From contig JAXGXQ010000002.1 in the NCBI GenBank assembly GCA_040772685.1, positions 48,798-112,797 of the forward strand: DNA of 64,000 nt. Reading direction: 5' to 3'. Position numbers and translations under genes: made by a program. Within the stretch, counting starts at the first letter, position 1, and every line of letters starts with the position of its first letter. This stretch comes from Clostridia bacterium. Lineage in GTDB: Bacteria; Bacillota; Clostridia; Saccharofermentanales; UBA5734. The notes under the pieces are model-generated. The model saw only the letters and a program-made list of their open reading frames with translations, was not told the DNA's origin and did no database searches. Positions 1-64,000 of this stretch are shown here, piece by piece.

Positions 1-136
1 CAGTCAATGTCGTCGACAAAGGTGACGGTACATTGACAGCCACAACGACCTACCCGTCAGACACTATCTTTAACAACACCTACGCGCAACAGGCAGCGTC
101 ACACTTGCTGCCAGCAAACAGCTTAGCGGCCGGGCA

Positions 137-2326
137 TTGGCAGCCGGAGAATTCAGCTTCCAGCTGAAAGAAGGCGCCACAGTCCTGCAGACCAAGACAA
201 ACGCCGCAGACGGCAGCATAACCTTTGACGCTATTAACTATACGTTGGCGGACAAGGGGCTCCATACCTACACAATCACTGAACTGCCCAGCGCTCTAGG
301 CGGAATAACAATTGATCCGATGGTGCTGACAGTCACAGTGAATGTCGTTGACAACGGCGACGGCACCCTGACAGCCACCCCGACCTACCCGGCGGATGTC
401 ACCTTTAACAACACCTACGCGGCTTCAGGCAGCGTCTCACTCGCCGCCAGCAAACAGCTTAGCGGCCGGGCATTGGCAGCCGGAGAATTCAGCTTCCAGC
501 TGAAAGAAGGCGCCACAATCCTGCAAACCAAGACAAACGCCGCCGATGGCAGTATCACTTTTGACGCCATTAACTACAGTGTGGCGGATAAAGGCCTTCA
601 TACCTACACAATTACTGAAATGCCCAGCGCCCTGGGCGGTGTCACAATCGACCCGATGGTGCTGACAGTCACGGTCAATGTCGTCGACAATGGTGACGGC
701 ACTCTGACAGCAACTCCGACCTACCCGGCGGATGTCACATTTAACAACACCTACGCGGCAACAGGCAGTGTATCGCTCAGCGCCAGTAAACAGCTTAGCG
801 GCCGGGCATTGGCAGCCGGAGAATTCAGCTTCCAGTTGAAAGAAGGCGCCACGGTCCTGCAAACTAAGACAAATGCCGCAGATGGCAGCATAACCTCTTT
901 AATGCCATTAATCAGTGCAGATAAAGGCCTCCATACCTACACAATTACTGAAATGCCCAGCGCTTTGGGTGGAATCACAATCGACCCGATGGTGCTGACA
1001 GTAACAGTGAATGTCGTTGACAATGGTGACGGCACACTAACCGCTACACCGACCTATCCGGCGGATGTCACATTTAACAACACCTACGCGGCTACAGGCA
1101 GCGTTACGCTTGCTGCCAGCAAACAGCTTAGCGGCCGGGCATTGGCAGCCGGAGAATTCAGCTTCCAGCTGAAAGAAGGCGCCACAGTCCTGCAGACCAA
1201 AACCAACGCCGCAGACGGCAGCATAACCTTCGACGCCATTAACTACAGTGTGGCCGACAAAGGCCTTCATACCCACACAATTACAGAAATGTCCAGCGCT
1301 TTGGGTGGAATCACAATCGACCTGATGGTGCTGACAGTAACAGTAAGTGTCGTTGATAATGGCGACGGTACACTAACCGCTACACCGACCTATCCGGCGG
1401 ATGTCACATTTAACAACACCTACGCGGCTTCAGGCAGCGTCTCACTCGCCGCCAGCAAACAGCTTAGCGGCCGGGCATTGGCAGCCGGAGAATTCAGCTT
1501 CCAGTTGAAGGAAGGCGCCACAGTCCTGCAGACCAAAACCAATGCCGCAGATGGCAGCATAACCTTTGACGCCATTAACTTCAGTGTGGCAGACAAAGGC
1601 CTGCATACCTACACAATTACTGAAATGCCCAGCGCCCTGGGCGGTGTCACAATCGACCCGATGGTGCTGACAGTCACGGTCGATGTCGTTGACAATGGTG
1701 ACGGCACACTAACCGCCACTCCGACCTATCCGGCGGATGTCACATTTAACAACACCTACGCGGCAACAGGCAGTGTATCGCTCAGCGCCAGCAAACAGCT
1801 TAGCGGCCGGGCTCTGGCAGCAGGCGAATTCAGCTTCCAGCTGAAGGAAGGCGCTACGCTGATTGAAACCAAATCGAACGCCGCCGATGGCAGCATAGAC
1901 TTCGCCGCCATTAATTACACCTTGGCGGACAAGGGGCTACATACCTATACAATTACTGAAAACGCCAGCGTACTTGGCGGCATTACAATCGACCCGATGG
2001 TGCTGACAGTCACGGTTAATGTCGTTGACAATGGCGACGGCACGTTGACAGCAACACCGACTTACCCCGCGGATGTCACATTCAACAATACCTATGAAGC
2101 ATCAGGCAGCGTTTCGCCCGCAGCCGCCAAAGGAATTGACGGACGTGACCTGGCAGTAGGCGAATTCAGCTTCCAGCTGAAGGAAGGCGCCACAGTCCTG
2201 CAAACCAAGACAAATGCCGCCGACGGCAGCATCACCTTGACGCCATTAACTACAGTGTGGGCAGACAAAGTGCCCGTATACCTATACAATTACTGGGTGG
2301 AATCACAATTGACCCGATGGTGCTGA
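137..2326 (+). CDS. Internal fragment of a giant surface protein with tandem Spy0128/FctA-like pilin-repeat domains; true start lies upstream of the window and the 3' end is broken by frameshifts
   Basis: 112-aa repeats with ASKQLSGR..GEFSFQL..TNAADGSITF..Y....GLHTYTITE..VTVNVVDNGDGTL..FNNTY. The same repeat continues to base 1 in another frame (one base missing near 86). Confidence 0.8.
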   Translation: MAAGEFSFQLKEGATVLQTKTNAADGSITFDAINYTLADKGLHTYTITELPSALGGITIDPMVLTVTVNVVDNGDGTLTATPTYPADVTFNNTYAASGSVSLAASKQLSGRALAAGEFSFQLKEGATILQTKTNAADGSITFDAINYSVADKGLHTYTITEMPSALGGVTIDPMVLTVTVNVVDNGDGTLTATPTYPADVTFNNTYAATGSVSLSASKQLSGRALAAGEFSFQLKEGATVLQTKTNAADGSITSLMPLISADKGLHTYTITEMPSALGGITIDPMVLTVTVNVVDNGDGTLTATPTYPADVTFNNTYAATGSVTLAASKQLSGRALAAGEFSFQLKEGATVLQTKTNAADGSITFDAINYSVADKGLHTHTITEMSSALGGITIDLMVLTVTVSVVDNGDGTLTATPTYPADVTFNNTYAASGSVSLAASKQLSGRALAAGEFSFQLKEGATVLQTKTNAADGSITFDAINFSVADKGLHTYTITEMPSALGGVTIDPMVLTVTVDVVDNGDGTLTATPTYPADVTFNNTYAATGSVSLSASKQLSGRALAAGEFSFQLKEGATLIETKSNAADGSIDFAAINYTLADKGLHTYTITENASVLGGITIDPMVLTVTVNVVDNGDGTLTATPTYPADVTFNNTYEASGSVSPAAAKGIDGRDLAVGEFSFQLKEGATVLQTKTNAADGSITLTPLTTVWADKVPVYLYNYWVESQLTRWC

Positions 2327-2720
2327 CAGTCACAGTAAATGTCGTTGACAATGGCGACGGCACATTAACAGCCACACCGACCTACCCGGTGATGTCACAT
2401 TTAACAACACCTACGCGGCAACAGGCAGCGTTTCGCCTGCAGCCGCCAGTCAGCTTAGCGAGGTCAGCATTGGTGAAGCGGAGAATCTGGCTTCCAGCTG
2501 GAATTTAAAGGCGCTACAGTCCTAAAACAAAGACTATCGCAGCCGACGGCAGCATCACTGACGCCATTAACTACAGTGTGGCAGGCAAAGGAATGCATAC
2601 CTATACAATTACTGGAAATGCCCAGCTCCCTGGGCGGTATAACAATCGACCCGATGGTGCTGACAGTTACAGTCGATGTCGTTGACAATGGTGACGGCAC
2701 ACTAACCGCCACTACCGACC
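2235..2720 (+). pseudogene. Indel-riddled repeat units interrupting the surface-protein frame (real decay or sequence error)
   Basis: Repeat peptides appear alternately in different frames (e.g. LLGGITIDPMVL in ORF 2257..2508), with many small indels relative to neighbouring units. Confidence 0.55.
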
Positions 2721-2915
2721 TACCCGGCGGATGTCACATTCAATAACATTTACGCGGCAACAGGCAGTGTATCGCTCAGCGCCAGCAAACAGCTTAGCGG
2801 CCGGGCTCTGGCAGCAGGCGAATTCAGCTTCCAGCTGAAGGAAGGCGCTACGCTGATTGAAACCAAATCGAACGCCGCCGATGGCAGCATAGACTTCGCC
2901 GCCATTAATTACACC

Positions 2916-4754
2916 TTGGCGGACAAGGGGCTACATACCTATACAATTACTGAAAACGCCAGCGTACTTGGCGGCATTACAATCGACCCGATGGTGCTGA
3001 CAGTCACGGTTAATGTCGTTGACAATGGCGACGGCACACTAACCGCTACACCAACCTACCCGACCGATGTCACATTCAACAATACCTATGAGGCATCAGG
3101 CAGCGTTTCACTCGCAGCCGCCAAAGGAATTGACGGACGCGATCTGGCAGCCGATGAATTCAGCTTCCAGTTGAAGGAAGGCGCCACAGTCCTGCAAACC
3201 AAGACAAATGCCGCCGACGGCAGCATTACCTTCGACGCCATTAATTACAGTGTGGCAGACAAAGGTCTGCATACCTACACAATTACTGAACTGCCAGGCA
3301 GCCTGGGCGGAGTCACCTTTGACCCGATGGTACTTACTGTCACGGTCGATGTCGTTGACAATGGCGACGGCACGTTGACCGCTACCCCGACTTACCCCGC
3401 AGATGTCACATTCAATAACATTTACAATGCCGATGGCAGTATTGCGCTGGCCGCCAGCAAGATCCTTACCGGCCGCACTCTGGCAGCAGGTGAGTTCAGC
3501 TTCCAGCTGAAGGAAGGCGACACAGTTCTGCAGACCAAGACAAACGCCGCCGATGGCAGCGTCATGTTTGACGCTATCCCCTACACTGTGATGGACAAAG
3601 GGCTCCATACCTACACCATCACTGAAGTAGTTGGTACTGAGGCCAACATGCACTACGACCCGCTGGTGCTGACTGTGACGGTCAATGTTGTCGACAACGG
3701 CGACGGCACTCTGACAGCAACAGCAACCTACCCCGAGAACGTAGTGTTCCAAAATGAATACCTGACACCAGGTGTTGAGATCGACAAAACGGTTGCCAAT
3801 CTGACAGCCGGCGATCCGCACAGCGATTTTGCTGAACTGGAAGACGGCGAAACAGCTGAATACAAGCTCGTCGTTACCAATACCGGCAATACCGCTCTCA
3901 ACGATGTCATGGTTGAAGATGACATGGTGGCTTTCGGCACAGAAGCCGCTCTCTCCAGCGGCGGCACAGCAACCTTCACCGACCTGGGCTCGGGCGTTCC
4001 GGCGATTAATCTCGGTACCCTGCTGCCTGGTGAGTCAGTAACCATTACCTACACCTACGTGACTGAATTCGCGGATATCGCGATGTCGCCGATCACGAAT
4101 ACAGCTACTGTAACAGGCGCGATGGCTGAATCCAGGTTCTTCCCGGACGGCCGGACCGTAAGTGACGACGATGACGCAGCTATCAATGTTTCCGAGATCC
4201 CGTTGGCCTTCACCGACATTGAGATAACCAAGCAGGTGAAGAACGTAACAGCAGGCGGCCTCTACGCAGATATGGCCACAGGCTTTGCAGGTGACATCTT
4301 CAGTTACAGAATTACTGTAACCAACGTTGGCGCCACAGTCCTGTCCGACATCGTAATTGACGACAGCAGGGCTCCGGTCGGCGGTCTGGTGATCCGTGAC
4401 AGTGACGGTGCCGAACTGCACTGGACCAATATTGACGGTAAAGCGTCCTTGACACTGGCTGAACTCCAGCCGGATGAAAGTGAGACCTTCACTTATCAAT
4501 ACAAGGCACTGACCGCTGATGAAGGTGAAATTATTGAAAACGTTGCAGTAGTGGAAGCTGTCTTCAAGCCGGCACGCGAAGGCTATGAAGATGTAACACT
4601 TCTAAAGGATGCAATCGCTGTAATCAATGTAGCAAAAGCACCGCCGAAAACCGGTGAATCCGGAGCAGGGAATACACTGGCTGGGTTGGGGCTGATACTT
4701 TCCGGTGTTGTGATTCTGATCCTGCGCCGCCGTTACGGCCGCCAATTCAGCTGA
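2916..4754 (+). CDS. C-terminal part of the sortase-anchored surface protein: last Spy0128-like repeats, two DUF11-like Ig domains, PPKTG sorting signal
   Basis: VEIDKTV..YKLVVTNTGN and IEITKQV..YRITVTNVG domains, then APPKTGE, a hydrophobic helix and an RRR tail. The frame is open upstream of 2916. Confidence 0.85.
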   Translation: MADKGLHTYTITENASVLGGITIDPMVLTVTVNVVDNGDGTLTATPTYPTDVTFNNTYEASGSVSLAAAKGIDGRDLAADEFSFQLKEGATVLQTKTNAADGSITFDAINYSVADKGLHTYTITELPGSLGGVTFDPMVLTVTVDVVDNGDGTLTATPTYPADVTFNNIYNADGSIALAASKILTGRTLAAGEFSFQLKEGDTVLQTKTNAADGSVMFDAIPYTVMDKGLHTYTITEVVGTEANMHYDPLVLTVTVNVVDNGDGTLTATATYPENVVFQNEYLTPGVEIDKTVANLTAGDPHSDFAELEDGETAEYKLVVTNTGNTALNDVMVEDDMVAFGTEAALSSGGTATFTDLGSGVPAINLGTLLPGESVTITYTYVTEFADIAMSPITNTATVTGAMAESRFFPDGRTVSDDDDAAINVSEIPLAFTDIEITKQVKNVTAGGLYADMATGFAGDIFSYRITVTNVGATVLSDIVIDDSRAPVGGLVIRDSDGAELHWTNIDGKASLTLAELQPDESETFTYQYKALTADEGEIIENVAVVEAVFKPAREGYEDVTLLKDAIAVINVAKAPPKTGESGAGNTLAGLGLILSGVVILILRRRYGRQFS

Positions 4755-4856
4755 AGCGGCAGGCCATAAACTGCCTTTTAACACAGCAGGCAAGCGCGCA
4801 ATAACCTATGAACCGGCCATCAAAAAACAGCGTTAAACAGCATCCTTGAATGATTA

Positions 4857-4894
4857 CAGGCGGTTGATCGTAATGATCAGCCGCCTGAACTTTT
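4857..4894 (+). terminator. Intrinsic terminator
   Basis: caggcggttgatc / gatcagccgcctg stem followed by aactttt. Confidence 0.65.
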
Positions 4895-4936
4895 CGGACA
4901 AGCCAGCAACGTCAGGTGTTTTCGCCAAAACGCGAA

Positions 4937-4966
4937 TTGGAAAATGGCTCTGAATTGTGATAAAAT
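4937..4966 (+). promoter_or_regulatory. Putative sigma-A promoter of carD
   Basis: TTGGAA, 18 nt, TAAAAT with an extended -10 TG. Confidence 0.5.
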
Positions 4967-5114
4967 GACATATGAAGCGCAACAAATTCAGTAACGATAG
5001 TTCAGTTATGGTTGGCGCTGCCTTTTACTGAACTCTACGATGATTCGCGGAACCAAGTTGTATGAAATGTTATGGCACCTTGACGGGAATAGTTTCGCTT
5101 GAGGAGGATATCGC

Positions 5115-5624
5115 GTGTTTAAAATAAATGACTATGTTGTTTTTGGCTCGACTGGCGTTTGCCAGATTACGGATATAATTGATGAAAGTTTTGGCGGACC
5201 AACCGAAAAGAAGTATTATGTGCTGACTCCGCTGCACGGTAACAGTTCTACTATTTATGTCCCGGTTGATAACGATAAAGTAGTTTTGCGCAAAATTTTG
5301 AAACGCTCTGATATTGATGAACTAATCTCGATTATGCCGGATCTGGATAACGAATGGATTAATGAGGATTCTCCCCGTAAGGCCCTATTCAATGAAATTC
5401 TTCAATCAGGTGACCTGGAACGGGTCATACACATGATCAAGATAATCTACCGCCGCCGACAAGAAGTTGAAGAAATAGGCAAAAAGCTTTCGAATGCTGA
5501 TACTGAATCACTGAAAGCTGCTGAGAAACTTCTCCATAATGAGTTCGCATTGGTTCTTGACATTGAACCTGACGAAGTTGGACCGTTTATTCGCGGCGAA
5601 ATTCAAGTTAAGCAGAAGGCCTGA
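5115..5624 (+). CDS. carD: CarD family transcriptional regulator
   Basis: MFKINDYVVFGSTGVCQI..YYVL.P..IYVPV..LR..AEKLL..EFALVL; SD gaggagg; GTG start. Confidence 0.85.
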   Translation: MFKINDYVVFGSTGVCQITDIIDESFGGPTEKKYYVLTPLHGNSSTIYVPVDNDKVVLRKILKRSDIDELISIMPDLDNEWINEDSPRKALFNEILQSGDLERVIHMIKIIYRRRQEVEEIGKKLSNADTESLKAAEKLLHNEFALVLDIEPDEVGPFIRGEIQVKQKA

Positions 5625-5651
5625 GTTTAGTTCTAATATATTAGTTCAAAC

Positions 5652-5695
5652 GCCCCAAATGCAAAAACCTGTAGCATTTGGGGCTTGCTTTATTT
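5652..5695 (+). terminator. Intrinsic terminator
   Basis: Perfect 11-bp stem gccccaaatgc / gcatttggggc followed by a T-rich run. Confidence 0.7.
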
Positions 5696-5824
5696 GCCAG
5701 TTGTTTTTTCAGAATAAATTAAATTGTGAATATTAATAAGTCGTTCACGCTTTTGCTTTTTCCTTTTAATGGCTGTGTCATCTGATTTTTGTATGCTGTT
5801 CTGAAGTGGAAAGGTGTGAGCAGC

Positions 5825-8233
5825 GTGTACAAACATGATCAACTACCGGGAAAAAACAAACCACACTATATGAGGCCAAACGAAAACCGCCGCAAGTCAC
5901 TATTCAAGCGGGTTCGGGGCAAACCGTCCAATGCGGCAAGTCGCGATACATTAGCGTATATGTTGGGGCTGATTTTATCGCGTGCTTTGCAAATCGTCCT
6001 GGTGGTTTTACTCATGGTTGGATTTCTTGCCTTCGGTATTGGCAGTGGCATGCTGATTGGCTACATAACCACAACCCAGCCGGTAACTGCAAGCCAGCTC
6101 AACACCTACAGCCAGACAACTCGAATTCTTGATTCTGCTGGCTCCGAGATCGCAATTCTTACCGGTGCTGAAAATATTAATCGACAATTCATCCCTTTCG
6201 GTCAGGTAAAGCATACGTATATTGATGAAGCTTTTATGGCTATTGAAGACGAACGTTATGAGGAGCATGTCGGAATTGATCCAAAACGTATCTTCAGCGC
6301 AGTCTTAAGCGCGTTAAGCAACAACGGTAATGCTACCCACGGCGGTTCAACCATAACCCAGCAGACAGTTAAGCTGGTTTCCGGTGCTCAGGACAGGTCT
6401 ATTCAGCGCAAGGTGCAGGAATGGTACAATTCCATCCGTATGGAACAGCAAAAAAGCAAAGACGAGATCATGGAGCTGTATCTCAACCTGGTTCCAATGG
6501 GCAACAGTTATGTGGGTGTGCAATCTGCTGCCAAGGGTTATTTTAATAAGGATGCTGCCGAACTTGATCTGGTTGAAAGTGCGTTTCTGGCGGGTATACC
6601 CAACCGACCCTCCAGCTATAATCCACGGACAGAATCCGGCAGACGCAATGCATTACGCCGGATGCGGATTGTTCTTGGTAAAATGCATGATCTGGGCATG
6701 ATCGAAACAGCCCAATATGAAGAAGCACTTGATACTGAACCTCAGTTCCGCAGCGAAGATGAACTGATTACAGCCAACCAGGTCAATTCCTACTTTGCTG
6801 ACTATGTTATTGGCCAGGTTATCGAAGATCTTATAACTTATCGCGGGTACAGTCGTACCCTGGCCGAAATAACTGTCTATAACCAGGGTCTGCAAATTGA
6901 AACTACCATGGATGCCAAAGTGCAGGCTGATATGGAAGCTGTTTTCCGCGACGAAAGTTTCTTTGTCAAACGTCCGGAGTCAATCGCCAACCTGCCTGCC
7001 AAGCCTCAGGGCAGTATGGTAGTTGTCGAGAATCATCCCAATCCCGGCCAGATTAAGGGAATGGTGGGCGGATTTGGCGAAAAAACCGGTAACTTTGTAC
7101 TCAATCGTGCCGTTAGTGCTCGCCGTCAACCTGGTTCAAGCATTAAACCCTTGGCCATTTACGGTCCTGGCATTGATACAGGCCTTATCTCGGCTGCTTC
7201 CACCTTCGTAGACAAAGCTTATTATCTGGATGATAAAAACCCAACCAAAGTATGGCCCCGTAACTCAGGCTCGAGCTATCGCGGCAAACTGACAGTCCGG
7301 GAAGCGGTTAAGTATTCTATCAATACAATAGCCGTGCTTCTTTATACCGAATTAATTGGACCGGATATAATGCTTCCTTATCTGGAACAGCTGGGAATGC
7401 CACGTCCAACCGAGCGTTATCCATCCACGGCACTGGGCAGTTTCAACCAGGGTATGACCACGTTGGAAATGGCTGGGGCTTATGCTGTATGGGCTAATCA
7501 TGGCTTATATACTAAACCATATGCATACACCCGGGTGTTGAGCGCGAATGGGGAAGTACTGTTGGAAAACAAGCCGGAATTCAAACAGGTATTCAAACCA
7601 GAGACAGCGTTTATCATGACCGACATTATGCAGGGCGTCATGACTCCCGGCGGTACTGCCAATCGCAATGCTGTCCCGAATATGCCTACTGGTGGCAAAA
7701 CCGGGACCACCGATGACAATGCCGATAAATGGCTGATTGGTTTTACACCTTACTATTCAGCAGCTGTCTGGTACGGCTACGATAACAGGTTGGGCAAAAC
7801 GGAGATTCCCTCTCCGGACCGCAATAATGCTCGCGGCATCTGGACCGAAGTCATGACCAGGATCCATGAAGGATTACCGCATCGCGATTTTGAGAGGCCG
7901 GCAACTGTTGAAGAACATACAATTTGTCCTGCAAGTGGGTTGCTGGCTACAAGCAGATGTCCGAACCCCCGCAAAGAATACTTTGTGCCTGGCGCAGCAG
8001 CAAATCCTGACAGATACTGTAATGTCCATGGTGCCAGCTCAGCAACCGGGCAAACCAATCCCAGAACAACGACCGGAAATACTACTGCTCCAAGAGGAAA
8101 TTCTCCAACAACAAGGGATACTGCTTCTGCTACTAAAGAGCCGGCTCCAACAACCAAGTCGCCTACTACAGCTGCTACTAAAGACACTAAACCCGAACCG
8201 TCCAAAAAGGCTGCCTCAACTACTGATGGCTGA
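5825..8233 (+). CDS. Class A penicillin-binding protein (PBP1A family, transglycosylase-transpeptidase) with Thr/Pro-rich tail
   Basis: IEDERY..H.GID, GGSTITQQ and RKVQE glycosyltransferase motifs; SSIK, SIN and KTG transpeptidase motifs; N-terminal TM. GTG 5825 chosen from the SD. Confidence 0.93.
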   Translation: MYKHDQLPGKNKPHYMRPNENRRKSLFKRVRGKPSNAASRDTLAYMLGLILSRALQIVLVVLLMVGFLAFGIGSGMLIGYITTTQPVTASQLNTYSQTTRILDSAGSEIAILTGAENINRQFIPFGQVKHTYIDEAFMAIEDERYEEHVGIDPKRIFSAVLSALSNNGNATHGGSTITQQTVKLVSGAQDRSIQRKVQEWYNSIRMEQQKSKDEIMELYLNLVPMGNSYVGVQSAAKGYFNKDAAELDLVESAFLAGIPNRPSSYNPRTESGRRNALRRMRIVLGKMHDLGMIETAQYEEALDTEPQFRSEDELITANQVNSYFADYVIGQVIEDLITYRGYSRTLAEITVYNQGLQIETTMDAKVQADMEAVFRDESFFVKRPESIANLPAKPQGSMVVVENHPNPGQIKGMVGGFGEKTGNFVLNRAVSARRQPGSSIKPLAIYGPGIDTGLISAASTFVDKAYYLDDKNPTKVWPRNSGSSYRGKLTVREAVKYSINTIAVLLYTELIGPDIMLPYLEQLGMPRPTERYPSTALGSFNQGMTTLEMAGAYAVWANHGLYTKPYAYTRVLSANGEVLLENKPEFKQVFKPETAFIMTDIMQGVMTPGGTANRNAVPNMPTGGKTGTTDDNADKWLIGFTPYYSAAVWYGYDNRLGKTEIPSPDRNNARGIWTEVMTRIHEGLPHRDFERPATVEEHTICPASGLLATSRCPNPRKEYFVPGAAANPDRYCNVHGASSATGQTNPRTTTGNTTAPRGNSPTTRDTASATKEPAPTTKSPTTAATKDTKPEPSKKAASTTDG

Positions 8234-8301
8234 ACTGCTGGCGCGAGCGCAGATACACCGGCAAGACTCCCGAATAAAAATTTAAGGCGCAATCTTTCTA
8301 T

Positions 8302-8350
8302 TTGACTGGCTTGAATGTTGTAGTATACTGAAAGGAGACGTCAGACGTCT
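8302..8350 (+). promoter_or_regulatory. Sigma-A promoter with downstream palindromic GntR/FadR-type operator
   Basis: TTGACT (8302), 16 nt, TATACT (8324), then perfect palindrome AGACGTC-A-GACGTCT at 8336-8350. Confidence 0.7.
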
Positions 8351-8457
8351 TATGTCATTTTGCCCAAAAGAAAATTTACTGCTTGACTGGGGCTCCAGTG
8401 GAGCAGATTCTTTGAGATTAATTCAGGCGGCAGACGCTGCTAAAATAGGGGTTGCGG

Positions 8458-9165
8458 ATGTTAAGCTCTCTGGAAAACTCCAGAAAAACATTGTCAGAAC
8501 GCGCTGCCAGCCAGATCGTCAAATATATTCTCGATAACGAGCTGGAGCCCGGTAGCCGCCTGCCTAATGAACTGCAGCTTTCTGAGGCGCTTCAGGTAGG
8601 ACGCAGTACAGTCCGTGAGGCAATTCGAATTCTGGTTTCCCAGAATATTGTTGAGATAATACGCGGCCGTGGCACGGTTGTGGCGAATAAACCCGGTGTG
8701 GCTGATGACCCGTTAGGTTTTCAGTTTGTTAAGGATAAAGAAAAACTTGTGTTCGATCTGCTGGAAACAAGACTGATAATTGAACCCAAGATTGCCGCTT
8801 TGGCGGCGACGCGCGCGACTGAGGACGATATTGTCCGGATGAACGCTCTGGCTAACGATATTGAGCGTCTGATGCGCCAAAAACGTCCGCATGAAGCTAA
8901 AGATGTTGAATTGCATGCTTACATAGCTGAATGCACGGAAAATGAAGTTATAACTTCTTTGATCCCGATTATCAACAAATCAATTTATATTTTTACAGAA
9001 TTTACCGATAAACGGATTCTAAAGGAATCTATTGATACTCACCGTCAGATAGTAAGCTCTATCGCGGCGCGCGACAGCGCTGCAGCTGAAGCCGCCATGA
9101 CCCGCCATATTCAACACAATAAGCAGCTGATTGAACGCAAGCTGCTGGCTAACCACAAATTATAA
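8458..9165 (+). CDS. GntR/FadR family transcriptional regulator
   Basis: wHTH LPNE..L...LQVGRSTVREA..GRGT followed by an FCD domain. Confidence 0.92.
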   Translation: MLSSLENSRKTLSERAASQIVKYILDNELEPGSRLPNELQLSEALQVGRSTVREAIRILVSQNIVEIIRGRGTVVANKPGVADDPLGFQFVKDKEKLVFDLLETRLIIEPKIAALAATRATEDDIVRMNALANDIERLMRQKRPHEAKDVELHAYIAECTENEVITSLIPIINKSIYIFTEFTDKRILKESIDTHRQIVSSIAARDSAAAEAAMTRHIQHNKQLIERKLLANHKL

Positions 9166-9228
9166 AGTGTAAAATAGTAAAAAGTACAGAAATAGACCAA
9201 CGCTACGAAAATAATAGGAGGTTCGATC

Positions 9229-10113
9229 ATGACTAAGCTCTTTCGCTATGGTATTGCCTGTTCCCTCAACAAAACAGGTTCCAGCGCCCCGATCACATTC
9301 CGCGGTGACATTGAAGACCTGTGTGAACGCAGCCGCAAATACGGCTACGACGGTATTGAAATCCATCTGGTAAATCCCGGTGATTATGACTGGGACAAAA
9401 TCAGCAAAACAAAAGACGACTATGGCCTAAGTGTCACAGCACTGGCCACCGGCCGCGAGTTTCATCAGAACAAGCTTTATCTGCTTGATGAAAATCCACA
9501 AGTACGCCGCGACGCAATCAACCGGCTCAAAGAACATATCGATGTCGGCGCCAAGCTGGGTGCGCTGGTAATTGTTGGTTCAATGCGTAAAGATATCCCT
9601 GACTTCCAACGTTATGACTATTATGAAGGTCTGCATAATGAAGCTGTTCTGGAACTGGCAGAATATGCTGAACCTAAGAATGTCACTATTATTCTGGAAA
9701 ACATCCTTACCTTCACCAGCAACTTTATGAACACAATGCGCCAGACTGCGGATGTAGTCCGCAAAATCAACAAACCTAACGTAAAAATCCATCTGGATAC
9801 TTATTCTATGCTGATGGAAGACAACGACATTCCCGGCGCGATCCAATACTGCATGCCGGAACTGGAGTATGTTCATTTTGCTGACAGCGCCCGCCTGTAT
9901 CCGGGCGGCGGCAACGTGGATTTCCCCTTGTTCCTGAATACCCTGCTTAATGTAGGTTATAAAGGCTGGATCGTAACAGAGTGCATCCCGTGGCCGACTG
10001 AGGATCTCTCAGCTGAGCGCGGCATGGCTTACCTTAACGCCCTCGAAACAATCGTTAAAATTAAGCGTTCTACTGCTGAACGAGACTATGTCCAGTTGCA
10101 TCATGGCGAATAA
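9229..10113 (+). CDS. Sugar phosphate isomerase/epimerase (xylose isomerase-like TIM barrel, IolO-like)
   Basis: GYDGIEIH, LEN, HLDTY, VHFADSARLYPGGG and TEC metal-binding motifs. Confidence 0.8.
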   Translation: MTKLFRYGIACSLNKTGSSAPITFRGDIEDLCERSRKYGYDGIEIHLVNPGDYDWDKISKTKDDYGLSVTALATGREFHQNKLYLLDENPQVRRDAINRLKEHIDVGAKLGALVIVGSMRKDIPDFQRYDYYEGLHNEAVLELAEYAEPKNVTIILENILTFTSNFMNTMRQTADVVRKINKPNVKIHLDTYSMLMEDNDIPGAIQYCMPELEYVHFADSARLYPGGGNVDFPLFLNTLLNVGYKGWIVTECIPWPTEDLSAERGMAYLNALETIVKIKRSTAERDYVQLHHGE

Positions 10114-10191
10114 ATTGCACAGTAAAATTTGCTGAAAAGCAAGACAGGACTGGAGCTGAATAACTCCAGCCTGAAGGCACAGGAGGAATCT

Positions 10192-10974
10192 ATGTATAAA
10201 CTTGATGGCAGAATTGCAATTGTTACAGGCGGTGCCCGTGGTCTGGGTCAGGCTATGGCGGAACGCCTCGGCAAAGAAGGCGCAACTGTAATCATCGCGG
10301 ATATTGACACTGAGTCAATGGAAAAAACCGTTGCAGCCATGAACGCGGCTGGTTCTAAAGCAGAGGGTTACCAGATAGACCTTACCAAGACAAGCGAAAT
10401 TGACGTCATGATCGACAAAGTCGTCGCCGATCACGGCCGGATTGATATTCTGATCAACAACGCCGGTATCAATATTCGCCAATGGGCGACCGAGTACAAA
10501 GAAGAAGACTACGATTTCCTGATGGCACTCAACCTTAAGTCTTATTATTTCGCCAGCAGAGCAGCTGCACGTTATTTCAAAAAGCAGGGCGGCGGTGTAA
10601 TTGTTTGTACTTCTTCCGGCAACTCCGAGCGCTTCACCACCAAGCGCACACCTTACTGCATCTCCAAGGCCGCAGTAAATGGTCTCGTTGCAGCCTTAGG
10701 TAACGAGCTTGGCCGCTTCAACATCCGAGTCAACGCAGTGGCACCGGGTTACATTTACACTGACATGGTGCGCCAGGGTATTGCTGAAGGCATCATTGAT
10801 GAACAAGCGATCATGTCGGTACTGCCGAATAAACGCTTCCTCGAAGCCAGTGAAATTGCCAATGCAGTTGTCTTCCTCGCTTCAGATGAGGCCAGTGGCA
10901 TCAACGCTCAAACCCTTTTCGTAGATGGCGGCTGGAACAAAAATGGTCTGCCGGAAGCAAAGGATTACAAATAA
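10192..10974 (+). CDS. SDR family oxidoreductase
   Basis: TGGARGLG, NNAG, YCISK; SD aggagg before ATG 10192. Confidence 0.9.
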   Translation: MYKLDGRIAIVTGGARGLGQAMAERLGKEGATVIIADIDTESMEKTVAAMNAAGSKAEGYQIDLTKTSEIDVMIDKVVADHGRIDILINNAGINIRQWATEYKEEDYDFLMALNLKSYYFASRAAARYFKKQGGGVIVCTSSGNSERFTTKRTPYCISKAAVNGLVAALGNELGRFNIRVNAVAPGYIYTDMVRQGIAEGIIDEQAIMSVLPNKRFLEASEIANAVVFLASDEASGINAQTLFVDGGWNKNGLPEAKDYK

Positions 10975-11003
10975 ACTAACTGCAAAACAGTATACACAAG
11001 TAA

Positions 11004-11047
11004 AACGGCCATCGCACTTTGAAGTGTGATGGCCGTTCAGTTTGTTT
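11004..11047. terminator. Probably bidirectional terminator between convergent genes
   Basis: aacggccatcgcactt / aagtgtgatggccgtt 16-bp stem. Confidence 0.75.
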
Positions 11048-11093
11048 CAGGTGATGGGAATCCGCATGCTGTTTAAGCTCAGCGCTTACAGGC

Positions 11094-12512
11094 TTATAGA
11101 TTGTTTACTGCAATCAGGACAAAGTTGAGCAGGAACAGAATAGCGGAACCATACAGAATCGGATGGACTTGTTTGCCCTTGCCGGTTACTAGTGCGATCA
11201 GGCAGTGGGTGATGAAGCCGGCAGCGATACCGTAAGAAATATTGTACGCAAAGCTCATTACTGCGACTGTCAGGAAAGCAGGGATGGACTCTTCAATTTT
11301 GTTCCAGGCTATACCAATGAAGGCTTCAGCCATCAGAACACCAACAATGATCAGGGCGGGAGCAGTAGCCGCGCCGGGCACGATACCTACCAATGAGGTG
11401 AAGGGAATAGTGAGCAAGAACATGACAGCGACAACCACGGCTGTGAGGCCGCTGCGGCCGCCGACGCCGATACCGGCTGCACTTTCTACATATGTGGTGG
11501 TGTTGGATGTGCCAAGCAGAGCGCCGACTGAAGTGGCTGTCGCATCGGCAAACAGAGCTTTATCCATCCGGGAGTTGAAGCCGCTGCTTTCCTCCAGTGC
11601 CTTTTCGTCTGCTTCATCAAAGATGCCAGACTTGCGGCCGGTACCAATGAAGGTGCCGATAGTGTCAAAAGTATCAGAAAGGCTGAAAGCGAAGATAGTA
11701 ATCAGAACCATGGGGATTTTGGCTGGGTCGGAGAACATGCTGCCGAGGCCCGGGCTGCCAAAGAAGGAAAAAGCAACGTTTTTAATACCGCCGATTGCCG
11801 TAACATCCACTATATTGCCGGATGGCAGATTTACAACCGACATGGGAATGCCGATTAAAGTAGTGGCAACAATGCCAATCAGGATAGCACCCTTAACCTT
11901 AAGGACCATAAGAATTATGGTAATCAGCAAGCCGATCAGGGCTAATTGGGCTGCTGGTTCAGTAAAGTTTGCAAGGGCTGGGACTGCTTTGGCAGTTCCG
12001 AGGATAGTCCCGTCAGGCAAAGCGACGTAGGTGCCGGGATCAAGTGTGAACTTAAGGAAGCCGGCTTCCTTAAGGCCGATATAGGCAATGAACAAGCCAA
12101 TACCTGCGCCAATCGCATGCTGCAGACTCAGGGGAATGGAACGGATTATGGCTTTTCTGATCTTGGTTACGGTGATCAGGATATTAATCAAGCCGCAGAT
12201 AAATACCATCGCCATGGCTTCCTGCCAGGCAAAGCCCATTCCCAGTACAACTGTGAAAGTAAAAAAGGCGTTAAGACCCATGCCCGGCGCGACTGCGTAA
12301 GGAACGTTGGCTACCAGTCCCATAACCAGGGTGCCAACTGCAGCAGCAAGTGCGGTGGCGACAAAAACGCCGTTTTTGTCCATGCCGGTGATTCCAAGGA
12401 TACTCGGGTTCACGAAGACAATGTAAGCCATCGTGAAGAAGGTTGTCAGACCGGCAATTACCTCGGTTCTGACATTGGTACCTTTTTGTTGCAGACCGAA
12501 AAATTTCTCCAT
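11094..12512 (-). CDS. NCS2/AzgA family purine (guanine/hypoxanthine-type) permease
   Basis: EVIAGLTTFFTMAYI, APGMGLNAFF, FDTIGT, YVESAAG motifs. Confidence 0.92.
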   Translation of the reverse strand: MEKFFGLQQKGTNVRTEVIAGLTTFFTMAYIVFVNPSILGITGMDKNGVFVATALAAAVGTLVMGLVANVPYAVAPGMGLNAFFTFTVVLGMGFAWQEAMAMVFICGLINILITVTKIRKAIIRSIPLSLQHAIGAGIGLFIAYIGLKEAGFLKFTLDPGTYVALPDGTILGTAKAVPALANFTEPAAQLALIGLLITIILMVLKVKGAILIGIVATTLIGIPMSVVNLPSGNIVDVTAIGGIKNVAFSFFGSPGLGSMFSDPAKIPMVLITIFAFSLSDTFDTIGTFIGTGRKSGIFDEADEKALEESSGFNSRMDKALFADATATSVGALLGTSNTTTYVESAAGIGVGGRSGLTAVVVAVMFLLTIPFTSLVGIVPGAATAPALIIVGVLMAEAFIGIAWNKIEESIPAFLTVAVMSFAYNISYGIAAGFITHCLIALVTGKGKQVHPILYGSAILFLLNFVLIAVNNL

Positions 12513-12700
12513 ATTTCTCTCTCCTGTCAGCATTTTAGTGGTGGTTAAATAAGAACATTACTGTACAAGTTTATCAATGTATTAAGAAATTTCAAATAGT
12601 TTATTACAAAACCAGGCATTACTTAGCCGATTCGTCAAGATCACCATTTAATTCCGGATATTAGTGTGCGGATTAAGGATGTAAACAGCAAAAAAGCGAC

Positions 12701-12735
12701 AAAAAAGCTGCAGCTATTGAATGAGCCGCAGCTTT
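12701..12735 (-). terminator. Terminator of the nfeD-floA operon
   Basis: Minus strand aaagctgcggct..agctgcagc followed by T6. Confidence 0.7.
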
Positions 12736-12774
12736 CAGATGTAAAATTTTTGTTAGGAATTTCTTCCTCTGTTT

Positions 12775-13410
12775 TTAGAAATTTCTTCTGCCGCGTCCGC
12801 GTCTGCGGCTGACAGGCCGCCCCAGAACTTCACTCCAGATTACACCCTGAACTAAAGGATTGCGTTGTTGCAGATCTTGCAGTGCCCGCGGGATAACCAT
12901 CTCTCCCCCGGCGTCGTCCCACCAAAGCATGCTTGCGCTTTCGCCAATGTTAAGATTGGACAAAGCTGAAAGACCTGAAGGATCTGATTCATAAGTGGTA
13001 ATGCTTGTGTGTACTGGACTGAAGCTGTCAACCGGCGATGGCCCCTCCTGTCCAACGACATCAGTATTTGCGGTTGAAGTGTAGCTATCCTGAGGGCGTA
13101 TGTCTTGAGGCGAAACAGGCTCCATATAAACCCGGTCGTCCTCAATTGAACCCTCATATCCACTTGTTCTGTCCACTACTACTGACTGATTGCCAGACAT
13201 GTAAAGGTCTCTATCTGCAGGCTCCTGCCATTGCGGTTGCTGAGCTTGCGGCGCTCCTCGGACTTCAGCCCTTGCCTGTTGCTGCCTGGATTGCAGAATA
13301 TCGGCCAGCGTCGGGTTTTTACCGCTTTCACTCTGCTCCAAAGCTTCTTCAAACTTGCGCAGCGCGTCTTCGAAGCTGGCAATCTTGCCGAAAAAATCTT
13401 TATCAGCCAT
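12775..13410 (-). CDS. Hypothetical protein, YqfB-like partner of FloA
   Basis: C-terminal LVQGVIWSEVLGRPVSRR motif; directly downstream of floA. Confidence 0.7.
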   Translation of the reverse strand: MADKDFFGKIASFEDALRKFEEALEQSESGKNPTLADILQSRQQQARAEVRGAPQAQQPQWQEPADRDLYMSGNQSVVVDRTSGYEGSIEDDRVYMEPVSPQDIRPQDSYTSTANTDVVGQEGPSPVDSFSPVHTSITTYESDPSGLSALSNLNIGESASMLWWDDAGGEMVIPRALQDLQQRNPLVQGVIWSEVLGRPVSRRRGRGRRNF

Positions 13411-13424
13411 GCTTGTTTCTCCGC

Positions 13425-14423
13425 TTATCTGGGCTTCTCGGGAGTTGCTTCGCCTTTACTTGAATCGGCGATGGAATTACGCATCTGCGTATCGGAAACA
13501 ACATTCTGCAGATTGTAATAATCCATAGCTCCCAGATTACCTTCGCGCAGGGCCTGTGCCAGTGCCCGCGGCACATCGGCCTCGGCCTCGACAACCTTGG
13601 CGCGCATTTCGATAACACTTGCCTTCATTTCCTGTTCGAGGGCAACAGCCATGGCTCGGCGTTCTTCAGCCTTGGCCTGGGCAATGCGTTTATCTGCTTC
13701 AGCCTGGTCTGTCTGCAACTGGGCACCGACATTACGACCGACGTCAACATCAGCTATGTCAATGGACAGGATTTCAAAGGCCGTACCGGAATCCAGGCCT
13801 TTGGCCAGAACGGTATCAGAGATGCGATCAGGATTTTCCAGCACTTCTTTATGCGAAAGCGCCGAACCAATTGTAGTTACAATACCTTCGCCAACGCGGG
13901 CAATAATTGTCTGCTCACCGGCACCACCGACCAGGCGGTCAATATTGGCACGTACCGTAACCCTTGCTTTGGCTTTCAGTTCAATGCCGTCCTTGGCGAT
14001 CGCAGCGATCAGAGGAGTTTCAATGACCCGCGGATTTACGCTCATGCGTACTGCTTCCAGAACATCACGGCCTGCCAGGTCAATAGCTGCAGCCCGTTCA
14101 AATTCCAGCGGGATTTCAGCTCTCTGGGCGGCGATCAAAGCGTTGACTACCTTGTCAACATCACCACCGGCCAGGTAATGGGCTTCCAACTGATTGATGT
14201 TGAGATCCAGACCTGCCTTGGTTGCTTTGATCATCGGGTTAACAATTCTGGAAGGCACAACCCGGCGCAAACGCATGCCGATCAGGTTCAGGATGCCGAC
14301 TTTAACGTCGGCGGCAGCTGCCGATATCCACAATCCTAAAGGAACAAAGGTGAGGAAGATAGAAAGGAAGGTGATTATGGCGACAATAATTACGGCATAG
14401 AGTAGTAGTTGCTGTGGCTGCAT
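13425..14423 (-). CDS. floA: Flotillin-like protein FloA (YqfA)
   Basis: [45 protein letters not shown]. Confidence 0.95.
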
Positions 14424-14517
14424 GGTTCATCCTCCGTGATTCATTATTAATTATTGTGTGCGAATTTGGTTACCCGACCAGTTGTTTGATCCGGGCAATT
14501 ATTATAGTCCTGAGCAG

Positions 14518-15105
14518 TTAATTCTGTTCAGGTTCTGCAACATCAGGCTCAGAATCATCAGCTGTTGCCACAACAACTCGGTTGCCGGTAACTTCGATTA
14601 TTCTGACCTTGGTGCCGCGGCGGATAAAACTGCCTTGCGTTACTACATCCAGGCGCTCGCCGTCGAGATCGACAACACCTGAAGGACGCAAATCACTTGA
14701 AGCGGTACCTGTCTGCCCAACGAGAGCGCTTTTATCCTCGCTGGAGCGGTAGCCTTTATCTTTACTGGACTTAAGATGAAGGATCATATTACGTGCCAGG
14801 CGGCCTTTACGGGCTGAGCGCAGCAAGAGCAGGATCATGATTGAGACCAGTACAATCAGAATCAGCACCAGGGCGATAGCTTCCAGAGGGGAGCCTGCTG
14901 TTAAAATGATACCAATCACTAACAACACAACACCTGTGCCTCCTGCCAAGCCAAATCCCGGGGTAAACATTTCAACAACAAGCAGAATCACTCCGGCGAC
15001 CAGTAAAACAATCTCCAGAGGCTGCAGGCGGTCTAAATAGCTAAAAAACTCAGGAGTGCGCACAATCGAACCGGCTGCTGGAATCAAGACTGAGAAAATA
15101 TTCAT
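14518..15105 (-). CDS. NfeD family membrane protein (no protease domain)
   Basis: VEMFTPGFGLAG TM region and a C-terminal OB fold (LRPSG..DVVT.G.FI..G..V). Confidence 0.88.
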   Translation of the reverse strand: MNIFSVLIPAAGSIVRTPEFFSYLDRLQPLEIVLLVAGVILLVVEMFTPGFGLAGGTGVVLLVIGIILTAGSPLEAIALVLILIVLVSIMILLLLRSARKGRLARNMILHLKSSKDKGYRSSEDKSALVGQTGTASSDLRPSGVVDLDGERLDVVTQGSFIRRGTKVRIIEVTGNRVVVATADDSEPDVAEPEQN

Positions 15106-15230
15106 TTAACCACTCCTTTAGCATACTGTCGGCGCAGATTTTGGTTGAGTCCGTAACAATTTCATCATATCACGATCAGTTAATCTATGCTGTAGGCTAG
15201 TGTAAATAATTCATTAAGCTGTCTTTGCTA

Positions 15231-15300
15231 ACAAAAACAATGCTCAAAAACTTATCTGAATTTTCTTAAATTCAAGAAGTCAGACAGTGGTTTTTGAGCA
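15231..15300 (-). terminator. Long imperfect hairpin terminator after the RpiB-family gene
   Basis: tgctcaaaaac / gtttttgagca outer stem with tctga / tcaga inner stem; U-rich tail on the minus strand. Confidence 0.6.
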
Positions 15301-15335
15301 AGTTTGTGTATCAGTCTTATTGGCAAGCTTAAGAG

Positions 15336-15812
15336 TTATTCGCGATAAATTCCCTGTTCAACTTCAGCGACTTTTTCTTTCGCCGAAACGAGCCAGCCCT
15401 TACGCCATTCCTCTAAATCCTGGGTAAATTCCGTGTTCATAAAAGCTTGTGTCATTTGGATTCCAAGCCAGTCAGCGATATACCAGCCGCCCATGCAAAG
15501 AATGTTGGCGTCATTTACAGCGCGGCTCATCTTGGCAGAGTAGACACTTTCACAAACCGCTGCGGAAATTCCCTGGAACTTATTGGCAACGATCGACATA
15601 CCCATGCCAGTGCCGCAGCAGAGAATTCCGCGTTCTGCTTCGCCAGATTGAATTTTTTCAGCGACCAGTGGTGCCACATTAAAAAACGGATTAGGCTTGT
15701 CCATTTCCTGAGTGCCGATATCTTCAACTTCATGTCCTTGCTCAATCAACCAGGCCTTGACAGCTTCTTTAAGTGTAAACCCTGATTTGTCAGAACCTAT
15801 TGCCAGTTTCAT
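15336..15812 (-). CDS. RpiB/LacA/LacB family sugar-phosphate isomerase
   Basis: IGSD..G..LK, GILCCGTGMGMSIVANK, NDANILCMG. Confidence 0.9.
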   Translation of the reverse strand: MKLAIGSDKSGFTLKEAVKAWLIEQGHEVEDIGTQEMDKPNPFFNVAPLVAEKIQSGEAERGILCCGTGMGMSIVANKFQGISAAVCESVYSAKMSRAVNDANILCMGGWYIADWLGIQMTQAFMNTEFTQDLEEWRKGWLVSAKEKVAEVEQGIYRE

Positions 15813-15922
15813 ATTATTCCTCCTGAATTTTGATGTTAACTTTTATGCGTTTTCAGTTTTTTTGCTATGCTTCAGTTTTTCTTGATAACCAAATTAGTGT
15901 CTCAATCCGCCAGGCGATTATT

Positions 15923-17041
15923 TCACAGCATTGATTCGTACATTTCACGCAGCATTTCGTCGGTGATCTCAACCGGACTGTTCAGCATATTGGGGTGATG
16001 ACTGTCCCTGATCAGATCCTGCAGCGCTGCTTCGTCCAGATTCAGATCTTTAAGATCCAGGCGGACACCAAGATCGCGTTTTAAAGCGCGGATTTCTTCA
16101 GCCATGTCCGCCGCATTCGCAAAACCGCAGGCTGTTGCGAACTCATTCATCCGGCCGCCGTCACCCTGAGCGATAATTTCCAGAAAGCTGTCCAGGGTGA
16201 GAGCGCAGGCTTCACCGTGGGGAATCCCATAGCGGTTGGTGAGCACGAAAGAGCAAGCATGTGAAGGACCGGTCTTAGGCAAATTGAAGCCCAGTCCTGC
16301 CAGCAAAGACGCCTGGGCCATCTGTTCCCTGGCCTCGGTTGAGGCAGGAGAAGCGCAAGCTGCCCGCAGATGACGGAACACGAGACGCGCTGCCTCGAGG
16401 CAGAACAGATCGGTAATTGGCTGATTATTGCGGCTCTGGTAGCCTTCGACAGCATGGGAAAGCACGTCCAGACCGGTAATAGCAGTAATATGGGGCGGCA
16501 TCGACCAGGTAATCACTGGGTCAACAATCGCGGCTGTGGCGTAAAATGATGTAGAGGCAAGGGGCGCTTTAAACCCCTTTTCCTCGTTGGTCAGGACGCT
16601 TACAGCTGTAACTTCGCTGCCGGTACCTGCGGTGGAGGGTATTTGAATTATCGGCAGGCCGCCAGCCGGTAAGCTGACCCCTGTGCCATGGTAAACCGTG
16701 ATTGATTCCGCCAACGGAGCTACAACGGCAGCTGCCTTGGCGCAATCCATGCTGCTGCCGCCACCGATAGCGACGACAAAGTCGGCTTTGGTACTGCGGA
16801 TAAGCTCGGCGCATTCATCCACGTTCTTAACTGTTGGATTAGGCTTGCCTTTATCGTATACCGCTGCAATCAGGTTGCCGGTCCGGTCAATCAAATCCTG
16901 GACTGTACCGTTGGTCGCCAGGATACGGTCGCAGACGAGAACTGCCTTTGTGACTCCGAGCTTTTCAGCGATTTCCCCCAGACGAAAACGTTCGTCATTA
17001 CCAAAGTAGATTTCGACTGGTTGTTGATAGTGCCATTTCAT
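15923..17041 (-). CDS. Iron-containing alcohol dehydrogenase
   Basis: GGGSSMDCAK, PSTAGTGSEVT, DVLSHAVE, HACS, PHGEAC. Confidence 0.92.
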   Translation of the reverse strand: MKWHYQQPVEIYFGNDERFRLGEIAEKLGVTKAVLVCDRILATNGTVQDLIDRTGNLIAAVYDKGKPNPTVKNVDECAELIRSTKADFVVAIGGGSSMDCAKAAAVVAPLAESITVYHGTGVSLPAGGLPIIQIPSTAGTGSEVTAVSVLTNEEKGFKAPLASTSFYATAAIVDPVITWSMPPHITAITGLDVLSHAVEGYQSRNNQPITDLFCLEAARLVFRHLRAACASPASTEAREQMAQASLLAGLGFNLPKTGPSHACSFVLTNRYGIPHGEACALTLDSFLEIIAQGDGGRMNEFATACGFANAADMAEEIRALKRDLGVRLDLKDLNLDEAALQDLIRDSHHPNMLNSPVEITDEMLREMYESML

Positions 17042-17060
17042 AGTGCTTCTCCTTTAATGC

Positions 17061-17717
17061 TCAATATCCCAGGTCCTCATCGATAAAGATGATTTCCGAA
17101 TTCAGGCGGTTTGGTGCTCTCTCGATAATCAAAGTGCAACGGCAGATCCGTTCTTTGTTATTACAGTCATAGCAACGGTCTGCTTTTGCGGCGCAGGGCG
17201 TTTTCAAGTTAAACCGCTTCGCGTTCAACGGTGCTGCCACGTTCTTGGCCCGGTCCAGGGCTGCAGGCAGATCCTCGGTTATTTTATTACGGCCCACAAC
17301 AAAGTACACCTGATCAGGACCATAAATCGAGGCAGCCAGACGATTCCCGGCACCGTCAATATTTACAATCTCACCGGTTCGCGAAACTGCGTTGGCGCTG
17401 GTGATATAAACTTTTGCTTCTGTCGCCAGGCGCCTTACTTCTTCGCTTGCTGCATGGTGATGCCAGATCACAGCGTTGTTTTTGGCCAATGCGTCGTACA
17501 GACCAATCTGGCGCAAGGTGATACTGCCGCCAAAGCCGATTGTTCGTCCCTGAAGTGCTTCGGCTAAATATTCACGTGCTTCTGCGCCTGTGTTGAAGCA
17601 CTTAACTGTAAATCCGTGACGCTCAAAGTTGCGGACCATTTCAGGATCAGCTGCACCGGATGTATTAGTTGCAACATTTTCCGGTTTTGACTCAGCGGGA
17701 ACATTTATGTCTGGCAT
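17061..17717 (-). CDS. LUD-domain (lactate utilisation/DUF1121-like) protein
   Basis: GGSITL, SANAVS..GEIVNIDGAGNR, GRNKI, Cys-rich PC..C.DC..RIC; SD gaggtga before ATG 17717. Confidence 0.8.
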   Translation of the reverse strand: MPDINVPAESKPENVATNTSGAADPEMVRNFERHGFTVKCFNTGAEAREYLAEALQGRTIGFGGSITLRQIGLYDALAKNNAVIWHHHAASEEVRRLATEAKVYITSANAVSRTGEIVNIDGAGNRLAASIYGPDQVYFVVGRNKITEDLPAALDRAKNVAAPLNAKRFNLKTPCAAKADRCYDCNNKERICRCTLIIERAPNRLNSEIIFIDEDLGY

Positions 17718-17792
17718 GGCTTTCACCTCAAATAGATAACCTGGCGAATTGCAATACCTTAATTCTGACAAAGTCAGCCGCTGAATTCAAGC

Positions 17793-18956
17793 TCAGGTTG
17801 AAGTGCGGCGTTGCTTGGAGACAACCAGCGAAACTGCGAACAGCGCGGCCATGAACCCGAGCTGAATTAGAATTCCCTGCACGTAAGCGGCCGGGATATT
17901 GCTGAAATCAGCTGCCAACCGGTCCAGGCTGTTATTCCCTCGGACATACCAGTAGGTGGGAGTAAAGCGCGCGATTGCTGTAACCGCTTCGCCCATCAGC
18001 ATCTGAGGCACAAATACGCCGCCGAGGAAGCTGCTGCCTAAAGACAGCACATTGACGATGGCTTGCTGCACATTGGCATTGCGGACAAAGAGGCTGATCA
18101 GATAGCTCAGGCTCAGGGCAGTTACCGCAAAAACCAAAGCGTTCAGGCTCATGAGCGCGATTTGCGGACCTTCCCTGGCAATATCACCCAATGCCAAACT
18201 GGCCAGTGAAGGCAAGAGCCAGACAACCAGCGTGAACAGTACATGACCGAAGATCAATTGCCCGTTCAACTGCATCAAAGTCAGTGGAGAAGTAATGGTT
18301 CGCCGGTATAAGTCCTGCTTAGTGAAGGTCAGCATGATTGTGGAAACACCAAGGAAAATCAACGCCATCAGCGTATATGACAGGAAGTTAAAATAATAGG
18401 CTGTTTTACTGTAATCCAGTGGTGCGCCTTCTACAAGCTTAACCTCGCTTTCTTTAGCCAGGTCAGCCCGGACATAAGAATCTATCTGATTGAAATCAAG
18501 CTTTGGCTTTACCAGAGCATAGCGACTGGCAGTGGCCAGATACTTCTCAATGAAACGATCAATATAAACGGCTGTAGTTGAATCGGGTACTGAGGATTTT
18601 TCCACCTTGGCAGTGCCATTGCCCTGGAGCAGGCTGGCTGAGAAACCGGCAGGGATATGAACGGCATATTCTATTTCACGGAAAAAGAGCGCATCCTGCA
18701 GAGCATCGGCAGTATCCGGCAACTCAACAATTTCGCAGGTTTCATTCAGGTACCGCGTAAGCCCTGCTGCCACGCTGCCATCGGTATCAGAATTGATCAC
18801 CGCGATCCGCGGGCGGGCTGCGCTGAAATCGTCTGTCGGCGGTGCCGGATAAAGCATAGTCAGCAGAATAATCAGGAACATGAATACCCCAACGTAAATC
18901 AGCATGGCGGGGATATTGCGGCGGATAACTTTAAGAAAGGCTTTAAATACTGGCAT
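17793..18956 (-). CDS. ABC-2 type exporter permease (LnrN/YfiN-like)
   Basis: N-terminal TM, extracellular loop, five C-terminal TMs, FLGGVFVP, FTPTYW. Confidence 0.85.
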   Translation of the reverse strand: MPVFKAFLKVIRRNIPAMLIYVGVFMFLIILLTMLYPAPPTDDFSAARPRIAVINSDTDGSVAAGLTRYLNETCEIVELPDTADALQDALFFREIEYAVHIPAGFSASLLQGNGTAKVEKSSVPDSTTAVYIDRFIEKYLATASRYALVKPKLDFNQIDSYVRADLAKESEVKLVEGAPLDYSKTAYYFNFLSYTLMALIFLGVSTIMLTFTKQDLYRRTITSPLTLMQLNGQLIFGHVLFTLVVWLLPSLASLALGDIAREGPQIALMSLNALVFAVTALSLSYLISLFVRNANVQQAIVNVLSLGSSFLGGVFVPQMLMGEAVTAIARFTPTYWYVRGNNSLDRLAADFSNIPAAYVQGILIQLGFMAALFAVSLVVSKQRRTST

Positions 18957-20094
18957 AGCGCTGCCTCCTTAGCTTGAAGGCGACTACGGCGCCAAAAACT
19001 ACGATCATTACCGACATAACAATAATATTGTTCCAAAAACGGGTGTCTGTTTCGTAATAATAAAGTGCGTAAAAAGAATCAGAGATCAGGTTTGCAGGGT
19101 TAAGCCAGCTGAGTATAGGGGCATTCTGGCTGACCGCGTATTTAACCTGGGCACTGTTTAAACCGGCCATAGCGGAACTGACCATCGAGAAGCCGATCAG
19201 AATACCAACTCTTGCGCCTTCTCTTACATTGAACAGAGAACTGATCAAGGCTCCGATAGATACTCCCAAGACACTCCCCAGGAAACAAACCAGCAGGATT
19301 CGCCACAGATCGTCACCAAATCCAATATTCAGCGCAAACCGCAAGTAAATCAACAAGAGGATGATCGAACTGAAATGAATCAGAAATTTAGCTACTGAGG
19401 ATGCCAGAATCATCAAGGGACGCGAAATCGGCGAAACCACAATCCGGGTTGCCTGCGCGGACTGGTTTGCCTGGACATTCATCACTTCTTTTAAACCCCA
19501 GAAGCCGCCATAAAGGCAGGTCATGGCTATCAGGGCGTAGTAATAAGTCATCATGGTATCCGGGTTGCCGCTGCCTAAAGGACGGTCGGCCAGCCAGTCG
19601 CGCTCGCTTGTCTGCTGCAGCGCGGCCATGTCAACAGTTGGATCAAGAGCGAGAACTCCCATCCAGGAGGCTGAAACCTGTTGATATTCATCGGCGAATG
19701 TCTTGATAATTGATTGAGACAACCCCGAATTTGTTGCGGTAACATCGAGAGCAGTCAGCGAATCTCCGGTCCGCCGGGGAGTGAGGATTCCGCGGATTTT
19801 ATCTTCTGCAAGCTCTGCCATAGCCTCCGCTTCAGTCATCAGGCGCAGGTCAAAGAGCGCTTTTTCACCACTGGAAACCTGTTCCATCACAGACTGCAGC
19901 TGGGTATCCTGCTGCCATACTACATTGTTCACAACCGCGACGGGGATTTTGTTGAAAACCTCGCTGTTGCTGAGATTGGCAAAAACAAGCCCGAACAGAG
20001 AGGCCAAGATCAGAGGGAAAGCTACAGTCCAGAAGACCAGGTCGCGGTCGCGCAGATCTGCCTTGAGGTTATAGCGGAAAATATGTCTGAACAT
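18943..20094 (-). CDS. ABC-2 type exporter permease (LnrM/YfiM-like)
   Basis: FWTVAFPLIL TM, IPVAVV loop start, multi-TM C terminus. Confidence 0.85.
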   Translation of the reverse strand: MFRHIFRYNLKADLRDRDLVFWTVAFPLILASLFGLVFANLSNSEVFNKIPVAVVNNVVWQQDTQLQSVMEQVSSGEKALFDLRLMTEAEAMAELAEDKIRGILTPRRTGDSLTALDVTATNSGLSQSIIKTFADEYQQVSASWMGVLALDPTVDMAALQQTSERDWLADRPLGSGNPDTMMTYYYALIAMTCLYGGFWGLKEVMNVQANQSAQATRIVVSPISRPLMILASSVAKFLIHFSSIILLLIYLRFALNIGFGDDLWRILLVCFLGSVLGVSIGALISSLFNVREGARVGILIGFSMVSSAMAGLNSAQVKYAVSQNAPILSWLNPANLISDSFYALYYYETDTRFWNNIIVMSVMIVVFGAVVAFKLRRQRYASI

Positions 20095-20107
20095 TTTTGT
20101 CGCCTCC

Positions 20108-21049
20108 TCAGTCGCGCAGTTGTTTGCCGGTTATCTCAAGAAATACATCGTTGAGGGTCGGCAGTTCACACAGTACCCGGCCGTAGACAAGGCCGCGTGA
20201 CTGCAGAAACTCAATTACGTTGGTCAGATTATGCTGCCGCCGTTCCGATTGAATTACCAGGTGAGAGTTTTGCATTTCAGCTGAGACAACGTGCGGCAGC
20301 AAAGCAGCCTGTTCTACCAAATCAGTCAGATCAACCGGCGCTTCGGGCAACTCTACCGTAATTGTTTCACCGGTGCGGATCATGTCTTTTAATTCTTCCG
20401 AAGTGCCTTCAGCAATTACTTTACCCTTGTCCATGATGGCGATACGGGTGCAGATCTGCTCCACTTCTTCCATATAATGCGAAGTATAAATAATGGTCGC
20501 ACCCTGCCGGTTAAGCTCAAGGATGCCTTCGAGAATCTTGTTACGGCTTTGCGGGTCAACGGCAACTGTTGGCTCGTCCAGGAATATCAGCTTCGGCTTA
20601 TGGGCGATGCCGCAGGCAATATTTAGCCGCCGCAGCAACCCGCCGCTGAGCTTTTTAGGAACAAACTTTGTGAAGTCTTCCAGGCCGACGAAGCTGATTG
20701 CTTCATCCACCAGTTCTTTACGGCGTTTACTATCATGAATGTACAAACCGCAAAAATAATCGATATTCTCATAAACAGTCAGTTCATCAAAAACCGCGAC
20801 GTTTTGCATTACCAGACCAATATCGCGTTTAGCAGCATAGGAATCGGGCGTCATTGGTTTGCCAAACACCTCAACTGCACCTTTGCTGTATTTCAATAAT
20901 GCCAGCATGCAGTTGATCGCTGTTGTTTTGCCGGAGCCATTGGGACCAAGCAGACCGAAAATTTCACCTTCTTTTACCTGCAGGTTGAAATGATCGAGCG
21001 CTATCAGGTCGCCATAACGTTTAACCAGATTATTAATTTCTACGAGCAT
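20108..21049 (-). CDS. ABC exporter ATP-binding protein (LnrL/YfiL-like)
   Basis: GPNGSGKT, LSGG, LDEPTVAVDPQSR. Confidence 0.93.
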   Translation of the reverse strand: MLVEINNLVKRYGDLIALDHFNLQVKEGEIFGLLGPNGSGKTTAINCMLALLKYSKGAVEVFGKPMTPDSYAAKRDIGLVMQNVAVFDELTVYENIDYFCGLYIHDSKRRKELVDEAISFVGLEDFTKFVPKKLSGGLLRRLNIACGIAHKPKLIFLDEPTVAVDPQSRNKILEGILELNRQGATIIYTSHYMEEVEQICTRIAIMDKGKVIAEGTSEELKDMIRTGETITVELPEAPVDLTDLVEQAALLPHVVSAEMQNSHLVIQSERRQHNLTNVIEFLQSRGLVYGRVLCELPTLNDVFLEITGKQLRD

Positions 21050-21130
21050 GTTTATCCCTCCTCATTTTGTCCAGTTTCAGTATGCCCGGCTTTTCGGGCG
21101 GGCGGTAGTGAAAATGCTCCTGACTTGGGA

Positions 21131-21142
21131 TGACAGATGTCA
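21131..21142. promoter_or_regulatory. Palindromic response-regulator site in the divergent promoter region
   Basis: TGACA-GA-TGTCA between the ABC ATPase and the sensor kinase. Confidence 0.55.
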
Positions 21143-21197
21143 CTGCTTTTTCAACCCCGCCGTGTTAGGATATGAGTGTAAAAGGAGCTGCAGGTAT

Positions 21198-22325
21198 ATG
21201 AGCTGGTTATCTGAAAAGTTGGCCGACAAGCTGGTCTTTTTTTCCATTTCTTTCATTTTGTTTATCCAGGTAAATACCTCAGCTATTGCTATCGGCCAGG
21301 TACTGATTGCTTTGCTTATCAGCGCTCTGGCTTCCTATTCGGATAAGCCCGCGCTTAAGGCTGCCTGCGCGCTGTTGTTTATTGGCTTATGCATAACGTT
21401 TCCACAATTGAGTTACTTTTTACCCTTGATCGCGCTTGATTTGCTTGCTACCCCCTGGCCGTTTCTGACAGCCCTTGGCGCCATACCATTAATTACACAT
21501 GCGAACGTGCTCAACCAAACAACAGTATTTGGCCTGGCACTGCTGATTTTGCTGGCTGGACATGTCTACCGCCGATCCGAGTCACTGGCTGTGCTGCGGG
21601 CGCAAACATACAAACTGCGTGATGCTGCACAAGAATCGAAACTCCGGGAAGACAGACAGCATGAGGTGCTTCAGGAAAAGCAGGATTACGAAATCCATCT
21701 GGCGACTTTACGTGAGCGTAACCGGATTGCGCGTGAAATTCATGATCAGGTTGGGCATCAGCTGACCAGCGCCATTTTGCAGGTGGGAGCGATGATGACT
21801 GTCCAGCAGGATCCTGCTCTGCTGCCGGAGTTGAATCAGCTCAAGACAACACTCAGCATCAGCATGGAACAGATCCGGAACAGCGTGCACGACCTGCATG
21901 ACCAGTCGATTGACCTTAAAGCTGAGATCAACCGGATTGCTGACGATTTTGACTATTGCCCGCTGCGGGTTGAGTATGACCTGACTGGGTTACCGCCACC
22001 TCCCGTGCGCTACGCTTTTCTTGCTATAATTAAAGAAGGCTTGGCGAACATAATGCGTCATTCTCAAGCCGGTAAAGCTTATTTGACTTTGCGCGAGCAT
22101 CCCGGCTTCTACCAGCTGATTTTGCGCGACAACGGCAGAGGTTGTCCTGATTTGCTTAAAGGCGGCACCACTTTGCCGCAAAGTGCCGGTACCGGTATGG
22201 GGCTGCGGAATATTGTGGAAAGAGTCGCAAGCCTTGGCGGTCAGACTCATTTCAAACAAAATGAAGGGTTTACAATATTTGTGACTATTCCCCGCGCAGC
22301 ATATCAGGAGGCCAAAAAGCAATGA
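21198..22325 (+). CDS. Membrane sensor histidine kinase (HisKA_3, DesK/LnrJ-like)
   Basis: ERNRIAREIHDQVGH, EGLANIMRHS, DNGRG, GMGL; SD aaggag before ATG 21198. Confidence 0.92.
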   Translation: MSWLSEKLADKLVFFSISFILFIQVNTSAIAIGQVLIALLISALASYSDKPALKAACALLFIGLCITFPQLSYFLPLIALDLLATPWPFLTALGAIPLITHANVLNQTTVFGLALLILLAGHVYRRSESLAVLRAQTYKLRDAAQESKLREDRQHEVLQEKQDYEIHLATLRERNRIAREIHDQVGHQLTSAILQVGAMMTVQQDPALLPELNQLKTTLSISMEQIRNSVHDLHDQSIDLKAEINRIADDFDYCPLRVEYDLTGLPPPPVRYAFLAIIKEGLANIMRHSQAGKAYLTLREHPGFYQLILRDNGRGCPDLLKGGTTLPQSAGTGMGLRNIVERVASLGGQTHFKQNEGFTIFVTIPRAAYQEAKKQ

Positions 22326-22975
22326 CATCGCCACAGCGTTTACGTATTGTCCTGGTGGATGATGATCGTTTGATCACAACTTCACTCAAAATCATCATTG
22401 AAGCTGATCCGGAGCTGCAGGTGATCGCAACTGCCAATGATGGCGCTTCTGCTCTGGTGCTTTATCAACTGCATCAGCCGGACCTCATCCTGCTTGATAT
22501 CAGAATGCCCGGCCTGAGCGGCCTGGAAGCCGGCAAACAAATTCTGGCGGCTGATCCGGAGGCGCGAATTCTATATCTGACAACGTTCGCGGACGATGAA
22601 TACATCGCAGAAGCCCTGAGGATAGGCGCTCGTGGTTATATTCTCAAGCAACAGTTTGAAAGCCTGGTGCCTGCGATTAAGGCGATTCAGGCAGGTCAAA
22701 GCGTTTTTGGCGAGGAAATCAGCTCACGTATTCCGTCATTGCTTAGCACCGACTTGACAACAGACTTAACTGAATTTGACATTAAGCCTAAAGAGATGGA
22801 TATTATCTCTTTAGTGGCAGATGGCCTCAATAATAGAGAAATAGCTGCCAAGCTTCATCTCGGCGAAGGCACTGTCCGCAATAGCATCAGTCAAATTTTG
22901 GAAAAGCTGGAGTTGCGCGACCGCACCCAGCTGGCCATTTTTTACCATAAACACTCTGGGCGGAGGAACCCTTGA
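22322..22975 (+). CDS. NarL/LuxR family response regulator
   Basis: VDDD, LLDIRMP, GLNNREIA..L.EGTVRN..RDRTQLA. Confidence 0.94.
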   Translation: MTSPQRLRIVLVDDDRLITTSLKIIIEADPELQVIATANDGASALVLYQLHQPDLILLDIRMPGLSGLEAGKQILAADPEARILYLTTFADDEYIAEALRIGARGYILKQQFESLVPAIKAIQAGQSVFGEEISSRIPSLLSTDLTTDLTEFDIKPKEMDIISLVADGLNNREIAAKLHLGEGTVRNSISQILEKLELRDRTQLAIFYHKHSGRRNP

Positions 22976-23673
22976 CTTATATAGAATTAAATAATGTCCA
23001 AAAAAATTACCGTATGGGCGAAGTGACTATAGTCGCGGCCGACGGTGTCAGTTTTACCATCAACAAAGGCGAGTTCGCTTTAGTTGTGGGCGCTTCCGGC
23101 GCCGGCAAGACAACTGTGCTCAACCTGCTTGGCGGTATGGACTCCTTAAGCGGCGGTACGATTCAGGTAGATAACGCTGACATCAGCTCATATAACCGCC
23201 GTCAGCTGACTGAATATCGCCGCACCGACATCGGTTTTGTTTTTCAGTTTTATAATCTTGTGCAAAATCTGACTGCACGTGAAAATGTCGAACTTGCCAC
23301 GCAGATCAGCCCGGATCCGCTTGATGTGGATCTGGTTTTGGCTCAGGTGGGGCTGAGCGAACGCAAGGATAATTTCCCTTCGCAGCTTTCCGGCGGCGAG
23401 CAGCAGCGGGTGGCGATAGCGCGTGCTTTGGCCAAGAACCCCAAGTTGCTGCTGTGCGATGAGCCTACAGGCGCATTGGACTACAATACCGGGCGCTCAA
23501 TTCTTAAGCTGTTACAGGATACCTGCCACAATACCGGCATGACCGTTATTGTGATTACCCATAACCTGGCGTTGACCGCTATCGCTGACAAAGTCATTCG
23601 CATGCGCAATGGCAAAGTGATCGAGATCACCACTAATGCTCAACCGCTGCCGGTTGAAGAGCTCGAATGGTGA
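22972..23673 (+). CDS. ABC transporter ATP-binding protein (MacB/LolD-like)
   Basis: [26 protein letters not shown]; TTG start with SD ggagg. Confidence 0.93.
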
Positions 23674-23674
23674 T

Positions 23675-26600
23675 ATGAAAACCTCGCTTCTGAAAGACTT
23701 TATTCGTTCAATTTGGAAAAGCCGCGCCCGTTTTCTTTCGATTCTGGGGATGGTAGCCCTCGGCGTGGGCTTTTTTGCCGGTATCAACGCCAGCGAACCG
23801 GACATGTTGATTTCGGCGGAACATTATTACCAGGATCAGCGCCTGGCTGACTACCGCCTGCTTTCGCCTCTCGGTTTCCGGAAACAGGATATTGCAGCGC
23901 TTAAACAGAACCCCGGGGTGGCAGAAGTCAGCGAATCCCAGATTGTTGACCTGTTTTTGGCGACACCGGACGGCCTGGAGTTTACTGTCCGGCTCTATAG
24001 TAATGACAGTAATAAATCTCCAGCCGAAAAAGAGCTCAACCGCCTTACCTTGCTCGAAGGCCGACTACCGGAAAAACCCGGCGAAATTGCCATTGAAGAA
24101 GGATTTGGCCTTAAGAGCATCATTCCTTTGGGCACTGTTCTGACAGCATCTCTGCCGGAGGATCAAGAGCTAAGTGAATTGGTGCAAAGCAACGCTTTTA
24201 CCGTGGTTGGGCGGGTGCGCTCGCCATTGTATATAGATTTTCAGCGTGGCCAGACAAACATCGGCGGCGGCTCGATCAGCTGGTATGCAGTTGCAGTGAA
24301 GGACGAATTCGTGGCGGAGCGCTCGGGAAATCTGTATTTGCGGGTTGTGGGCTCAGACGAACTTGAATCTTATTCACCAGCTTATAGCGAACGGATCGAA
24401 GCCTTTACACCTGACCTGGAAGCCTTAGGAGAAAGCGCGGTAGCAGAGGAAGTCGCCGAGCTGCGCGCAGAAATCGAAACAGGTAAAACGGAGTTGCTGG
24501 AGCAGAAAGATAAAGCAGCCCGGGAACTGGCAGATGCCGAACAGAAGCTGGGAGATGCCGAGCTGGCAATTGCCGACGGCGAAGCTGAGTTAAAAGCTAA
24601 CGAGGAAAAATACACCCGTGAACTTGCCGACCAACGTGCCAAGCTGGAAAAGGGCCGGGCTGAACTGGCCGCCGGACGTGCCCAATATGAGAGCGGTCTG
24701 AAGGATTGGAACGATGGGTATATCGCCTGGAGTGAAGGTGATGCTCAGCTTCGGGCGGCGAAAACAGTTTTAGATGCCAGCGAAGCCGAACTTACCGCTG
24801 GAGAACGCGAACTGGAAGCTGGCAGAATAGCTATCGACGCGGGCAGGGCAAGGCTAAATGCCAGCGAGGCTGAACTGGCAGCGGTAAAAGCACAGCTGGA
24901 CGCCTCTGCACTGGAGCTTGCTGCCCTTGAAACTCAATTAGCTGCGGCTGAGGCGGAGCTTAAAGACACCGCTGATCTGCAAGCGGCACTAAACGCTGGC
25001 AGGGCTGCCTATGAGCAGGGGCTGGCCGCATATGAAGACGGCAAACTCCAGTATGAAAATGGAGTAGATGAGTTTAACCAAAGCCTTGTTACTTACGAAG
25101 CAGCCAGGCGCAAGGTTGCAGCCGGGTGGCAGCAATATAATCAAGGTCTGGCCGAATACGAGAGAAGTAAAGCTGAGCTGGACGCAGGCAAAGCTGTGTT
25201 GGATCAAAGCAAAGCCGAGCTGGACCAGGCGCAGGCAGTGATCAAAGAAAATGAAAAACTGCTGGTTGATGGCGCCGCAGCTTTGACACGCGGAGAACGT
25301 GAACTCGAACGAGAATTGGCTGACGGGCGGTTAAAGCTGGTGCAAGCCAGAGCAGAGCTAAACGACGGCCTGGCAGCATTCGGCTACGAGAAGGCGGAAG
25401 CGGAACGCCTGATAGCGCAGGCTGAAACTGATATCCATGACGCCGAGCGCGCCCTGATTGAAATTCCCAGTGGCTGGTTTGTTTTTACCCGTGAAAGCTT
25501 CCCCGGTTACAGCGGCTATGGCGCCGACGCTGAACGCATCGGCGCAGTAGCAACGGTCTTTCCTTTGTTTTTCTTTTTGGTGGCTGCTCTGGTGTGCCTG
25601 ACAACCATGACCAGAATGGTTGAGGAAGAGCGGGTTCAGATCGGCACGCTTAAAGCGCTGGGTTACAGCTCGTTTGCGATTTCGTTCAAGTTTTTGGCTT
25701 ATGCCCTTTTGGCCTGCGCTTTAGGTACCGCAGCAGGACTTGCTCTGGGTTTTTGGGTTTTTCCTACGGTAATTATGTCGGCCTACAGCTTGATGTATGA
25801 AATCCCTTATCAGCTGACACCGCCACATGCCGACCTCAGCCTGATTTCCAGCTTAATCGCGACTGTAACCATTATGTCAGCAGCTTTGCTGGCAACTTTG
25901 AGTGAGTTGCGGGCTACTCCCGCTGTCTTAATGCAGCCGAAAGCTCCCAAACCGGGCAAACGGATTTGGCTGGAACGCGTCCGCCCATTGTGGCGGCGGC
26001 TCTCCTTTTCCAATAAAGTGACTGCCCGCAATATTTTCCGTTACAAGCAGCGCTTTCTTATGACTATTATCGGTATCGCCGGTTGCACGGCGTTGTTATT
26101 AACCGGTTTTGGCCTTAAAGATTCAATCGGCGCTATCGGCACCAAGCAGTTTGAAGAATTATTTATCTATGATGCGGCTGTCTATTATGACGATGAGAAG
26201 GAATCAGCTTTAAAGCTGCCGGCACTTCTGGCCACTGAACCTGAGGTTGCAAGCCAGCTGCGGCTGCTCAATGAAACCGTCACTTTAAGGCCGTCAGGCT
26301 CAAGCCGAGAATTTGAAGCTTCACTGGTCGTGCCGGAAAACGCCGCAGAACTTCAACAGTATTATGTTTTACGCGAGCGTACCAGCGGCACGGAACTGCA
26401 ATTGCCCGCTGACGGTGCTGTTCTAACCGAGAAACTGGCAGATCTGTTAAACGTTGAAGTCGGCGATACAGTCCGCTGGACTGACAGCGACCAACTGACC
26501 TATGAAATGAGAATAGCGGGCATTACCGAGAACTATATGGCACATTACCTATACATGTCACCAGCTTATTATGATCAGATAACCTACCAGACACCACACT

Positions 26601-27145
26601 ACAACAGCATCACTTTCAACCTGGGAAACCCGCAGATCATTGATGAAGATGCTTTCTCAGAGAAAATATTGTCGAACGAAGCCGCGTTGGGGGTAATATT
26701 CACAGCCGGCATTTCTGACCAGTTTAATGATGTTTTAAGCAGTCTTAACACAGTGGTTCTGGTACTGATTATCTCAGCCGGAGCCTTGGCGTTTATTGTG
26801 CTTTACAACCTGACCAATATCAATATTACTGAGCGGGCACGCGAAATCGCCACACTCAAGGTGCTGGGATTCCGCGATAATGAGGTTTCGGCCTATGTAT
26901 ACCGTGAAAACATGGTACTGGCAGCTATCGGTACGCTGGGTGGCCTTGTGCTCGGCTATTTTCTGCACGGATTTGTGATGAACACCATGGAAATTGACAA
27001 CATGATGTTCGGAAAACAGATCCTGCCGCTCAGCTATGTCTGGTCGATTCTGCTGACCATGTTGTTCGCCTTGTTGGTGAATCTCTTTATGAATCACCGG
27101 TTGATCAGGATTGACATGGTGGAATCACTGAAATCAGGTGAATAG
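23675..27145 (+). CDS. FtsX-like ABC transporter permease with long extracellular coiled coil
   Basis: Two FtsX-type TM blocks (TMTRMVEEER..IGTLKALGY; ERAREIATLKVLGF) and a central heptad-rich region. Confidence 0.9.
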   Translation: MKTSLLKDFIRSIWKSRARFLSILGMVALGVGFFAGINASEPDMLISAEHYYQDQRLADYRLLSPLGFRKQDIAALKQNPGVAEVSESQIVDLFLATPDGLEFTVRLYSNDSNKSPAEKELNRLTLLEGRLPEKPGEIAIEEGFGLKSIIPLGTVLTASLPEDQELSELVQSNAFTVVGRVRSPLYIDFQRGQTNIGGGSISWYAVAVKDEFVAERSGNLYLRVVGSDELESYSPAYSERIEAFTPDLEALGESAVAEEVAELRAEIETGKTELLEQKDKAARELADAEQKLGDAELAIADGEAELKANEEKYTRELADQRAKLEKGRAELAAGRAQYESGLKDWNDGYIAWSEGDAQLRAAKTVLDASEAELTAGERELEAGRIAIDAGRARLNASEAELAAVKAQLDASALELAALETQLAAAEAELKDTADLQAALNAGRAAYEQGLAAYEDGKLQYENGVDEFNQSLVTYEAARRKVAAGWQQYNQGLAEYERSKAELDAGKAVLDQSKAELDQAQAVIKENEKLLVDGAAALTRGERELERELADGRLKLVQARAELNDGLAAFGYEKAEAERLIAQAETDIHDAERALIEIPSGWFVFTRESFPGYSGYGADAERIGAVATVFPLFFFLVAALVCLTTMTRMVEEERVQIGTLKALGYSSFAISFKFLAYALLACALGTAAGLALGFWVFPTVIMSAYSLMYEIPYQLTPPHADLSLISSLIATVTIMSAALLATLSELRATPAVLMQPKAPKPGKRIWLERVRPLWRRLSFSNKVTARNIFRYKQRFLMTIIGIAGCTALLLTGFGLKDSIGAIGTKQFEELFIYDAAVYYDDEKESALKLPALLATEPEVASQLRLLNETVTLRPSGSSREFEASLVVPENAAELQQYYVLRERTSGTELQLPADGAVLTEKLADLLNVEVGDTVRWTDSDQLTYEMRIAGITENYMAHYLYMSPAYYDQITYQTPHYNSITFNLGNPQIIDEDAFSEKILSNEAALGVIFTAGISDQFNDVLSSLNTVVLVLIISAGALAFIVLYNLTNINITERAREIATLKVLGFRDNEVSAYVYRENMVLAAIGTLGGLVLGYFLHGFVMNTMEIDNMMFGKQILPLSYVWSILLTMLFALLVNLFMNHRLIRIDMVESLKSGE

Positions 27146-27156
27146 GGCAGCTCATT

Positions 27157-28101
27157 TCAGGTGGGAAGCTTAGCCATTTCTTCGCGGGTGCGAATCAATT
27201 TGTATAGCATTTCATTGACAGGCGTGGGAATATTGTTTTCAGCGCCCAGCTGCATAACTGTACCGGACAGCATTTCAACTTCGGTCGGGCGGCCGTGCAG
27301 CAGGTCGTCAACCATTGAAGTATGGGTTTCCGGGTTCATACTCGCCAGTACCGTCCGCCAGTTGGTTATATCTGTTTCACCAAGTTCGATTCCTTTGGCC
27401 ACTGCAATCGCGTTAACCTCACGCATCGCGTCTTCAACCATATCCTCTGCAGCCGGAATCTGCTGAAATACACCGTAAGGTGCCAGCAGCACAGCTGAAA
27501 CCTGGTTAATGCCGACATTGATCATGAACTTATACCACAGGGCATGAAGCATATTTTCCGGAACTGTATAGGTGACGCCGGCTGCGTCAAACAGCTGCGC
27601 TATTTTGCTTACCCGGTCCGACCAGGTGCAATTCTCGGCTTCGCCAAACACGACGGTACCTGCCGAGGTAAACCTCACCCGGTTGCCGCTGCGGTTGCCG
27701 TCAATCCCGATTACCAGACCATAGAGAATTTTTTCGCTGCCGAATGCTTCACCCAGCTCTGCCTCGCTGGTTATCCCGTTCATCAATGACAGTATTACGG
27801 TGTGCTCTCCCACGTAGCAACGCATATCTTCAATGGCGGAGGCCAAATCGTATTGCTTAACAGCTACCAGGATCAAATCAACCGGTCCGGATGCAGTGGC
27901 CGCCAGCGGGATTACAGGTTCCAGAATTGGCAAATCATAACGCTGCTCATTTATCATCAGGCCTTGTTGGCGATAGCGATTAGCCCGCTCGCCGCCGGCC
28001 AGAATAAAAACTTTACCTGGGTTTTTGTCGTGTAGTCTATGAGCTACTGCGCTGCCAACCGCGCCTGCGCCCACCAGCAAAACAGAGTTTAGTTCGTTCA
28101 T
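27157..28101 (-). CDS. Ketopantoate reductase family protein (PanE/ApbA)
   Basis: GAGAVG, VK, NG, W.KF..N..IN, SM..D..GRPTEVE, PTPVN. Confidence 0.88.
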   Translation of the reverse strand: MNELNSVLLVGAGAVGSAVAHRLHDKNPGKVFILAGGERANRYRQQGLMINEQRYDLPILEPVIPLAATASGPVDLILVAVKQYDLASAIEDMRCYVGEHTVILSLMNGITSEAELGEAFGSEKILYGLVIGIDGNRSGNRVRFTSAGTVVFGEAENCTWSDRVSKIAQLFDAAGVTYTVPENMLHALWYKFMINVGINQVSAVLLAPYGVFQQIPAAEDMVEDAMREVNAIAVAKGIELGETDITNWRTVLASMNPETHTSMVDDLLHGRPTEVEMLSGTVMQLGAENNIPTPVNEMLYKLIRTREEMAKLPT

Positions 28102-28115
28102 AGATCCTCCTTGAA

Positions 28116-28144
28116 TTTTCCGAGTATTTTCCGAGTATTTTCCG
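28116..28144. repeat. 11-bp tandem repeat TTTTCCGAGTA, about 2.6 copies
   Basis: ttttccgagta ttttccgagta ttttccg, just upstream of the SD of the ketopantoate reductase gene. Confidence 0.8.
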
Positions 28145-28299
28145 GCGGGCTAAAACAGGTCCCGCTTGTTTAATTCCATTTGTTATATATTACCACGCGA
28201 AATGTTTATGATAAGATTAAAGGACGCTTTTCAGAAGCACAGCCTATTACGGGAGGAAAGCCTTACTGCCGCAACGGCAAGGCATTTGAGCAGAGCGCG

Positions 28300-29118
28300 A
28301 TGAAGCAAAACCAGAACAGACAGACTCAGGCAAACAGATATTCCGGTAACAAAAGCCAAAGCTTGCATCACAAGCTGCAGCGACCGGACTTTCAGCAAGG
28401 GCTGGCCGCCGGCTTACCAATTGCTCTGGGCTATTTTGCCGTTTCCTTTGCCTATGGTTTATTTACTGCAGAAGGCGGTATGACACCACTTACTGCCACA
28501 CTGATTTCCTTCACCAACATGACCTCGGCTGGCCAGTTTGCAGGGACACAACTGATTTTTGCCGGCGCGCCTTATCCGGAAATTTTCATCACCGTCCTAT
28601 TAATCAATCTCCGCTATATGCTGATGTCGCTTTCCTTAACTCAAAAGTTGCGGCCTGGTATCAGTCTGCCGGGGCGCCTGATTATCGGCTATGGGGTTAC
28701 CGATGAAATTTACGCAGTAGCCGCAACTCATACCGGTGAGCCGGGGCTTGTCTACATGCTGGGCTTGATCTCGCTGCCGGTTGCCGGCTGGACAGGCGGC
28801 ACTCTGTTTGGCTCCCTGGCCGGTTCAGTTTTGCCACTGGCTGTGCGCAGTGCGCTGGGGATTGCGCTTTATGCCATGTTTATTGCGATAATTATTCCAC
28901 CAGCCCGCTCTTCGCGCCCGGTACTGGCTGTTGTTATTCTGGCCGCCGTTCTGAGCACCGCAGCACAAACTGTGCCTCTGACCCGGGATATTCCGAGCGG
29001 CTGGCGTTTGATCGCCGTCACTTTGATCGCGGCTTTCGCCGGTGCGTTACTGGCACCGATAACACCGGAATCAGAAATGGGCACAACTGCTGAAGACAGT
29101 GGGAAGGGCAGACTATGA
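28300..29118 (+). CDS. azlC: AzlC family branched-chain amino acid exporter permease
   Basis: PIALGY, SAGQF, INLRYMLMS, TDEIYA; start uncertain. Confidence 0.85.
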   Translation: MKQNQNRQTQANRYSGNKSQSLHHKLQRPDFQQGLAAGLPIALGYFAVSFAYGLFTAEGGMTPLTATLISFTNMTSAGQFAGTQLIFAGAPYPEIFITVLLINLRYMLMSLSLTQKLRPGISLPGRLIIGYGVTDEIYAVAATHTGEPGLVYMLGLISLPVAGWTGGTLFGSLAGSVLPLAVRSALGIALYAMFIAIIIPPARSSRPVLAVVILAAVLSTAAQTVPLTRDIPSGWRLIAVTLIAAFAGALLAPITPESEMGTTAEDSGKGRL

Positions 29119-29435
29119 AAGAATCTTATCTGCTCGGCGCGTTTCTAACCATGTTGGCAGCCACCTGGCTGCCGCGCATGTTGCCGCTGCTTTTAGTCCG
29201 TAAGCGCATTGACAACGTGCTCTTTCGTTCATTCCTGTTTTATGTGCCTTATGCTGTTTTGGCTGCAATGACCATCCCGGCTATATTTTATTCAACCTCG
29301 CTGATCGAATCGGCCGCTGCCGGCCTGGCAGTTGCTCTGCTGCTTGGCTGGCGGGGAAAGTCATTGCTGGTTGTGGCACTGGGCGCATCACTGGCTGTAT
29401 TTATAGTGGAACAACTTGCCGGAGTAATTTTTTAA
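29115..29435 (+). CDS. azlD: AzlD domain membrane protein
   Basis: [21 protein letters not shown]; ATGA overlap with azlC. Confidence 0.85.
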
Positions 29436-29448
29436 GGAGGCAAATTTT

Positions 29449-30285
29449 ATGTTGAATATCGGCTGTCATCTTTCAATTTCCCGAGGCTACCTTAATATCG
29501 GTAAAGAGGCTTTGTCAATTGGAGCCAATACCTTTCAGTTTTTCTCCCGCAATCCTCGCGGCAGTCGTCAACGAGCGCTCGACGAAACGGATATAAAAGC
29601 CTTGGACGCTTTCCTGAAAGAACATGAATTTGCGCCGATTCTGGCTCATGCGCCGTATACCCTGAACGCCTGTTCCCCTGATGAACAGCTGCGGACACTG
29701 GCGGCGGAAATGATGGCCGGTGACGTGGAACGGCTGGAGTATTTACCGGGAAACTACTACAACTTTCACCCAGGCAGCCATGTAGGGCAGGGGGTTAATG
29801 TTGGAATTGGCTTTACCGCAGCCGCACTGAACAAGGTATTGCAACCAGGACAGAAGACCCTGGTTCTGCTGGAAACGATGAGCGGCAGCGGCAGTGAAAT
29901 CGGCGGCAGATTTGAGGAACTGCAGCAGATTATCGAACAGGTTGAACATCAGGAGCTGTTGGGTGTTTGCCTCGACACCTGCCACGTGCATGCAGCCGGT
30001 TATGACATAATCAACGGCCTTGATGGCGTACTGGCAGAATTCGACAAAATAATCGGTCTGAAACGCTTGAAAGGGATTCATCTGAACGACTGCCTGGCAC
30101 CGGCAGGCGCCCGTAAGGACCGCCACGCAAAAATCGGTGAAGGCTACATTGGCCTGGACGCAATTACAAGAGTGATCAACCACCCGCAGCTGCGGCACTT
30201 GCCCTTTTACCTTGAAACACCTAATGAAGTTGATGGCTACAAGTCGGAGATTGAACTATTGCGCCAGGCTTATCAGGAAACTTGA
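29449..30285 (+). CDS. nfo: Endonuclease IV
   Basis: HAPY, FHPGS, LETMSG, LDTCH, HLND, DRH, LETP. Confidence 0.95.
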
Positions 30286-30388
30286 AGCGCGGTTGCAGCC
30301 ATTTGCGTTTTATCGCATAATTGAAATAATTGTGTGACCTTGTGAAGTACCTGGACACGCTGTCCAGACAGATGACAGGAGATATATT

Positions 30389-31588
30389 ATGGGAAAAGCT
30401 TTGATTATCGGAGCTGGCGGGGTTGCCAGTGTTGTTGTTCACAAATGTGTGCAGAACCCGGATGTTTTCGAGGAAATCTGCATTGCCAGCCGGACTAAAT
30501 CGAAAGCGGATGCTTTTAAAGCAAAGCTTGACGGTGGCCGCACCAAAATTCAGACTGCCCAGGTTGATGCCGATAAAACCGAAGAGGTAATTGCTCTAAT
30601 CCGTGATTTTCAGCCGGATATCGTGATCAATGTTGCTTTGCCGTATCAGGACCTGACCATCATGGACGCCTGCCTGGCAACCGGTGTTCATTACCTTGAT
30701 ACCGCCAATTACGAACCGCCTGAGGTTCCAAAATTTGAATACAAATGGCAATGGGCTTACCGCGAGCGCTTCGAAAAAGCCGGCATCACAGCTATCCTCG
30801 GCTGCGGCTTCGACCCTGGTGTCACGCAGGCTTTTTCCGCCTATGCTTTGAAACACCATTTTGACGAAATACATACCATTGATATTCTTGACGCTAACGG
30901 CGGTGACCACGGCTATCCATTCGCGACCAACTTCAACCCCGAAATCAATATCCGCGAAATTACTGCACCCGGCAGCTATTACGAGAACGGCGAGTGGCAC
31001 GAAACTGAGCCCCTTGAAATAAAACGCGAATATGATTTTGACCAGATCGGGCCTAAAGATATTTACTTGCTGCATCATGAAGAAATGGAATCCCTGGCGC
31101 TTAATATTCCCGGTGTCCGCCGGATCCGTTTCTGGATGACCTTTTCCGATAGATACATCACGCACTTGAAAGTGTTGGAAAATGTCGGCATGACTTCAAT
31201 AGAGCCAATTGAAATTGAGGGCTGCAGCATCCAGCCACTGCAATTCCTGAAGGCTGTCTTGCCTGACCCGGCGTCGCTCGGCCCGCGTACCAAAGGTAAA
31301 ACAAATATCGGCTGTATCTTTACCGGTATTAAAGATGGCAAACCCAAAACCTATTATATTTATAATGTTTCCGATCATCAGGAAGCTTACAAAGAGGTTG
31401 GTTCCCAGGCTATTTCCTACACGACCGGTGTGCCAGCCATGATCGGTGCAATGATGGTTTTGCAGGGTCACTGGAACAAACCCGGTGTCTACACTGTGGA
31501 AGAACTAAATCCAGATCCCTTCATGGAACAGCTGAATAAGCAAGGCCTGCCCTGGCAAGAAAATTTCGATCCGGTACTGGTCGACTGA
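30389..31588 (+). CDS. Carboxyspermidine/carboxynorspermidine dehydrogenase (saccharopine dehydrogenase family)
   Basis: GAGGV, ALPYQDL, YLDTANYE, GFDPG, TNFNPEINIRE, HEE; adjacent to nspC. Confidence 0.92.
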   Translation: MGKALIIGAGGVASVVVHKCVQNPDVFEEICIASRTKSKADAFKAKLDGGRTKIQTAQVDADKTEEVIALIRDFQPDIVINVALPYQDLTIMDACLATGVHYLDTANYEPPEVPKFEYKWQWAYRERFEKAGITAILGCGFDPGVTQAFSAYALKHHFDEIHTIDILDANGGDHGYPFATNFNPEINIREITAPGSYYENGEWHETEPLEIKREYDFDQIGPKDIYLLHHEEMESLALNIPGVRRIRFWMTFSDRYITHLKVLENVGMTSIEPIEIEGCSIQPLQFLKAVLPDPASLGPRTKGKTNIGCIFTGIKDGKPKTYYIYNVSDHQEAYKEVGSQAISYTTGVPAMIGAMMVLQGHWNKPGVYTVEELNPDPFMEQLNKQGLPWQENFDPVLVD

Positions 31589-31597
31589 GGAAACTGA

Positions 31598-32761
31598 ATG
31601 CATATTATAGGTTCTGATACTTCCGGGTTAAATATTGATTTTTCCCAAGTACGTACGCCCGCCTATGTGGTTGATGAGGGGCTTTTACGCAAAAACCTGA
31701 CGACCCTTGACCAGGTTCAGCAAACAACAGGCTGCAAAATCGTGCTGGCACTCAAAGGGTTTTCCATGCACGCCGTTTTCCCGATTGTGGGCGAATACCT
31801 GGCTGGCATCACTGCCAGCGCGTTGTTTGAGGCACGGTTGGGCCGCGAAAAAATGGGCAAGGAAGTTCATATTTATTCCCCGGCTTATATCGAAGAAGAT
31901 TTTGAGCAGATACTCGATACAGTTGACCATATCGTATTCAATTCTTTTAATGAATGGCAGCTTTACCGCGACCGGGTTTTGAATCACAGCCGACCGATTG
32001 AAGCAGGGATCCGGATCAACCCGGAATATTCTGAAATCAAAACAGCGCTTTACAACCCCAGCGCTCCATATTCGCGTCTTGGCGTCACTGCCGCCAACTT
32101 CCGCCCGGATCTGCTGGAAGGAATCAGCGGCCTGCATTTTCACACTCTCTGTGAGCAGAATGCTGATGCTCTGGGCAGAACAGTCCCTTATATCGACGAA
32201 AAATTCGGGTCTTTTTTACGTAAAATGAAATGGCTGAACCTGGGGGGCGGGCATCATATTACGCGCCCCGATTATGATCTCGAGCAGCTGGTCAATATTA
32301 TCCGTCACTTTCAAAAAACGTATGAACTTGAAATTTACCTGGAACCGGGCGAAGCGATCGCTCTCAATACGGGCTTCCTGGTTGCCCAGGTGCTCGACAT
32401 AGTGGATAATGGTATGGAAATTGCCATCCTGGACACCTCTGCTGCCAACCACATGCCGGATGTGATTGAAATGCCCTATCGTCCGGTTATTCTCGGTGCC
32501 GGTGAGCCGGGTGAGAAGGCTTTTACCTATCGTTTGGGCGGACCAACCTGCCTGGCCGGTGATATAGTCGGCGACTACTCTTTCGCCGAACCACTGCGTC
32601 GCGGCACCCGCTTGGTTTTTACAGACATGGCACATTACACGATGGTCAAAAACAACATGTTTAATGGAGTAAACCTGCCGGATATCGTGCTCCACACATC
32701 GTCAGGCAATCAACTTATCCGCCGTTTCGACTATGCCGATTATCGCGACCGGCTTTCCTGA
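31598..32761 (+). CDS. nspC: Carboxynorspermidine decarboxylase
   Basis: LALKGF, HFHTLCEQ, GGGHHITR, EPGE, HMPDV, CLAGD, YTMVK. Confidence 0.93.
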   Translation: MHIIGSDTSGLNIDFSQVRTPAYVVDEGLLRKNLTTLDQVQQTTGCKIVLALKGFSMHAVFPIVGEYLAGITASALFEARLGREKMGKEVHIYSPAYIEEDFEQILDTVDHIVFNSFNEWQLYRDRVLNHSRPIEAGIRINPEYSEIKTALYNPSAPYSRLGVTAANFRPDLLEGISGLHFHTLCEQNADALGRTVPYIDEKFGSFLRKMKWLNLGGGHHITRPDYDLEQLVNIIRHFQKTYELEIYLEPGEAIALNTGFLVAQVLDIVDNGMEIAILDTSAANHMPDVIEMPYRPVILGAGEPGEKAFTYRLGGPTCLAGDIVGDYSFAEPLRRGTRLVFTDMAHYTMVKNNMFNGVNLPDIVLHTSSGNQLIRRFDYADYRDRLS

Positions 32762-32950
32762 TTTAGCTAACAAAATAAACATATAGCCCTGTACCGGAAA
32801 AATATTCGAAAAATTACGGTTATTTTCTAGAAAATAATTGAATTACGTTGTTCTTTCTGTTAACCTATTGGGCGTGAAATCACCTGAAAACGATTTCGGT
32901 GATGACTTGGCATCCACATTTAGACAGAGATGCGTTGGAGGAGAACTGTC

Positions 32951-34864
32951 GTGAAAAAAATCATCGTTTTGGGCGCGGGCTATTCAGGCGTCCTTACTGC
33001 CAAGAAATTGGCCAAGAAACTCAAGAACGACAAAGATGTCGAAATCTCGATCATTGATAAACACCGTTACCATACGATGTTGACAGAATTACATGAAGTC
33101 GCGGGCAACAGGGTTGAGGAAGACAGTATCCGTATCAGCCTAAGCCGCATTTTTGCCGGCCGCAAGGTAAAGGTAATTACCGACACAATCGAGTCAATTG
33201 ATTACGAGAAGCAGGTGCTCAAAGGTTCTGATGCCAGCTATGAATACGATTACCTCGTACTGGCCTCAGGTTCCAAACCCGCTTATTATGGGATTCCCGG
33301 CGCCTGTGAAAACACTTTGCCGCTGTGGTCTTACGATGATGCAGTCAAGCTGAAGCAGCATGTTTTCTCGATGTTCAGCCAGGCAAACAGCGAAAACGAT
33401 CCGGCTGAACGAAAAAAGCTGCTGACATTTTACGTTGCCGGCGCCGGTTTTACCGGCGTTGAAATGGCCGGTGAACTGGCCGAATGGGTGCCGCAGCTCT
33501 GCGATCAGTTTGAAGTAAAAAGGGAAGAGGTCAAAATTGTTGAAGTTGACCTGCTGAACCGCGTCGTGCCTGTATTGCCGGAAAAACTTTCGGACAAAAC
33601 CGAAAGACGCCTGCGCAAAATGGGTGTAGATATAAAGCTCAAAACAGCGATTGTTTCGGTTGGGGAAGACTATATCGAATACAAGCAGGATGAAGAGCTT
33701 TACCGTGATACCACCCGTACAGTTATCTGGACAGCCGGTACCGAATGTGCCGACGTTGCCCAGACTTCAGCCCAGCTTAAACCCGTACGGCGCGGCCGGA
33801 TTGAAGTTGACGAATTTCTGCGTGCCAAAACACATGACAATGTATATGTCGCCGGCGACAACATGTTCTATATGGCGCCCGGTTCAACTATCCCGGTGCC
33901 GCAGATGGTTGAGAACTGCGAACATTCAGCTTCCACCATTACAAACAACTTACTTACAGACGTTAAGGGCAGCGGTGAAAAAGAAAAATACGATCCTAAA
34001 TTCCATGGCGTCATGGTCAGCATTGGCGGTCGTTATGGTGTAGCCAATGTTGGCGGCGCTAAGAAAAAAATCAATTTGCCCTCGTTCTTTGCCATGTTCG
34101 TCAAGCACTTTATCAACATCATTTATTTTGTTCAGGTGCTGGGCTGGAACAAGGTTTTCGGCTACATGAAAAAAGAGTTCTTCACTATCCGTAATCGCCG
34201 CAGCTTTGTCGGCGGCCATTTCTCCAACCGCACGCCCAGCTTCCTGCTTGTACCGCTGCGCGTGTTCCTTGGGTTTATCTGGGTTTTGGAGGGAGTCAAG
34301 AAGCTGAATGAAGGCTGGCTTAATTCACCAAAGCTGTTCCAGTTCTTCCAGGGCGCAAATCAATTCTTTGAAAACGCTCTTAGCGGCGGAGCTGATGCCA
34401 ATGCCGGCGCAACCGCTGCTGAAGGCGGCGCGGCAACTGTTGATGTACTGGTCAATTGGAATATTTTTGGCATCATCAAGGTTTTCATTGTCAACGCTGC
34501 TGATGTTGCGGCAAAAATCCAATTTACTGTGATGGACTGGTTCGTTGATAGTGTGATTCTTGCCAACGGCAACACCCAGCTTTTCTTCCAGACAGTTATC
34601 GTTATTTCTGAAATCCTGATCGGCCTGGCCCTGATTGCGGGTCTGTTCACCTTCCTGGCATCCGGTTACTCGATTGTACTGCAAGTCATGTTCCTGATGA
34701 CTACAGGGCTTTACATGGGCTCCTGGTGGATGATCTTCGCGGCTGTTGCTGTTCTGATCGCCGGCGGCCATGTCTTCGGTCTCGACTACTATGTAATTCC
34801 CTGGTTGAAACGGCAATGGAAGAAGATTCCGATTGTGCGCAAATCCTATTTGTACAATGACTGA
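32951..34864 (+). CDS. Type II NADH dehydrogenase fused to a C-terminal DoxX-like membrane domain (Listeria Ndh2-type)
   Basis: GAGYSG and GAGFTGVE..GEL Rossmann motifs, WTAG, GD; C-terminal RVFLG..W..EG..K, EILIGLALIAGLFT, GLDY. GTG start with SD ggagga. Confidence 0.85.
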   Translation: MKKIIVLGAGYSGVLTAKKLAKKLKNDKDVEISIIDKHRYHTMLTELHEVAGNRVEEDSIRISLSRIFAGRKVKVITDTIESIDYEKQVLKGSDASYEYDYLVLASGSKPAYYGIPGACENTLPLWSYDDAVKLKQHVFSMFSQANSENDPAERKKLLTFYVAGAGFTGVEMAGELAEWVPQLCDQFEVKREEVKIVEVDLLNRVVPVLPEKLSDKTERRLRKMGVDIKLKTAIVSVGEDYIEYKQDEELYRDTTRTVIWTAGTECADVAQTSAQLKPVRRGRIEVDEFLRAKTHDNVYVAGDNMFYMAPGSTIPVPQMVENCEHSASTITNNLLTDVKGSGEKEKYDPKFHGVMVSIGGRYGVANVGGAKKKINLPSFFAMFVKHFINIIYFVQVLGWNKVFGYMKKEFFTIRNRRSFVGGHFSNRTPSFLLVPLRVFLGFIWVLEGVKKLNEGWLNSPKLFQFFQGANQFFENALSGGADANAGATAAEGGAATVDVLVNWNIFGIIKVFIVNAADVAAKIQFTVMDWFVDSVILANGNTQLFFQTVIVISEILIGLALIAGLFTFLASGYSIVLQVMFLMTTGLYMGSWWMIFAAVAVLIAGGHVFGLDYYVIPWLKRQWKKIPIVRKSYLYND

Positions 34865-35900
34865 TAAAATAACAACTTCCGACTCAAAGACTGTCGGGCA
34901 ATTACCTACCGCTGACAAAGCCCAGGCACGCGTTTCTACACCAGTGGATCGCGTGCCTCTGGCTGTTGCCGCTGATGCCGTAAGCGAACGAATCCGGCAA
35001 ACCTTATTACGCTCGGATCCTATTCTCGGCGAAGTCATGTCTCATCTGACCAGCTCGCAAGGCAAAAACTTCCGTGCGTCGCTTTTGCTTGCGGCGGCAG
35101 CCGATGCCAACGACACAGTGCCTGCCGATGCTATTACAGCAGCTGCTGCGTTGGAGATTCTGCACCTGGCTACTCTGGTACATGATGATGTTATCGACGG
35201 GGCAGATCTGCGCCGCGGCCAGCCCAGCGTTCAAAAACGCTTTGGCAAAAAAATCGCGGTTATTGGCGGGGATTATTTATTCACGGTTTGCTTTAATCTG
35301 GTTGCCAGCATCTCGGCCCGTTATTCGGATAAGTTTGAACTGTTTTCTCAGGCAATGTCCAGTATCTGCCTCGGTGAACTGCGGCAGTTGAAACACAATG
35401 GTGACACCGATTTAGCAGTCACCGGTTATTTGCGGATTATTGCCGGCAAAACAGCAGCGCTTTTCGCGCTGGCGATGTATTCGGGAATGATTTTGAGTGA
35501 TGCCGAAGAACGCGAATCACGGTTAGTGGCCCGCTTCGGCTACTATATCGGCATGCTGTTTCAGCTGGCAGACGACTGTCTTGATTACGCTTCAGACAGC
35601 GGTACGCTGAAGAAAACTGCTAACCATGATTTATCGGAAGGCGTGATAACTTTGCCGCTGATCTATACTTTCCGTCAACTGCCGGAACTTAAGCAAACAG
35701 TCAAAGACTTGTCGCTTAACAGCGAGGAAATCGCTTTTGTGGTGCAGGAAGTAATTAATCAAGGCGGTGTGGACCGCACCAAAGCACTGGCTGACCGTTA
35801 TGCTGTCAAAGCCCGCAAGCTGTTGGATCGGCTGCCTGACCAGGGAAAAAGCCAGCGACTAGATAGGATTCTAAAACAAATACAGGAGCGTCAGTTTTAG
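34857..35900 (+). CDS. Polyprenyl diphosphate synthase (HepT/DmkB-like)
   Basis: GKNFR, HDDVID..LRRG, KTA.LF, FQLADDCLD. Confidence 0.9.
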   Translation: MTDKITTSDSKTVGQLPTADKAQARVSTPVDRVPLAVAADAVSERIRQTLLRSDPILGEVMSHLTSSQGKNFRASLLLAAAADANDTVPADAITAAAALEILHLATLVHDDVIDGADLRRGQPSVQKRFGKKIAVIGGDYLFTVCFNLVASISARYSDKFELFSQAMSSICLGELRQLKHNGDTDLAVTGYLRIIAGKTAALFALAMYSGMILSDAEERESRLVARFGYYIGMLFQLADDCLDYASDSGTLKKTANHDLSEGVITLPLIYTFRQLPELKQTVKDLSLNSEEIAFVVQEVINQGGVDRTKALADRYAVKARKLLDRLPDQGKSQRLDRILKQIQERQF

Positions 35901-36802
35901 TGGAAAAGTCAATACTTTCACGTTATTTCAATCTAGTAGAAATCAGAACCAAGCTGGCCAGTCTGCTGCCATTCCTGCTCGGACTAATGTACGTCCGGCA
36001 TGCTTACGGGACAATTAATGGCTGGAACACAGCCATTTTCTTTTTAGCAATGCTTTGTTTTGACATGATGACCACAGCTCTGAATAACTATATTGATACC
36101 AAAACCAACAATGTACCGCTTGCTTTCAGCAGACCTGTTGCCCGCTTGATAATGCTGGTGCTGCTGGCACTGGCAACGGCTCTTGGCTTGCTGTTGGTCT
36201 GGCGCACCAGCCTGGTTGTGCTGGCTGCCGGTGTCTTCTGCTTTTTTATGGGCATTGCTTATACCGCTGGCCCGGCACCAATTTCGCGCATGCCGTTAGG
36301 AGAAGCTTTTTCGGGCTTTGTAATGGGCTTCTTTATCCCTTTTCTGACAATCTACATTAATGCCCCGCTAAAACAGCTGGTATTTTACAGCTATGCCGAA
36401 GGTGTCCTGGACATTGGTCTGCGTTTACCGGACCTGCTGCGTCTGGCTTTGCTGACAGTTCCGGCGATCACAGGAATTGCCAACATCATGCTTGCCAATA
36501 ATACCTGCGACCTGGAAAACGACCGTCGCGTGAATCGCTTTACCTTGCCACACTATATAGGTGTTCCCAATGCTTTGCGCCTGTTTGCGGCACTTTATGC
36601 CCTGGCCTTCATCAGCATTGCCTTGCTGGTTTTGTTGAAAATCCTGCCCTGGCACGCGGCCTTCGCTTTATTAGCGGCGATTCCGGTAGCCCGTAATGTC
36701 AGAAAATTTTTCGCCGTTCAATCCAAGCCGGAAACATTTCCGCTCAGCGTGATGAATCTCAATCTGATCTTGATACCTTTAATTATCCTTATTGCAGTTT
36801 AA
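35900..36802 (+). CDS. UbiA family prenyltransferase (MenA/DmkA-like DHNA prenyltransferase)
   Basis: LVEIRTKLAS, NNYID, YT.GP.PIS..PLGE, ANNTCDLEND..R.TL; multi-TM. Confidence 0.88.
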   Translation: MEKSILSRYFNLVEIRTKLASLLPFLLGLMYVRHAYGTINGWNTAIFFLAMLCFDMMTTALNNYIDTKTNNVPLAFSRPVARLIMLVLLALATALGLLLVWRTSLVVLAAGVFCFFMGIAYTAGPAPISRMPLGEAFSGFVMGFFIPFLTIYINAPLKQLVFYSYAEGVLDIGLRLPDLLRLALLTVPAITGIANIMLANNTCDLENDRRVNRFTLPHYIGVPNALRLFAALYALAFISIALLVLLKILPWHAAFALLAAIPVARNVRKFFAVQSKPETFPLSVMNLNLILIPLIILIAV

Positions 36803-36878
36803 CCAGCCTCGTCTTGTCTCTGACGGGTATTGTTGCTGCTGTAACAGGGCTTCTAGCCGATAACGGACATAGGGATAG

Positions 36879-37307
36879 TTAAAATTTTCGGGATTCTAGG
36901 CCAAATGAATCAATTAAAGCTTCGATATCACTTCTGTTAGGTACCCGTGCGGCATAATATGTTCGCTGATTAAACTCGACCATGTGACTTGTAAACACGA
37001 TAAATCTCATTGAATCGCCGGAATTCAGATTAAAATCCATATAATAGCTCCATCCGGTACCGTCAACATTAGGTTTAGGGAATAGCCGAATTGGTTCAAT
37101 CAGCATATAAATTTTTTCGATTTGTGCGTTATCACTTATTATCGTTTCGATGCCACCCCTGCTATCAACAAACCGAACTGTATGAACATTCTCCGCCCCA
37201 AGTAAAAAGCTTGCAGGCCGTTTAACGAGCAGGGCAATGAGAATAGCAAAAGAAAGAATAACTATCAACAGCACAATAAATCGCCGAATAACAGTGCGCT
37301 TATTCAT
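36879..37307 (-). CDS. Hypothetical membrane-anchored protein
   Basis: SD ggaggg, basic N terminus plus TM helix, AT-rich ORF with no recognised domain. Confidence 0.65.
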   Translation of the reverse strand: MNKRTVIRRFIVLLIVILSFAILIALLVKRPASFLLGAENVHTVRFVDSRGGIETIISDNAQIEKIYMLIEPIRLFPKPNVDGTGWSYYMDFNLNSGDSMRFIVFTSHMVEFNQRTYYAARVPNRSDIEALIDSFGLESRKF

Positions 37308-37409
37308 CAAGTAGCCCTCCTCGTCTGCAAGTAAAGGATCACTGTTTCAGCTTAATTTTGACCGTGTAAGTATTCTTAAGTCCAACAATAACAAATTGTC
37401 GGAGAAGTC

Positions 37410-37430
37410 TCAAGCCTCAAGCCTCAAGCC
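37410..37430. repeat. Heptamer TCAAGCC x3 spanning the lpdA stop codon
   Basis: tcaagcc tcaagcc tcaagcc. Confidence 0.85.
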
Positions 37431-38788
37431 TGAAACAGAGCTTCCCGGATCGCTTCACCGACTGTCGGGTGGGGGAAGACAGTTTTCTGCAGCTCAGGTA
37501 TGGTCATTTGCTGTTCCAGCATCAGCACAGCACTGTAGATTATTTCGGAAGCATAGCTGCCGATTAAATGTAAACCAAGCAACCTTTCAGTGCCATTCTC
37601 AACGATCAATTTACACAAACCGTCACCGCCTTCGTTTTCAACGACAAAGCGGCCGCTGTAGCGCATTGAACATTTTTGCACCCTGAAGTCGAGCCCTTTG
37701 GCGGCAGCAGATTCTTCGGTTTCGCCGACGCCTGCAAGCTCTGGACTGCTGTAAATTACAGCAGCGATGGTGTTATAGTTGACACTATCCTGTTCTCCCA
37801 GCATGTGAGCCACAGCAACCTCTGCCTCGCGGTATGCCGTATGCGCCAGCATTGAGCGGCCATTGACATCGCCGGCAGCATATACTCCCGGCACAGACGT
37901 GCAGCATTGGGCATCGGTTACAATTGCGGCACCTTTCATTTCAACACCGATTGTTTCCAGACCAAGGTCGGCAGTAGATGGATGTCTGCCGATTGAAACC
38001 AGAACCTTGTCGCAGAAAACATCAATATAATTATCGTTCTGGCTGAAAGTAACGGCGCCTTCCCGGAATTCAGTTACAGTGCTGCTCAACCGGAAATCAA
38101 CGCCCTTTTTCTTTAAAGCCTTATAAAGCCATTCGCCGATTTCGCGGTCAATCGGCCCGCCTATGTGGTCCAGCATTTCAATTACAGTGACATCAACCCC
38201 GGCTGTTTGGAAATAGGCGGCAAACTCGAGGCCAATAACACCGCCGCCAATAATCACCAGCGAATCCGGCAGAGACTCCATTTGCAGAATTTCTCTACTG
38301 GTCAGGGCGAAACCGCTAGCCAGAGTTTCCTTCAACCCGTAAATCGGCGGCAGAGCCGGTTCCGAACCGGTGGCGATCAGCAGACGTTCGCCGATATAGG
38401 TTTGCTCACCGTCAGTTACAATAAAGCCTTCAGCAGTACGGCCGCTAATTCTGCCACTGCCTGTGACTACAGTAACTTTTTGCTGAGCTAAAGTAGCGCG
38501 GACTCCGCCAACCAGCATCTTAACCACTTTATTTTTGCGAGTAACCACCTTTTTGTGGTCAAATGTTACTTGTTCTGCCTGTACACCATAGCCTTTGCTA
38601 TGACGGGCTGCATCGTAAAGCTTCACGCTGTGCAAAAATGATTTAGTCGGAATGCAGCCTTCGTTCAGACATACACCGCCGATGTTTAGCTTTTCCAGCA
38701 GCAACACGGAAAAACCGCCTGCAGCAGCCCGTTCAGCGGCCAGATAACCAGCTGGCCCTCCACCGAGAATTATCAGATCATACTTCAT
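37424..38788 (-). CDS. lpdA: Dihydrolipoyl dehydrogenase (E3), cluster A
   Basis: GGGPAG, GGVCLNEGCIPTK, GGGVIG, HPTVGE. Confidence 0.95.
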   Translation of the reverse strand: MKYDLIILGGGPAGYLAAERAAAGGFSVLLLEKLNIGGVCLNEGCIPTKSFLHSVKLYDAARHSKGYGVQAEQVTFDHKKVVTRKNKVVKMLVGGVRATLAQQKVTVVTGSGRISGRTAEGFIVTDGEQTYIGERLLIATGSEPALPPIYGLKETLASGFALTSREILQMESLPDSLVIIGGGVIGLEFAAYFQTAGVDVTVIEMLDHIGGPIDREIGEWLYKALKKKGVDFRLSSTVTEFREGAVTFSQNDNYIDVFCDKVLVSIGRHPSTADLGLETIGVEMKGAAIVTDAQCCTSVPGVYAAGDVNGRSMLAHTAYREAEVAVAHMLGEQDSVNYNTIAAVIYSSPELAGVGETEESAAAKGLDFRVQKCSMRYSGRFVVENEGGDGLCKLIVENGTERLLGLHLIGSYASEIIYSAVLMLEQQMTIPELQKTVFPHPTVGEAIREALFQA

Positions 38789-38791
38789 TTC

Positions 38792-39532
38792 TTATTCCTC
38801 AAGCTGCTTCTGGGATTGGTCCAGCCGGTGCAGAGCAGAGCTGATTCCCAGATATTCGATTGAATGCCGCAGGTGGCTGTCTAATTCTGCGCGCAGACGC
38901 TCAGCATCAAGTGCCTCAACCGCTTCGATAATCGCGGCATGTTCGGCAATTGAGTGATGGTAGCGCTCCTCCGAAAGGAACTGGCCTTCGCTCATCATCT
39001 TGTAATAAAAAACACCATTGGCTTTAAGGTTCTGATACATCTGAAACATTTTACGGTTGCCGCTTACTTGCACCATGGCTTCATGGAAAGCGCTTTCGCG
39101 GGCGAAAAAAGACTGAAAATCGTCGGCTACTGCAGTTTCATAACCGCCTTCACCGATCGACCGCTCCAGCTGCCGTAAATCATTCAGATAATCCGGATCA
39201 GCCGCTGCTGTTTCAACCACCTTGTCGGCACAATAAGCTTCGAACATTTTACGAATTTCAAAGGTTTCACGGATTTCCGTCAGGTCTATCCCACGCACCC
39301 GCATGCCCCGGCGGGGTTCGAAAGCAACATAGCCTTCTACAACCAGACGATTCAGCGCCTCATTAATAGGCGTATGACTGACGCCAAGCTGTTCGGTCAG
39401 GCGGCTGACAACCAGCCGCTCACCGGCCTGGTACTTACCAGCCAGGATGTCATCCTTTATGCGGGCATAAACCATATCCAGCAACGACAGGTTTTTGTAT
39501 TGTTCCAAATCCATTGTCGGGCGCGCGGTCAT
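38792..39532 (-). CDS. GntR family regulator (FCD domain)
   Basis: LGVSHTPINEAL.RL..EG wHTH; FH and EH..I FCD motifs. Confidence 0.9.
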   Translation of the reverse strand: MTARPTMDLEQYKNLSLLDMVYARIKDDILAGKYQAGERLVVSRLTEQLGVSHTPINEALNRLVVEGYVAFEPRRGMRVRGIDLTEIRETFEIRKMFEAYCADKVVETAAADPDYLNDLRQLERSIGEGGYETAVADDFQSFFARESAFHEAMVQVSGNRKMFQMYQNLKANGVFYYKMMSEGQFLSEERYHHSIAEHAAIIEAVEALDAERLRAELDSHLRHSIEYLGISSALHRLDQSQKQLEE

Positions 39533-40962
39533 TCTGTCATCAATCCTATATAGTCCTCAAGATTTTCACAGAGTGCCTTAAGGAACCGGGCAGCCGGAGC
39601 GCCATCCACAGCCCGGTGATCGAAGGTCAGTGAGAGGTTGATAGCAGGGTAATGGCTGTATTCGCCATTCTCGAAGCGTGTCTTGTAATCAATACTGCCG
39701 ATGCCGATAATCGCTGTCTGGGGCGGAGCGATTATCGGAGTGAAAGCTTCAATGCGCAGAGCCCCCAGATTAGTTGTGGTAAAGGTGGCGCCGCTCAACA
39801 TTTGCGGGGTGGCTTTGCCTTCCTGGCAGGCTTTTGCCAGTTCTTTGCTGGTAGCGGCGATCTGCCGCAGGCTAAGCTTGTTGGCATTAAATACCGTCGG
39901 TACAAGTAAACCGTTTTTAGTATCAACCGCAACACCAAGATGCACATCATGGAAAATAGTGGTGGTTTCAGAATTGAAATGAGCGTTCAGGGCTGGGAAA
40001 TCAAGAATTGTTCTTGAAACCGCGAAGTTGATCATATCATTTACGGTAATATTTACCGGTTCTTTAGCAGCTGGATTGTTTTTCGCGGCATTGGCAGCCG
40101 CGGCAGCACGAGCCTTGATCCGTTCACGCACCGCCAGCAAAGAAGTAGCATCAAAACTCGCGAACACGGTGAGCTGTGCCATTTGTTGCAGAGAATCGTG
40201 CATATTGCGAGCGATTGTTTTGCGGATATTGCTGTTCTTAACAATTGTGAAAGGCTCGCCACTAGCCGCCGGAATGCCTGAAACAGCTGCGGCACCAGCG
40301 ATAGTAGCCAGAGCAGCCGGTTGCATTACAGCCAAAGCAGAAGGCTCACCCGCAGCAGCCGCAAGTACATCATCGCGTAGGATTCGACCCTCCGGACCAG
40401 TACCAGCAACTCTGGATAAATCGACGCCTTTTTCAGCGGCTACCGCCTTCGCTTTCGGTGAAGCAAAAACCCGGCCTCCGGCTGCATGGGCCGGTAGCTC
40501 GATAACCCCTGCCGGGGCTGTGACAGGTGTAACTGCCTGTGCTGCCTGAACAATTTGAGCAGCTTCCTGAGCAGGCTGGACTGCTTGTGCAGCTTGTGCA
40601 GGCTGAACCGCTTGAGCAATTTGAGCTGTCGGAGCAGCGGGAACTGTCGTCGCAACCTGAGCAGCCGGTTCAGCAGGAGTGGCTGCTGGGGTGCCGGCGC
40701 CGGCAGGTGCGTCAAATTTTTCACCTGGCTCGCCGATTACTGCTACAAGCTGCTGGATCGGAATCTCATCGCCTTCCTCACCATAGGTAGCCAGCACAAC
40801 ACCGGCCGATTCGCTTTCAATGCTAAACACGGCTTTGCCGGTTTCAATATCAAAAATGTAGTCGCCCTTCTTAACCTTATCACCTGTTTTTACGTGCCAG
40901 GCGGCCAAGATAGCGCTTTCTTCTGTTAAGCCTTTTTGCGGCATCAGAATATATTCAGCCAT
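39529..40962 (-). CDS. Dihydrolipoamide acyltransferase (E2), cluster A
   Basis: Lipoyl domain IETGKA, one subunit-binding domain (ASPKAK..GTGPEGRI), catalytic DHRAVDG. Confidence 0.93.
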   Translation of the reverse strand: MAEYILMPQKGLTEESAILAAWHVKTGDKVKKGDYIFDIETGKAVFSIESESAGVVLATYGEEGDEIPIQQLVAVIGEPGEKFDAPAGAGTPAATPAEPAAQVATTVPAAPTAQIAQAVQPAQAAQAVQPAQEAAQIVQAAQAVTPVTAPAGVIELPAHAAGGRVFASPKAKAVAAEKGVDLSRVAGTGPEGRILRDDVLAAAAGEPSALAVMQPAALATIAGAAAVSGIPAASGEPFTIVKNSNIRKTIARNMHDSLQQMAQLTVFASFDATSLLAVRERIKARAAAAANAAKNNPAAKEPVNITVNDMINFAVSRTILDFPALNAHFNSETTTIFHDVHLGVAVDTKNGLLVPTVFNANKLSLRQIAATSKELAKACQEGKATPQMLSGATFTTTNLGALRIEAFTPIIAPPQTAIIGIGSIDYKTRFENGEYSHYPAINLSLTFDHRAVDGAPAARFLKALCENLEDYIGLMTE

Positions 40963-40984
40963 ACTGTATCACCTCATCTTCAAC

Positions 40985-41725
40985 TCAGCGGATATATAGT
41001 CCGCCGTTAACGTCGATAACTGCGCCGGTAATGTAATCGGAGTATTCGGAACTCAGGAAATATACCGCCTTCGCCACATCGAGGGGCGTACCCAGACGCA
41101 GCATCGGTACTGAATTCGGGTCATCACGGCCGCGGGTCATATCGGTTTCGATGTAGCCGGGAGCAATCGCGTTGCAATTGATGTTATGCGGAGCACAATA
41201 CAGGGCGTAGGCCTTGGCCAGCGCCAGCGCGCCGCCTTTAGAAGCGCTGTAGCTGGGAGCCACTTTCGGGCTGCCCATTTCGCCGGCACGCGACGACATA
41301 AACACAATTTTACCACTGCCCTGGCCGATCATTCTTTTCAGGCAGGCCTGCGTGCAAAGCTGCATACCGCGCAAGTTGATATCGAGCACATTGTCCCAGC
41401 GTTCAACTGTCAAATCGAGCATTGGTGTATTGTCAACTATGCCGGCGTTATTGACCAGAATATCGATTTTGCCATAACGGTCAAATACAGTTTGGACCAA
41501 AGCTTCGACTGATTGTGGCTCTTTGACATTTACTTCAACCGCGAAGGCTTCCAGGCCGTCAGCCCGCAACTCCTCGCTGGAGCTTTCGGCTTGTTCAGCC
41601 AACAGGTCCGCGATCACGACAGTAGCACCGTGTTCAGCCAGGATTTTCGCTGAAGCTAGCCCGATACCGCGGGCACCGCCGGTGATAATCGCTACCTTGC
41701 CATCTAAATCAGAATATTTCTGCAT
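40985..41725 (-). CDS. SDR family oxidoreductase, cluster A
   Basis: TGGARGIG, NNAG, YSASK. Confidence 0.92.
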   Translation of the reverse strand: MQKYSDLDGKVAIITGGARGIGLASAKILAEHGATVVIADLLAEQAESSSEELRADGLEAFAVEVNVKEPQSVEALVQTVFDRYGKIDILVNNAGIVDNTPMLDLTVERWDNVLDINLRGMQLCTQACLKRMIGQGSGKIVFMSSRAGEMGSPKVAPSYSASKGGALALAKAYALYCAPHNINCNAIAPGYIETDMTRGRDDPNSVPMLRLGTPLDVAKAVYFLSSEYSDYITGAVIDVNGGLYIR

Positions 41726-41784
41726 GTTGTTCCCCCAAATTCGGCATTTGCTGCTTAGTACAAATAATCAGGTTGTATCCCGAC

Positions 41785-44259
41785 CTAAATACCAAGTTTT
41801 TCAATCCGCAGTTTTTCGTCATTGGTTGCGCGGGTTGTCGCTACATGGCCCGGCAGTTTAACAATGCGGGCATCGATGGCGTCAAGAATCCAGTTTTCCT
41901 GCGGGAAGAAGAATTTTTCCAGCTCCGGACTGGGGGAGACCCAGTTGTGGGCGCCCAGAGTTACCGGCGGCGCATCAAGGTGGTCGAAGGCCAGTTCGGT
42001 AATGTTACTGGCGATAGTTTTAATGTAGTTGCCGCGCTCGGCACCGTCACTTAGGATAATGATCCTGTTGGTTTTGCGGACAGATTCCAAAACCGTCTCG
42101 TAATCGAAGGGTACAAGTGTACGGGCGTCGATCACTTCGGCTTCAAGGTTGTACTTTTCGCTTAGTGTTTTAGCAGCAGCCAGGGCTGGAATCAGTGTAG
42201 GGCCAAGCGTCAGGAAGGTGATATCCTTGCCGGGGCGTTTAATGTCAGCAACACCCAGCGGGACTTCATAGTATTCTGCTGGCACCCCGCCCTGATGGAA
42301 CTGTTCGCCCATGTCGTAGAGCTTCTGGCTCTCAAAATAAATTACAGGATCACTGGAGCAAAGGGCTGAATTTAGAAGTCCCTTGGCGTCGTAGGGTGAA
42401 GCGGGGTAAACAATTTTCAGACCCGGTACGTGAGCGCAAAGTGAAGTCCAGTCCTGCGAATGCTGCGCGCCATAGAAAGCTCCGATCGAGATGCGGACTG
42501 TGCACGGCATCTTAAGCAAACCGGCGCTCATGCCCTGCCATTTTGCCAGCTGATTGAAAAGCTCGTCGGCACAACGGCCAAGGAAATCGCCCCACATAAT
42601 TTCCGGCACCGCGCGGCCGCCGCACATGGCATAGCCGACTCCGGCAGAAATAATTGATGACTCGGCGATCGGCGCGTTGAACAGGCGATGACGCGGTACG
42701 GATTCATACAAGCCCTGCAAGACACCGAAAGAGTTGCCGTGCTCACGCACATCTTCGCCAAACAGAATCATGGTTGGATCTTCATAGAATTTATCTAGCA
42801 AGGCTTCGTAGATGGCATCCCGATAGGAAACTACTTTAATAGCCGGCAGTGGATTGCCGTTTTCGTCAAGACCAGTGCGCGATTTTTTACTTATCCGCTT
42901 CAGACGTGAGTTTTCGGACTTTTCACCGATTACTTCCGGCGTGCCCTCACCCAGGGTACGGTTGTATTCATTAGAGTACATATAGCGGGCGATTGCGTCC
43001 GGTTCTTTTTCCAGATCCATCCGCGGTGAGCGTTTAAGATCAATGGCTTCGATCAGGATGCGGGTTATGCGCTCTTTAAAAGATTCCTCTTTGGCCTGTG
43101 CTTCAGCATCGCTTTGCAAGCCTTCTGCGGCCAGATCAGCCTGCAGGGTCGCGATCGAATCCTCGGCATACCAGCAATCCATTTCTTCTTTGGTACGGTA
43201 GGCGTTCTGGTCGGTTACAGAGTGACCGGTATGGCGGTAGGTTAAGGTATCGATCAAAACCGGGCCTTGATTTTTAAGGATAAGTTCCTTCTTACGGCGG
43301 AAAGCGTCAATTACGGCGAATACATTGTAGCCGTCAATGCGCTCGGCATGCATCTGTTCCGGATTAATCGCCGCACCAACCCTCACCAGTGCCTCATAGC
43401 CCATGGTTTCACCGTATGTCTGGCCGCTCATGGCGTAGAAGTTGTTCATGTAATTAAAGATAATCGGCAGGCCGCCTTTATACTCGTCGGCCCAGAGCTC
43501 ACGATACTGGCCCATGGCAGCAAAGTTGAACGACTCCCAGGCGGCGCCAGTGCTGAGAGAACCGTCGCCGCTGTTAACTACAATTATGCCCGGCTTTTTT
43601 TGCAGCTTTTTATAAAGTGCAGCACCGTTGGCGATGATGCCGGCGGCGCCGACAATCGCATTATTAGGATAAATGCCAAAAGGAGTGAAGAAGACGTGCA
43701 TCGAGTTGCCCAGACCACCGGTGAAACCGATTTCGCGTCCGAACAGCTCAGTCATAAATCCATAGAGGAAGTAGTCCATAGCCAGCTCGCGGATATTATC
43801 CTTATGAGGCGAAAAAGCTTCGACATTACGCAGTAAAGCGCCACCGCGGAAATCTGCCATAATTTGATAAAGAGTTTCTTCATCAAGCCGGCGAATGGCG
43901 GAAAATGCCCGGGCCAGAACCTCACCATGGCTGCGATGAGTGCCGAAGGTAAAGTCGTTGATGTCAAGGGCATAGGCCTGGCCAACAGCAGAGGCTTCCT
44001 GGCCGATGGAAAGATGGGCCGGACCGGTGTAGGAGTATTCGATGCCGTTATAAACCTTGACTGTACGGATACCCGCCAACATTGTTTCGAACTCCCGGAT
44101 CAGACGCATGTCGTCAAAGAGCGATACCAGATCAGCTGCCGGGAATTCGGATTTAACTTCTGGCAGACGCTTTTGATATGTGTTCAGGGGAATATCTTTC
44201 AACGGCAGGGTGCCGCTGCAGCGGACATGTTCAGGTCGGATAATTTGAGACTTAGGCAT
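41785..44259 (-). CDS. Fused E1 alpha/beta TPP-dependent dehydrogenase, cluster A
   Basis: HLSIGQEA, THRSHG, SMH, GDG..MNN, TYRHTGHS, followed by beta-type FGEDV, PIAES, HSQ, D.RTLVPFD. Confidence 0.92.
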   Translation of the reverse strand: MPKSQIIRPEHVRCSGTLPLKDIPLNTYQKRLPEVKSEFPAADLVSLFDDMRLIREFETMLAGIRTVKVYNGIEYSYTGPAHLSIGQEASAVGQAYALDINDFTFGTHRSHGEVLARAFSAIRRLDEETLYQIMADFRGGALLRNVEAFSPHKDNIRELAMDYFLYGFMTELFGREIGFTGGLGNSMHVFFTPFGIYPNNAIVGAAGIIANGAALYKKLQKKPGIIVVNSGDGSLSTGAAWESFNFAAMGQYRELWADEYKGGLPIIFNYMNNFYAMSGQTYGETMGYEALVRVGAAINPEQMHAERIDGYNVFAVIDAFRRKKELILKNQGPVLIDTLTYRHTGHSVTDQNAYRTKEEMDCWYAEDSIATLQADLAAEGLQSDAEAQAKEESFKERITRILIEAIDLKRSPRMDLEKEPDAIARYMYSNEYNRTLGEGTPEVIGEKSENSRLKRISKKSRTGLDENGNPLPAIKVVSYRDAIYEALLDKFYEDPTMILFGEDVREHGNSFGVLQGLYESVPRHRLFNAPIAESSIISAGVGYAMCGGRAVPEIMWGDFLGRCADELFNQLAKWQGMSAGLLKMPCTVRISIGAFYGAQHSQDWTSLCAHVPGLKIVYPASPYDAKGLLNSALCSSDPVIYFESQKLYDMGEQFHQGGVPAEYYEVPLGVADIKRPGKDITFLTLGPTLIPALAAAKTLSEKYNLEAEVIDARTLVPFDYETVLESVRKTNRIIILSDGAERGNYIKTIASNITELAFDHLDAPPVTLGAHNWVSPSPELEKFFFPQENWILDAIDARIVKLPGHVATTRATNDEKLRIEKLGI

Positions 44260-44377
44260 GGCTCTTTTCCTCCTCAGTTTTGCATGGGAAATATGATCTC
44301 AAGTTCAGGTTAGCATAACCCCTGGTTGAAAGACAGGTTCTAATAGCATGATTTACTTATAACTTTTTACTCAAATG

Positions 44378-44470
44378 TAGAATATAGAATTATTTAGCGT
44401 AATCTTTGGTGAGTTTGTAAAGTGAAATGGTCTGACCTTTATACAACTGAACCAATATTATTGCTATAAT
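44378..44470. promoter_or_regulatory. Divergent control region with two candidate GntR-family operators and an extended -10
   Basis: TAGAATA-TAGAATT direct repeat (44378-44391), TGGTCTGACC FadR-type site (44428-44437), TGcTATAAT (44462-44470). Confidence 0.55.
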
Positions 44471-44511
44471 AAACTGACAAGAATTGATCTTGCTCAGAGG
44501 AGAAAAGTTAC

Positions 44512-45198
44512 ATGCTTGAACCAGTAAAAAGATCACGTTTGTATGAAGAAATTGTCAAGCAGTTAACCGACTTGATCAACAGCGGTGATCTTAAACCCGG
44601 CGACCGGCTGCCAACAGAACGCGCTTTGGCAGCTGAACTCAGAGTCAGCCGCACAGCTATCCGCGAAGCTCTGCGAGCCCTTGAGCTGATGGGATTTATT
44701 GAATCCCGGGTTGGAGAAGGTACTTTCGTGCGGGAAATTACAATGAGAAATGTTATCGAACCGTTTTCCACCTTGCTTTCACAAGATGTCCAGCTTGTCG
44801 GTGACCTTATAGAAGTGCGGATGATTCTCGAACCAGAGGTTGCCCGTCTTGCTGCCCGCAGGGTAACACCGGAAAAGGCTGAGGTTATAGAAGCGGCACT
44901 CGAAACAATGGCTGCGGAAATCGCCAGCGATCAGCTGGGCATTGTTGGAGACAACGCTTTTCATGATGCCCTGGCTGCCGCCACCGAAAACAACGCGCTG
45001 TCGCGGATACTAAACCTTTGTTCTGACTTGATGCAAAGCAGCCGTGAAGCAGCGTTGTCCAGTATGAAAGACCGCCGCGTCGGGTTAGCGCACCACCAAG
45101 AAATTTACAACGCTGTAATTGAGCGCGACGAAGAATTGGCTGCCTCCCTGATGAGGCATCACTTGGATGAAGCCTATAAGAATGTAAAAGGTGAATAG
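44512..45198 (+). CDS. FadR/GntR family regulator (PdhR/LutR-like)
   Basis: LKPGDRLPTER.LA..L.VSRTAIREAL..GEGTFV followed by FCD. Confidence 0.93.
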   Translation: MLEPVKRSRLYEEIVKQLTDLINSGDLKPGDRLPTERALAAELRVSRTAIREALRALELMGFIESRVGEGTFVREITMRNVIEPFSTLLSQDVQLVGDLIEVRMILEPEVARLAARRVTPEKAEVIEAALETMAAEIASDQLGIVGDNAFHDALAAATENNALSRILNLCSDLMQSSREAALSSMKDRRVGLAHHQEIYNAVIERDEELAASLMRHHLDEAYKNVKGE

Positions 45199-45244
45199 GA
45201 TAATCTGCCGCTGCAGCATGGGACGGTATACCCGGAGGTAAAAC

Positions 45245-46210
45245 ATGATCGAAAGAGAAAGACTGATCCAAATTTACGCAACAATGAACGATATCCGGAG
45301 GTTTGAAGAAAAGGCGCTTAGCCTGTTTGAAGAAAACAAGCTCCGCGGCTCGGTTCACCTCTACATCGGCGAGGAAGCAATCGCCGCCACCGTCTGTTCG
45401 CTCCTCAGCGACAAAGACTATATTTCCAGCACCCATCGTGGCCATGGGCATGCCATTGCCAAAGGTGCGCGGCTGGACAGGGCCATGGCTGAGCTGATGG
45501 GCAAAGCGACCGGTTACTGCAAAGGCCGCGGCGGGTCAATGCACATAGCTGATTTCACCAAGGGTAATCTAGGCGCCAACGCCATAGTCGGCGGCGGCAT
45601 TCCGATTGCTGTCGGCGCTGCTCTGGCTACAAAAATGCGCGGCGGCAATGAAGTGACAGTGGCTTTCTTTGGTGACGGTGCTTCCAACGAAGGCACCTTC
45701 CACGAAGCGATCAATCTGGCTGCTGTTTGGGACCTGCCGATTATTTTTGTCTGTGAAAACAACCTTTACGGCATATCCTGCCATATCAGTGAAAGCACAT
45801 CTGTGGTCGATATCGGCACTGAAAGGGCAGGCGCTTACGGTATCCCCGGCTATTCAATTGACGGTAACGATGTTTTTGCGATTGACGAAACCATGCAAAA
45901 GGCGATTGCCCACGCCAAAGCCGGCAAAGGCCCCTCACTGGTTGAATGCAAAACATATCGGCATGTTGGCCACTGGACGGGTGACCCACAGGTTTACCGC
46001 ACTCGTCAGGAAGTGGAAGAATGGAAACAGAAGGATCCGATCAAGCGCTTACGCGAATATTTGCTGGCAAACAAGGTCCTGACTGAGGCAGAAATTGCTG
46101 AATTGGAACAAAAGAGTGTTGACGCGGTTGAGGCTGCAACTAAGTTTGCACTTGAGAGCCCCGAGCCGGACCCCGCTCACGTTATGGACGACGTCTTTTT
46201 CGTTGGTTAA
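45245..46210 (+). CDS. E1 alpha subunit, acetoin/pyruvate dehydrogenase family (AcoA-like), cluster B
   Basis: HLYIGEEA, STHRGHGH, GRGGSMH, FGDGASNEG..ENN, TYR..GH. Confidence 0.92.
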   Translation: MIERERLIQIYATMNDIRRFEEKALSLFEENKLRGSVHLYIGEEAIAATVCSLLSDKDYISSTHRGHGHAIAKGARLDRAMAELMGKATGYCKGRGGSMHIADFTKGNLGANAIVGGGIPIAVGAALATKMRGGNEVTVAFFGDGASNEGTFHEAINLAAVWDLPIIFVCENNLYGISCHISESTSVVDIGTERAGAYGIPGYSIDGNDVFAIDETMQKAIAHAKAGKGPSLVECKTYRHVGHWTGDPQVYRTRQEVEEWKQKDPIKRLREYLLANKVLTEAEIAELEQKSVDAVEAATKFALESPEPDPAHVMDDVFFVG

Positions 46211-46231
46211 GCAGTCAGGAGGAAATTAATT

Positions 46232-47212
46232 ATGAGTATCAAAACATATTCCCAGGCCATTCGTGATTGCATTGCTGAAGAAATGCGCAGGGACGAAACT
46301 GTATTCATCATGGGTGAGGATATTGCCAAACAGGGCGGCATTTTCGGCTGCACACGCGGGCTGCTCGATGAATTCGGTGCCGAGCGGGTGCGGATTACTC
46401 CGATTTCTGAAGCTGGCTTTGTCGGTGCCGGTGTTGGCGCTGCCTGTGCCGGCATGCGTCCAATAGTTGAACTGATGTACATGGACTTTACCTATGTGGC
46501 CATGGACCAGCTGCTTAATCAGGCCGCTAAAACCCGCTATGTGTTTGGCGGTCAGGCCAAAGTTCCCCTGGTTATCCGCGGGCAGCAGGGTGTGGGCCGT
46601 GGCAACGCTGCCACGCATTCGCAGTGCACCGAAGGCATCTTCATGCATATTCCGGGCATGAAAGTGGCAATGCCTTCCAGCCCTGCCGATGCTGCCGGTT
46701 TGCTGCGCACCGCTATCCGCGACGACAACCCGATTATGTTCTATGAACACAAAGCGCTTTATAACATGAAGGGTGAAGTGCCGGACAACCCTGATTTTGC
46801 TGTTCCATTCGGGCAAGCAAATATTTTGCGCGCAGGTAATGACGTCACCATTATCGGCACTCACTTGTACGTCCAGCAGGCTATGAACGCAGCTGCTGAG
46901 CTGGAAAAAGAAGGTATCAGCTGCGAAGTAATTGACCCGCGCACTCTGGTACCACTCGACCTCGACACCATGGTCGCGTCTGTCAAAAAGACAGGACGCT
47001 GTGTGCTAGTACATGAAGCACACCGCAATGCCGGCCCCGGTGCTGAAATCGCTGCCTCCATTACTGAACAGGCATTTAAGTATTTAGATGCCCCTGTCGC
47101 CCGCCTGGGCGCAAAAGCCTGCCCGCTGCCGTTTAACCTCGGCCTGGAAAACGCCGTTGTACCGCAGGAAGCAGACATTCTGCAGGCAGTCCGTTCCGTT
47201 TTGTACCGCTGA
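46232..47212 (+). CDS. E1 beta subunit (AcoB-like), cluster B
   Basis: MGEDI, TPISE, GMRPIVE, HSQ, EHK, IDPRTL. Confidence 0.93.
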   Translation: MSIKTYSQAIRDCIAEEMRRDETVFIMGEDIAKQGGIFGCTRGLLDEFGAERVRITPISEAGFVGAGVGAACAGMRPIVELMYMDFTYVAMDQLLNQAAKTRYVFGGQAKVPLVIRGQQGVGRGNAATHSQCTEGIFMHIPGMKVAMPSSPADAAGLLRTAIRDDNPIMFYEHKALYNMKGEVPDNPDFAVPFGQANILRAGNDVTIIGTHLYVQQAMNAAAELEKEGISCEVIDPRTLVPLDLDTMVASVKKTGRCVLVHEAHRNAGPGAEIAASITEQAFKYLDAPVARLGAKACPLPFNLGLENAVVPQEADILQAVRSVLYR

Positions 47213-47242
47213 CTCGCCGTTTAGTAAGGAGGCAGAAAACCA

Positions 47243-48640
47243 ATGGCAACTAAAGTTATTATGCCCAAGCAGGGCTTGCAGATGACCGAAGGAACTATCA
47301 CTCGCTGGCTGGTTTCTGAAGGCGGACAAGCCGAACAGGATCAGCCACTGTTTGAAATGGAAACAGATAAGCTTACTATCGAAATTATGGCTCCAGCCAG
47401 CGGCACGCTGCTCAAGGTGCTTTACGCAGAAGGCGAAACCATTCCCATTACTGAAACCATCGCGATTATTGGCGAACCCGGCGAAGACATCGCGCCCCTT
47501 CTGACTGATTCTAAAGCAGCTACAGGTGCCAGCGAAACTGAAGCTGAAGCTGCAACTGAACCGGCAGCTGCCGACAGCACGGCCTTGCCTGCCGCAGCCG
47601 TGACTGGTGCCGCTGCTGAAGCAGCCGCGCCGGCAGCAGGAGAAAAGGTGTACGTTACACCGCGCGCCCGCACCAAGGCTGAGGAAGCCGGAATCGATCC
47701 GAACCGGATTGCAGGCAGCGGACCGGAGGGGCTGGTTATTGAACGTGATATTCTGGCTGCTGCGTCCCTGGCGCCAAAGGCTACACCTGTTGCCCGCCGT
47801 ATCGCCGAGCTGAACCAAGTGGATCTGGCAGCTGTCGCAGGTGGCGGACCGGGCGGCAAAATCATGAAAGCCGATGTTCAGGCAGTTCTGTCCCACCCTG
47901 AAGCCCAACAGACAACTGTAGCTGCGGCTGCAGCAACTGGCGGCGACCGCGGCACACGCGCTGCGCGTGGGGAAAGGCTGATGCCGATGTCCGGCATGCG
48001 CAAGGTTATTGCCGAGCGGATGTTTACCAGCCTGCAGACAATGGCCCAGGCCAACCATCGCATGAAAGTTGACATGAGCGAAATTATCCGTTTCCGGGAA
48101 AAGCTCAAGGCCGCGGATATCAAAGTATCGTTTACGGACATTATTGTCCGCTGTGTCACCATGGCCCTCAAGGATTTCCCGATTGTCAACGCCTCACTGA
48201 CTGAACAAGGTATCCTGTACAAGGATTATGTCAACATGGGTATAGCGGTCGCGGTTGAAAACGGCTTACTGGTACCGGTTATCAAGGATGCTGACCTGAT
48301 GAATCTGGCAGAAATCGCTGCGGCTTCAGCAGAGCTGATTGCAAAAGCCCAAAATGGTACGCTGGCGCCTGACGATTACACAGGCGGCACCTTTACGATT
48401 ACCAATTTGGGTATGTTTGACATCGACGAATTCACCGCTATTGTCAACCCGCCTGAGAGCGCCATTCTGGCAATTGGCAAAATCAACCGGGTTCCTGTTG
48501 CGGTTGGCGAAGAAGTTGTCATCCGACCCGTCATGACGCTCAGCCTGAGCTACGATCACCGTACGATCGATGGCGCGCCGGCAGCCCGGTTCCTGCAGCG
48601 GGTGAAGCAAATTTTGCAAAACCCATACCTGCTGATTTAA
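47243..48640 (+). CDS. Dihydrolipoamide acyltransferase (E2), cluster B, with two subunit-binding domains
   Basis: METDKL lipoyl site; TPRAR..GSGPEG and ATPVAR..GGGPGGKI; DHRTIDG. Confidence 0.93.
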   Translation: MATKVIMPKQGLQMTEGTITRWLVSEGGQAEQDQPLFEMETDKLTIEIMAPASGTLLKVLYAEGETIPITETIAIIGEPGEDIAPLLTDSKAATGASETEAEAATEPAAADSTALPAAAVTGAAAEAAAPAAGEKVYVTPRARTKAEEAGIDPNRIAGSGPEGLVIERDILAAASLAPKATPVARRIAELNQVDLAAVAGGGPGGKIMKADVQAVLSHPEAQQTTVAAAAATGGDRGTRAARGERLMPMSGMRKVIAERMFTSLQTMAQANHRMKVDMSEIIRFREKLKAADIKVSFTDIIVRCVTMALKDFPIVNASLTEQGILYKDYVNMGIAVAVENGLLVPVIKDADLMNLAEIAAASAELIAKAQNGTLAPDDYTGGTFTITNLGMFDIDEFTAIVNPPESAILAIGKINRVPVAVGEEVVIRPVMTLSLSYDHRTIDGAPAARFLQRVKQILQNPYLLI

Positions 48641-48648
48641 ATTCAACT

Positions 48649-48686
48649 CCTGCCTGACATAGCACATTCGACAGGCAGGGTTTTTT
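48649..48686 (+). terminator. Intrinsic terminator-like hairpin between E2 and E3
   Basis: cctgcctg / caggcagg stem followed by gT6. Confidence 0.65.
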
Positions 48687-48729
48687 CTGCAAACACAAGA
48701 TTATTTTACGTAACGGAAGGAAAGTGAAC

Positions 48730-50139
48730 ATGGAGCAGTTATTTGACCTGGCGATTCTCGGCGGTGGCCCCGGGGGCTATGTTGCCGCAATCCGCGCCGG
48801 CCAGCTGGGGTTGAAAACCGTTTTAATTGAAGCGGATCTGCTGGGCGGCACCTGCCTTAATCGTGGTTGTATCCCTACGAAATCGTTGTTGCATGCTGCG
48901 GAAGTTTACCAAAATGCAGTGCATAGCGAAACCTTCGGGATCAATACTGGAGAAGTAAGCTTTGATTACGCTCGCATTGCTGCCCGCAAGGATAAAGTGG
49001 TTGATCAACTGCGCCGCGGTGTAAATCAGCTGGTCAAGTCCAACGGCGGCACAATTCTCCACGGCTACGGCACAATTATTGATGCCGGGACAATTTCAGT
49101 CAGCGGCAAAGATGCCGGTACTGTTAAGGCAAATAAGATTATCATCGCTACCGGGTCTAAACCGTTTATTCCGCCTGTCCCAGGTGCCGACGGCTCGCGT
49201 GTTCTGGACAGCAATAAACTGCTGGCCCTTACAGAGTGCCCTGCCAGCCTGACAATTATTGGCGGCGGTGTAATTGGTATGGAGTTTGCTTCGCTGTTTC
49301 AGCAGCTGAATGTGCCGGTGACTGTTCTGGAAATGATGCCGGAGATCCTGCCGGAAGTTGATATTGAAGTGGCCCGGATTTTACGCAAATCGCTTCAGCG
49401 TCAGGGCGCGGCAATTTTTACCAGCGCGAAAGTCACAGCTATCGAATCCGGTGAACATAACGCGACTTGCAGTTTTGAACTGGCGGGCGAAACCAAAACA
49501 GTCACCAGTGAACTGGTTTTGATCGCCATTGGCCGCCGGCCGCAATCCGCAGATATCGGTTTGGAAAATATTGGCATAGAAACTGTAAAGGGAGCCATTC
49601 CGGTCAACGATCAGATGGAGACTACAGTGCCGGGAGTATACGCAGTCGGTGATGTCACCGGCAAAATTATGCTGGCGCATGTCGCTACGGAGCAGGGAAC
49701 TGTGGCAGCTGAAAACGCCGCCGGCGGCAAGGCCAGGATGAAATACAACATAGTGCCGAACTGTATCTATACTTACCCGGAAATTGCCTGCATTGGCATT
49801 TCGGAAGAAAAGGCAAAAAGTCAAGGCATCGCAACCAAAGTCGGACGTTTTCCTGTGGCTGCCAATGGCAAGGCTATGCTGGCTAACGACACAGAAGGTG
49901 TCTGCAAACTGGTTAGCGATGCCGCCACCGGCGAGTTACTGGGCGCCCAGATAATCGGCCCCAAGGCAACCGAGCTGATTTCCGGGCTGGGAGTTTCAAT
50001 GACTCTGGAAACAACAATAGCTGAAATCGGCGCAACTATTCACCCGCATCCCACAGTAAGTGAAATGATCGCGGAAGCCGCGCTGGATACAGCCAATCGT
50101 GCTCTGCACTACTTTCGACGGCAGCATAAGCAGGAGTAA
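48730..50139 (+). CDS. lpdA: Dihydrolipoyl dehydrogenase (E3), cluster B
   Basis: GGGPGG, GGTCLNRGCIPTK, GGGVIG, HPHPTVSE. Confidence 0.95.
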   Translation: MEQLFDLAILGGGPGGYVAAIRAGQLGLKTVLIEADLLGGTCLNRGCIPTKSLLHAAEVYQNAVHSETFGINTGEVSFDYARIAARKDKVVDQLRRGVNQLVKSNGGTILHGYGTIIDAGTISVSGKDAGTVKANKIIIATGSKPFIPPVPGADGSRVLDSNKLLALTECPASLTIIGGGVIGMEFASLFQQLNVPVTVLEMMPEILPEVDIEVARILRKSLQRQGAAIFTSAKVTAIESGEHNATCSFELAGETKTVTSELVLIAIGRRPQSADIGLENIGIETVKGAIPVNDQMETTVPGVYAVGDVTGKIMLAHVATEQGTVAAENAAGGKARMKYNIVPNCIYTYPEIACIGISEEKAKSQGIATKVGRFPVAANGKAMLANDTEGVCKLVSDAATGELLGAQIIGPKATELISGLGVSMTLETTIAEIGATIHPHPTVSEMIAEAALDTANRALHYFRRQHKQE

Positions 50140-50217
50140 ACTTGCTACATCAGACTGGTATGCCTAAAATAATAAAGAAAAATAACAAATAAATAACTAC
50201 AAAAGTGAGGGAAAAGT

Positions 50218-50958
50218 ATGGGAAATCTCGATGGAAAAATCGCAATCGTCACCGGTGCCGCCCAGGGTATTGGCAAGGCTTCGGCAGTTGCTTTCGCGCG
50301 TGAAGGCGCACGCGGTATTGTTATAGCCGATATGAATCTGCCCAAATCAGAAGCAGTCAGCAAAGAAATTACTTCAACTTACGGCTGTGAATGTATCGCT
50401 GTTAAATGCAACATTATTGATGAAGCTGACATCAAAAACCTGATTGATACAACACTGGAAAAATTCGGCACCATCGACATTCTGGTCAACAGCGCCGGCA
50501 TCTGCCCGCTCGCGACGATTGAGGATGTTGGCTCTGACGAATGGGATGTTGTAATAGATATCGACCTCAAGGGTGCCTACCTGGTAACCCGCGCCGCATT
50601 CCTGGTTATGAAGGAAAAAGGCAGCGGGAAAATTGTTAACTTGTCCTCAATGGCCGGCCGTCAGGGCGGTATCACCTCTGGCGTGCACTATTCCACAGCC
50701 AAGGGCGGGATCATCACCATGACCAAACAATTTGCCAAAGCCGGTGCTGCATACAACATCAACGTCAACGGTGTTGCCCCCGGTCTGATCGCAACAGATA
50801 TGACGGCCACCTTTGGCTACAAGAATGAACAGGTTCCGTTAGGCCGCCTGGGCACAGCCGAGGATGTTGCCAATGCCATTGAGTTCCTGGTCTCAGAACG
50901 TTCCAGTTACATTACCGGCTGCACGATTGATGTCAACGGCGGTATGCTGATGACCTGA
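50218..50958 (+). CDS. SDR family oxidoreductase, cluster B
   Basis: TGAAQGIG, NSAG, YSTAK. Confidence 0.92.
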   Translation: MGNLDGKIAIVTGAAQGIGKASAVAFAREGARGIVIADMNLPKSEAVSKEITSTYGCECIAVKCNIIDEADIKNLIDTTLEKFGTIDILVNSAGICPLATIEDVGSDEWDVVIDIDLKGAYLVTRAAFLVMKEKGSGKIVNLSSMAGRQGGITSGVHYSTAKGGIITMTKQFAKAGAAYNINVNGVAPGLIATDMTATFGYKNEQVPLGRLGTAEDVANAIEFLVSERSSYITGCTIDVNGGMLMT

Positions 50959-50989
50959 TCAACCCAGAATATTTGCGGAGGACCGGATA

Positions 50990-51577
50990 ATGCCAACTTC
51001 AACAAAACAACAGGAATTCAGCCGTTTTACTGTTAATCAAGATGACACAGTCCTGTTAATTATCGACATTCAAGAACGCCTGGCGCCAGTTATTTACGAG
51101 CAGGAGCAGGTGATCGCGAATACTGTGGTTTTGGCGAAGACAGCAGCGGAGATGAACCTGCCTGTTATAGTGACTGAACAGTATCCACGCGGCCTTGGCT
51201 CTACAGTTCCGGAGATTTCAACTGTGCTGGCGGAGAACCTGCCTGAAGCACAGAACTTTGCCAAAATGGAATTTTCCGCCTGTACTCCGGAAGTATGTGC
51301 TGCTTTGGCTGCTACCGGCCGCCGCAAGGTTATAATTACCGGCATGGAAACTCACGTTTGCGTCTTCCAAACCACCCGCCAGCTGCTGTCTTCAGGATAT
51401 GAAGTATTCATAGCCCGCGATGCTGTTAGCTCACGCACCGCAGTTAACCGTGAAAACGGCTTGCAGTTGATGGCCGCCATGGGAGCTGTAATCAGCAACA
51501 CCGAAACTTTGGTGTTTGATTTGTTGGAAGTTTCAGGCACACCGCTGTTCAAGAAGATTTCAAAATTAATCAAATGA
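50990..51577 (+). CDS. Isochorismatase family cysteine hydrolase
   Basis: IIDIQERL, TEQYP.GLG.TV, K..FS, GMETHVCV.QT. Confidence 0.9.
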   Translation: MPTSTKQQEFSRFTVNQDDTVLLIIDIQERLAPVIYEQEQVIANTVVLAKTAAEMNLPVIVTEQYPRGLGSTVPEISTVLAENLPEAQNFAKMEFSACTPEVCAALAATGRRKVIITGMETHVCVFQTTRQLLSSGYEVFIARDAVSSRTAVNRENGLQLMAAMGAVISNTETLVFDLLEVSGTPLFKKISKLIK

Positions 51578-51697
51578 AACCGAAAATCGCTTGCAGTCGC
51601 TGACTCCATCAATTAAGCTGGACATAACTAAATAAGCTGAACATGCCTCCAAGTGATGTTATTTGATTTTATTTATCATTTGAAAGGAGACTGTGAC

Positions 51698-52102
51698 ATG
51701 GCGAAATTAAACGTGATCGAAGGAATTGGCGAGGTTTTAGAACAGAAGCTGAATGACAGCGGCATCAGCTCGGTCGAGGCATTACTGGAAGCAGGAGCAA
51801 CACCTGCCGGCCGCAAAGCCCTGGCAGAAAAATCAGGTATCTCCGATAAGCTCGTGCTCAAGTTTGTCAACCATGCCGATCTGATGCGAATTAAAGGTAT
51901 TGGCGGCGAATACTCTGAATTACTGGAAGCTGCTGGTGTTGACACCGTGCCTGAACTGGCCAACCGTAACCCGGCAAATCTTGTTGCTAAGATGAACGAA
52001 GTGAACGAAGCAAAAAAACTGGTCCGCAGGGTTCCTGTTGAAAGCCAGGTGACTGAGTGGGTCAAGCAGGCCAAGGAACTGCCGCGCAAACTAACCTATT
52101 AA
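51698..52102 (+). CDS. DUF4332 helix-hairpin-helix protein
   Basis: IEGIG and ADLMRIKGIG..Y.ELLEAAGVDTVPELA.RNP; SD aaaggag. Confidence 0.85.
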   Translation: MAKLNVIEGIGEVLEQKLNDSGISSVEALLEAGATPAGRKALAEKSGISDKLVLKFVNHADLMRIKGIGGEYSELLEAAGVDTVPELANRNPANLVAKMNEVNEAKKLVRRVPVESQVTEWVKQAKELPRKLTY

Positions 52103-52191
52103 TGAATCAAATATTTAGCAGGCTATTCGAATTTAGCCAAACTGATACTATAAGGGAACCAGTCGAATTACTGTAAATTAATAGCCCGGTC

Positions 52192-52232
52192 AATGCCGTT
52201 TGTAAATTCTCTTTTTACAAACGGCATTTTTT
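52192..52232 (+). terminator. Intrinsic terminator
   Basis: aatgccgtttgtaaa / tttacaaacggcatt stem followed by a T run. Confidence 0.75.
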
Positions 52233-52311
52233 ATGGAATAATGGCACTACTGTATGGCTCTTTTTATCAGCTGGTACAGACTTTACTTCCCCTTGATCCC
52301 TTAACTTTAAC

Positions 52312-52339
52312 AGCATTTGTAAAGAAATTTACAAATGCT
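52312..52339. promoter_or_regulatory. Perfect 12-4-12 palindrome just upstream of the CotH-operon SD
   Basis: AGCATTTGTAAA-GAAA-TTTACAAATGCT. Confidence 0.6.
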
Positions 52340-52355
52340 CAGTTGGAGCTCTGAA

Positions 52356-55300
52356 ATGCGCAAATCGACTGGTAGTCGTCTGATAGCAATACTGCTCTGT
52401 TGTTCTGTGTTGCTTTTGGCCGGCTGTGATTATATTAAGACTAACTGGCAGACCCCTATGGGCCCGTCATTACCGACAACGGAAGAAAACGGCACTGACA
52501 GCACAAAAGAGCCTGTTCCTTCCCAGTTGCTGATTACCGAAGTAATGAGCAATAACTCCGGCTCTTTGATTCTGGGCGAAAACTTCACTCCGGATTGGAT
52601 TGAAATTTATAATTCCGGTTCAACGCCAGTCAGCCTGACAGGCTATATGCTTTCCGACAGTGCCCGCAATCCAGATAAATTTGTATTTAATACAGGTACA
52701 CTTGCCGCCGGTGCTTATCTTTTGGTTTATGCCGACGGGAATGTCAGCGATATCGGCAGTGAGCCGCTTGTTGCCGCCGCTGCAGCGCTGGGCAGGGAAG
52801 TCGCACCATTTGGGATCGACAGATCTGGCGAGGAACTGTTGCTCACCGGACCGGACGGTAATGTAGCCGACCAGTGGAACGTGCCTGAAATGCCCGCTGA
52901 TATCTCTTATGGCCGTAATGGCCCCAACCCTGACCCAAACAGCCCTAAAGTATTTTTTGCCAACCCGACACCGGGAACCCCAAACAGCACTGACGGCAAA
53001 GAAAAAGCGGAAGAAGCCATTGAACCGGCTGTTACGACTTTGCTGATTAACGAATATTGCAGTTCGAACTCAACATTTTATGACGAACGCGGCGATTATC
53101 CTGATTGGGTTGAGCTATACAATGCCGGAAGGGAAACTGTTGATTTAACAGGCTACATGTTTTCTGACAACCTTTCCCGGATCGATAAATGGACATTCCC
53201 CGAAACTAAAATTGAACCGAAAGCCTATTTGTTATTAATGCTTGTGGGTACCGATCCACTCCGGCCTGCGCCTGCACCCGTTCCACAGACAGGCGGCGAA
53301 GGCGAAAGGGTTGAACGGCGATATGTCGATTTTAAATTGGGGCCGGAGGACGAACAGCTTTTGCTTAGCGATACGCGCGGCCGCCCTGTAGCTGTCGCGA
53401 GCGTTGAAGACTTGCCGTCTAACGTTTCCCATGGGCGTCTGCCGGATAATCCGGAAACCTGGGCTTACTTCCCCCGCCCAACCCCGGGCGAAGCCAATAC
53501 AACCGCCAGCTTTTTCAGCCTGGAAGCTGCCTATTCTCTTGAAGCTAAAACTGTCCTGATTAATGAAGTTTTCGCACAGGATGTTCTAAACCCGGCAACA
53601 CCGGCAAAGGACTGGATTGAACTCTATAATAATACGGATAAACCGCTGGATCTCAACGGCTACGGCCTCAGCGACGATCCGAAGCAGCCTTTCCTGCAAG
53701 TGCTTAATGAGCAGGTTATCAATCCGAAATCAACGCTCGTGATTGAGCCGGATAAATTCGGCATCTCCCCTGATGGCGAAACAATTGTCCTGACCAATCC
53801 CGACGGTTTTGTCGAGGATGCTTTCTCCACGGGGTATCTGAGACCGGGAAACAGCAGCGGCCGCCAATTAACGACGGGAAATGCCGCCGGCGGACTAGAC
53901 CGGTTTTTTTATGTAACCCCCACCCGCGGCAAACTCAACAACACAAATGCATATCTAACCTATTCAGAAATTCCCCGGATTATTGCCATCAAAGCTGCTG
54001 ACTCCGTTGTGGTCGACAACTTGTATATTGATCAGGCGGTCAAAGTGTCATTGACTGTCTCAACGCCTGATACCATCATCTATTACACACTGGACGGAAG
54101 TGAACCGACAACTGCTTCCAGCCGATATGAGGACCCGCTTACAGTCGATAAATCGCTGGTGGTCAAGGCTATTGCACAGCAAAAGGATAATTTACTCAGC
54201 GATACAGCTGTGCGTACATTTCTAAAAGAAAAACCCCATACATTGCCGGTGGTAAGTGTCAGCGGCAACCCTGCAGCAATTCTGGGCAACAACGGGATAC
54301 TGATAAACTCTGAAAATTACAGCGAAGTACCGGCGAATTTTTCTTTTTACGAAGCCGACGGCGTACTGGGCATCAGCGCCAACGCCGGTCTGGAACTGCA
54401 GGGGCAGTACAGTAGGAAGGAAGCCCAGAAATCACTTGAAGTTAAATTCCGAGGCGGCTATGAACGCAGCGACGTGACATATCCGTTTTTCCCTGACTAT
54501 GACGTGAATACTTTCCGGCGGCTTGTGCTGCGCACCTCCGGCCAGGACTGGCAATACACCAAGGTGCGGGATGCCTTTATGACCCGGGTTGTTCAGGAAC
54601 ATGTCGAAGTTGACATGATGGCTGTGCGCAACTGCGTGCTCTATGTCAACGGCAAATATCATGGCCTATATGAAGTGCGCGAAAAAATCGACAAGTTCTA
54701 TATTGAATCACATTATGGCGTTGATCCAGATGAACTGGATTTAATTAAGGGTACTGGCATTGTTATGGCCGGCGACACCAAGGATTATCGGGATCTGCTG
54801 GCATATGTCCGGGCAAATGATATGCGCAATCAAGCTGCCTACCAGAAAGTAATGAACTGGATTGACGCCGAAAGCCTGATGGATTTTGTCATTGTCGAAG
54901 CCTTCTTCAGCAATGCCGACTCGGGCAATAAAAAGTTCTGGCGCCAGCGGTCTGAAGATGGTAAATGGCGTTGGAGTGTTTTCGACCTGGATTGGGCTCT
55001 GTTTCCGACCAGTTTCAAAAATAACCGCCTAAAGGGTGATTTGCTTGACCCAGCCGGGCATGGTACTGGTAACTTCTTCCACACAGTAATCCAAGTCAAA
55101 CTGATGCAGAATCCGGATTTTGAGGAAAGGTTTATTAATCGGTACGCCAATTTCCTCAACACAATTTTTACAACCGAAAATTTGCTCAAGATTCTGGACG
55201 AAAACATCGCAATTGTAGAACCGGAAATGGAACGCCAAATCGCCCGCTGGGGCAAACCTGTCAGCATGGCTGGCTGGCGGAATAACGTCGCGACTCTGCG

Positions 55301-55406
55301 CAGGGTAATATCTGAAATCCGTAAAGTTCAGATTAATTACCTGCAGAATGACTTCAACATCAGCCAGGCCCGCATGAAGCAGCTGTTTCCGCAGGACTTC
55401 CCATGA
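52356..55406 (+). CDS. Lipoprotein with three lamin-tail domains, an FN3-associated/chitobiase-like domain and a C-terminal CotH kinase domain
   Basis: Lipobox LAGC (Cys24); three I[TN]E..DW[IV]E[IL]YN..L.GY..SD repeats; IYYTLDGSEPT; CotH motifs KSLEVKF, VRD, NG.YHGLY..REK, NADSGN, W..FDLD. Confidence 0.88.
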   Translation: MRKSTGSRLIAILLCCSVLLLAGCDYIKTNWQTPMGPSLPTTEENGTDSTKEPVPSQLLITEVMSNNSGSLILGENFTPDWIEIYNSGSTPVSLTGYMLSDSARNPDKFVFNTGTLAAGAYLLVYADGNVSDIGSEPLVAAAAALGREVAPFGIDRSGEELLLTGPDGNVADQWNVPEMPADISYGRNGPNPDPNSPKVFFANPTPGTPNSTDGKEKAEEAIEPAVTTLLINEYCSSNSTFYDERGDYPDWVELYNAGRETVDLTGYMFSDNLSRIDKWTFPETKIEPKAYLLLMLVGTDPLRPAPAPVPQTGGEGERVERRYVDFKLGPEDEQLLLSDTRGRPVAVASVEDLPSNVSHGRLPDNPETWAYFPRPTPGEANTTASFFSLEAAYSLEAKTVLINEVFAQDVLNPATPAKDWIELYNNTDKPLDLNGYGLSDDPKQPFLQVLNEQVINPKSTLVIEPDKFGISPDGETIVLTNPDGFVEDAFSTGYLRPGNSSGRQLTTGNAAGGLDRFFYVTPTRGKLNNTNAYLTYSEIPRIIAIKAADSVVVDNLYIDQAVKVSLTVSTPDTIIYYTLDGSEPTTASSRYEDPLTVDKSLVVKAIAQQKDNLLSDTAVRTFLKEKPHTLPVVSVSGNPAAILGNNGILINSENYSEVPANFSFYEADGVLGISANAGLELQGQYSRKEAQKSLEVKFRGGYERSDVTYPFFPDYDVNTFRRLVLRTSGQDWQYTKVRDAFMTRVVQEHVEVDMMAVRNCVLYVNGKYHGLYEVREKIDKFYIESHYGVDPDELDLIKGTGIVMAGDTKDYRDLLAYVRANDMRNQAAYQKVMNWIDAESLMDFVIVEAFFSNADSGNKKFWRQRSEDGKWRWSVFDLDWALFPTSFKNNRLKGDLLDPAGHGTGNFFHTVIQVKLMQNPDFEERFINRYANFLNTIFTTENLLKILDENIAIVEPEMERQIARWGKPVSMAGWRNNVATLRRVISEIRKVQINYLQNDFNISQARMKQLFPQDFP

Positions 55407-56221
55407 TCGGGCGGCGCGATATCCAGGCAGTGCCCTGCCATGAAGTCTGGCGGCACGAAGATAAGTTCCTGATCGACGAGGTGAACTTTTTTCAGCTTTA
55501 TTGGAAGCTGCGCCCGTTTATGGAAATAGACGCCAACGCAGTTGTTCCGAGTGACAGCATGCTGCCGCCGGAAAACCAGTTTCCGGGCTACCAGGTGCGC
55601 AGCCTCTACTTTGATACACCTGAACGCCATGCCTTATTTGAAAAACTGGCTGGCTTCGACCGACGTGCCAAATACCGGATCCGGATTTATAACGGCACAG
55701 ATACTGTCATAACTCTGGAAAAGAAAATTAAGCGCAATTCGTATTGCCGCAAGGAAAAAACCAGCCTTACCCGGCCCCAGATGGAAGCCCTGATTGCTGG
55801 CGATTACGACTGGCTGCCGCAAATCGGGCCGCTTGGCGAAGAATTGTATGTCGAAATGCGTACTCGCCTCATGCAACCACTGGTGCTGGTGGATTATCAC
55901 CGCATCCCGCTGATCTGGCCGGTTGATGAAATCCGCATTACCTTTGACCGCCATCTTTCAAGCGGTTTATTCCGGACAGATATTTTCGAAGATACTGCTT
56001 CCGTGCATCCGGTTCTGGCACCCGGCCAGGTAATTCTTGAAGTCAAGTACAACCATTTTCTGCCTGATTTTCTGCGCTGCCTGTTGTCCGGACCGCGCAA
56101 TGCGAGCCTGGCAGTCAGTAAATACGCGATGTGCAGCCGCGACATAACAATGTCTGCCTGGGGAGATCCGCAGGACGTTTGGGAACAGGACTGGACCTAC
56201 CCCGTCAAAGGTAATAAATAA
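55403..56221 (+). CDS. VTC (polyphosphate polymerase) domain protein, CYTH-like tunnel fold
   Basis: RHEDKF, YQVRSLYFD, RAKYRIRIY, LEKKIK, IRITFD, ILEVKY, SKY. Confidence 0.88.
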   Translation: MIGRRDIQAVPCHEVWRHEDKFLIDEVNFFQLYWKLRPFMEIDANAVVPSDSMLPPENQFPGYQVRSLYFDTPERHALFEKLAGFDRRAKYRIRIYNGTDTVITLEKKIKRNSYCRKEKTSLTRPQMEALIAGDYDWLPQIGPLGEELYVEMRTRLMQPLVLVDYHRIPLIWPVDEIRITFDRHLSSGLFRTDIFEDTASVHPVLAPGQVILEVKYNHFLPDFLRCLLSGPRNASLAVSKYAMCSRDITMSAWGDPQDVWEQDWTYPVKGNK

Positions 56222-56249
56222 CACAACCAAGTGAAAGGAAAAACGGAAA

Positions 56250-56903
56250 ATGAACGAGCTTTTTAAGCGCTTTGGCGATGTCAATGTTAACCAGCCCCTG
56301 ACTCTGGAGCGAATATTCCTGACATTCGCTGTTACCCTGGTGCTGGCGCTGGTGATGATTCTGGTCTATCGCATAACCTATCAGGGGGTATTGTTCAATA
56401 AGACTTTCACCACGGCGCTGCTGATGGTTTCAATGGTCACAGCACTGGTGATCATGCCAATCAGCTCTAACATCGTGCTTTCACTCGGCATGGTTGGTGC
56501 CTTGTCCATTGTCCGTTTCCGCACCGCACTTAAAGATCCGCTGGATATTGTCTACATGTTCTGGGGGATCGCGATCGGCCTTACTGCCGGTGCCGCGTTT
56601 TACCTTCTGGCCATAATCGGCACATTTGTCCTTGCTTTAGTCATGATCTGCGTGGCACTGTTCCCCCAGTTCAGCAGCCGCAAAGCCTATCTGCTGGTTA
56701 TCCGCTACAATCGGGAATTCAGGGGCGAACTGCAAAAGCTGATCCCGCCGTATCGTGTTAAAAGCAAAACCGTCACCCCGCAAAGCGTCGAACTCATTGT
56801 CGAGCTTTCGATCAAGAACCAGGAAAGCCGTTTCCTTGAGCGCCTGCAACAGATGGAAGGCATAATTTCCGCCTCGCTGGTCCGCTACAGCGGCGACTTT
56901 TAA
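56250..56903 (+). CDS. DUF4956 family membrane protein
   Basis: ISSNIVLSLGMVGALSIVRFRTALKDPLD..F.....GL..G; about four TMs plus a small C-terminal soluble domain. Confidence 0.9.
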   Translation: MNELFKRFGDVNVNQPLTLERIFLTFAVTLVLALVMILVYRITYQGVLFNKTFTTALLMVSMVTALVIMPISSNIVLSLGMVGALSIVRFRTALKDPLDIVYMFWGIAIGLTAGAAFYLLAIIGTFVLALVMICVALFPQFSSRKAYLLVIRYNREFRGELQKLIPPYRVKSKTVTPQSVELIVELSIKNQESRFLERLQQMEGIISASLVRYSGDF

Positions 56904-56975
56904 GACCTTGTGAACAGGCTTTGAACACACTATAAAAGCGTGCAAAAGCTTGCAGCGTCGCTTGCATAAGGCTGA

Positions 56976-58121
<1,146 letters not shown>

Positions 58122-58151
58122 ATTCAGTTCAGTAAAGACTAAAAAACACAA

Positions 58152-58184
58152 AGAGCCCTTCGCTGGCAACAGCGGAGGGCTTTT
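58152..58184 (+). terminator. Intrinsic terminator of gap
   Basis: agcccttcgctg-gcaa-cagcggagggct followed by T's. Confidence 0.8.
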
Positions 58185-58319
58185 ACAATAAAAAATAATA
58201 GCATAAACAAAGTGTTAAGAGCGTATCTTACAGCGTGCAGGGAGGCGCCTGTTCCGGTATAATTAAGTAACATACCTTATACCAGGTCACCAAGAATGGA
58301 TATGAAGGGAGCGGTCGAC

Positions 58320-58859
58320 ATGATCATCAACATCAGCGGCAAAGGCATGAAAGTTAGTCCCGAGCTTCAAACCCGAATCGAAGATAAACTGGGGAAATTC
58401 AACCGGATATTCGGAGATGAGGCGGTAGCCAATGTCAAGGTGGTGCCCGAGAAAGATCGAAAACGCATTGAAGTTACGCTCAAAATCAGAAACCACTATT
58501 ACAGGGCTGAAACGCAGGCTGAAGACGCGTTTACGGCGCTCGACCAGACAGTTGAAGTACTGGAAGGTCAAATCCGCAAATACAAGACACGGATTGAAAA
58601 GAAAATAAATGACTATGCCAAGCAGAAAGAGCAGCAGAAAGCCGCTCCACTACCTATCGAGGAGGAAGAACCGTTTGAAGCCCGCATCATGCGCCGGAAA
58701 ACCTTCGAACTGATCCCGATGGATGCGGAAGAAGCCGCAATACAAATGGAAATGCTTGGTCACAGCTTCTTGCTGTTCCTGGATACAGAAACAGACAAGG
58801 TCTGTGCGGTTTATAAACGCCACGACGGCAACTACGGTCTGTTGGAGCCAAATTACTGA
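58320..58859 (+). CDS. hpf: Long ribosome hibernation promoting factor
   Basis: N-terminal HPF fold (LE.QIRKYK) plus C-terminal PM..EEA..QMEMLGH.F..VYKR.DG.YGL. Confidence 0.93.
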   Translation: MIINISGKGMKVSPELQTRIEDKLGKFNRIFGDEAVANVKVVPEKDRKRIEVTLKIRNHYYRAETQAEDAFTALDQTVEVLEGQIRKYKTRIEKKINDYAKQKEQQKAAPLPIEEEEPFEARIMRRKTFELIPMDAEEAAIQMEMLGHSFLLFLDTETDKVCAVYKRHDGNYGLLEPNY

Positions 58860-59017
58860 TTCTGCTTCCGCCTGCCAACCAGTAATAATAGCCAAAGAAT
58901 AATAGCTTAAATTCCGACAGAGGGCGTCATGTGGCGTCCTCTGTTTCGTTTGGCGGATAGCCGCTCGTGAGGTAGAATAATAAGTGCTCGTTTTTGACAG
59001 AGGAGGACCCTTCCCGC

Positions 59018-61483
59018 ATGGATTTATTTGACCAGATAATTGATAATAACAATAATACCCCCGCGGCAGCTGCTGAAAGCTCAGCAGCCAGCAACTGCAG
59101 CCCCTGGGTGGATCAAGCAGGTAATAACTCCTTGGTAACACCGCAACAGCTGTTAGCCGGCCTTAACCCGCAGCAGGCTGAAGCTGTTCGCCACGACCAG
59201 GGCCCTTTATTAATTCTGGCTGGTGCCGGTTCCGGTAAAACCCGGGTGATAACGCACCGCATTGCCTGGCTGGTCCAGGTTCTGGGTGTGCGTCCTGCGC
59301 AGATTCTGGCGATAACCTTTACCAATAAAGCTGCCGCCGAGATGAAATCGCGGATTCAGGATTTGATCGGCAATCGTGTCCTCACCATGTGGGTTGGTAC
59401 TTTCCATGCCATGATGATTCGGGTTTTGCGCCGATTTGCCGACCGCCTGGGCTTTGATCGCAGTTTCACCATTATTGACAGCGAGGATCAAGTTAAGGTG
59501 ATCAGGGCTTGTTTAAGTGAATTGCGAATCGATGAAAAGGTGTTTCAGCCTAAAAGCGTGCACGGTCAAATCGGCAGCTGGAAAAATGCGCTGATCAACC
59601 TGGAAGATGCGCGCCAGATTGCCGGCAGTGATTACCGGCTCAGCCGGATTGCTGAAGTGTACAACCTGTATCAAGATAAACTGCTGAAAAGCAACAGCAT
59701 GGACTTTGACGACATTCTGGTATTCGCAGTGCGCCTGCTGGAACAAAATAAAGATGTTCTGACTGAATATCAGGACCGTTTCCGTTACATTCTGGTTGAC
59801 GAGTATCAGGATACCAATCACGCGCAGTACCGACTGGTAAGCATGCTTTCAGCCCGCCATGGCAACTTGTGCGTTGTCGGCGACGATGATCAGTCGATCT
59901 ATAGTTTCCGCGGCGCCAACATTCAGAATATTCTTGATTTCGAAAAGGATTTCCCCACTTGCAAGGTAATAAAACTGGAACAAAATTACCGTTCCACAAA
60001 AACCATTCTGGAAGCAGCCAATGAAGTTATCCGCTTCAATAAAGGCCGTAAGAGAAAGCAGTTGTGGACTAGCTCTGATGCAGGTGAGCGGATTACTTTT
60101 TACCGGGCAGAAAACCAAAATGAGGAAGGGCATTACATTGCCAGCGAAATTTCACGCCTTTGCCGCAGCGGTGAACAATCTTACCGTGATATTGCGATTC
60201 TTTACCGGCTGAATGCCTTGTCACGTTCACTGGAATTCTCCCTGCGTGACCGAGGGGTTCCTTACAAGATCTTCGGTGGCACACGCTTTTTTGACCGGCG
60301 GGAAATTAAAGACGTGCTGGCATATTTGCGGCTCGTGCTTACGCCAGAGGACGATTTGTCTTTTGACCGCATCATCAATCAGCCGCGTCGCGGGATTGGT
60401 GATGTAACGCTGGAGTTGGTCAGCCAAAGCGCTGCGCAATTGGGAATCAGTAAGCTTGCTGTTTGCGAGCGGGCGCTGGAACTGCCTGATCTGGGGCGTA
60501 ATGCCGGCAAGCTGAAAGGCTTTGCCGAATTGATCGCCGGCCTGCGCGGGCATTTGCTGGAAGGTGAGTACTCCCTTGCCGAATTCATTGAATTAGTTGA
60601 AGCTGAATCGGGCTTAATCGACGACCTGCTGAATGAGCAGCAAAAATCCCGGCTGGAGACAGTTGACCGGGTGGAAAACCTCAAAGAGCTTTTATCGGAC
60701 GCGCTGGAATTCACAAATACTCTGGCAGAATTCCGCAACAGTATCGAGGATGGAGAAGCGGCTGAACTGGCACCGGAGGATCAGGATCTGCTGGCTGAAA
60801 CCTTGCCGGACCAATTAAGTGCCTTCCTGGAAAGAGCCGCGCTGTTTTCCGAAATTGATGTTGACAATGATGATAATAATTATGTCAGATTAATGACCAT
60901 CCACAGCGCTAAGGGCCTGGAATTCAGCACGGTATTCCTGGTTGGCGCCGAAGAAGGAATTTTCCCGGGATACCGCTCGCTGGGCAGTGAATCTGAACTT
61001 GAAGAAGAGCGGCGCCTTGCTTACGTAGCGATAACCCGGGCGAGAGAACGCTTGTTTATAACAACGGCCCGTACCAGACTGCTTTTTGGCCAAACCCAGA
61101 TGATGCCGGTTTCACGCTTTATTTGCGATATTCCCGGTGAATATGTGGAAGAGTTTGGCGGTCCCCGTGTGGAAGGCCGCGCTGCCCAGGGCGGAGACGG
61201 CGAAGCGGCAGGCGGCTCCGTTGCCTTTAGCAAAAAAGCAACAAAAGGGTTTGCCGGCCTGGAAAGCTTTGCCAGCAGATCTGGCAGCACAGGTGCAAAA
61301 CCGGCCAAAGGGCTTGATCCCAATTTAGTGCGTAAAGGCGACACAGTTAAACACGCGCGTTTTGGCATCGGTAAAGTAAAGTCGGTAGATCCGGTAGCAG
61401 GAGACGCTATTTTAACTATTCACTTTGACGCGGCTGGAATTAAGCGGATGATGGCTCGCCAGGCGCCGCTCGAACTGGTATAG
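59018..61483 (+). CDS. pcrA: ATP-dependent DNA helicase PcrA/UvrD
   Basis: AGAGSGKT, TFTNKAA, VDEYQD, GDDDQSIY, QNYRS, TIHSAKGLEF, EERRLAYVAITRA, C-terminal Tudor-like domain; SD gaggagg before ATG 59018. Confidence 0.95.
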   Translation: MDLFDQIIDNNNNTPAAAAESSAASNCSPWVDQAGNNSLVTPQQLLAGLNPQQAEAVRHDQGPLLILAGAGSGKTRVITHRIAWLVQVLGVRPAQILAITFTNKAAAEMKSRIQDLIGNRVLTMWVGTFHAMMIRVLRRFADRLGFDRSFTIIDSEDQVKVIRACLSELRIDEKVFQPKSVHGQIGSWKNALINLEDARQIAGSDYRLSRIAEVYNLYQDKLLKSNSMDFDDILVFAVRLLEQNKDVLTEYQDRFRYILVDEYQDTNHAQYRLVSMLSARHGNLCVVGDDDQSIYSFRGANIQNILDFEKDFPTCKVIKLEQNYRSTKTILEAANEVIRFNKGRKRKQLWTSSDAGERITFYRAENQNEEGHYIASEISRLCRSGEQSYRDIAILYRLNALSRSLEFSLRDRGVPYKIFGGTRFFDRREIKDVLAYLRLVLTPEDDLSFDRIINQPRRGIGDVTLELVSQSAAQLGISKLAVCERALELPDLGRNAGKLKGFAELIAGLRGHLLEGEYSLAEFIELVEAESGLIDDLLNEQQKSRLETVDRVENLKELLSDALEFTNTLAEFRNSIEDGEAAELAPEDQDLLAETLPDQLSAFLERAALFSEIDVDNDDNNYVRLMTIHSAKGLEFSTVFLVGAEEGIFPGYRSLGSESELEEERRLAYVAITRARERLFITTARTRLLFGQTQMMPVSRFICDIPGEYVEEFGGPRVEGRAAQGGDGEAAGGSVAFSKKATKGFAGLESFASRSGSTGAKPAKGLDPNLVRKGDTVKHARFGIGKVKSVDPVAGDAILTIHFDAAGIKRMMARQAPLELV

Positions 61484-61498
61484 GCGCTATGCTATAAT
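61470..61498 (+). promoter_or_regulatory. Putative sigma-A promoter of the DUF362 gene
   Basis: TCGAAC, 17 nt, TATAAT with an extended -10 TG. Confidence 0.5.
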
Positions 61499-61529
61499 TG
61501 CCAAAACGCCAGCCAACAGGAGCATTTTC

Positions 61530-62723
61530 ATGACTCAACTAGTAATTATCCGCTGCGATGACTATATCCCAACCCAGATCCGCTCCGGGCTGCATTTGGC
61601 TTTCGAAGCATTAAAGGTGCCGACAGCTTTCACAACCGGCGAAAAAATCCTGATTAAGCCTAACCTGCTTTCAGCTGTCACACCGGATTTAGCTGTTACG
61701 CCACACCCGGCAGTATTTCGCGGTCTGGTGCAGAACTTGCAGCCTCTTGGGCTTAAGCTGAGTGTTGGCGACTCGCCTGCTGTCGATACTCCCGAACGCG
61801 CATTGCGCCAAAGCGGGATTGCTGCTGTTGCCGCCGAAATGGGTGTTGAAGCCGCTGATTTTGTCAATTCTGTAGAGATCGATTTCAGCGAGGGCATCAT
61901 GCTGCGCCATTTCTCACTCGCTGCCGGAGTAGCCGCAGCCGATGGTGTAGTCAGTCTTTCTAAACTAAAAACTCATGCGCTGACAGGCATGACCGGTGCC
62001 ATCAAAAATACTTTTGGTGTAATTCCCGGTCAGCGCAAGGCCAAGCACCATGTCCAGTTTCCTGAAGTCAGCAATTTTTCTCAAATGCTGGTCGATATTA
62101 ATCGTTTTGTCGAGCCGCGCCTGTTTGTAATGGACGCGATAGTCGGTATGGAAGGCAATGGTCCGCGTAATGGCAAACCGCGTTTTATTGGCTTATTGTT
62201 TGCTTCGCTTGACCCCGTGCTGCTGGACGCTTTTGCCGCCAGCATTATTGGCTTTGATCCTTCCAGTATCGAGACAATCTATCTCGGAGACGCTTACGGA
62301 CTGGGAAGCCTGGATCTGGAACAGGCGCCGGCAATACTCTACGATTTGCGCGATGGCCAGGCGGCAGCTGAGCGCGAACGACGCGGTTCAGCTGCAGATT
62401 TTGCCGCCGAGCTTTGTATACCTGACTTTGACACCCGCCAGGGACATACTTCCATGATGGGGGTTTTGTCTCGTTTTGGCGGACCGCTGGCCAAGCGGAT
62501 TCTGCTGGACAGACCTTATATTGTGAATGAGAAATGCACCCGCTGTGGCCTTTGCACCCGGGCTTGCCCGCTGCCGGAAGCCGCCGTCAGGCAAAAACGC
62601 CGTGACCAGGTGCCTAAATACGATTATGGCCGTTGCATCCGCTGCTACTGCTGCCAGGAAGTCTGCCCCACAGGTGCGATCAGGGTACGCCGCACATTGC
62701 TTGGAAGGCTGACCAGGCGCTGA
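61530..62723 (+). CDS. DUF362 domain protein with C-terminal 2x[4Fe-4S] ferredoxin domain
   Basis: LIKPNL, GDSP, KLKTH..TGAIKN.FG, MEGNGP; CTRCGLC...CP and CIRCYCC...CP. Confidence 0.9.
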   Translation: MTQLVIIRCDDYIPTQIRSGLHLAFEALKVPTAFTTGEKILIKPNLLSAVTPDLAVTPHPAVFRGLVQNLQPLGLKLSVGDSPAVDTPERALRQSGIAAVAAEMGVEAADFVNSVEIDFSEGIMLRHFSLAAGVAAADGVVSLSKLKTHALTGMTGAIKNTFGVIPGQRKAKHHVQFPEVSNFSQMLVDINRFVEPRLFVMDAIVGMEGNGPRNGKPRFIGLLFASLDPVLLDAFAASIIGFDPSSIETIYLGDAYGLGSLDLEQAPAILYDLRDGQAAAERERRGSAADFAAELCIPDFDTRQGHTSMMGVLSRFGGPLAKRILLDRPYIVNEKCTRCGLCTRACPLPEAAVRQKRRDQVPKYDYGRCIRCYCCQEVCPTGAIRVRRTLLGRLTRR

Positions 62724-62746
62724 CCGCATATCAAGGAGGGAAGCAC

Positions 62747-63877
62747 ATGTTGCCTCGAGAACTTCGCGAAGAACATGAAAAACTGCTGAGCCCATTTGCC
62801 TGCCAAAGTGTAAATTCCCGCGGCCGTCTGAAGCCGGACGAGCCCTGCACAGTCCGTACAGTTTTCGAACGCGATGCCGGCAGAATCATCTACTCACTGG
62901 AATTCCGGCGTCTGCGCCACAAAACCCAGGTCTTTTTTGACCCGCAAAACGATCATATCTGTACCAGAATGGAGCATGTAATCCAAGTTAATTACATAGC
63001 CAACACAATCGGCAGGGCGCTTAATCTCAATGGTGACCTGATCGAAGCGATTGCCCTGGGGCACGATCTGGGACACGCTCCCTTCGGCCATACCGGCGAA
63101 AAAACTTTGCATAAATGCCTGAACGCTTCCGTACCGGAACGCATTTTTGAGCATGAGCGCCATGGACTGCGGGTAATCGACCAGCTGGCCAGGCGCCATG
63201 GCAAGCATCAGGGACTTAATCTCAGCTTCGAAGTCCGTGACGGCATTTCCAATCATTGCGGCGAAACCTACGACGAATATGTGCTGGTACCGGATCGCAA
63301 TAAACCAACTGACAGTCTGGGCAGTGCCTCAGCCGGAACCAGTATGCCTGCTACGCTTGAAGCCTGTGTAGTCCGGGTCGCCGACAAAATCGCCTATGTC
63401 GGCCGTGATATTGAAGACGCCGCCCGTGCAGGCATCATGGAGTTCGGTGATATCCCGCCCGCGATCCAGACCGAGCTTGGCCGTACCAATGGCCAGATCA
63501 TCAACACGCTGGTTACGGATATAATCGAAAACAGCCACAATCAGGACGCAATCATACTCAGCCGGGAACGTGGGGAAATGATGCGTCAGCTTCTTGATGC
63601 CAATGTTAAGCGGATCTATCGCTCAGAGAAAATCAAGCGCTATGAAACCATGGTTGAAAATGTGCTGGAGGGATTGTTTGAAGCCCTGATGCTGGCGCTC
63701 GAAGATCGCGAACGGCTCCAAAGCAGCACAAACAGGGTTTACCAGGGGTTGCTCAAGTTCATGACCGAACGCGATTATCCAACAGAAGAACCCAACGCCC
63801 AAATCGTCACGGATTATATAGCCGGCATGACAGATACCTACGCCACGCGTTGTTTTGAGGATCTCTACTGGTTCTGA
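62747..63877 (+). CDS. dGTP triphosphohydrolase-like HD-domain protein
   Basis: FERD..RI..S..FRRL..KTQV, TRMEH, GHDLGHAPFGH.GE, ADKIAY, DYIAGMTD; SD aaggagg. Confidence 0.9.
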   Translation: MLPRELREEHEKLLSPFACQSVNSRGRLKPDEPCTVRTVFERDAGRIIYSLEFRRLRHKTQVFFDPQNDHICTRMEHVIQVNYIANTIGRALNLNGDLIEAIALGHDLGHAPFGHTGEKTLHKCLNASVPERIFEHERHGLRVIDQLARRHGKHQGLNLSFEVRDGISNHCGETYDEYVLVPDRNKPTDSLGSASAGTSMPATLEACVVRVADKIAYVGRDIEDAARAGIMEFGDIPPAIQTELGRTNGQIINTLVTDIIENSHNQDAIILSRERGEMMRQLLDANVKRIYRSEKIKRYETMVENVLEGLFEALMLALEDRERLQSSTNRVYQGLLKFMTERDYPTEEPNAQIVTDYIAGMTDTYATRCFEDLYWF

Positions 63878-63955
63878 CAATAATTGCGTTCACAAAGGAC
63901 AGGCTTCACGATCGGATCACACAAAAGGAAATCAAGCTCCGAGGGGAGGAACTTA

Positions 63956-64000
63956 ATGCAGCATCATTTTTTTGCCATGATCAGCCGCATGCGCTATATC
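63956..64000 (+). CDS. 5' end of a YfbR-like 5'-deoxynucleotidase (truncated by window)
   Basis: SD ggagg, then MQHHFFAMISRMRYI, matching the typical HFFA..SR...I N terminus of YfbR. Confidence 0.65.
   Translation, partial: MQHHFFAMISRMRYI

What the first reader, a model, noticed from the sequence alone, without database searches (positions are those of the whole stretch)
52356..56903. Lipoprotein CotH kinase + VTC polyphosphate-polymerase domain + DUF4956: candidate polyP-fuelled cell-surface phosphorylation system
Seen: three tightly linked co-directional genes (ATGA overlap, then a 28-nt gap). They encode an outward-anchored lipoprotein with three lamin-tail domains and a CotH kinase domain, a soluble VTC-domain protein with intact basic tunnel motifs and no TM, and a small multi-TM DUF4956 protein. 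Established: yeast Vtc4 makes polyP from ATP and threads it through a channel of small TM domains, and CotH is an atypical protein kinase acting outside the cytoplasm. Inference: VTC plus DUF4956 form a split bacterial analogue of the VTC synthase/channel, delivering polyP or another phosphoryl donor to an extracytoplasmic kinase that has no access to cytosolic ATP. The lamin-tail domains could recognise substrate or cell wall. I recall this gene trio recurring in bacteria but know of no biochemical characterisation.
Basis: partly seen in the sequence, partly recalled or inferred. Interest (0 to 1): 0.85.

Follow-up and report, generated by a model that had tools for sequence, protein, structure and literature searches.

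The report
CotH, VTC and DUF4956 surface operon
A three-gene operon joins a yeast-like polyphosphate-polymerase enzyme and a small membrane protein to a kinase-like protein anchored on the cell surface; the trio is widespread and of unknown function, and may carry phosphate polymer to the outside of the cell.

Summary
Window 52356-56903 holds three co-directional genes: a lipoprotein with three LTDs, a CHB_HEX_C domain and a CotH domain; a soluble VTC protein; and a DUF4956 membrane protein (ATGA overlap, then a 28-nt gap).

VTC and DUF4956 are an obligate pair. Both occur in 67 of 69 and 38 of 41 genomes holding either, in two samples. A DUF4956 match lies within 3 kb of 77 of 82 VTC matches, and VTC within 1.5 kb of 80 of 80 DUF4956 loci.

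CotH is the usual third gene (50 of 82; 57 of 80). One clade has a Cthe_2159 beta-helix lipoprotein there instead. The third protein nearly always carries a signal or anchor; VTC almost never does.

The VTC protein keeps all nine Vtc4 triphosphate- and Mn-binding residues, including the lysine that marks active Vtc4. DUF4956 resembles MgtC (helical membrane domain plus ACT-like domain), not the Vtc1 channel.

The trio is in print only as an uncharacterised Pel accessory set. Only 8 of 82 VTC matches lie near PelG. This genome has a Pel-linked copy as well as this free-standing one.

Polyphosphate export is plausible but unshown. Polyphosphate as the kinase's donor is conjecture, with some evidence against.

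The parts
52192..52228 (+). Terminator-like hairpin (15-bp stem, T run) that closes the upstream DUF4332 gene unit
   Evidence: RNA-library contigs of three runs end at 52184-52189, which is a weak hint only.
52214..52242 (+). Sigma-70-like promoter match (TTTACA, 17 nt, AATAAT, with TG before the second hexamer)
   Evidence: 10 of 12 positions. The number of such matches in the region is no higher than in shuffles, so this is only a candidate.
52356..55406 (+). Lipoprotein gene: signal peptide, three LTDs, CHB_HEX_C, CotH (the ORF is open from 52335)
52356..52427 (+). Signal peptide ending in the lipobox L-A-G-C
   Evidence: Read directly from the translation (residues 8-31 of P0001). 53 of 54 CotH ORFs in related loci have an N-terminal hydrophobic stretch.
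52518..52880 (+). Lamin-tail domain 1
   Evidence: residues 62-182.
53028..53393 (+). Lamin-tail domain 2
   Evidence: E 7.1e-11.
53547..53828 (+). Lamin-tail domain 3
   Evidence: E 2.8e-11.
54030..54197 (+). CHB_HEX_C_1 / Fn3_assoc beta-sandwich domain
   Evidence: residues 566-621, E 5.8e-17.
54393..55316 (+). CotH kinase-fold domain. D862 (codon 54918-54920) and D884 (codon 54984-54986) align with the B. subtilis CotH residues D228 and D251.
   Evidence: D228Q and D251A are described as inactive in PMC7821199 (passages).
55403..56221 (+). Soluble VTC (triphosphate tunnel) protein, 272 aa
56250..56903 (+). DUF4956 membrane protein, 217 aa: five predicted helices followed by an ACT-like domain

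Best explanation
The operon encodes a three-part system that spans the cytoplasmic membrane. The proposed mechanism has four steps.

1. Inside the cell, the Vtc4-like tunnel enzyme (VTC) polymerises the gamma-phosphate of ATP into polyphosphate. This is inferred from conserved residues and fold; no activity was measured.

2. Its obligate partner DUF4956 is an MgtC-like protein. It has five predicted helices, an invariant basic loop (V-R-F-R-T-x-x-K-D-P) that the positive-inside rule places on the cytoplasmic face, and an ACT-like cytoplasmic domain. It holds the enzyme at the membrane and, probably as an oligomer, passes the chain outward. This step is inferred.

3. Outside, the lipid-anchored LTD-CotH protein acts on the emerging chain or on surface polymers. 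Its catalytic and metal-binding aspartates are intact, so phosphoryl transfer is plausible. It might transfer from polyP to a protein or glycan hydroxyl, or it might fix the polyP chain to the envelope. This step is inferred.

4. The genome also has PPK1, PPK2 and PPX, so the VTC pair is not needed for bulk cytoplasmic polyP and should serve a separate, vectorial role.

My odds: the three proteins form one trans-envelope functional unit, about 0.85. VTC makes polyP and DUF4956 exports it, about 0.4. polyP is CotH's phosphoryl donor, about 0.15.
For: Pairing by genome. In 401 genomes of the window's phylum, VTC occurs in 68 and DUF4956 in 68, with both in 67. The two singletons are weak or partial matches. 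In a second sample, 189 scored genomes of the phylum of G401, VTC occurs in 40, DUF4956 in 39 and both in 38.

Pairing by position. 77 of 82 VTC matches have a DUF4956 match within 3 kb, with a median gap of 169 nt between matches. Starting from DUF4956 instead, 80 of 80 loci from named species genomes have VTC within 1.5 kb. These include a Bathyarchaeota MAG, a Udaeobacter MAG, Paenibacillus and Butyrivibrio.

Control genomes. VTC and DUF4956 match the same 3 of 14 control genomes, and CotH matches those 3 plus B. subtilis.

Location of the parts. 53 of 54 linked CotH ORFs and 10 of 13 Cthe_2159 ORFs have an N-terminal hydrophobic signal or anchor, against 1 of 74 VTC ORFs.

VTC catalytic features. 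A profile of 69 VTC sequences matches Vtc4 at E 3.9e-20, better than the inactive Vtc2 (2.9e-11) and Vtc3 (3e-9). K21, R92, R94, K108, Y165, R167, E213, S239 and K240 align with Vtc4 K200, R264, R266, K281, Y359, R361, E426, S457 and K458. Eight of these are invariant and S239 is at least 90% conserved in the 69 sequences. The cryo-EM preprint names those nine as the triphosphate and Mn ligands, and names K458 as the only one that differs in Vtc2 and Vtc3 (10.1101/2023.01.27.525886, passages). The AF2 model (pLDDT 88.9) has Vtc4 as its best fold match: E 7.7e-14, TM 0.65, against 1.4e-10 for the triphosphatase YgiF.

Other points. DUF4956 has invariant G83, R89, R91 and G110. The CotH domain matches B. 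cereus CotH at E 1.2e-47 and keeps D862 and D884. PPK1, PPK2 and PPX lie elsewhere in the genome. No Vtc1-type DUF202 protein was found in this 95.5%-complete genome.
Against: DUF4956 shows no sequence or fold likeness to the Vtc1/3/4 channel. Nothing here shows that it forms a pore or an oligomer.

Its nearest relatives are MgtC proteins, which the mBio paper describes as regulators that bind other membrane proteins. I did not find them described as channels.

The bacterial VTC proteins keep one glutamate (E19) of the ExExK motif that I recall as typical of tunnel hydrolases, so triphosphatase activity is not excluded. YgiF is a strong fold hit too.

In S. intermedius the VTC deletion is not reported to change aggregation or Pel level, while the CotH and DUF4956 deletions do (PMC12345266, passages).

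CotH is missing from 12 of 67 pair-holding genomes, and 32 of 82 VTC matches have no CotH match within 5 kb. A clade uses Cthe_2159 instead. Some tandem CotH copies at Pel-type loci lack the aspartates.

The fused proteins that looked like proof of contact turned out to be recent deletion variants or likely artefacts.
Confidence: 0.4

Rival explanations
1. One reading: polyP (or another VTC product) passed out by DUF4956 is the phosphoryl donor that lets the surface CotH kinase phosphorylate proteins or glycans without ATP.
For: CotH is outside (lipobox; 53 of 54 linked CotH ORFs have a signal or anchor), where no ATP supply is known. Its catalytic Asp and metal-binding Asp are kept. CotH is the commonest third gene: within 5 kb of 50 of 82 VTC matches and within 3 kb of 57 of 80 DUF4956 loci.
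Against: A non-kinase Cthe_2159 beta-helix protein replaces CotH in a well-supported VTC clade. 12 of 67 genomes with the pair lack CotH. Deleting VTC did not copy the effect of deleting CotH in S. intermedius. B. subtilis CotH is assayed with ATP (PMC7821199, methods passage). No polyP-using member of this kinase fold turned up in my searches.
Confidence: 0.15
2. Regulatory module. DUF4956, like MgtC, binds and tunes another membrane protein, for example the neighbouring histidine kinase or a polysaccharide synthase. The VTC protein then acts as a sensor or hydrolase of tri- or polyphosphate that reports phosphate or energy status. CotH is a co-regulated output, not a consumer of the VTC product.
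For: 16 of 72 DUF4956 proteins give sub-threshold Pfam MgtC matches. The window's copy matches NCBIfam MgtC/SapB at 3.6e-05 over residues 70-208. The ACT-like C-terminal domain resembles the MgtC C-terminal domain weakly (2lqj, rank 50). MgtC is reported to act on PhoR and the ATP synthase (as cited in PMC12345266). An OmpR-type response regulator lies within four genes of 29 of 74 VTC ORFs, together with a histidine kinase in 26. In S. intermedius the DUF4956 deletion made more Pel and the CotH deletion less.
Against: This window's locus, and the Pel-linked locus in the same genome, have no two-component system beside them. Full conservation of all nine Vtc4 ligand residues, including the active-subunit lysine, is more than a sensor would need. 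The strict one-to-one pairing with an always-exported third protein fits a transport line better.
Confidence: 0.25
3. Polyanion-matrix version. The pair exports polyP as a structural anion for the envelope or for cationic exopolysaccharide such as deacetylated Pel. The outer partner (CotH with LTDs, or Cthe_2159) binds, caps or covalently fixes the chain rather than phosphorylating many substrates.
For: The trio sits in pel operons, including this genome's second copy, which is followed by a protein with three polysaccharide deacetylase domains (PMC7112168). Related loci also hold a GT2 synthase cluster (6 loci) and a LytR_cpsA_psr cluster (4 loci). A kinase fold and a carbohydrate-binding beta-helix can stand in for each other, which suggests a shared ligand rather than shared chemistry.
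Against: This window's copy has no polysaccharide genes around it. No polyP-binding role is known to me for LTD, CotH or Cthe_2159. CotH's catalytic residues are conserved, which argues for catalysis.
Confidence: 0.15

Closest known systems
Yeast VTC complex (Vtc4/Vtc3/Vtc1), a polyP polymerase coupled to a membrane channel
   Same: The window's VTC protein belongs to the same Pfam family. Vtc4 is its best sequence-profile match and its best fold match. It keeps all nine triphosphate and Mn ligands, including the K458 equivalent. It is always paired with a small multi-helix membrane protein that carries invariant basic residues.
   Different: It has no SPX domain and no fused transmembrane domain. 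The partner membrane protein is unrelated to the three-helix Vtc1-type domain by sequence and fold, and no DUF202 was found in the genome. One glutamate of the hydrolase-type ExExK motif is kept. The product would go to the cell exterior rather than into a vacuole.
cotH / polyP-polymerase / DUF4956 accessory genes of Gram-positive pel operons (Whitfield 2020, PMC7112168; S. intermedius SIR_1594/1593/1592, mBio 2025, PMC12345266)
   Same: The same three families occur together in the same kind of tight cluster. This genome's second copy (G000:C1, locus L007) sits right after pelG, exactly as published.
   Different: The window's copy stands alone between housekeeping genes. Its CotH is a 1016-aa lipoprotein with three LTDs instead of a protein of about 570 aa. 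The mBio paper says the synteny was not found outside Pel loci. Here only 8 of 82 VTC matches lie within 15 kb of a strong PelG match.
Bacillus CotH spore-coat Ser/Thr kinase (PDB 5jd9)
   Same: Same kinase fold family: profile E 1.2e-47. The catalytic Asp and metal-binding Asp are conserved.
   Different: Spore CotH is about 360 aa. By recall, it has no signal peptide and works in the mother cell with ATP. In the phylum sample, CotH-only genomes include four with ORFs of 360-369 aa and no VTC. The window's protein is exported, lipid-anchored and multi-domain.
MgtC/SapB family membrane proteins
   Same: Similar size, a helical membrane domain followed by an ACT-like domain, and weak but repeated HMM matches.
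   Different: The matches are below the curated cut-offs. DUF4956 is strictly coupled to a VTC gene. I know of no such coupling for MgtC (recalled, not searched).
C. perfringens NELoc-2 cluster (VTC, a membrane protein annotated 'tubulin/FtsZ', CotH, chitin-synthase-like GT)
   Same: VTC genes are each followed by a cytoplasmic-membrane protein of about 225 aa, next to a CotH gene and a glycosyltransferase (PMC2879425 table).
   Different: I did not check that the 'tubulin/FtsZ' proteins are DUF4956. The pair there is duplicated around a resolvase.

Membership tests
VTC domain / Vtc4-type polyP polymerase catalytic domain | Pfam PF09359 match above the curated cut-off | tested here: met
   109.9 bits against a cut-off of 23, residues 17-244.
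VTC domain / Vtc4-type polyP polymerase catalytic domain | Triphosphate-tunnel beta-barrel fold closest to Vtc4 | tested here: met
   AF2 model with pLDDT 88.9. Foldseek top hits are Vtc4 chains (E 7.7e-14, TM 0.65). Other tunnel enzymes score weaker.
VTC domain / Vtc4-type polyP polymerase catalytic domain | Triphosphate and Mn ligands K200, R264, R266, K281, Y359, R361, E426, S457, K458, with K458 marking the active subunit | tested here: met
   K21, R92, R94, K108, Y165, R167, E213, S239 and K240 are aligned to them by HMMER. Eight are invariant and S239 is at least 90% conserved in 69 sequences. The residue list comes from 10.1101/2023.01.27.525886.
VTC domain / Vtc4-type polyP polymerase catalytic domain | Makes polyP from ATP | not testable with these tools
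   Needs an enzyme assay.
Eukaryotic VTC complex architecture | SPX domain and a Vtc1-type three-helix membrane domain forming the channel | tested here: not met
   No SPX or transmembrane segment in the VTC protein. The DUF4956 profile finds no Vtc chain at E <= 10. Its model has no Foldseek PDB hit at E <= 0.001. No DUF202 in the genome. That DUF202 is the Pfam family of the VTC membrane domain is recalled, not checked.
CotH kinase family | Pfam PF08757 match above cut-off and likeness to the solved CotH structure | tested here: met
   124.5 bits against 23.8. A profile of 41 CotH domains matches 5jd9 at E 1.2e-47.
CotH kinase family | Catalytic Asp (B. subtilis D228) and metal-binding Asp (D251) | tested here: met
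   Window D862 and D884. These columns hold Asp in 38 of 41 and 39 of 41 sequences. The mutants are inactive per PMC7821199.
CotH kinase family | Protein kinase activity and its phosphoryl donor | not testable with these tools
   Needs an assay comparing ATP with polyP.
MgtC family | Pfam PF02308 or NCBIfam MgtC/SapB match above the curated cut-off | tested here: not met
   Window copy: NCBIfam 23.5 bits against 214. 16 of 72 DUF4956 proteins give Pfam MgtC matches at E <= 0.01, the best at 1.1e-05. The one score I saw, for this genome's second copy, is below the cut-off: 24.8 bits against 31.4. A distant relationship is likely; membership is not shown.
MgtC family | C-terminal ACT-like domain | tested here: inconclusive
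   The model has a beta-alpha-beta domain at 146-212. All Foldseek hits are weak (E about 0.01-0.07) and go to ACT-type domains, including the MgtC C-terminal domain 2lqj at rank 50.
Bacterial lipoprotein | Signal peptide with a lipobox cysteine | tested here: met
   MRKSTGSRLIAILLCCSVLLLAGC, read. No dedicated predictor was available.
Pel accessory gene set (Whitfield 2020) | Contiguous with pelDEADAFG | tested here: not met
   The window copy is flanked by 2-oxoacid dehydrogenase genes, an SDR, an isochorismatase and DUF4332 upstream, and by GAPDH, HPF and PcrA downstream. The genome's other copy does meet this feature.

The most novel reading that the evidence does not exclude
Bacteria and archaea have a third polyphosphate synthase besides PPK1 and PPK2. 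It is a Vtc4-like tunnel enzyme docked on an MgtC-like membrane protein, and it extrudes polyP through the cytoplasmic membrane. Surface CotH kinases then use that polymer as an ATP-independent phosphoryl source. This would be the prokaryotic forerunner of the eukaryotic VTC catalytic subunit, with a different channel. It would also give the MgtC superfamily a first molecular activity.
Probability: 0.15. Interest if true: 0.9.

Novelty: new variant of a known kind. Interest (0 to 1): 0.62.

Why it matters
If the mechanism holds, it would answer several open questions.

- How an exported bacterial kinase obtains a phosphoryl donor.
- What non-spore CotH proteins do.
- Where the eukaryotic polyP polymerase came from.
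- What MgtC-like membrane proteins do at the molecular level.

The trio is not a Pel speciality. It is built on an obligate VTC-DUF4956 pair, found in roughly a sixth to a fifth of the genomes in the two samples. That pair carries exchangeable exported partners, and a two-component system lies nearby in about a third of the fetched loci. The VTC protein is small and has no predicted membrane segment or signal peptide, so the first decisive test is an ordinary enzyme assay.

Tried and rejected
Complex prediction of VTC with DUF4956 (alignments A1 and A2, collected) returned no verdict, with scores 0.00 and 0.00. It counts neither for nor against binding.

Fused proteins as proof of contact were examined and rejected.
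- A 'longer' search with DUF4956 listed 120 proteins. By my HMMs, 100 are DUF4956 membrane part followed by CotH, 1 is CotH followed by DUF4956, 3 are VTC followed by DUF4956, and 16 show DUF4956 only.
- I fetched 80 metagenome loci related to one fusion. They show that the fusions are in-frame deletion forms within one gut lineage. That lineage's usual layout is histidine kinase and response regulator, mostly divergent, then VTC, DUF4956 and CotH as separate genes. 15 of the 80 loci have DUF4956 and CotH in one frame, and 11 have a VTC piece and CotH in one frame.
- Of the three VTC-DUF4956 fusions I read two. One has frameshift-like junk between the domains and one has lost the S-K-Y motif.
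- One DUF4956-VTC ORF of 489 aa (L044) stands alone.
- One CotH-VTC protein of 771 aa is a single sequence.
- I therefore do not count any fusion as support.

Topology from the fusions was contradictory. The positive tail after the last helix puts CotH outside, while the core's charge pattern puts the ACT position inside. I left this open.

Other steps that led nowhere:
- phmmer of single proteins against PDB sequences found nothing for VTC or the CotH protein. Profiles were needed.
- PADLOC gave no match for any of the three proteins.
- The Atlas look-alike search for DUF4956 gave an MgtC-bearing cluster at only 0.77, which is a lead only.
- The papers that mention DUF4956 in S. mutans and B. 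thetaiotaomicron only list it in expression tables.

RNA. Contigs from four anaerobic-digester RNA libraries lie on parts of all three genes at low depth. The tool warns that this does not show transcription. No contig bridges two genes by 31 letters or more, and stretches without cover mean nothing. Excluding the possible source, 13 DNA runs from 10 studies, one of which is the source's own study, hold 86% or more of the sampled words. They are labelled digester, biogas, bioreactor or plain metagenome.

Not seen:
- Nguyen et al. 2016 (PNAS, CotH kinase) is not held. It may describe CotH gene neighbourhoods.
- Supplementary figures of PMC7112168 (S4, S5) and PMC12345266 (S6, S7) are closed. 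They may show more loci than the text says.

Rows dropped:
- For PelG I used the 15 strong matches (E <= 2e-109) and left out 7 weak rows (E >= 5.2e-7) from 5 genomes.
- For locus fetching I took 75 of the 82 VTC matches. I left out G190:C23, G256:C102, G054:C5, G304:C17 and G395, which have no DUF4956 match within 3 kb, and the two G000 matches, which I already held.
- Alignments A1 and A2 left out partial ORFs and ORFs outside 215-300 aa and 200-290 aa.
- A3 used 41 of 54 CotH domains, chosen by hand.
- The tree used 70 VTC ORFs of 200-310 aa.
- G424 and G470 were not scored by the tool.
- The overlap count for the second sample was made by eye from the two tables.

Full report
WHAT IS THERE. 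Three + strand ORFs lie at 52335-55406, 55403-56221 and 56250-56903. The first two overlap in ATGA, and 28 nt separate the second from the third. The first protein most likely starts at 52356, because GGAG lies 8-9 nt upstream. It then begins with a signal peptide ending in the lipobox L-A-G-C. Pfam finds three lamin-tail domains (residues 62-182, 232-353, 405-498), a CHB_HEX_C/Fn3_assoc domain (566-629) and a CotH domain (687-994) in it. The second protein has a VTC domain and the third a DUF4956 domain, and all are above the curated cut-offs. A strong terminator-like hairpin (52192-52228) and a promoter-like site (52214-52242) precede the first gene. The neighbours are housekeeping genes: the E1 alpha, E1 beta, E2 and E3 subunits of a 2-oxoacid dehydrogenase, an SDR, an isochorismatase and DUF4332 upstream, and GAPDH, HPF and PcrA downstream.

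THE SAME GENOME HAS A SECOND TRIO. The assembly (2.15 Mb, 11 contigs, 95.5% complete) has exactly two matches each for VTC, DUF4956 and CotH. The second set lies on contig 1, directly after a pel operon. The order is an epimerase-fused PelD-like gene, a 296-aa ORF, DUF2194, PelF and PelG. These are followed by CotH (573 aa), VTC (240 aa), DUF4956 (218 aa) and a 1237-aa protein with three polysaccharide-deacetylase domains. This is the arrangement published for streptococci, clostridia and bifidobacteria (PMC7112168, passages). The two DUF4956 copies are 33% identical, so the two trios are old paralogues or separate acquisitions.

WHAT IS IN PRINT. Whitfield et al. 2020 list cotH, a 'poly-phosphate polymerase', DUF4956 and DUF4832 as an accessory group next to pelDEADAFG, and suggest a regulatory kinase. 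The 2025 mBio paper on S. intermedius deleted the three genes. Loss of the DUF4956 gene (SIR_1592) or the CotH gene (SIR_1594) lowered aggregation in sputum medium by more than half. It also changed Pel level, up for DUF4956 and down for CotH. No such change is reported for the VTC gene (SIR_1593) in the passages I read. The authors describe SIR_1592 as an MgtC-type membrane domain plus an ACT domain, and say they could not find the three-gene synteny outside Pel loci. A 2010 paper lists VTC, membrane-protein and CotH genes in C. perfringens NELoc-2. Searches for CotH/VTC/DUF4956, DUF4956 alone, CotH with polyphosphate, and 'VTC domain' with polyphosphate and bacterial found no biochemical study. 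Nguyen et al. 2016 and all supplements could not be read.

HOW TIGHT IS THE LINKAGE.
- Window's phylum, by genome. In 401 genomes sampled evenly, VTC matched in 68, DUF4956 in 68 and CotH in 62. PelG matched strongly in 15. VTC and DUF4956 coincide in 67 genomes. The one VTC-only and the one DUF4956-only genome have weak or partial matches.
- Window's phylum, by position. Of 82 VTC matches, 77 have DUF4956 within 3 kb, 50 have CotH within 5 kb, and only 8 have PelG within 15 kb.
- Exceptions. The five without a nearby DUF4956 are two partial matches, two matches within 200 nt of a contig end, and one genome whose DUF4956 match is on another contig.
- Whole genomes. 55 of the 67 pair-holding genomes have CotH somewhere and 12 do not. 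7 genomes have CotH without VTC, four of them with ORFs of 360-369 aa, the size of spore-coat CotH.
- Second sample. In 189 scored genomes of the phylum of G401, VTC matched in 40, DUF4956 in 39 and both in 38.
- Reverse direction. Starting from DUF4956, the best 80 of at least 600 loci in named species genomes all have VTC within 1.5 kb. 57 have CotH within 3 kb and 4 have Cthe_2159 within 3 kb. They include Clostridia, Paenibacillus, Cytobacillus, Butyrivibrio, a Bathyarchaeota MAG and a Udaeobacter MAG.
- Controls. Among 14 control genomes, VTC and DUF4956 match the same three (B. thetaiotaomicron, C. glutamicum, M. acetivorans), and CotH matches those three plus B. subtilis.
- Conclusion. 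VTC plus DUF4956 is the obligate core. CotH is a frequent, exchangeable third part. The link to Pel is the exception, which contradicts the statement in the mBio paper.

WHAT ELSE TRAVELS WITH THE PAIR. I fetched 75 of the VTC loci with up to about 10 kb of flank on each side and called ORFs.
- Gene order. The commonest is VTC, DUF4956, CotH (34 of 82). The window's order, CotH, VTC, DUF4956, occurs 10 times. CotH, DUF4956, VTC occurs 5 times.
- Regulators. An OmpR-type response regulator lies within four genes of 29 of 74 VTC ORFs, with a histidine kinase as well in 26, and on the opposite strand in 18.
- Alternative partner. In 11 of 74, a protein of a cluster whose representative is Pfam Cthe_2159 (E 1.2e-98) lies within four genes, usually where CotH would be.
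- Tree. A VTC tree of 70 sequences has three well-supported groups. 17 rows hold all ten Cthe_2159-type loci. 10 rows hold long CotH proteins in DUF4956-then-VTC order. 43 rows hold the ordinary and Pel-linked CotH types. Partner type needs 19 changes on the tree against 35.9 in shuffles. The window's VTC sits on a long branch in the third group, although its CotH is 36-39% identical to four long LTD-type CotH domains from the second group. The window's operon therefore looks like a mosaic.
- Location. 53 of 54 linked CotH ORFs and 10 of 13 Cthe_2159 ORFs have an N-terminal hydrophobic signal or anchor, against 1 of 74 VTC ORFs. The system is consistently split between the inside and the outside of the membrane.

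THE VTC PROTEIN.
- Sequence. A profile of 69 sequences (A1) matches the yeast Vtc4 catalytic domain at E 3.9e-20. It matches the inactive Vtc2 and Vtc3 only at 2.9e-11 and 3e-9.
- Residues. Using the native numbering of 8i6v_E, the window's K21, R92, R94, K108, Y165, R167, E213, S239 and K240 align with K200, R264, R266, K281, Y359, R361, E426, S457 and K458. Eight are invariant and S239 is at least 90% conserved in A1.
- What those residues do. The VTC cryo-EM preprint states that exactly these residues bind the triphosphate and Mn2+. It states that mutating the eight triphosphate ligands lowers polyP. It also states that K458 is the only one replaced in Vtc2 and Vtc3.
- Fold. The AF2 model (pLDDT 88.9) is closest to Vtc4 structures (E 7.7e-14, TM 0.65). 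E. coli YgiF and other tunnel enzymes follow.
- Unresolved. At the first strand the bacterial proteins read R-x-E-x-K. That is Vtc4-like at the first position and hydrolase-like at the second, so sequence alone cannot decide between polymerase and triphosphatase.
- Context. The genome has PPK1, PPK2 and a Ppx/GppA protein elsewhere, so the pair is not its only route to polyP.

THE DUF4956 PROTEIN.
- Model. The AF2 model (pLDDT 87.5) has helices at 19-43, 51-71, 75-87, 97-114 and 118-137, then a beta-alpha-beta domain at 146-212.
- Conserved residues. In 72 sequences the invariant residues are G83, R89, R91 and G110, inside the motif S-I-V-R-F-R-T-A-I-K-D-P.
- Topology (my inference). The charges are +2 after helix 1, +3 in the R-F-R loop and +6 after helix 5. 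They fit a five-span topology with the N-terminus out, the C-terminus in, and the basic loop and ACT-like domain in the cytoplasm.
- Not Vtc1-like. Its profile finds no PDB chain below E 0.8, and no Vtc1, Vtc3 or Vtc4 chain at E <= 10. Its model has no Foldseek PDB hit at E <= 0.001. The weak hits are ACT-type domains, including the MgtC C-terminal domain, and no VTC-complex chain is listed. No DUF202 protein is found in the genome.
- MgtC-like. Weak MgtC matches recur: NCBIfam MgtC/SapB at 3.6e-05 for the window's copy, Pfam MgtC at 2.9e-05 for the second copy, and 16 of 72 family members at E <= 0.01.
- Conclusion. If DUF4956 is a conduit, it is an analogue of the yeast channel, not a homologue.

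THE CotH PROTEIN. A profile of 41 linked CotH domains matches B. cereus CotH (5jd9) at E 1.2e-47. B. subtilis D228 and D251, whose mutants are described as inactive (PMC7821199), correspond to the window's D862 and D884. The two columns hold Asp in 38 and 39 of 41 sequences. Some second copies in tandem CotH pairs at Pel-type loci lack these aspartates.

MECHANISM AND ODDS. The evidence supports a trans-envelope unit with a cytoplasmic Vtc4-like enzyme, an obligate MgtC-like membrane partner and an exported third protein. The reading I think most likely is that the pair makes polyP and hands it across the membrane, and that the outer protein works on it (about 0.4). It is weakened by the Cthe_2159 replacement, by pair-holding genomes without CotH, and by the S. 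intermedius VTC mutant. A regulatory reading modelled on MgtC and the frequent neighbouring two-component system is the main rival (about 0.25). A structural polyanion role is another (about 0.15). No computation here shows a pore, a contact or an activity.

NOVELTY. The gene set is already described, so this is not a new kind of system. New here are six points.
- The free-standing, LTD-lipoprotein form of the trio.
- The finding that the pair is obligate, with counts.
- The finding that most copies are unrelated to Pel.
- The alternative Cthe_2159 partner and the two-component link.
- The residue-level match to active Vtc4.
- The finding that DUF4956 is MgtC-like rather than Vtc1-like.

Noticed in passing
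L007 (G000:C1:72000-91000), ORFs 168-15010: The same genome has a complete Gram-positive pel operon (an epimerase-fused PelD-like gene, a 296-aa ORF, DUF2194, PelF, PelG). It is followed by a second CotH-VTC-DUF4956 trio and a 1237-aa protein with three polysaccharide-deacetylase domains plus fn3.
   Followed up: partly
L034:7431-8459, L040:10562-11608 and other Pel-type loci with two CotH genes (L039, L040, L048, L049): Pel-linked loci often carry two tandem CotH genes. In some second copies the catalytic and/or metal-binding aspartate columns are replaced, which suggests a kinase paired with a pseudokinase.
   Followed up: no
L163-L242 (metagenome contigs related to P0061): Within one gut lineage the locus occurs in several in-frame deletion forms. 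One joins the DUF4956 membrane part directly to CotH. In that form no VTC was found in 14 of 15 loci, 10 of which have more than 900 nt of upstream sequence in the fetched stretch. Another joins a piece of VTC directly to CotH with no DUF4956. The intact form also occurs. This looks like recurrent decay or variation of the operon.
   Followed up: partly
P0006-P0018 (479-586 aa), P0019: These VTC proteins carry an N-terminal extension of about 290-400 aa that matches neither my DUF4956 nor my CotH profile. One of them gives a weak second VTC-like match. P0019 combines an ABC_tran domain with VTC.
   Followed up: no
window 45245-50139: A four-gene 2-oxoacid (acetoin/pyruvate-type) dehydrogenase operon: E1 alpha, E1 beta, E2 and E3. 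It is followed by an SDR, an isochorismatase-family gene and a DUF4332 gene.
   Followed up: no
window 57057-57383 (GAPDH gene): Three RNA libraries each hold a very deep contig (depth about 880-1900) that matches only short conserved ends here and replaces 280 nt with 238 other letters. It is most likely the GAPDH transcript of another, abundant organism.
   Followed up: no
L044 (G394:C1), ORF 9525-10994 on the - strand: A single 489-aa ORF holds a full DUF4956 (residues 25-198) followed by VTC (289-472). It is the only such fusion among the fetched loci, and a lost stop codon or a sequencing error is not excluded.
   Followed up: partly
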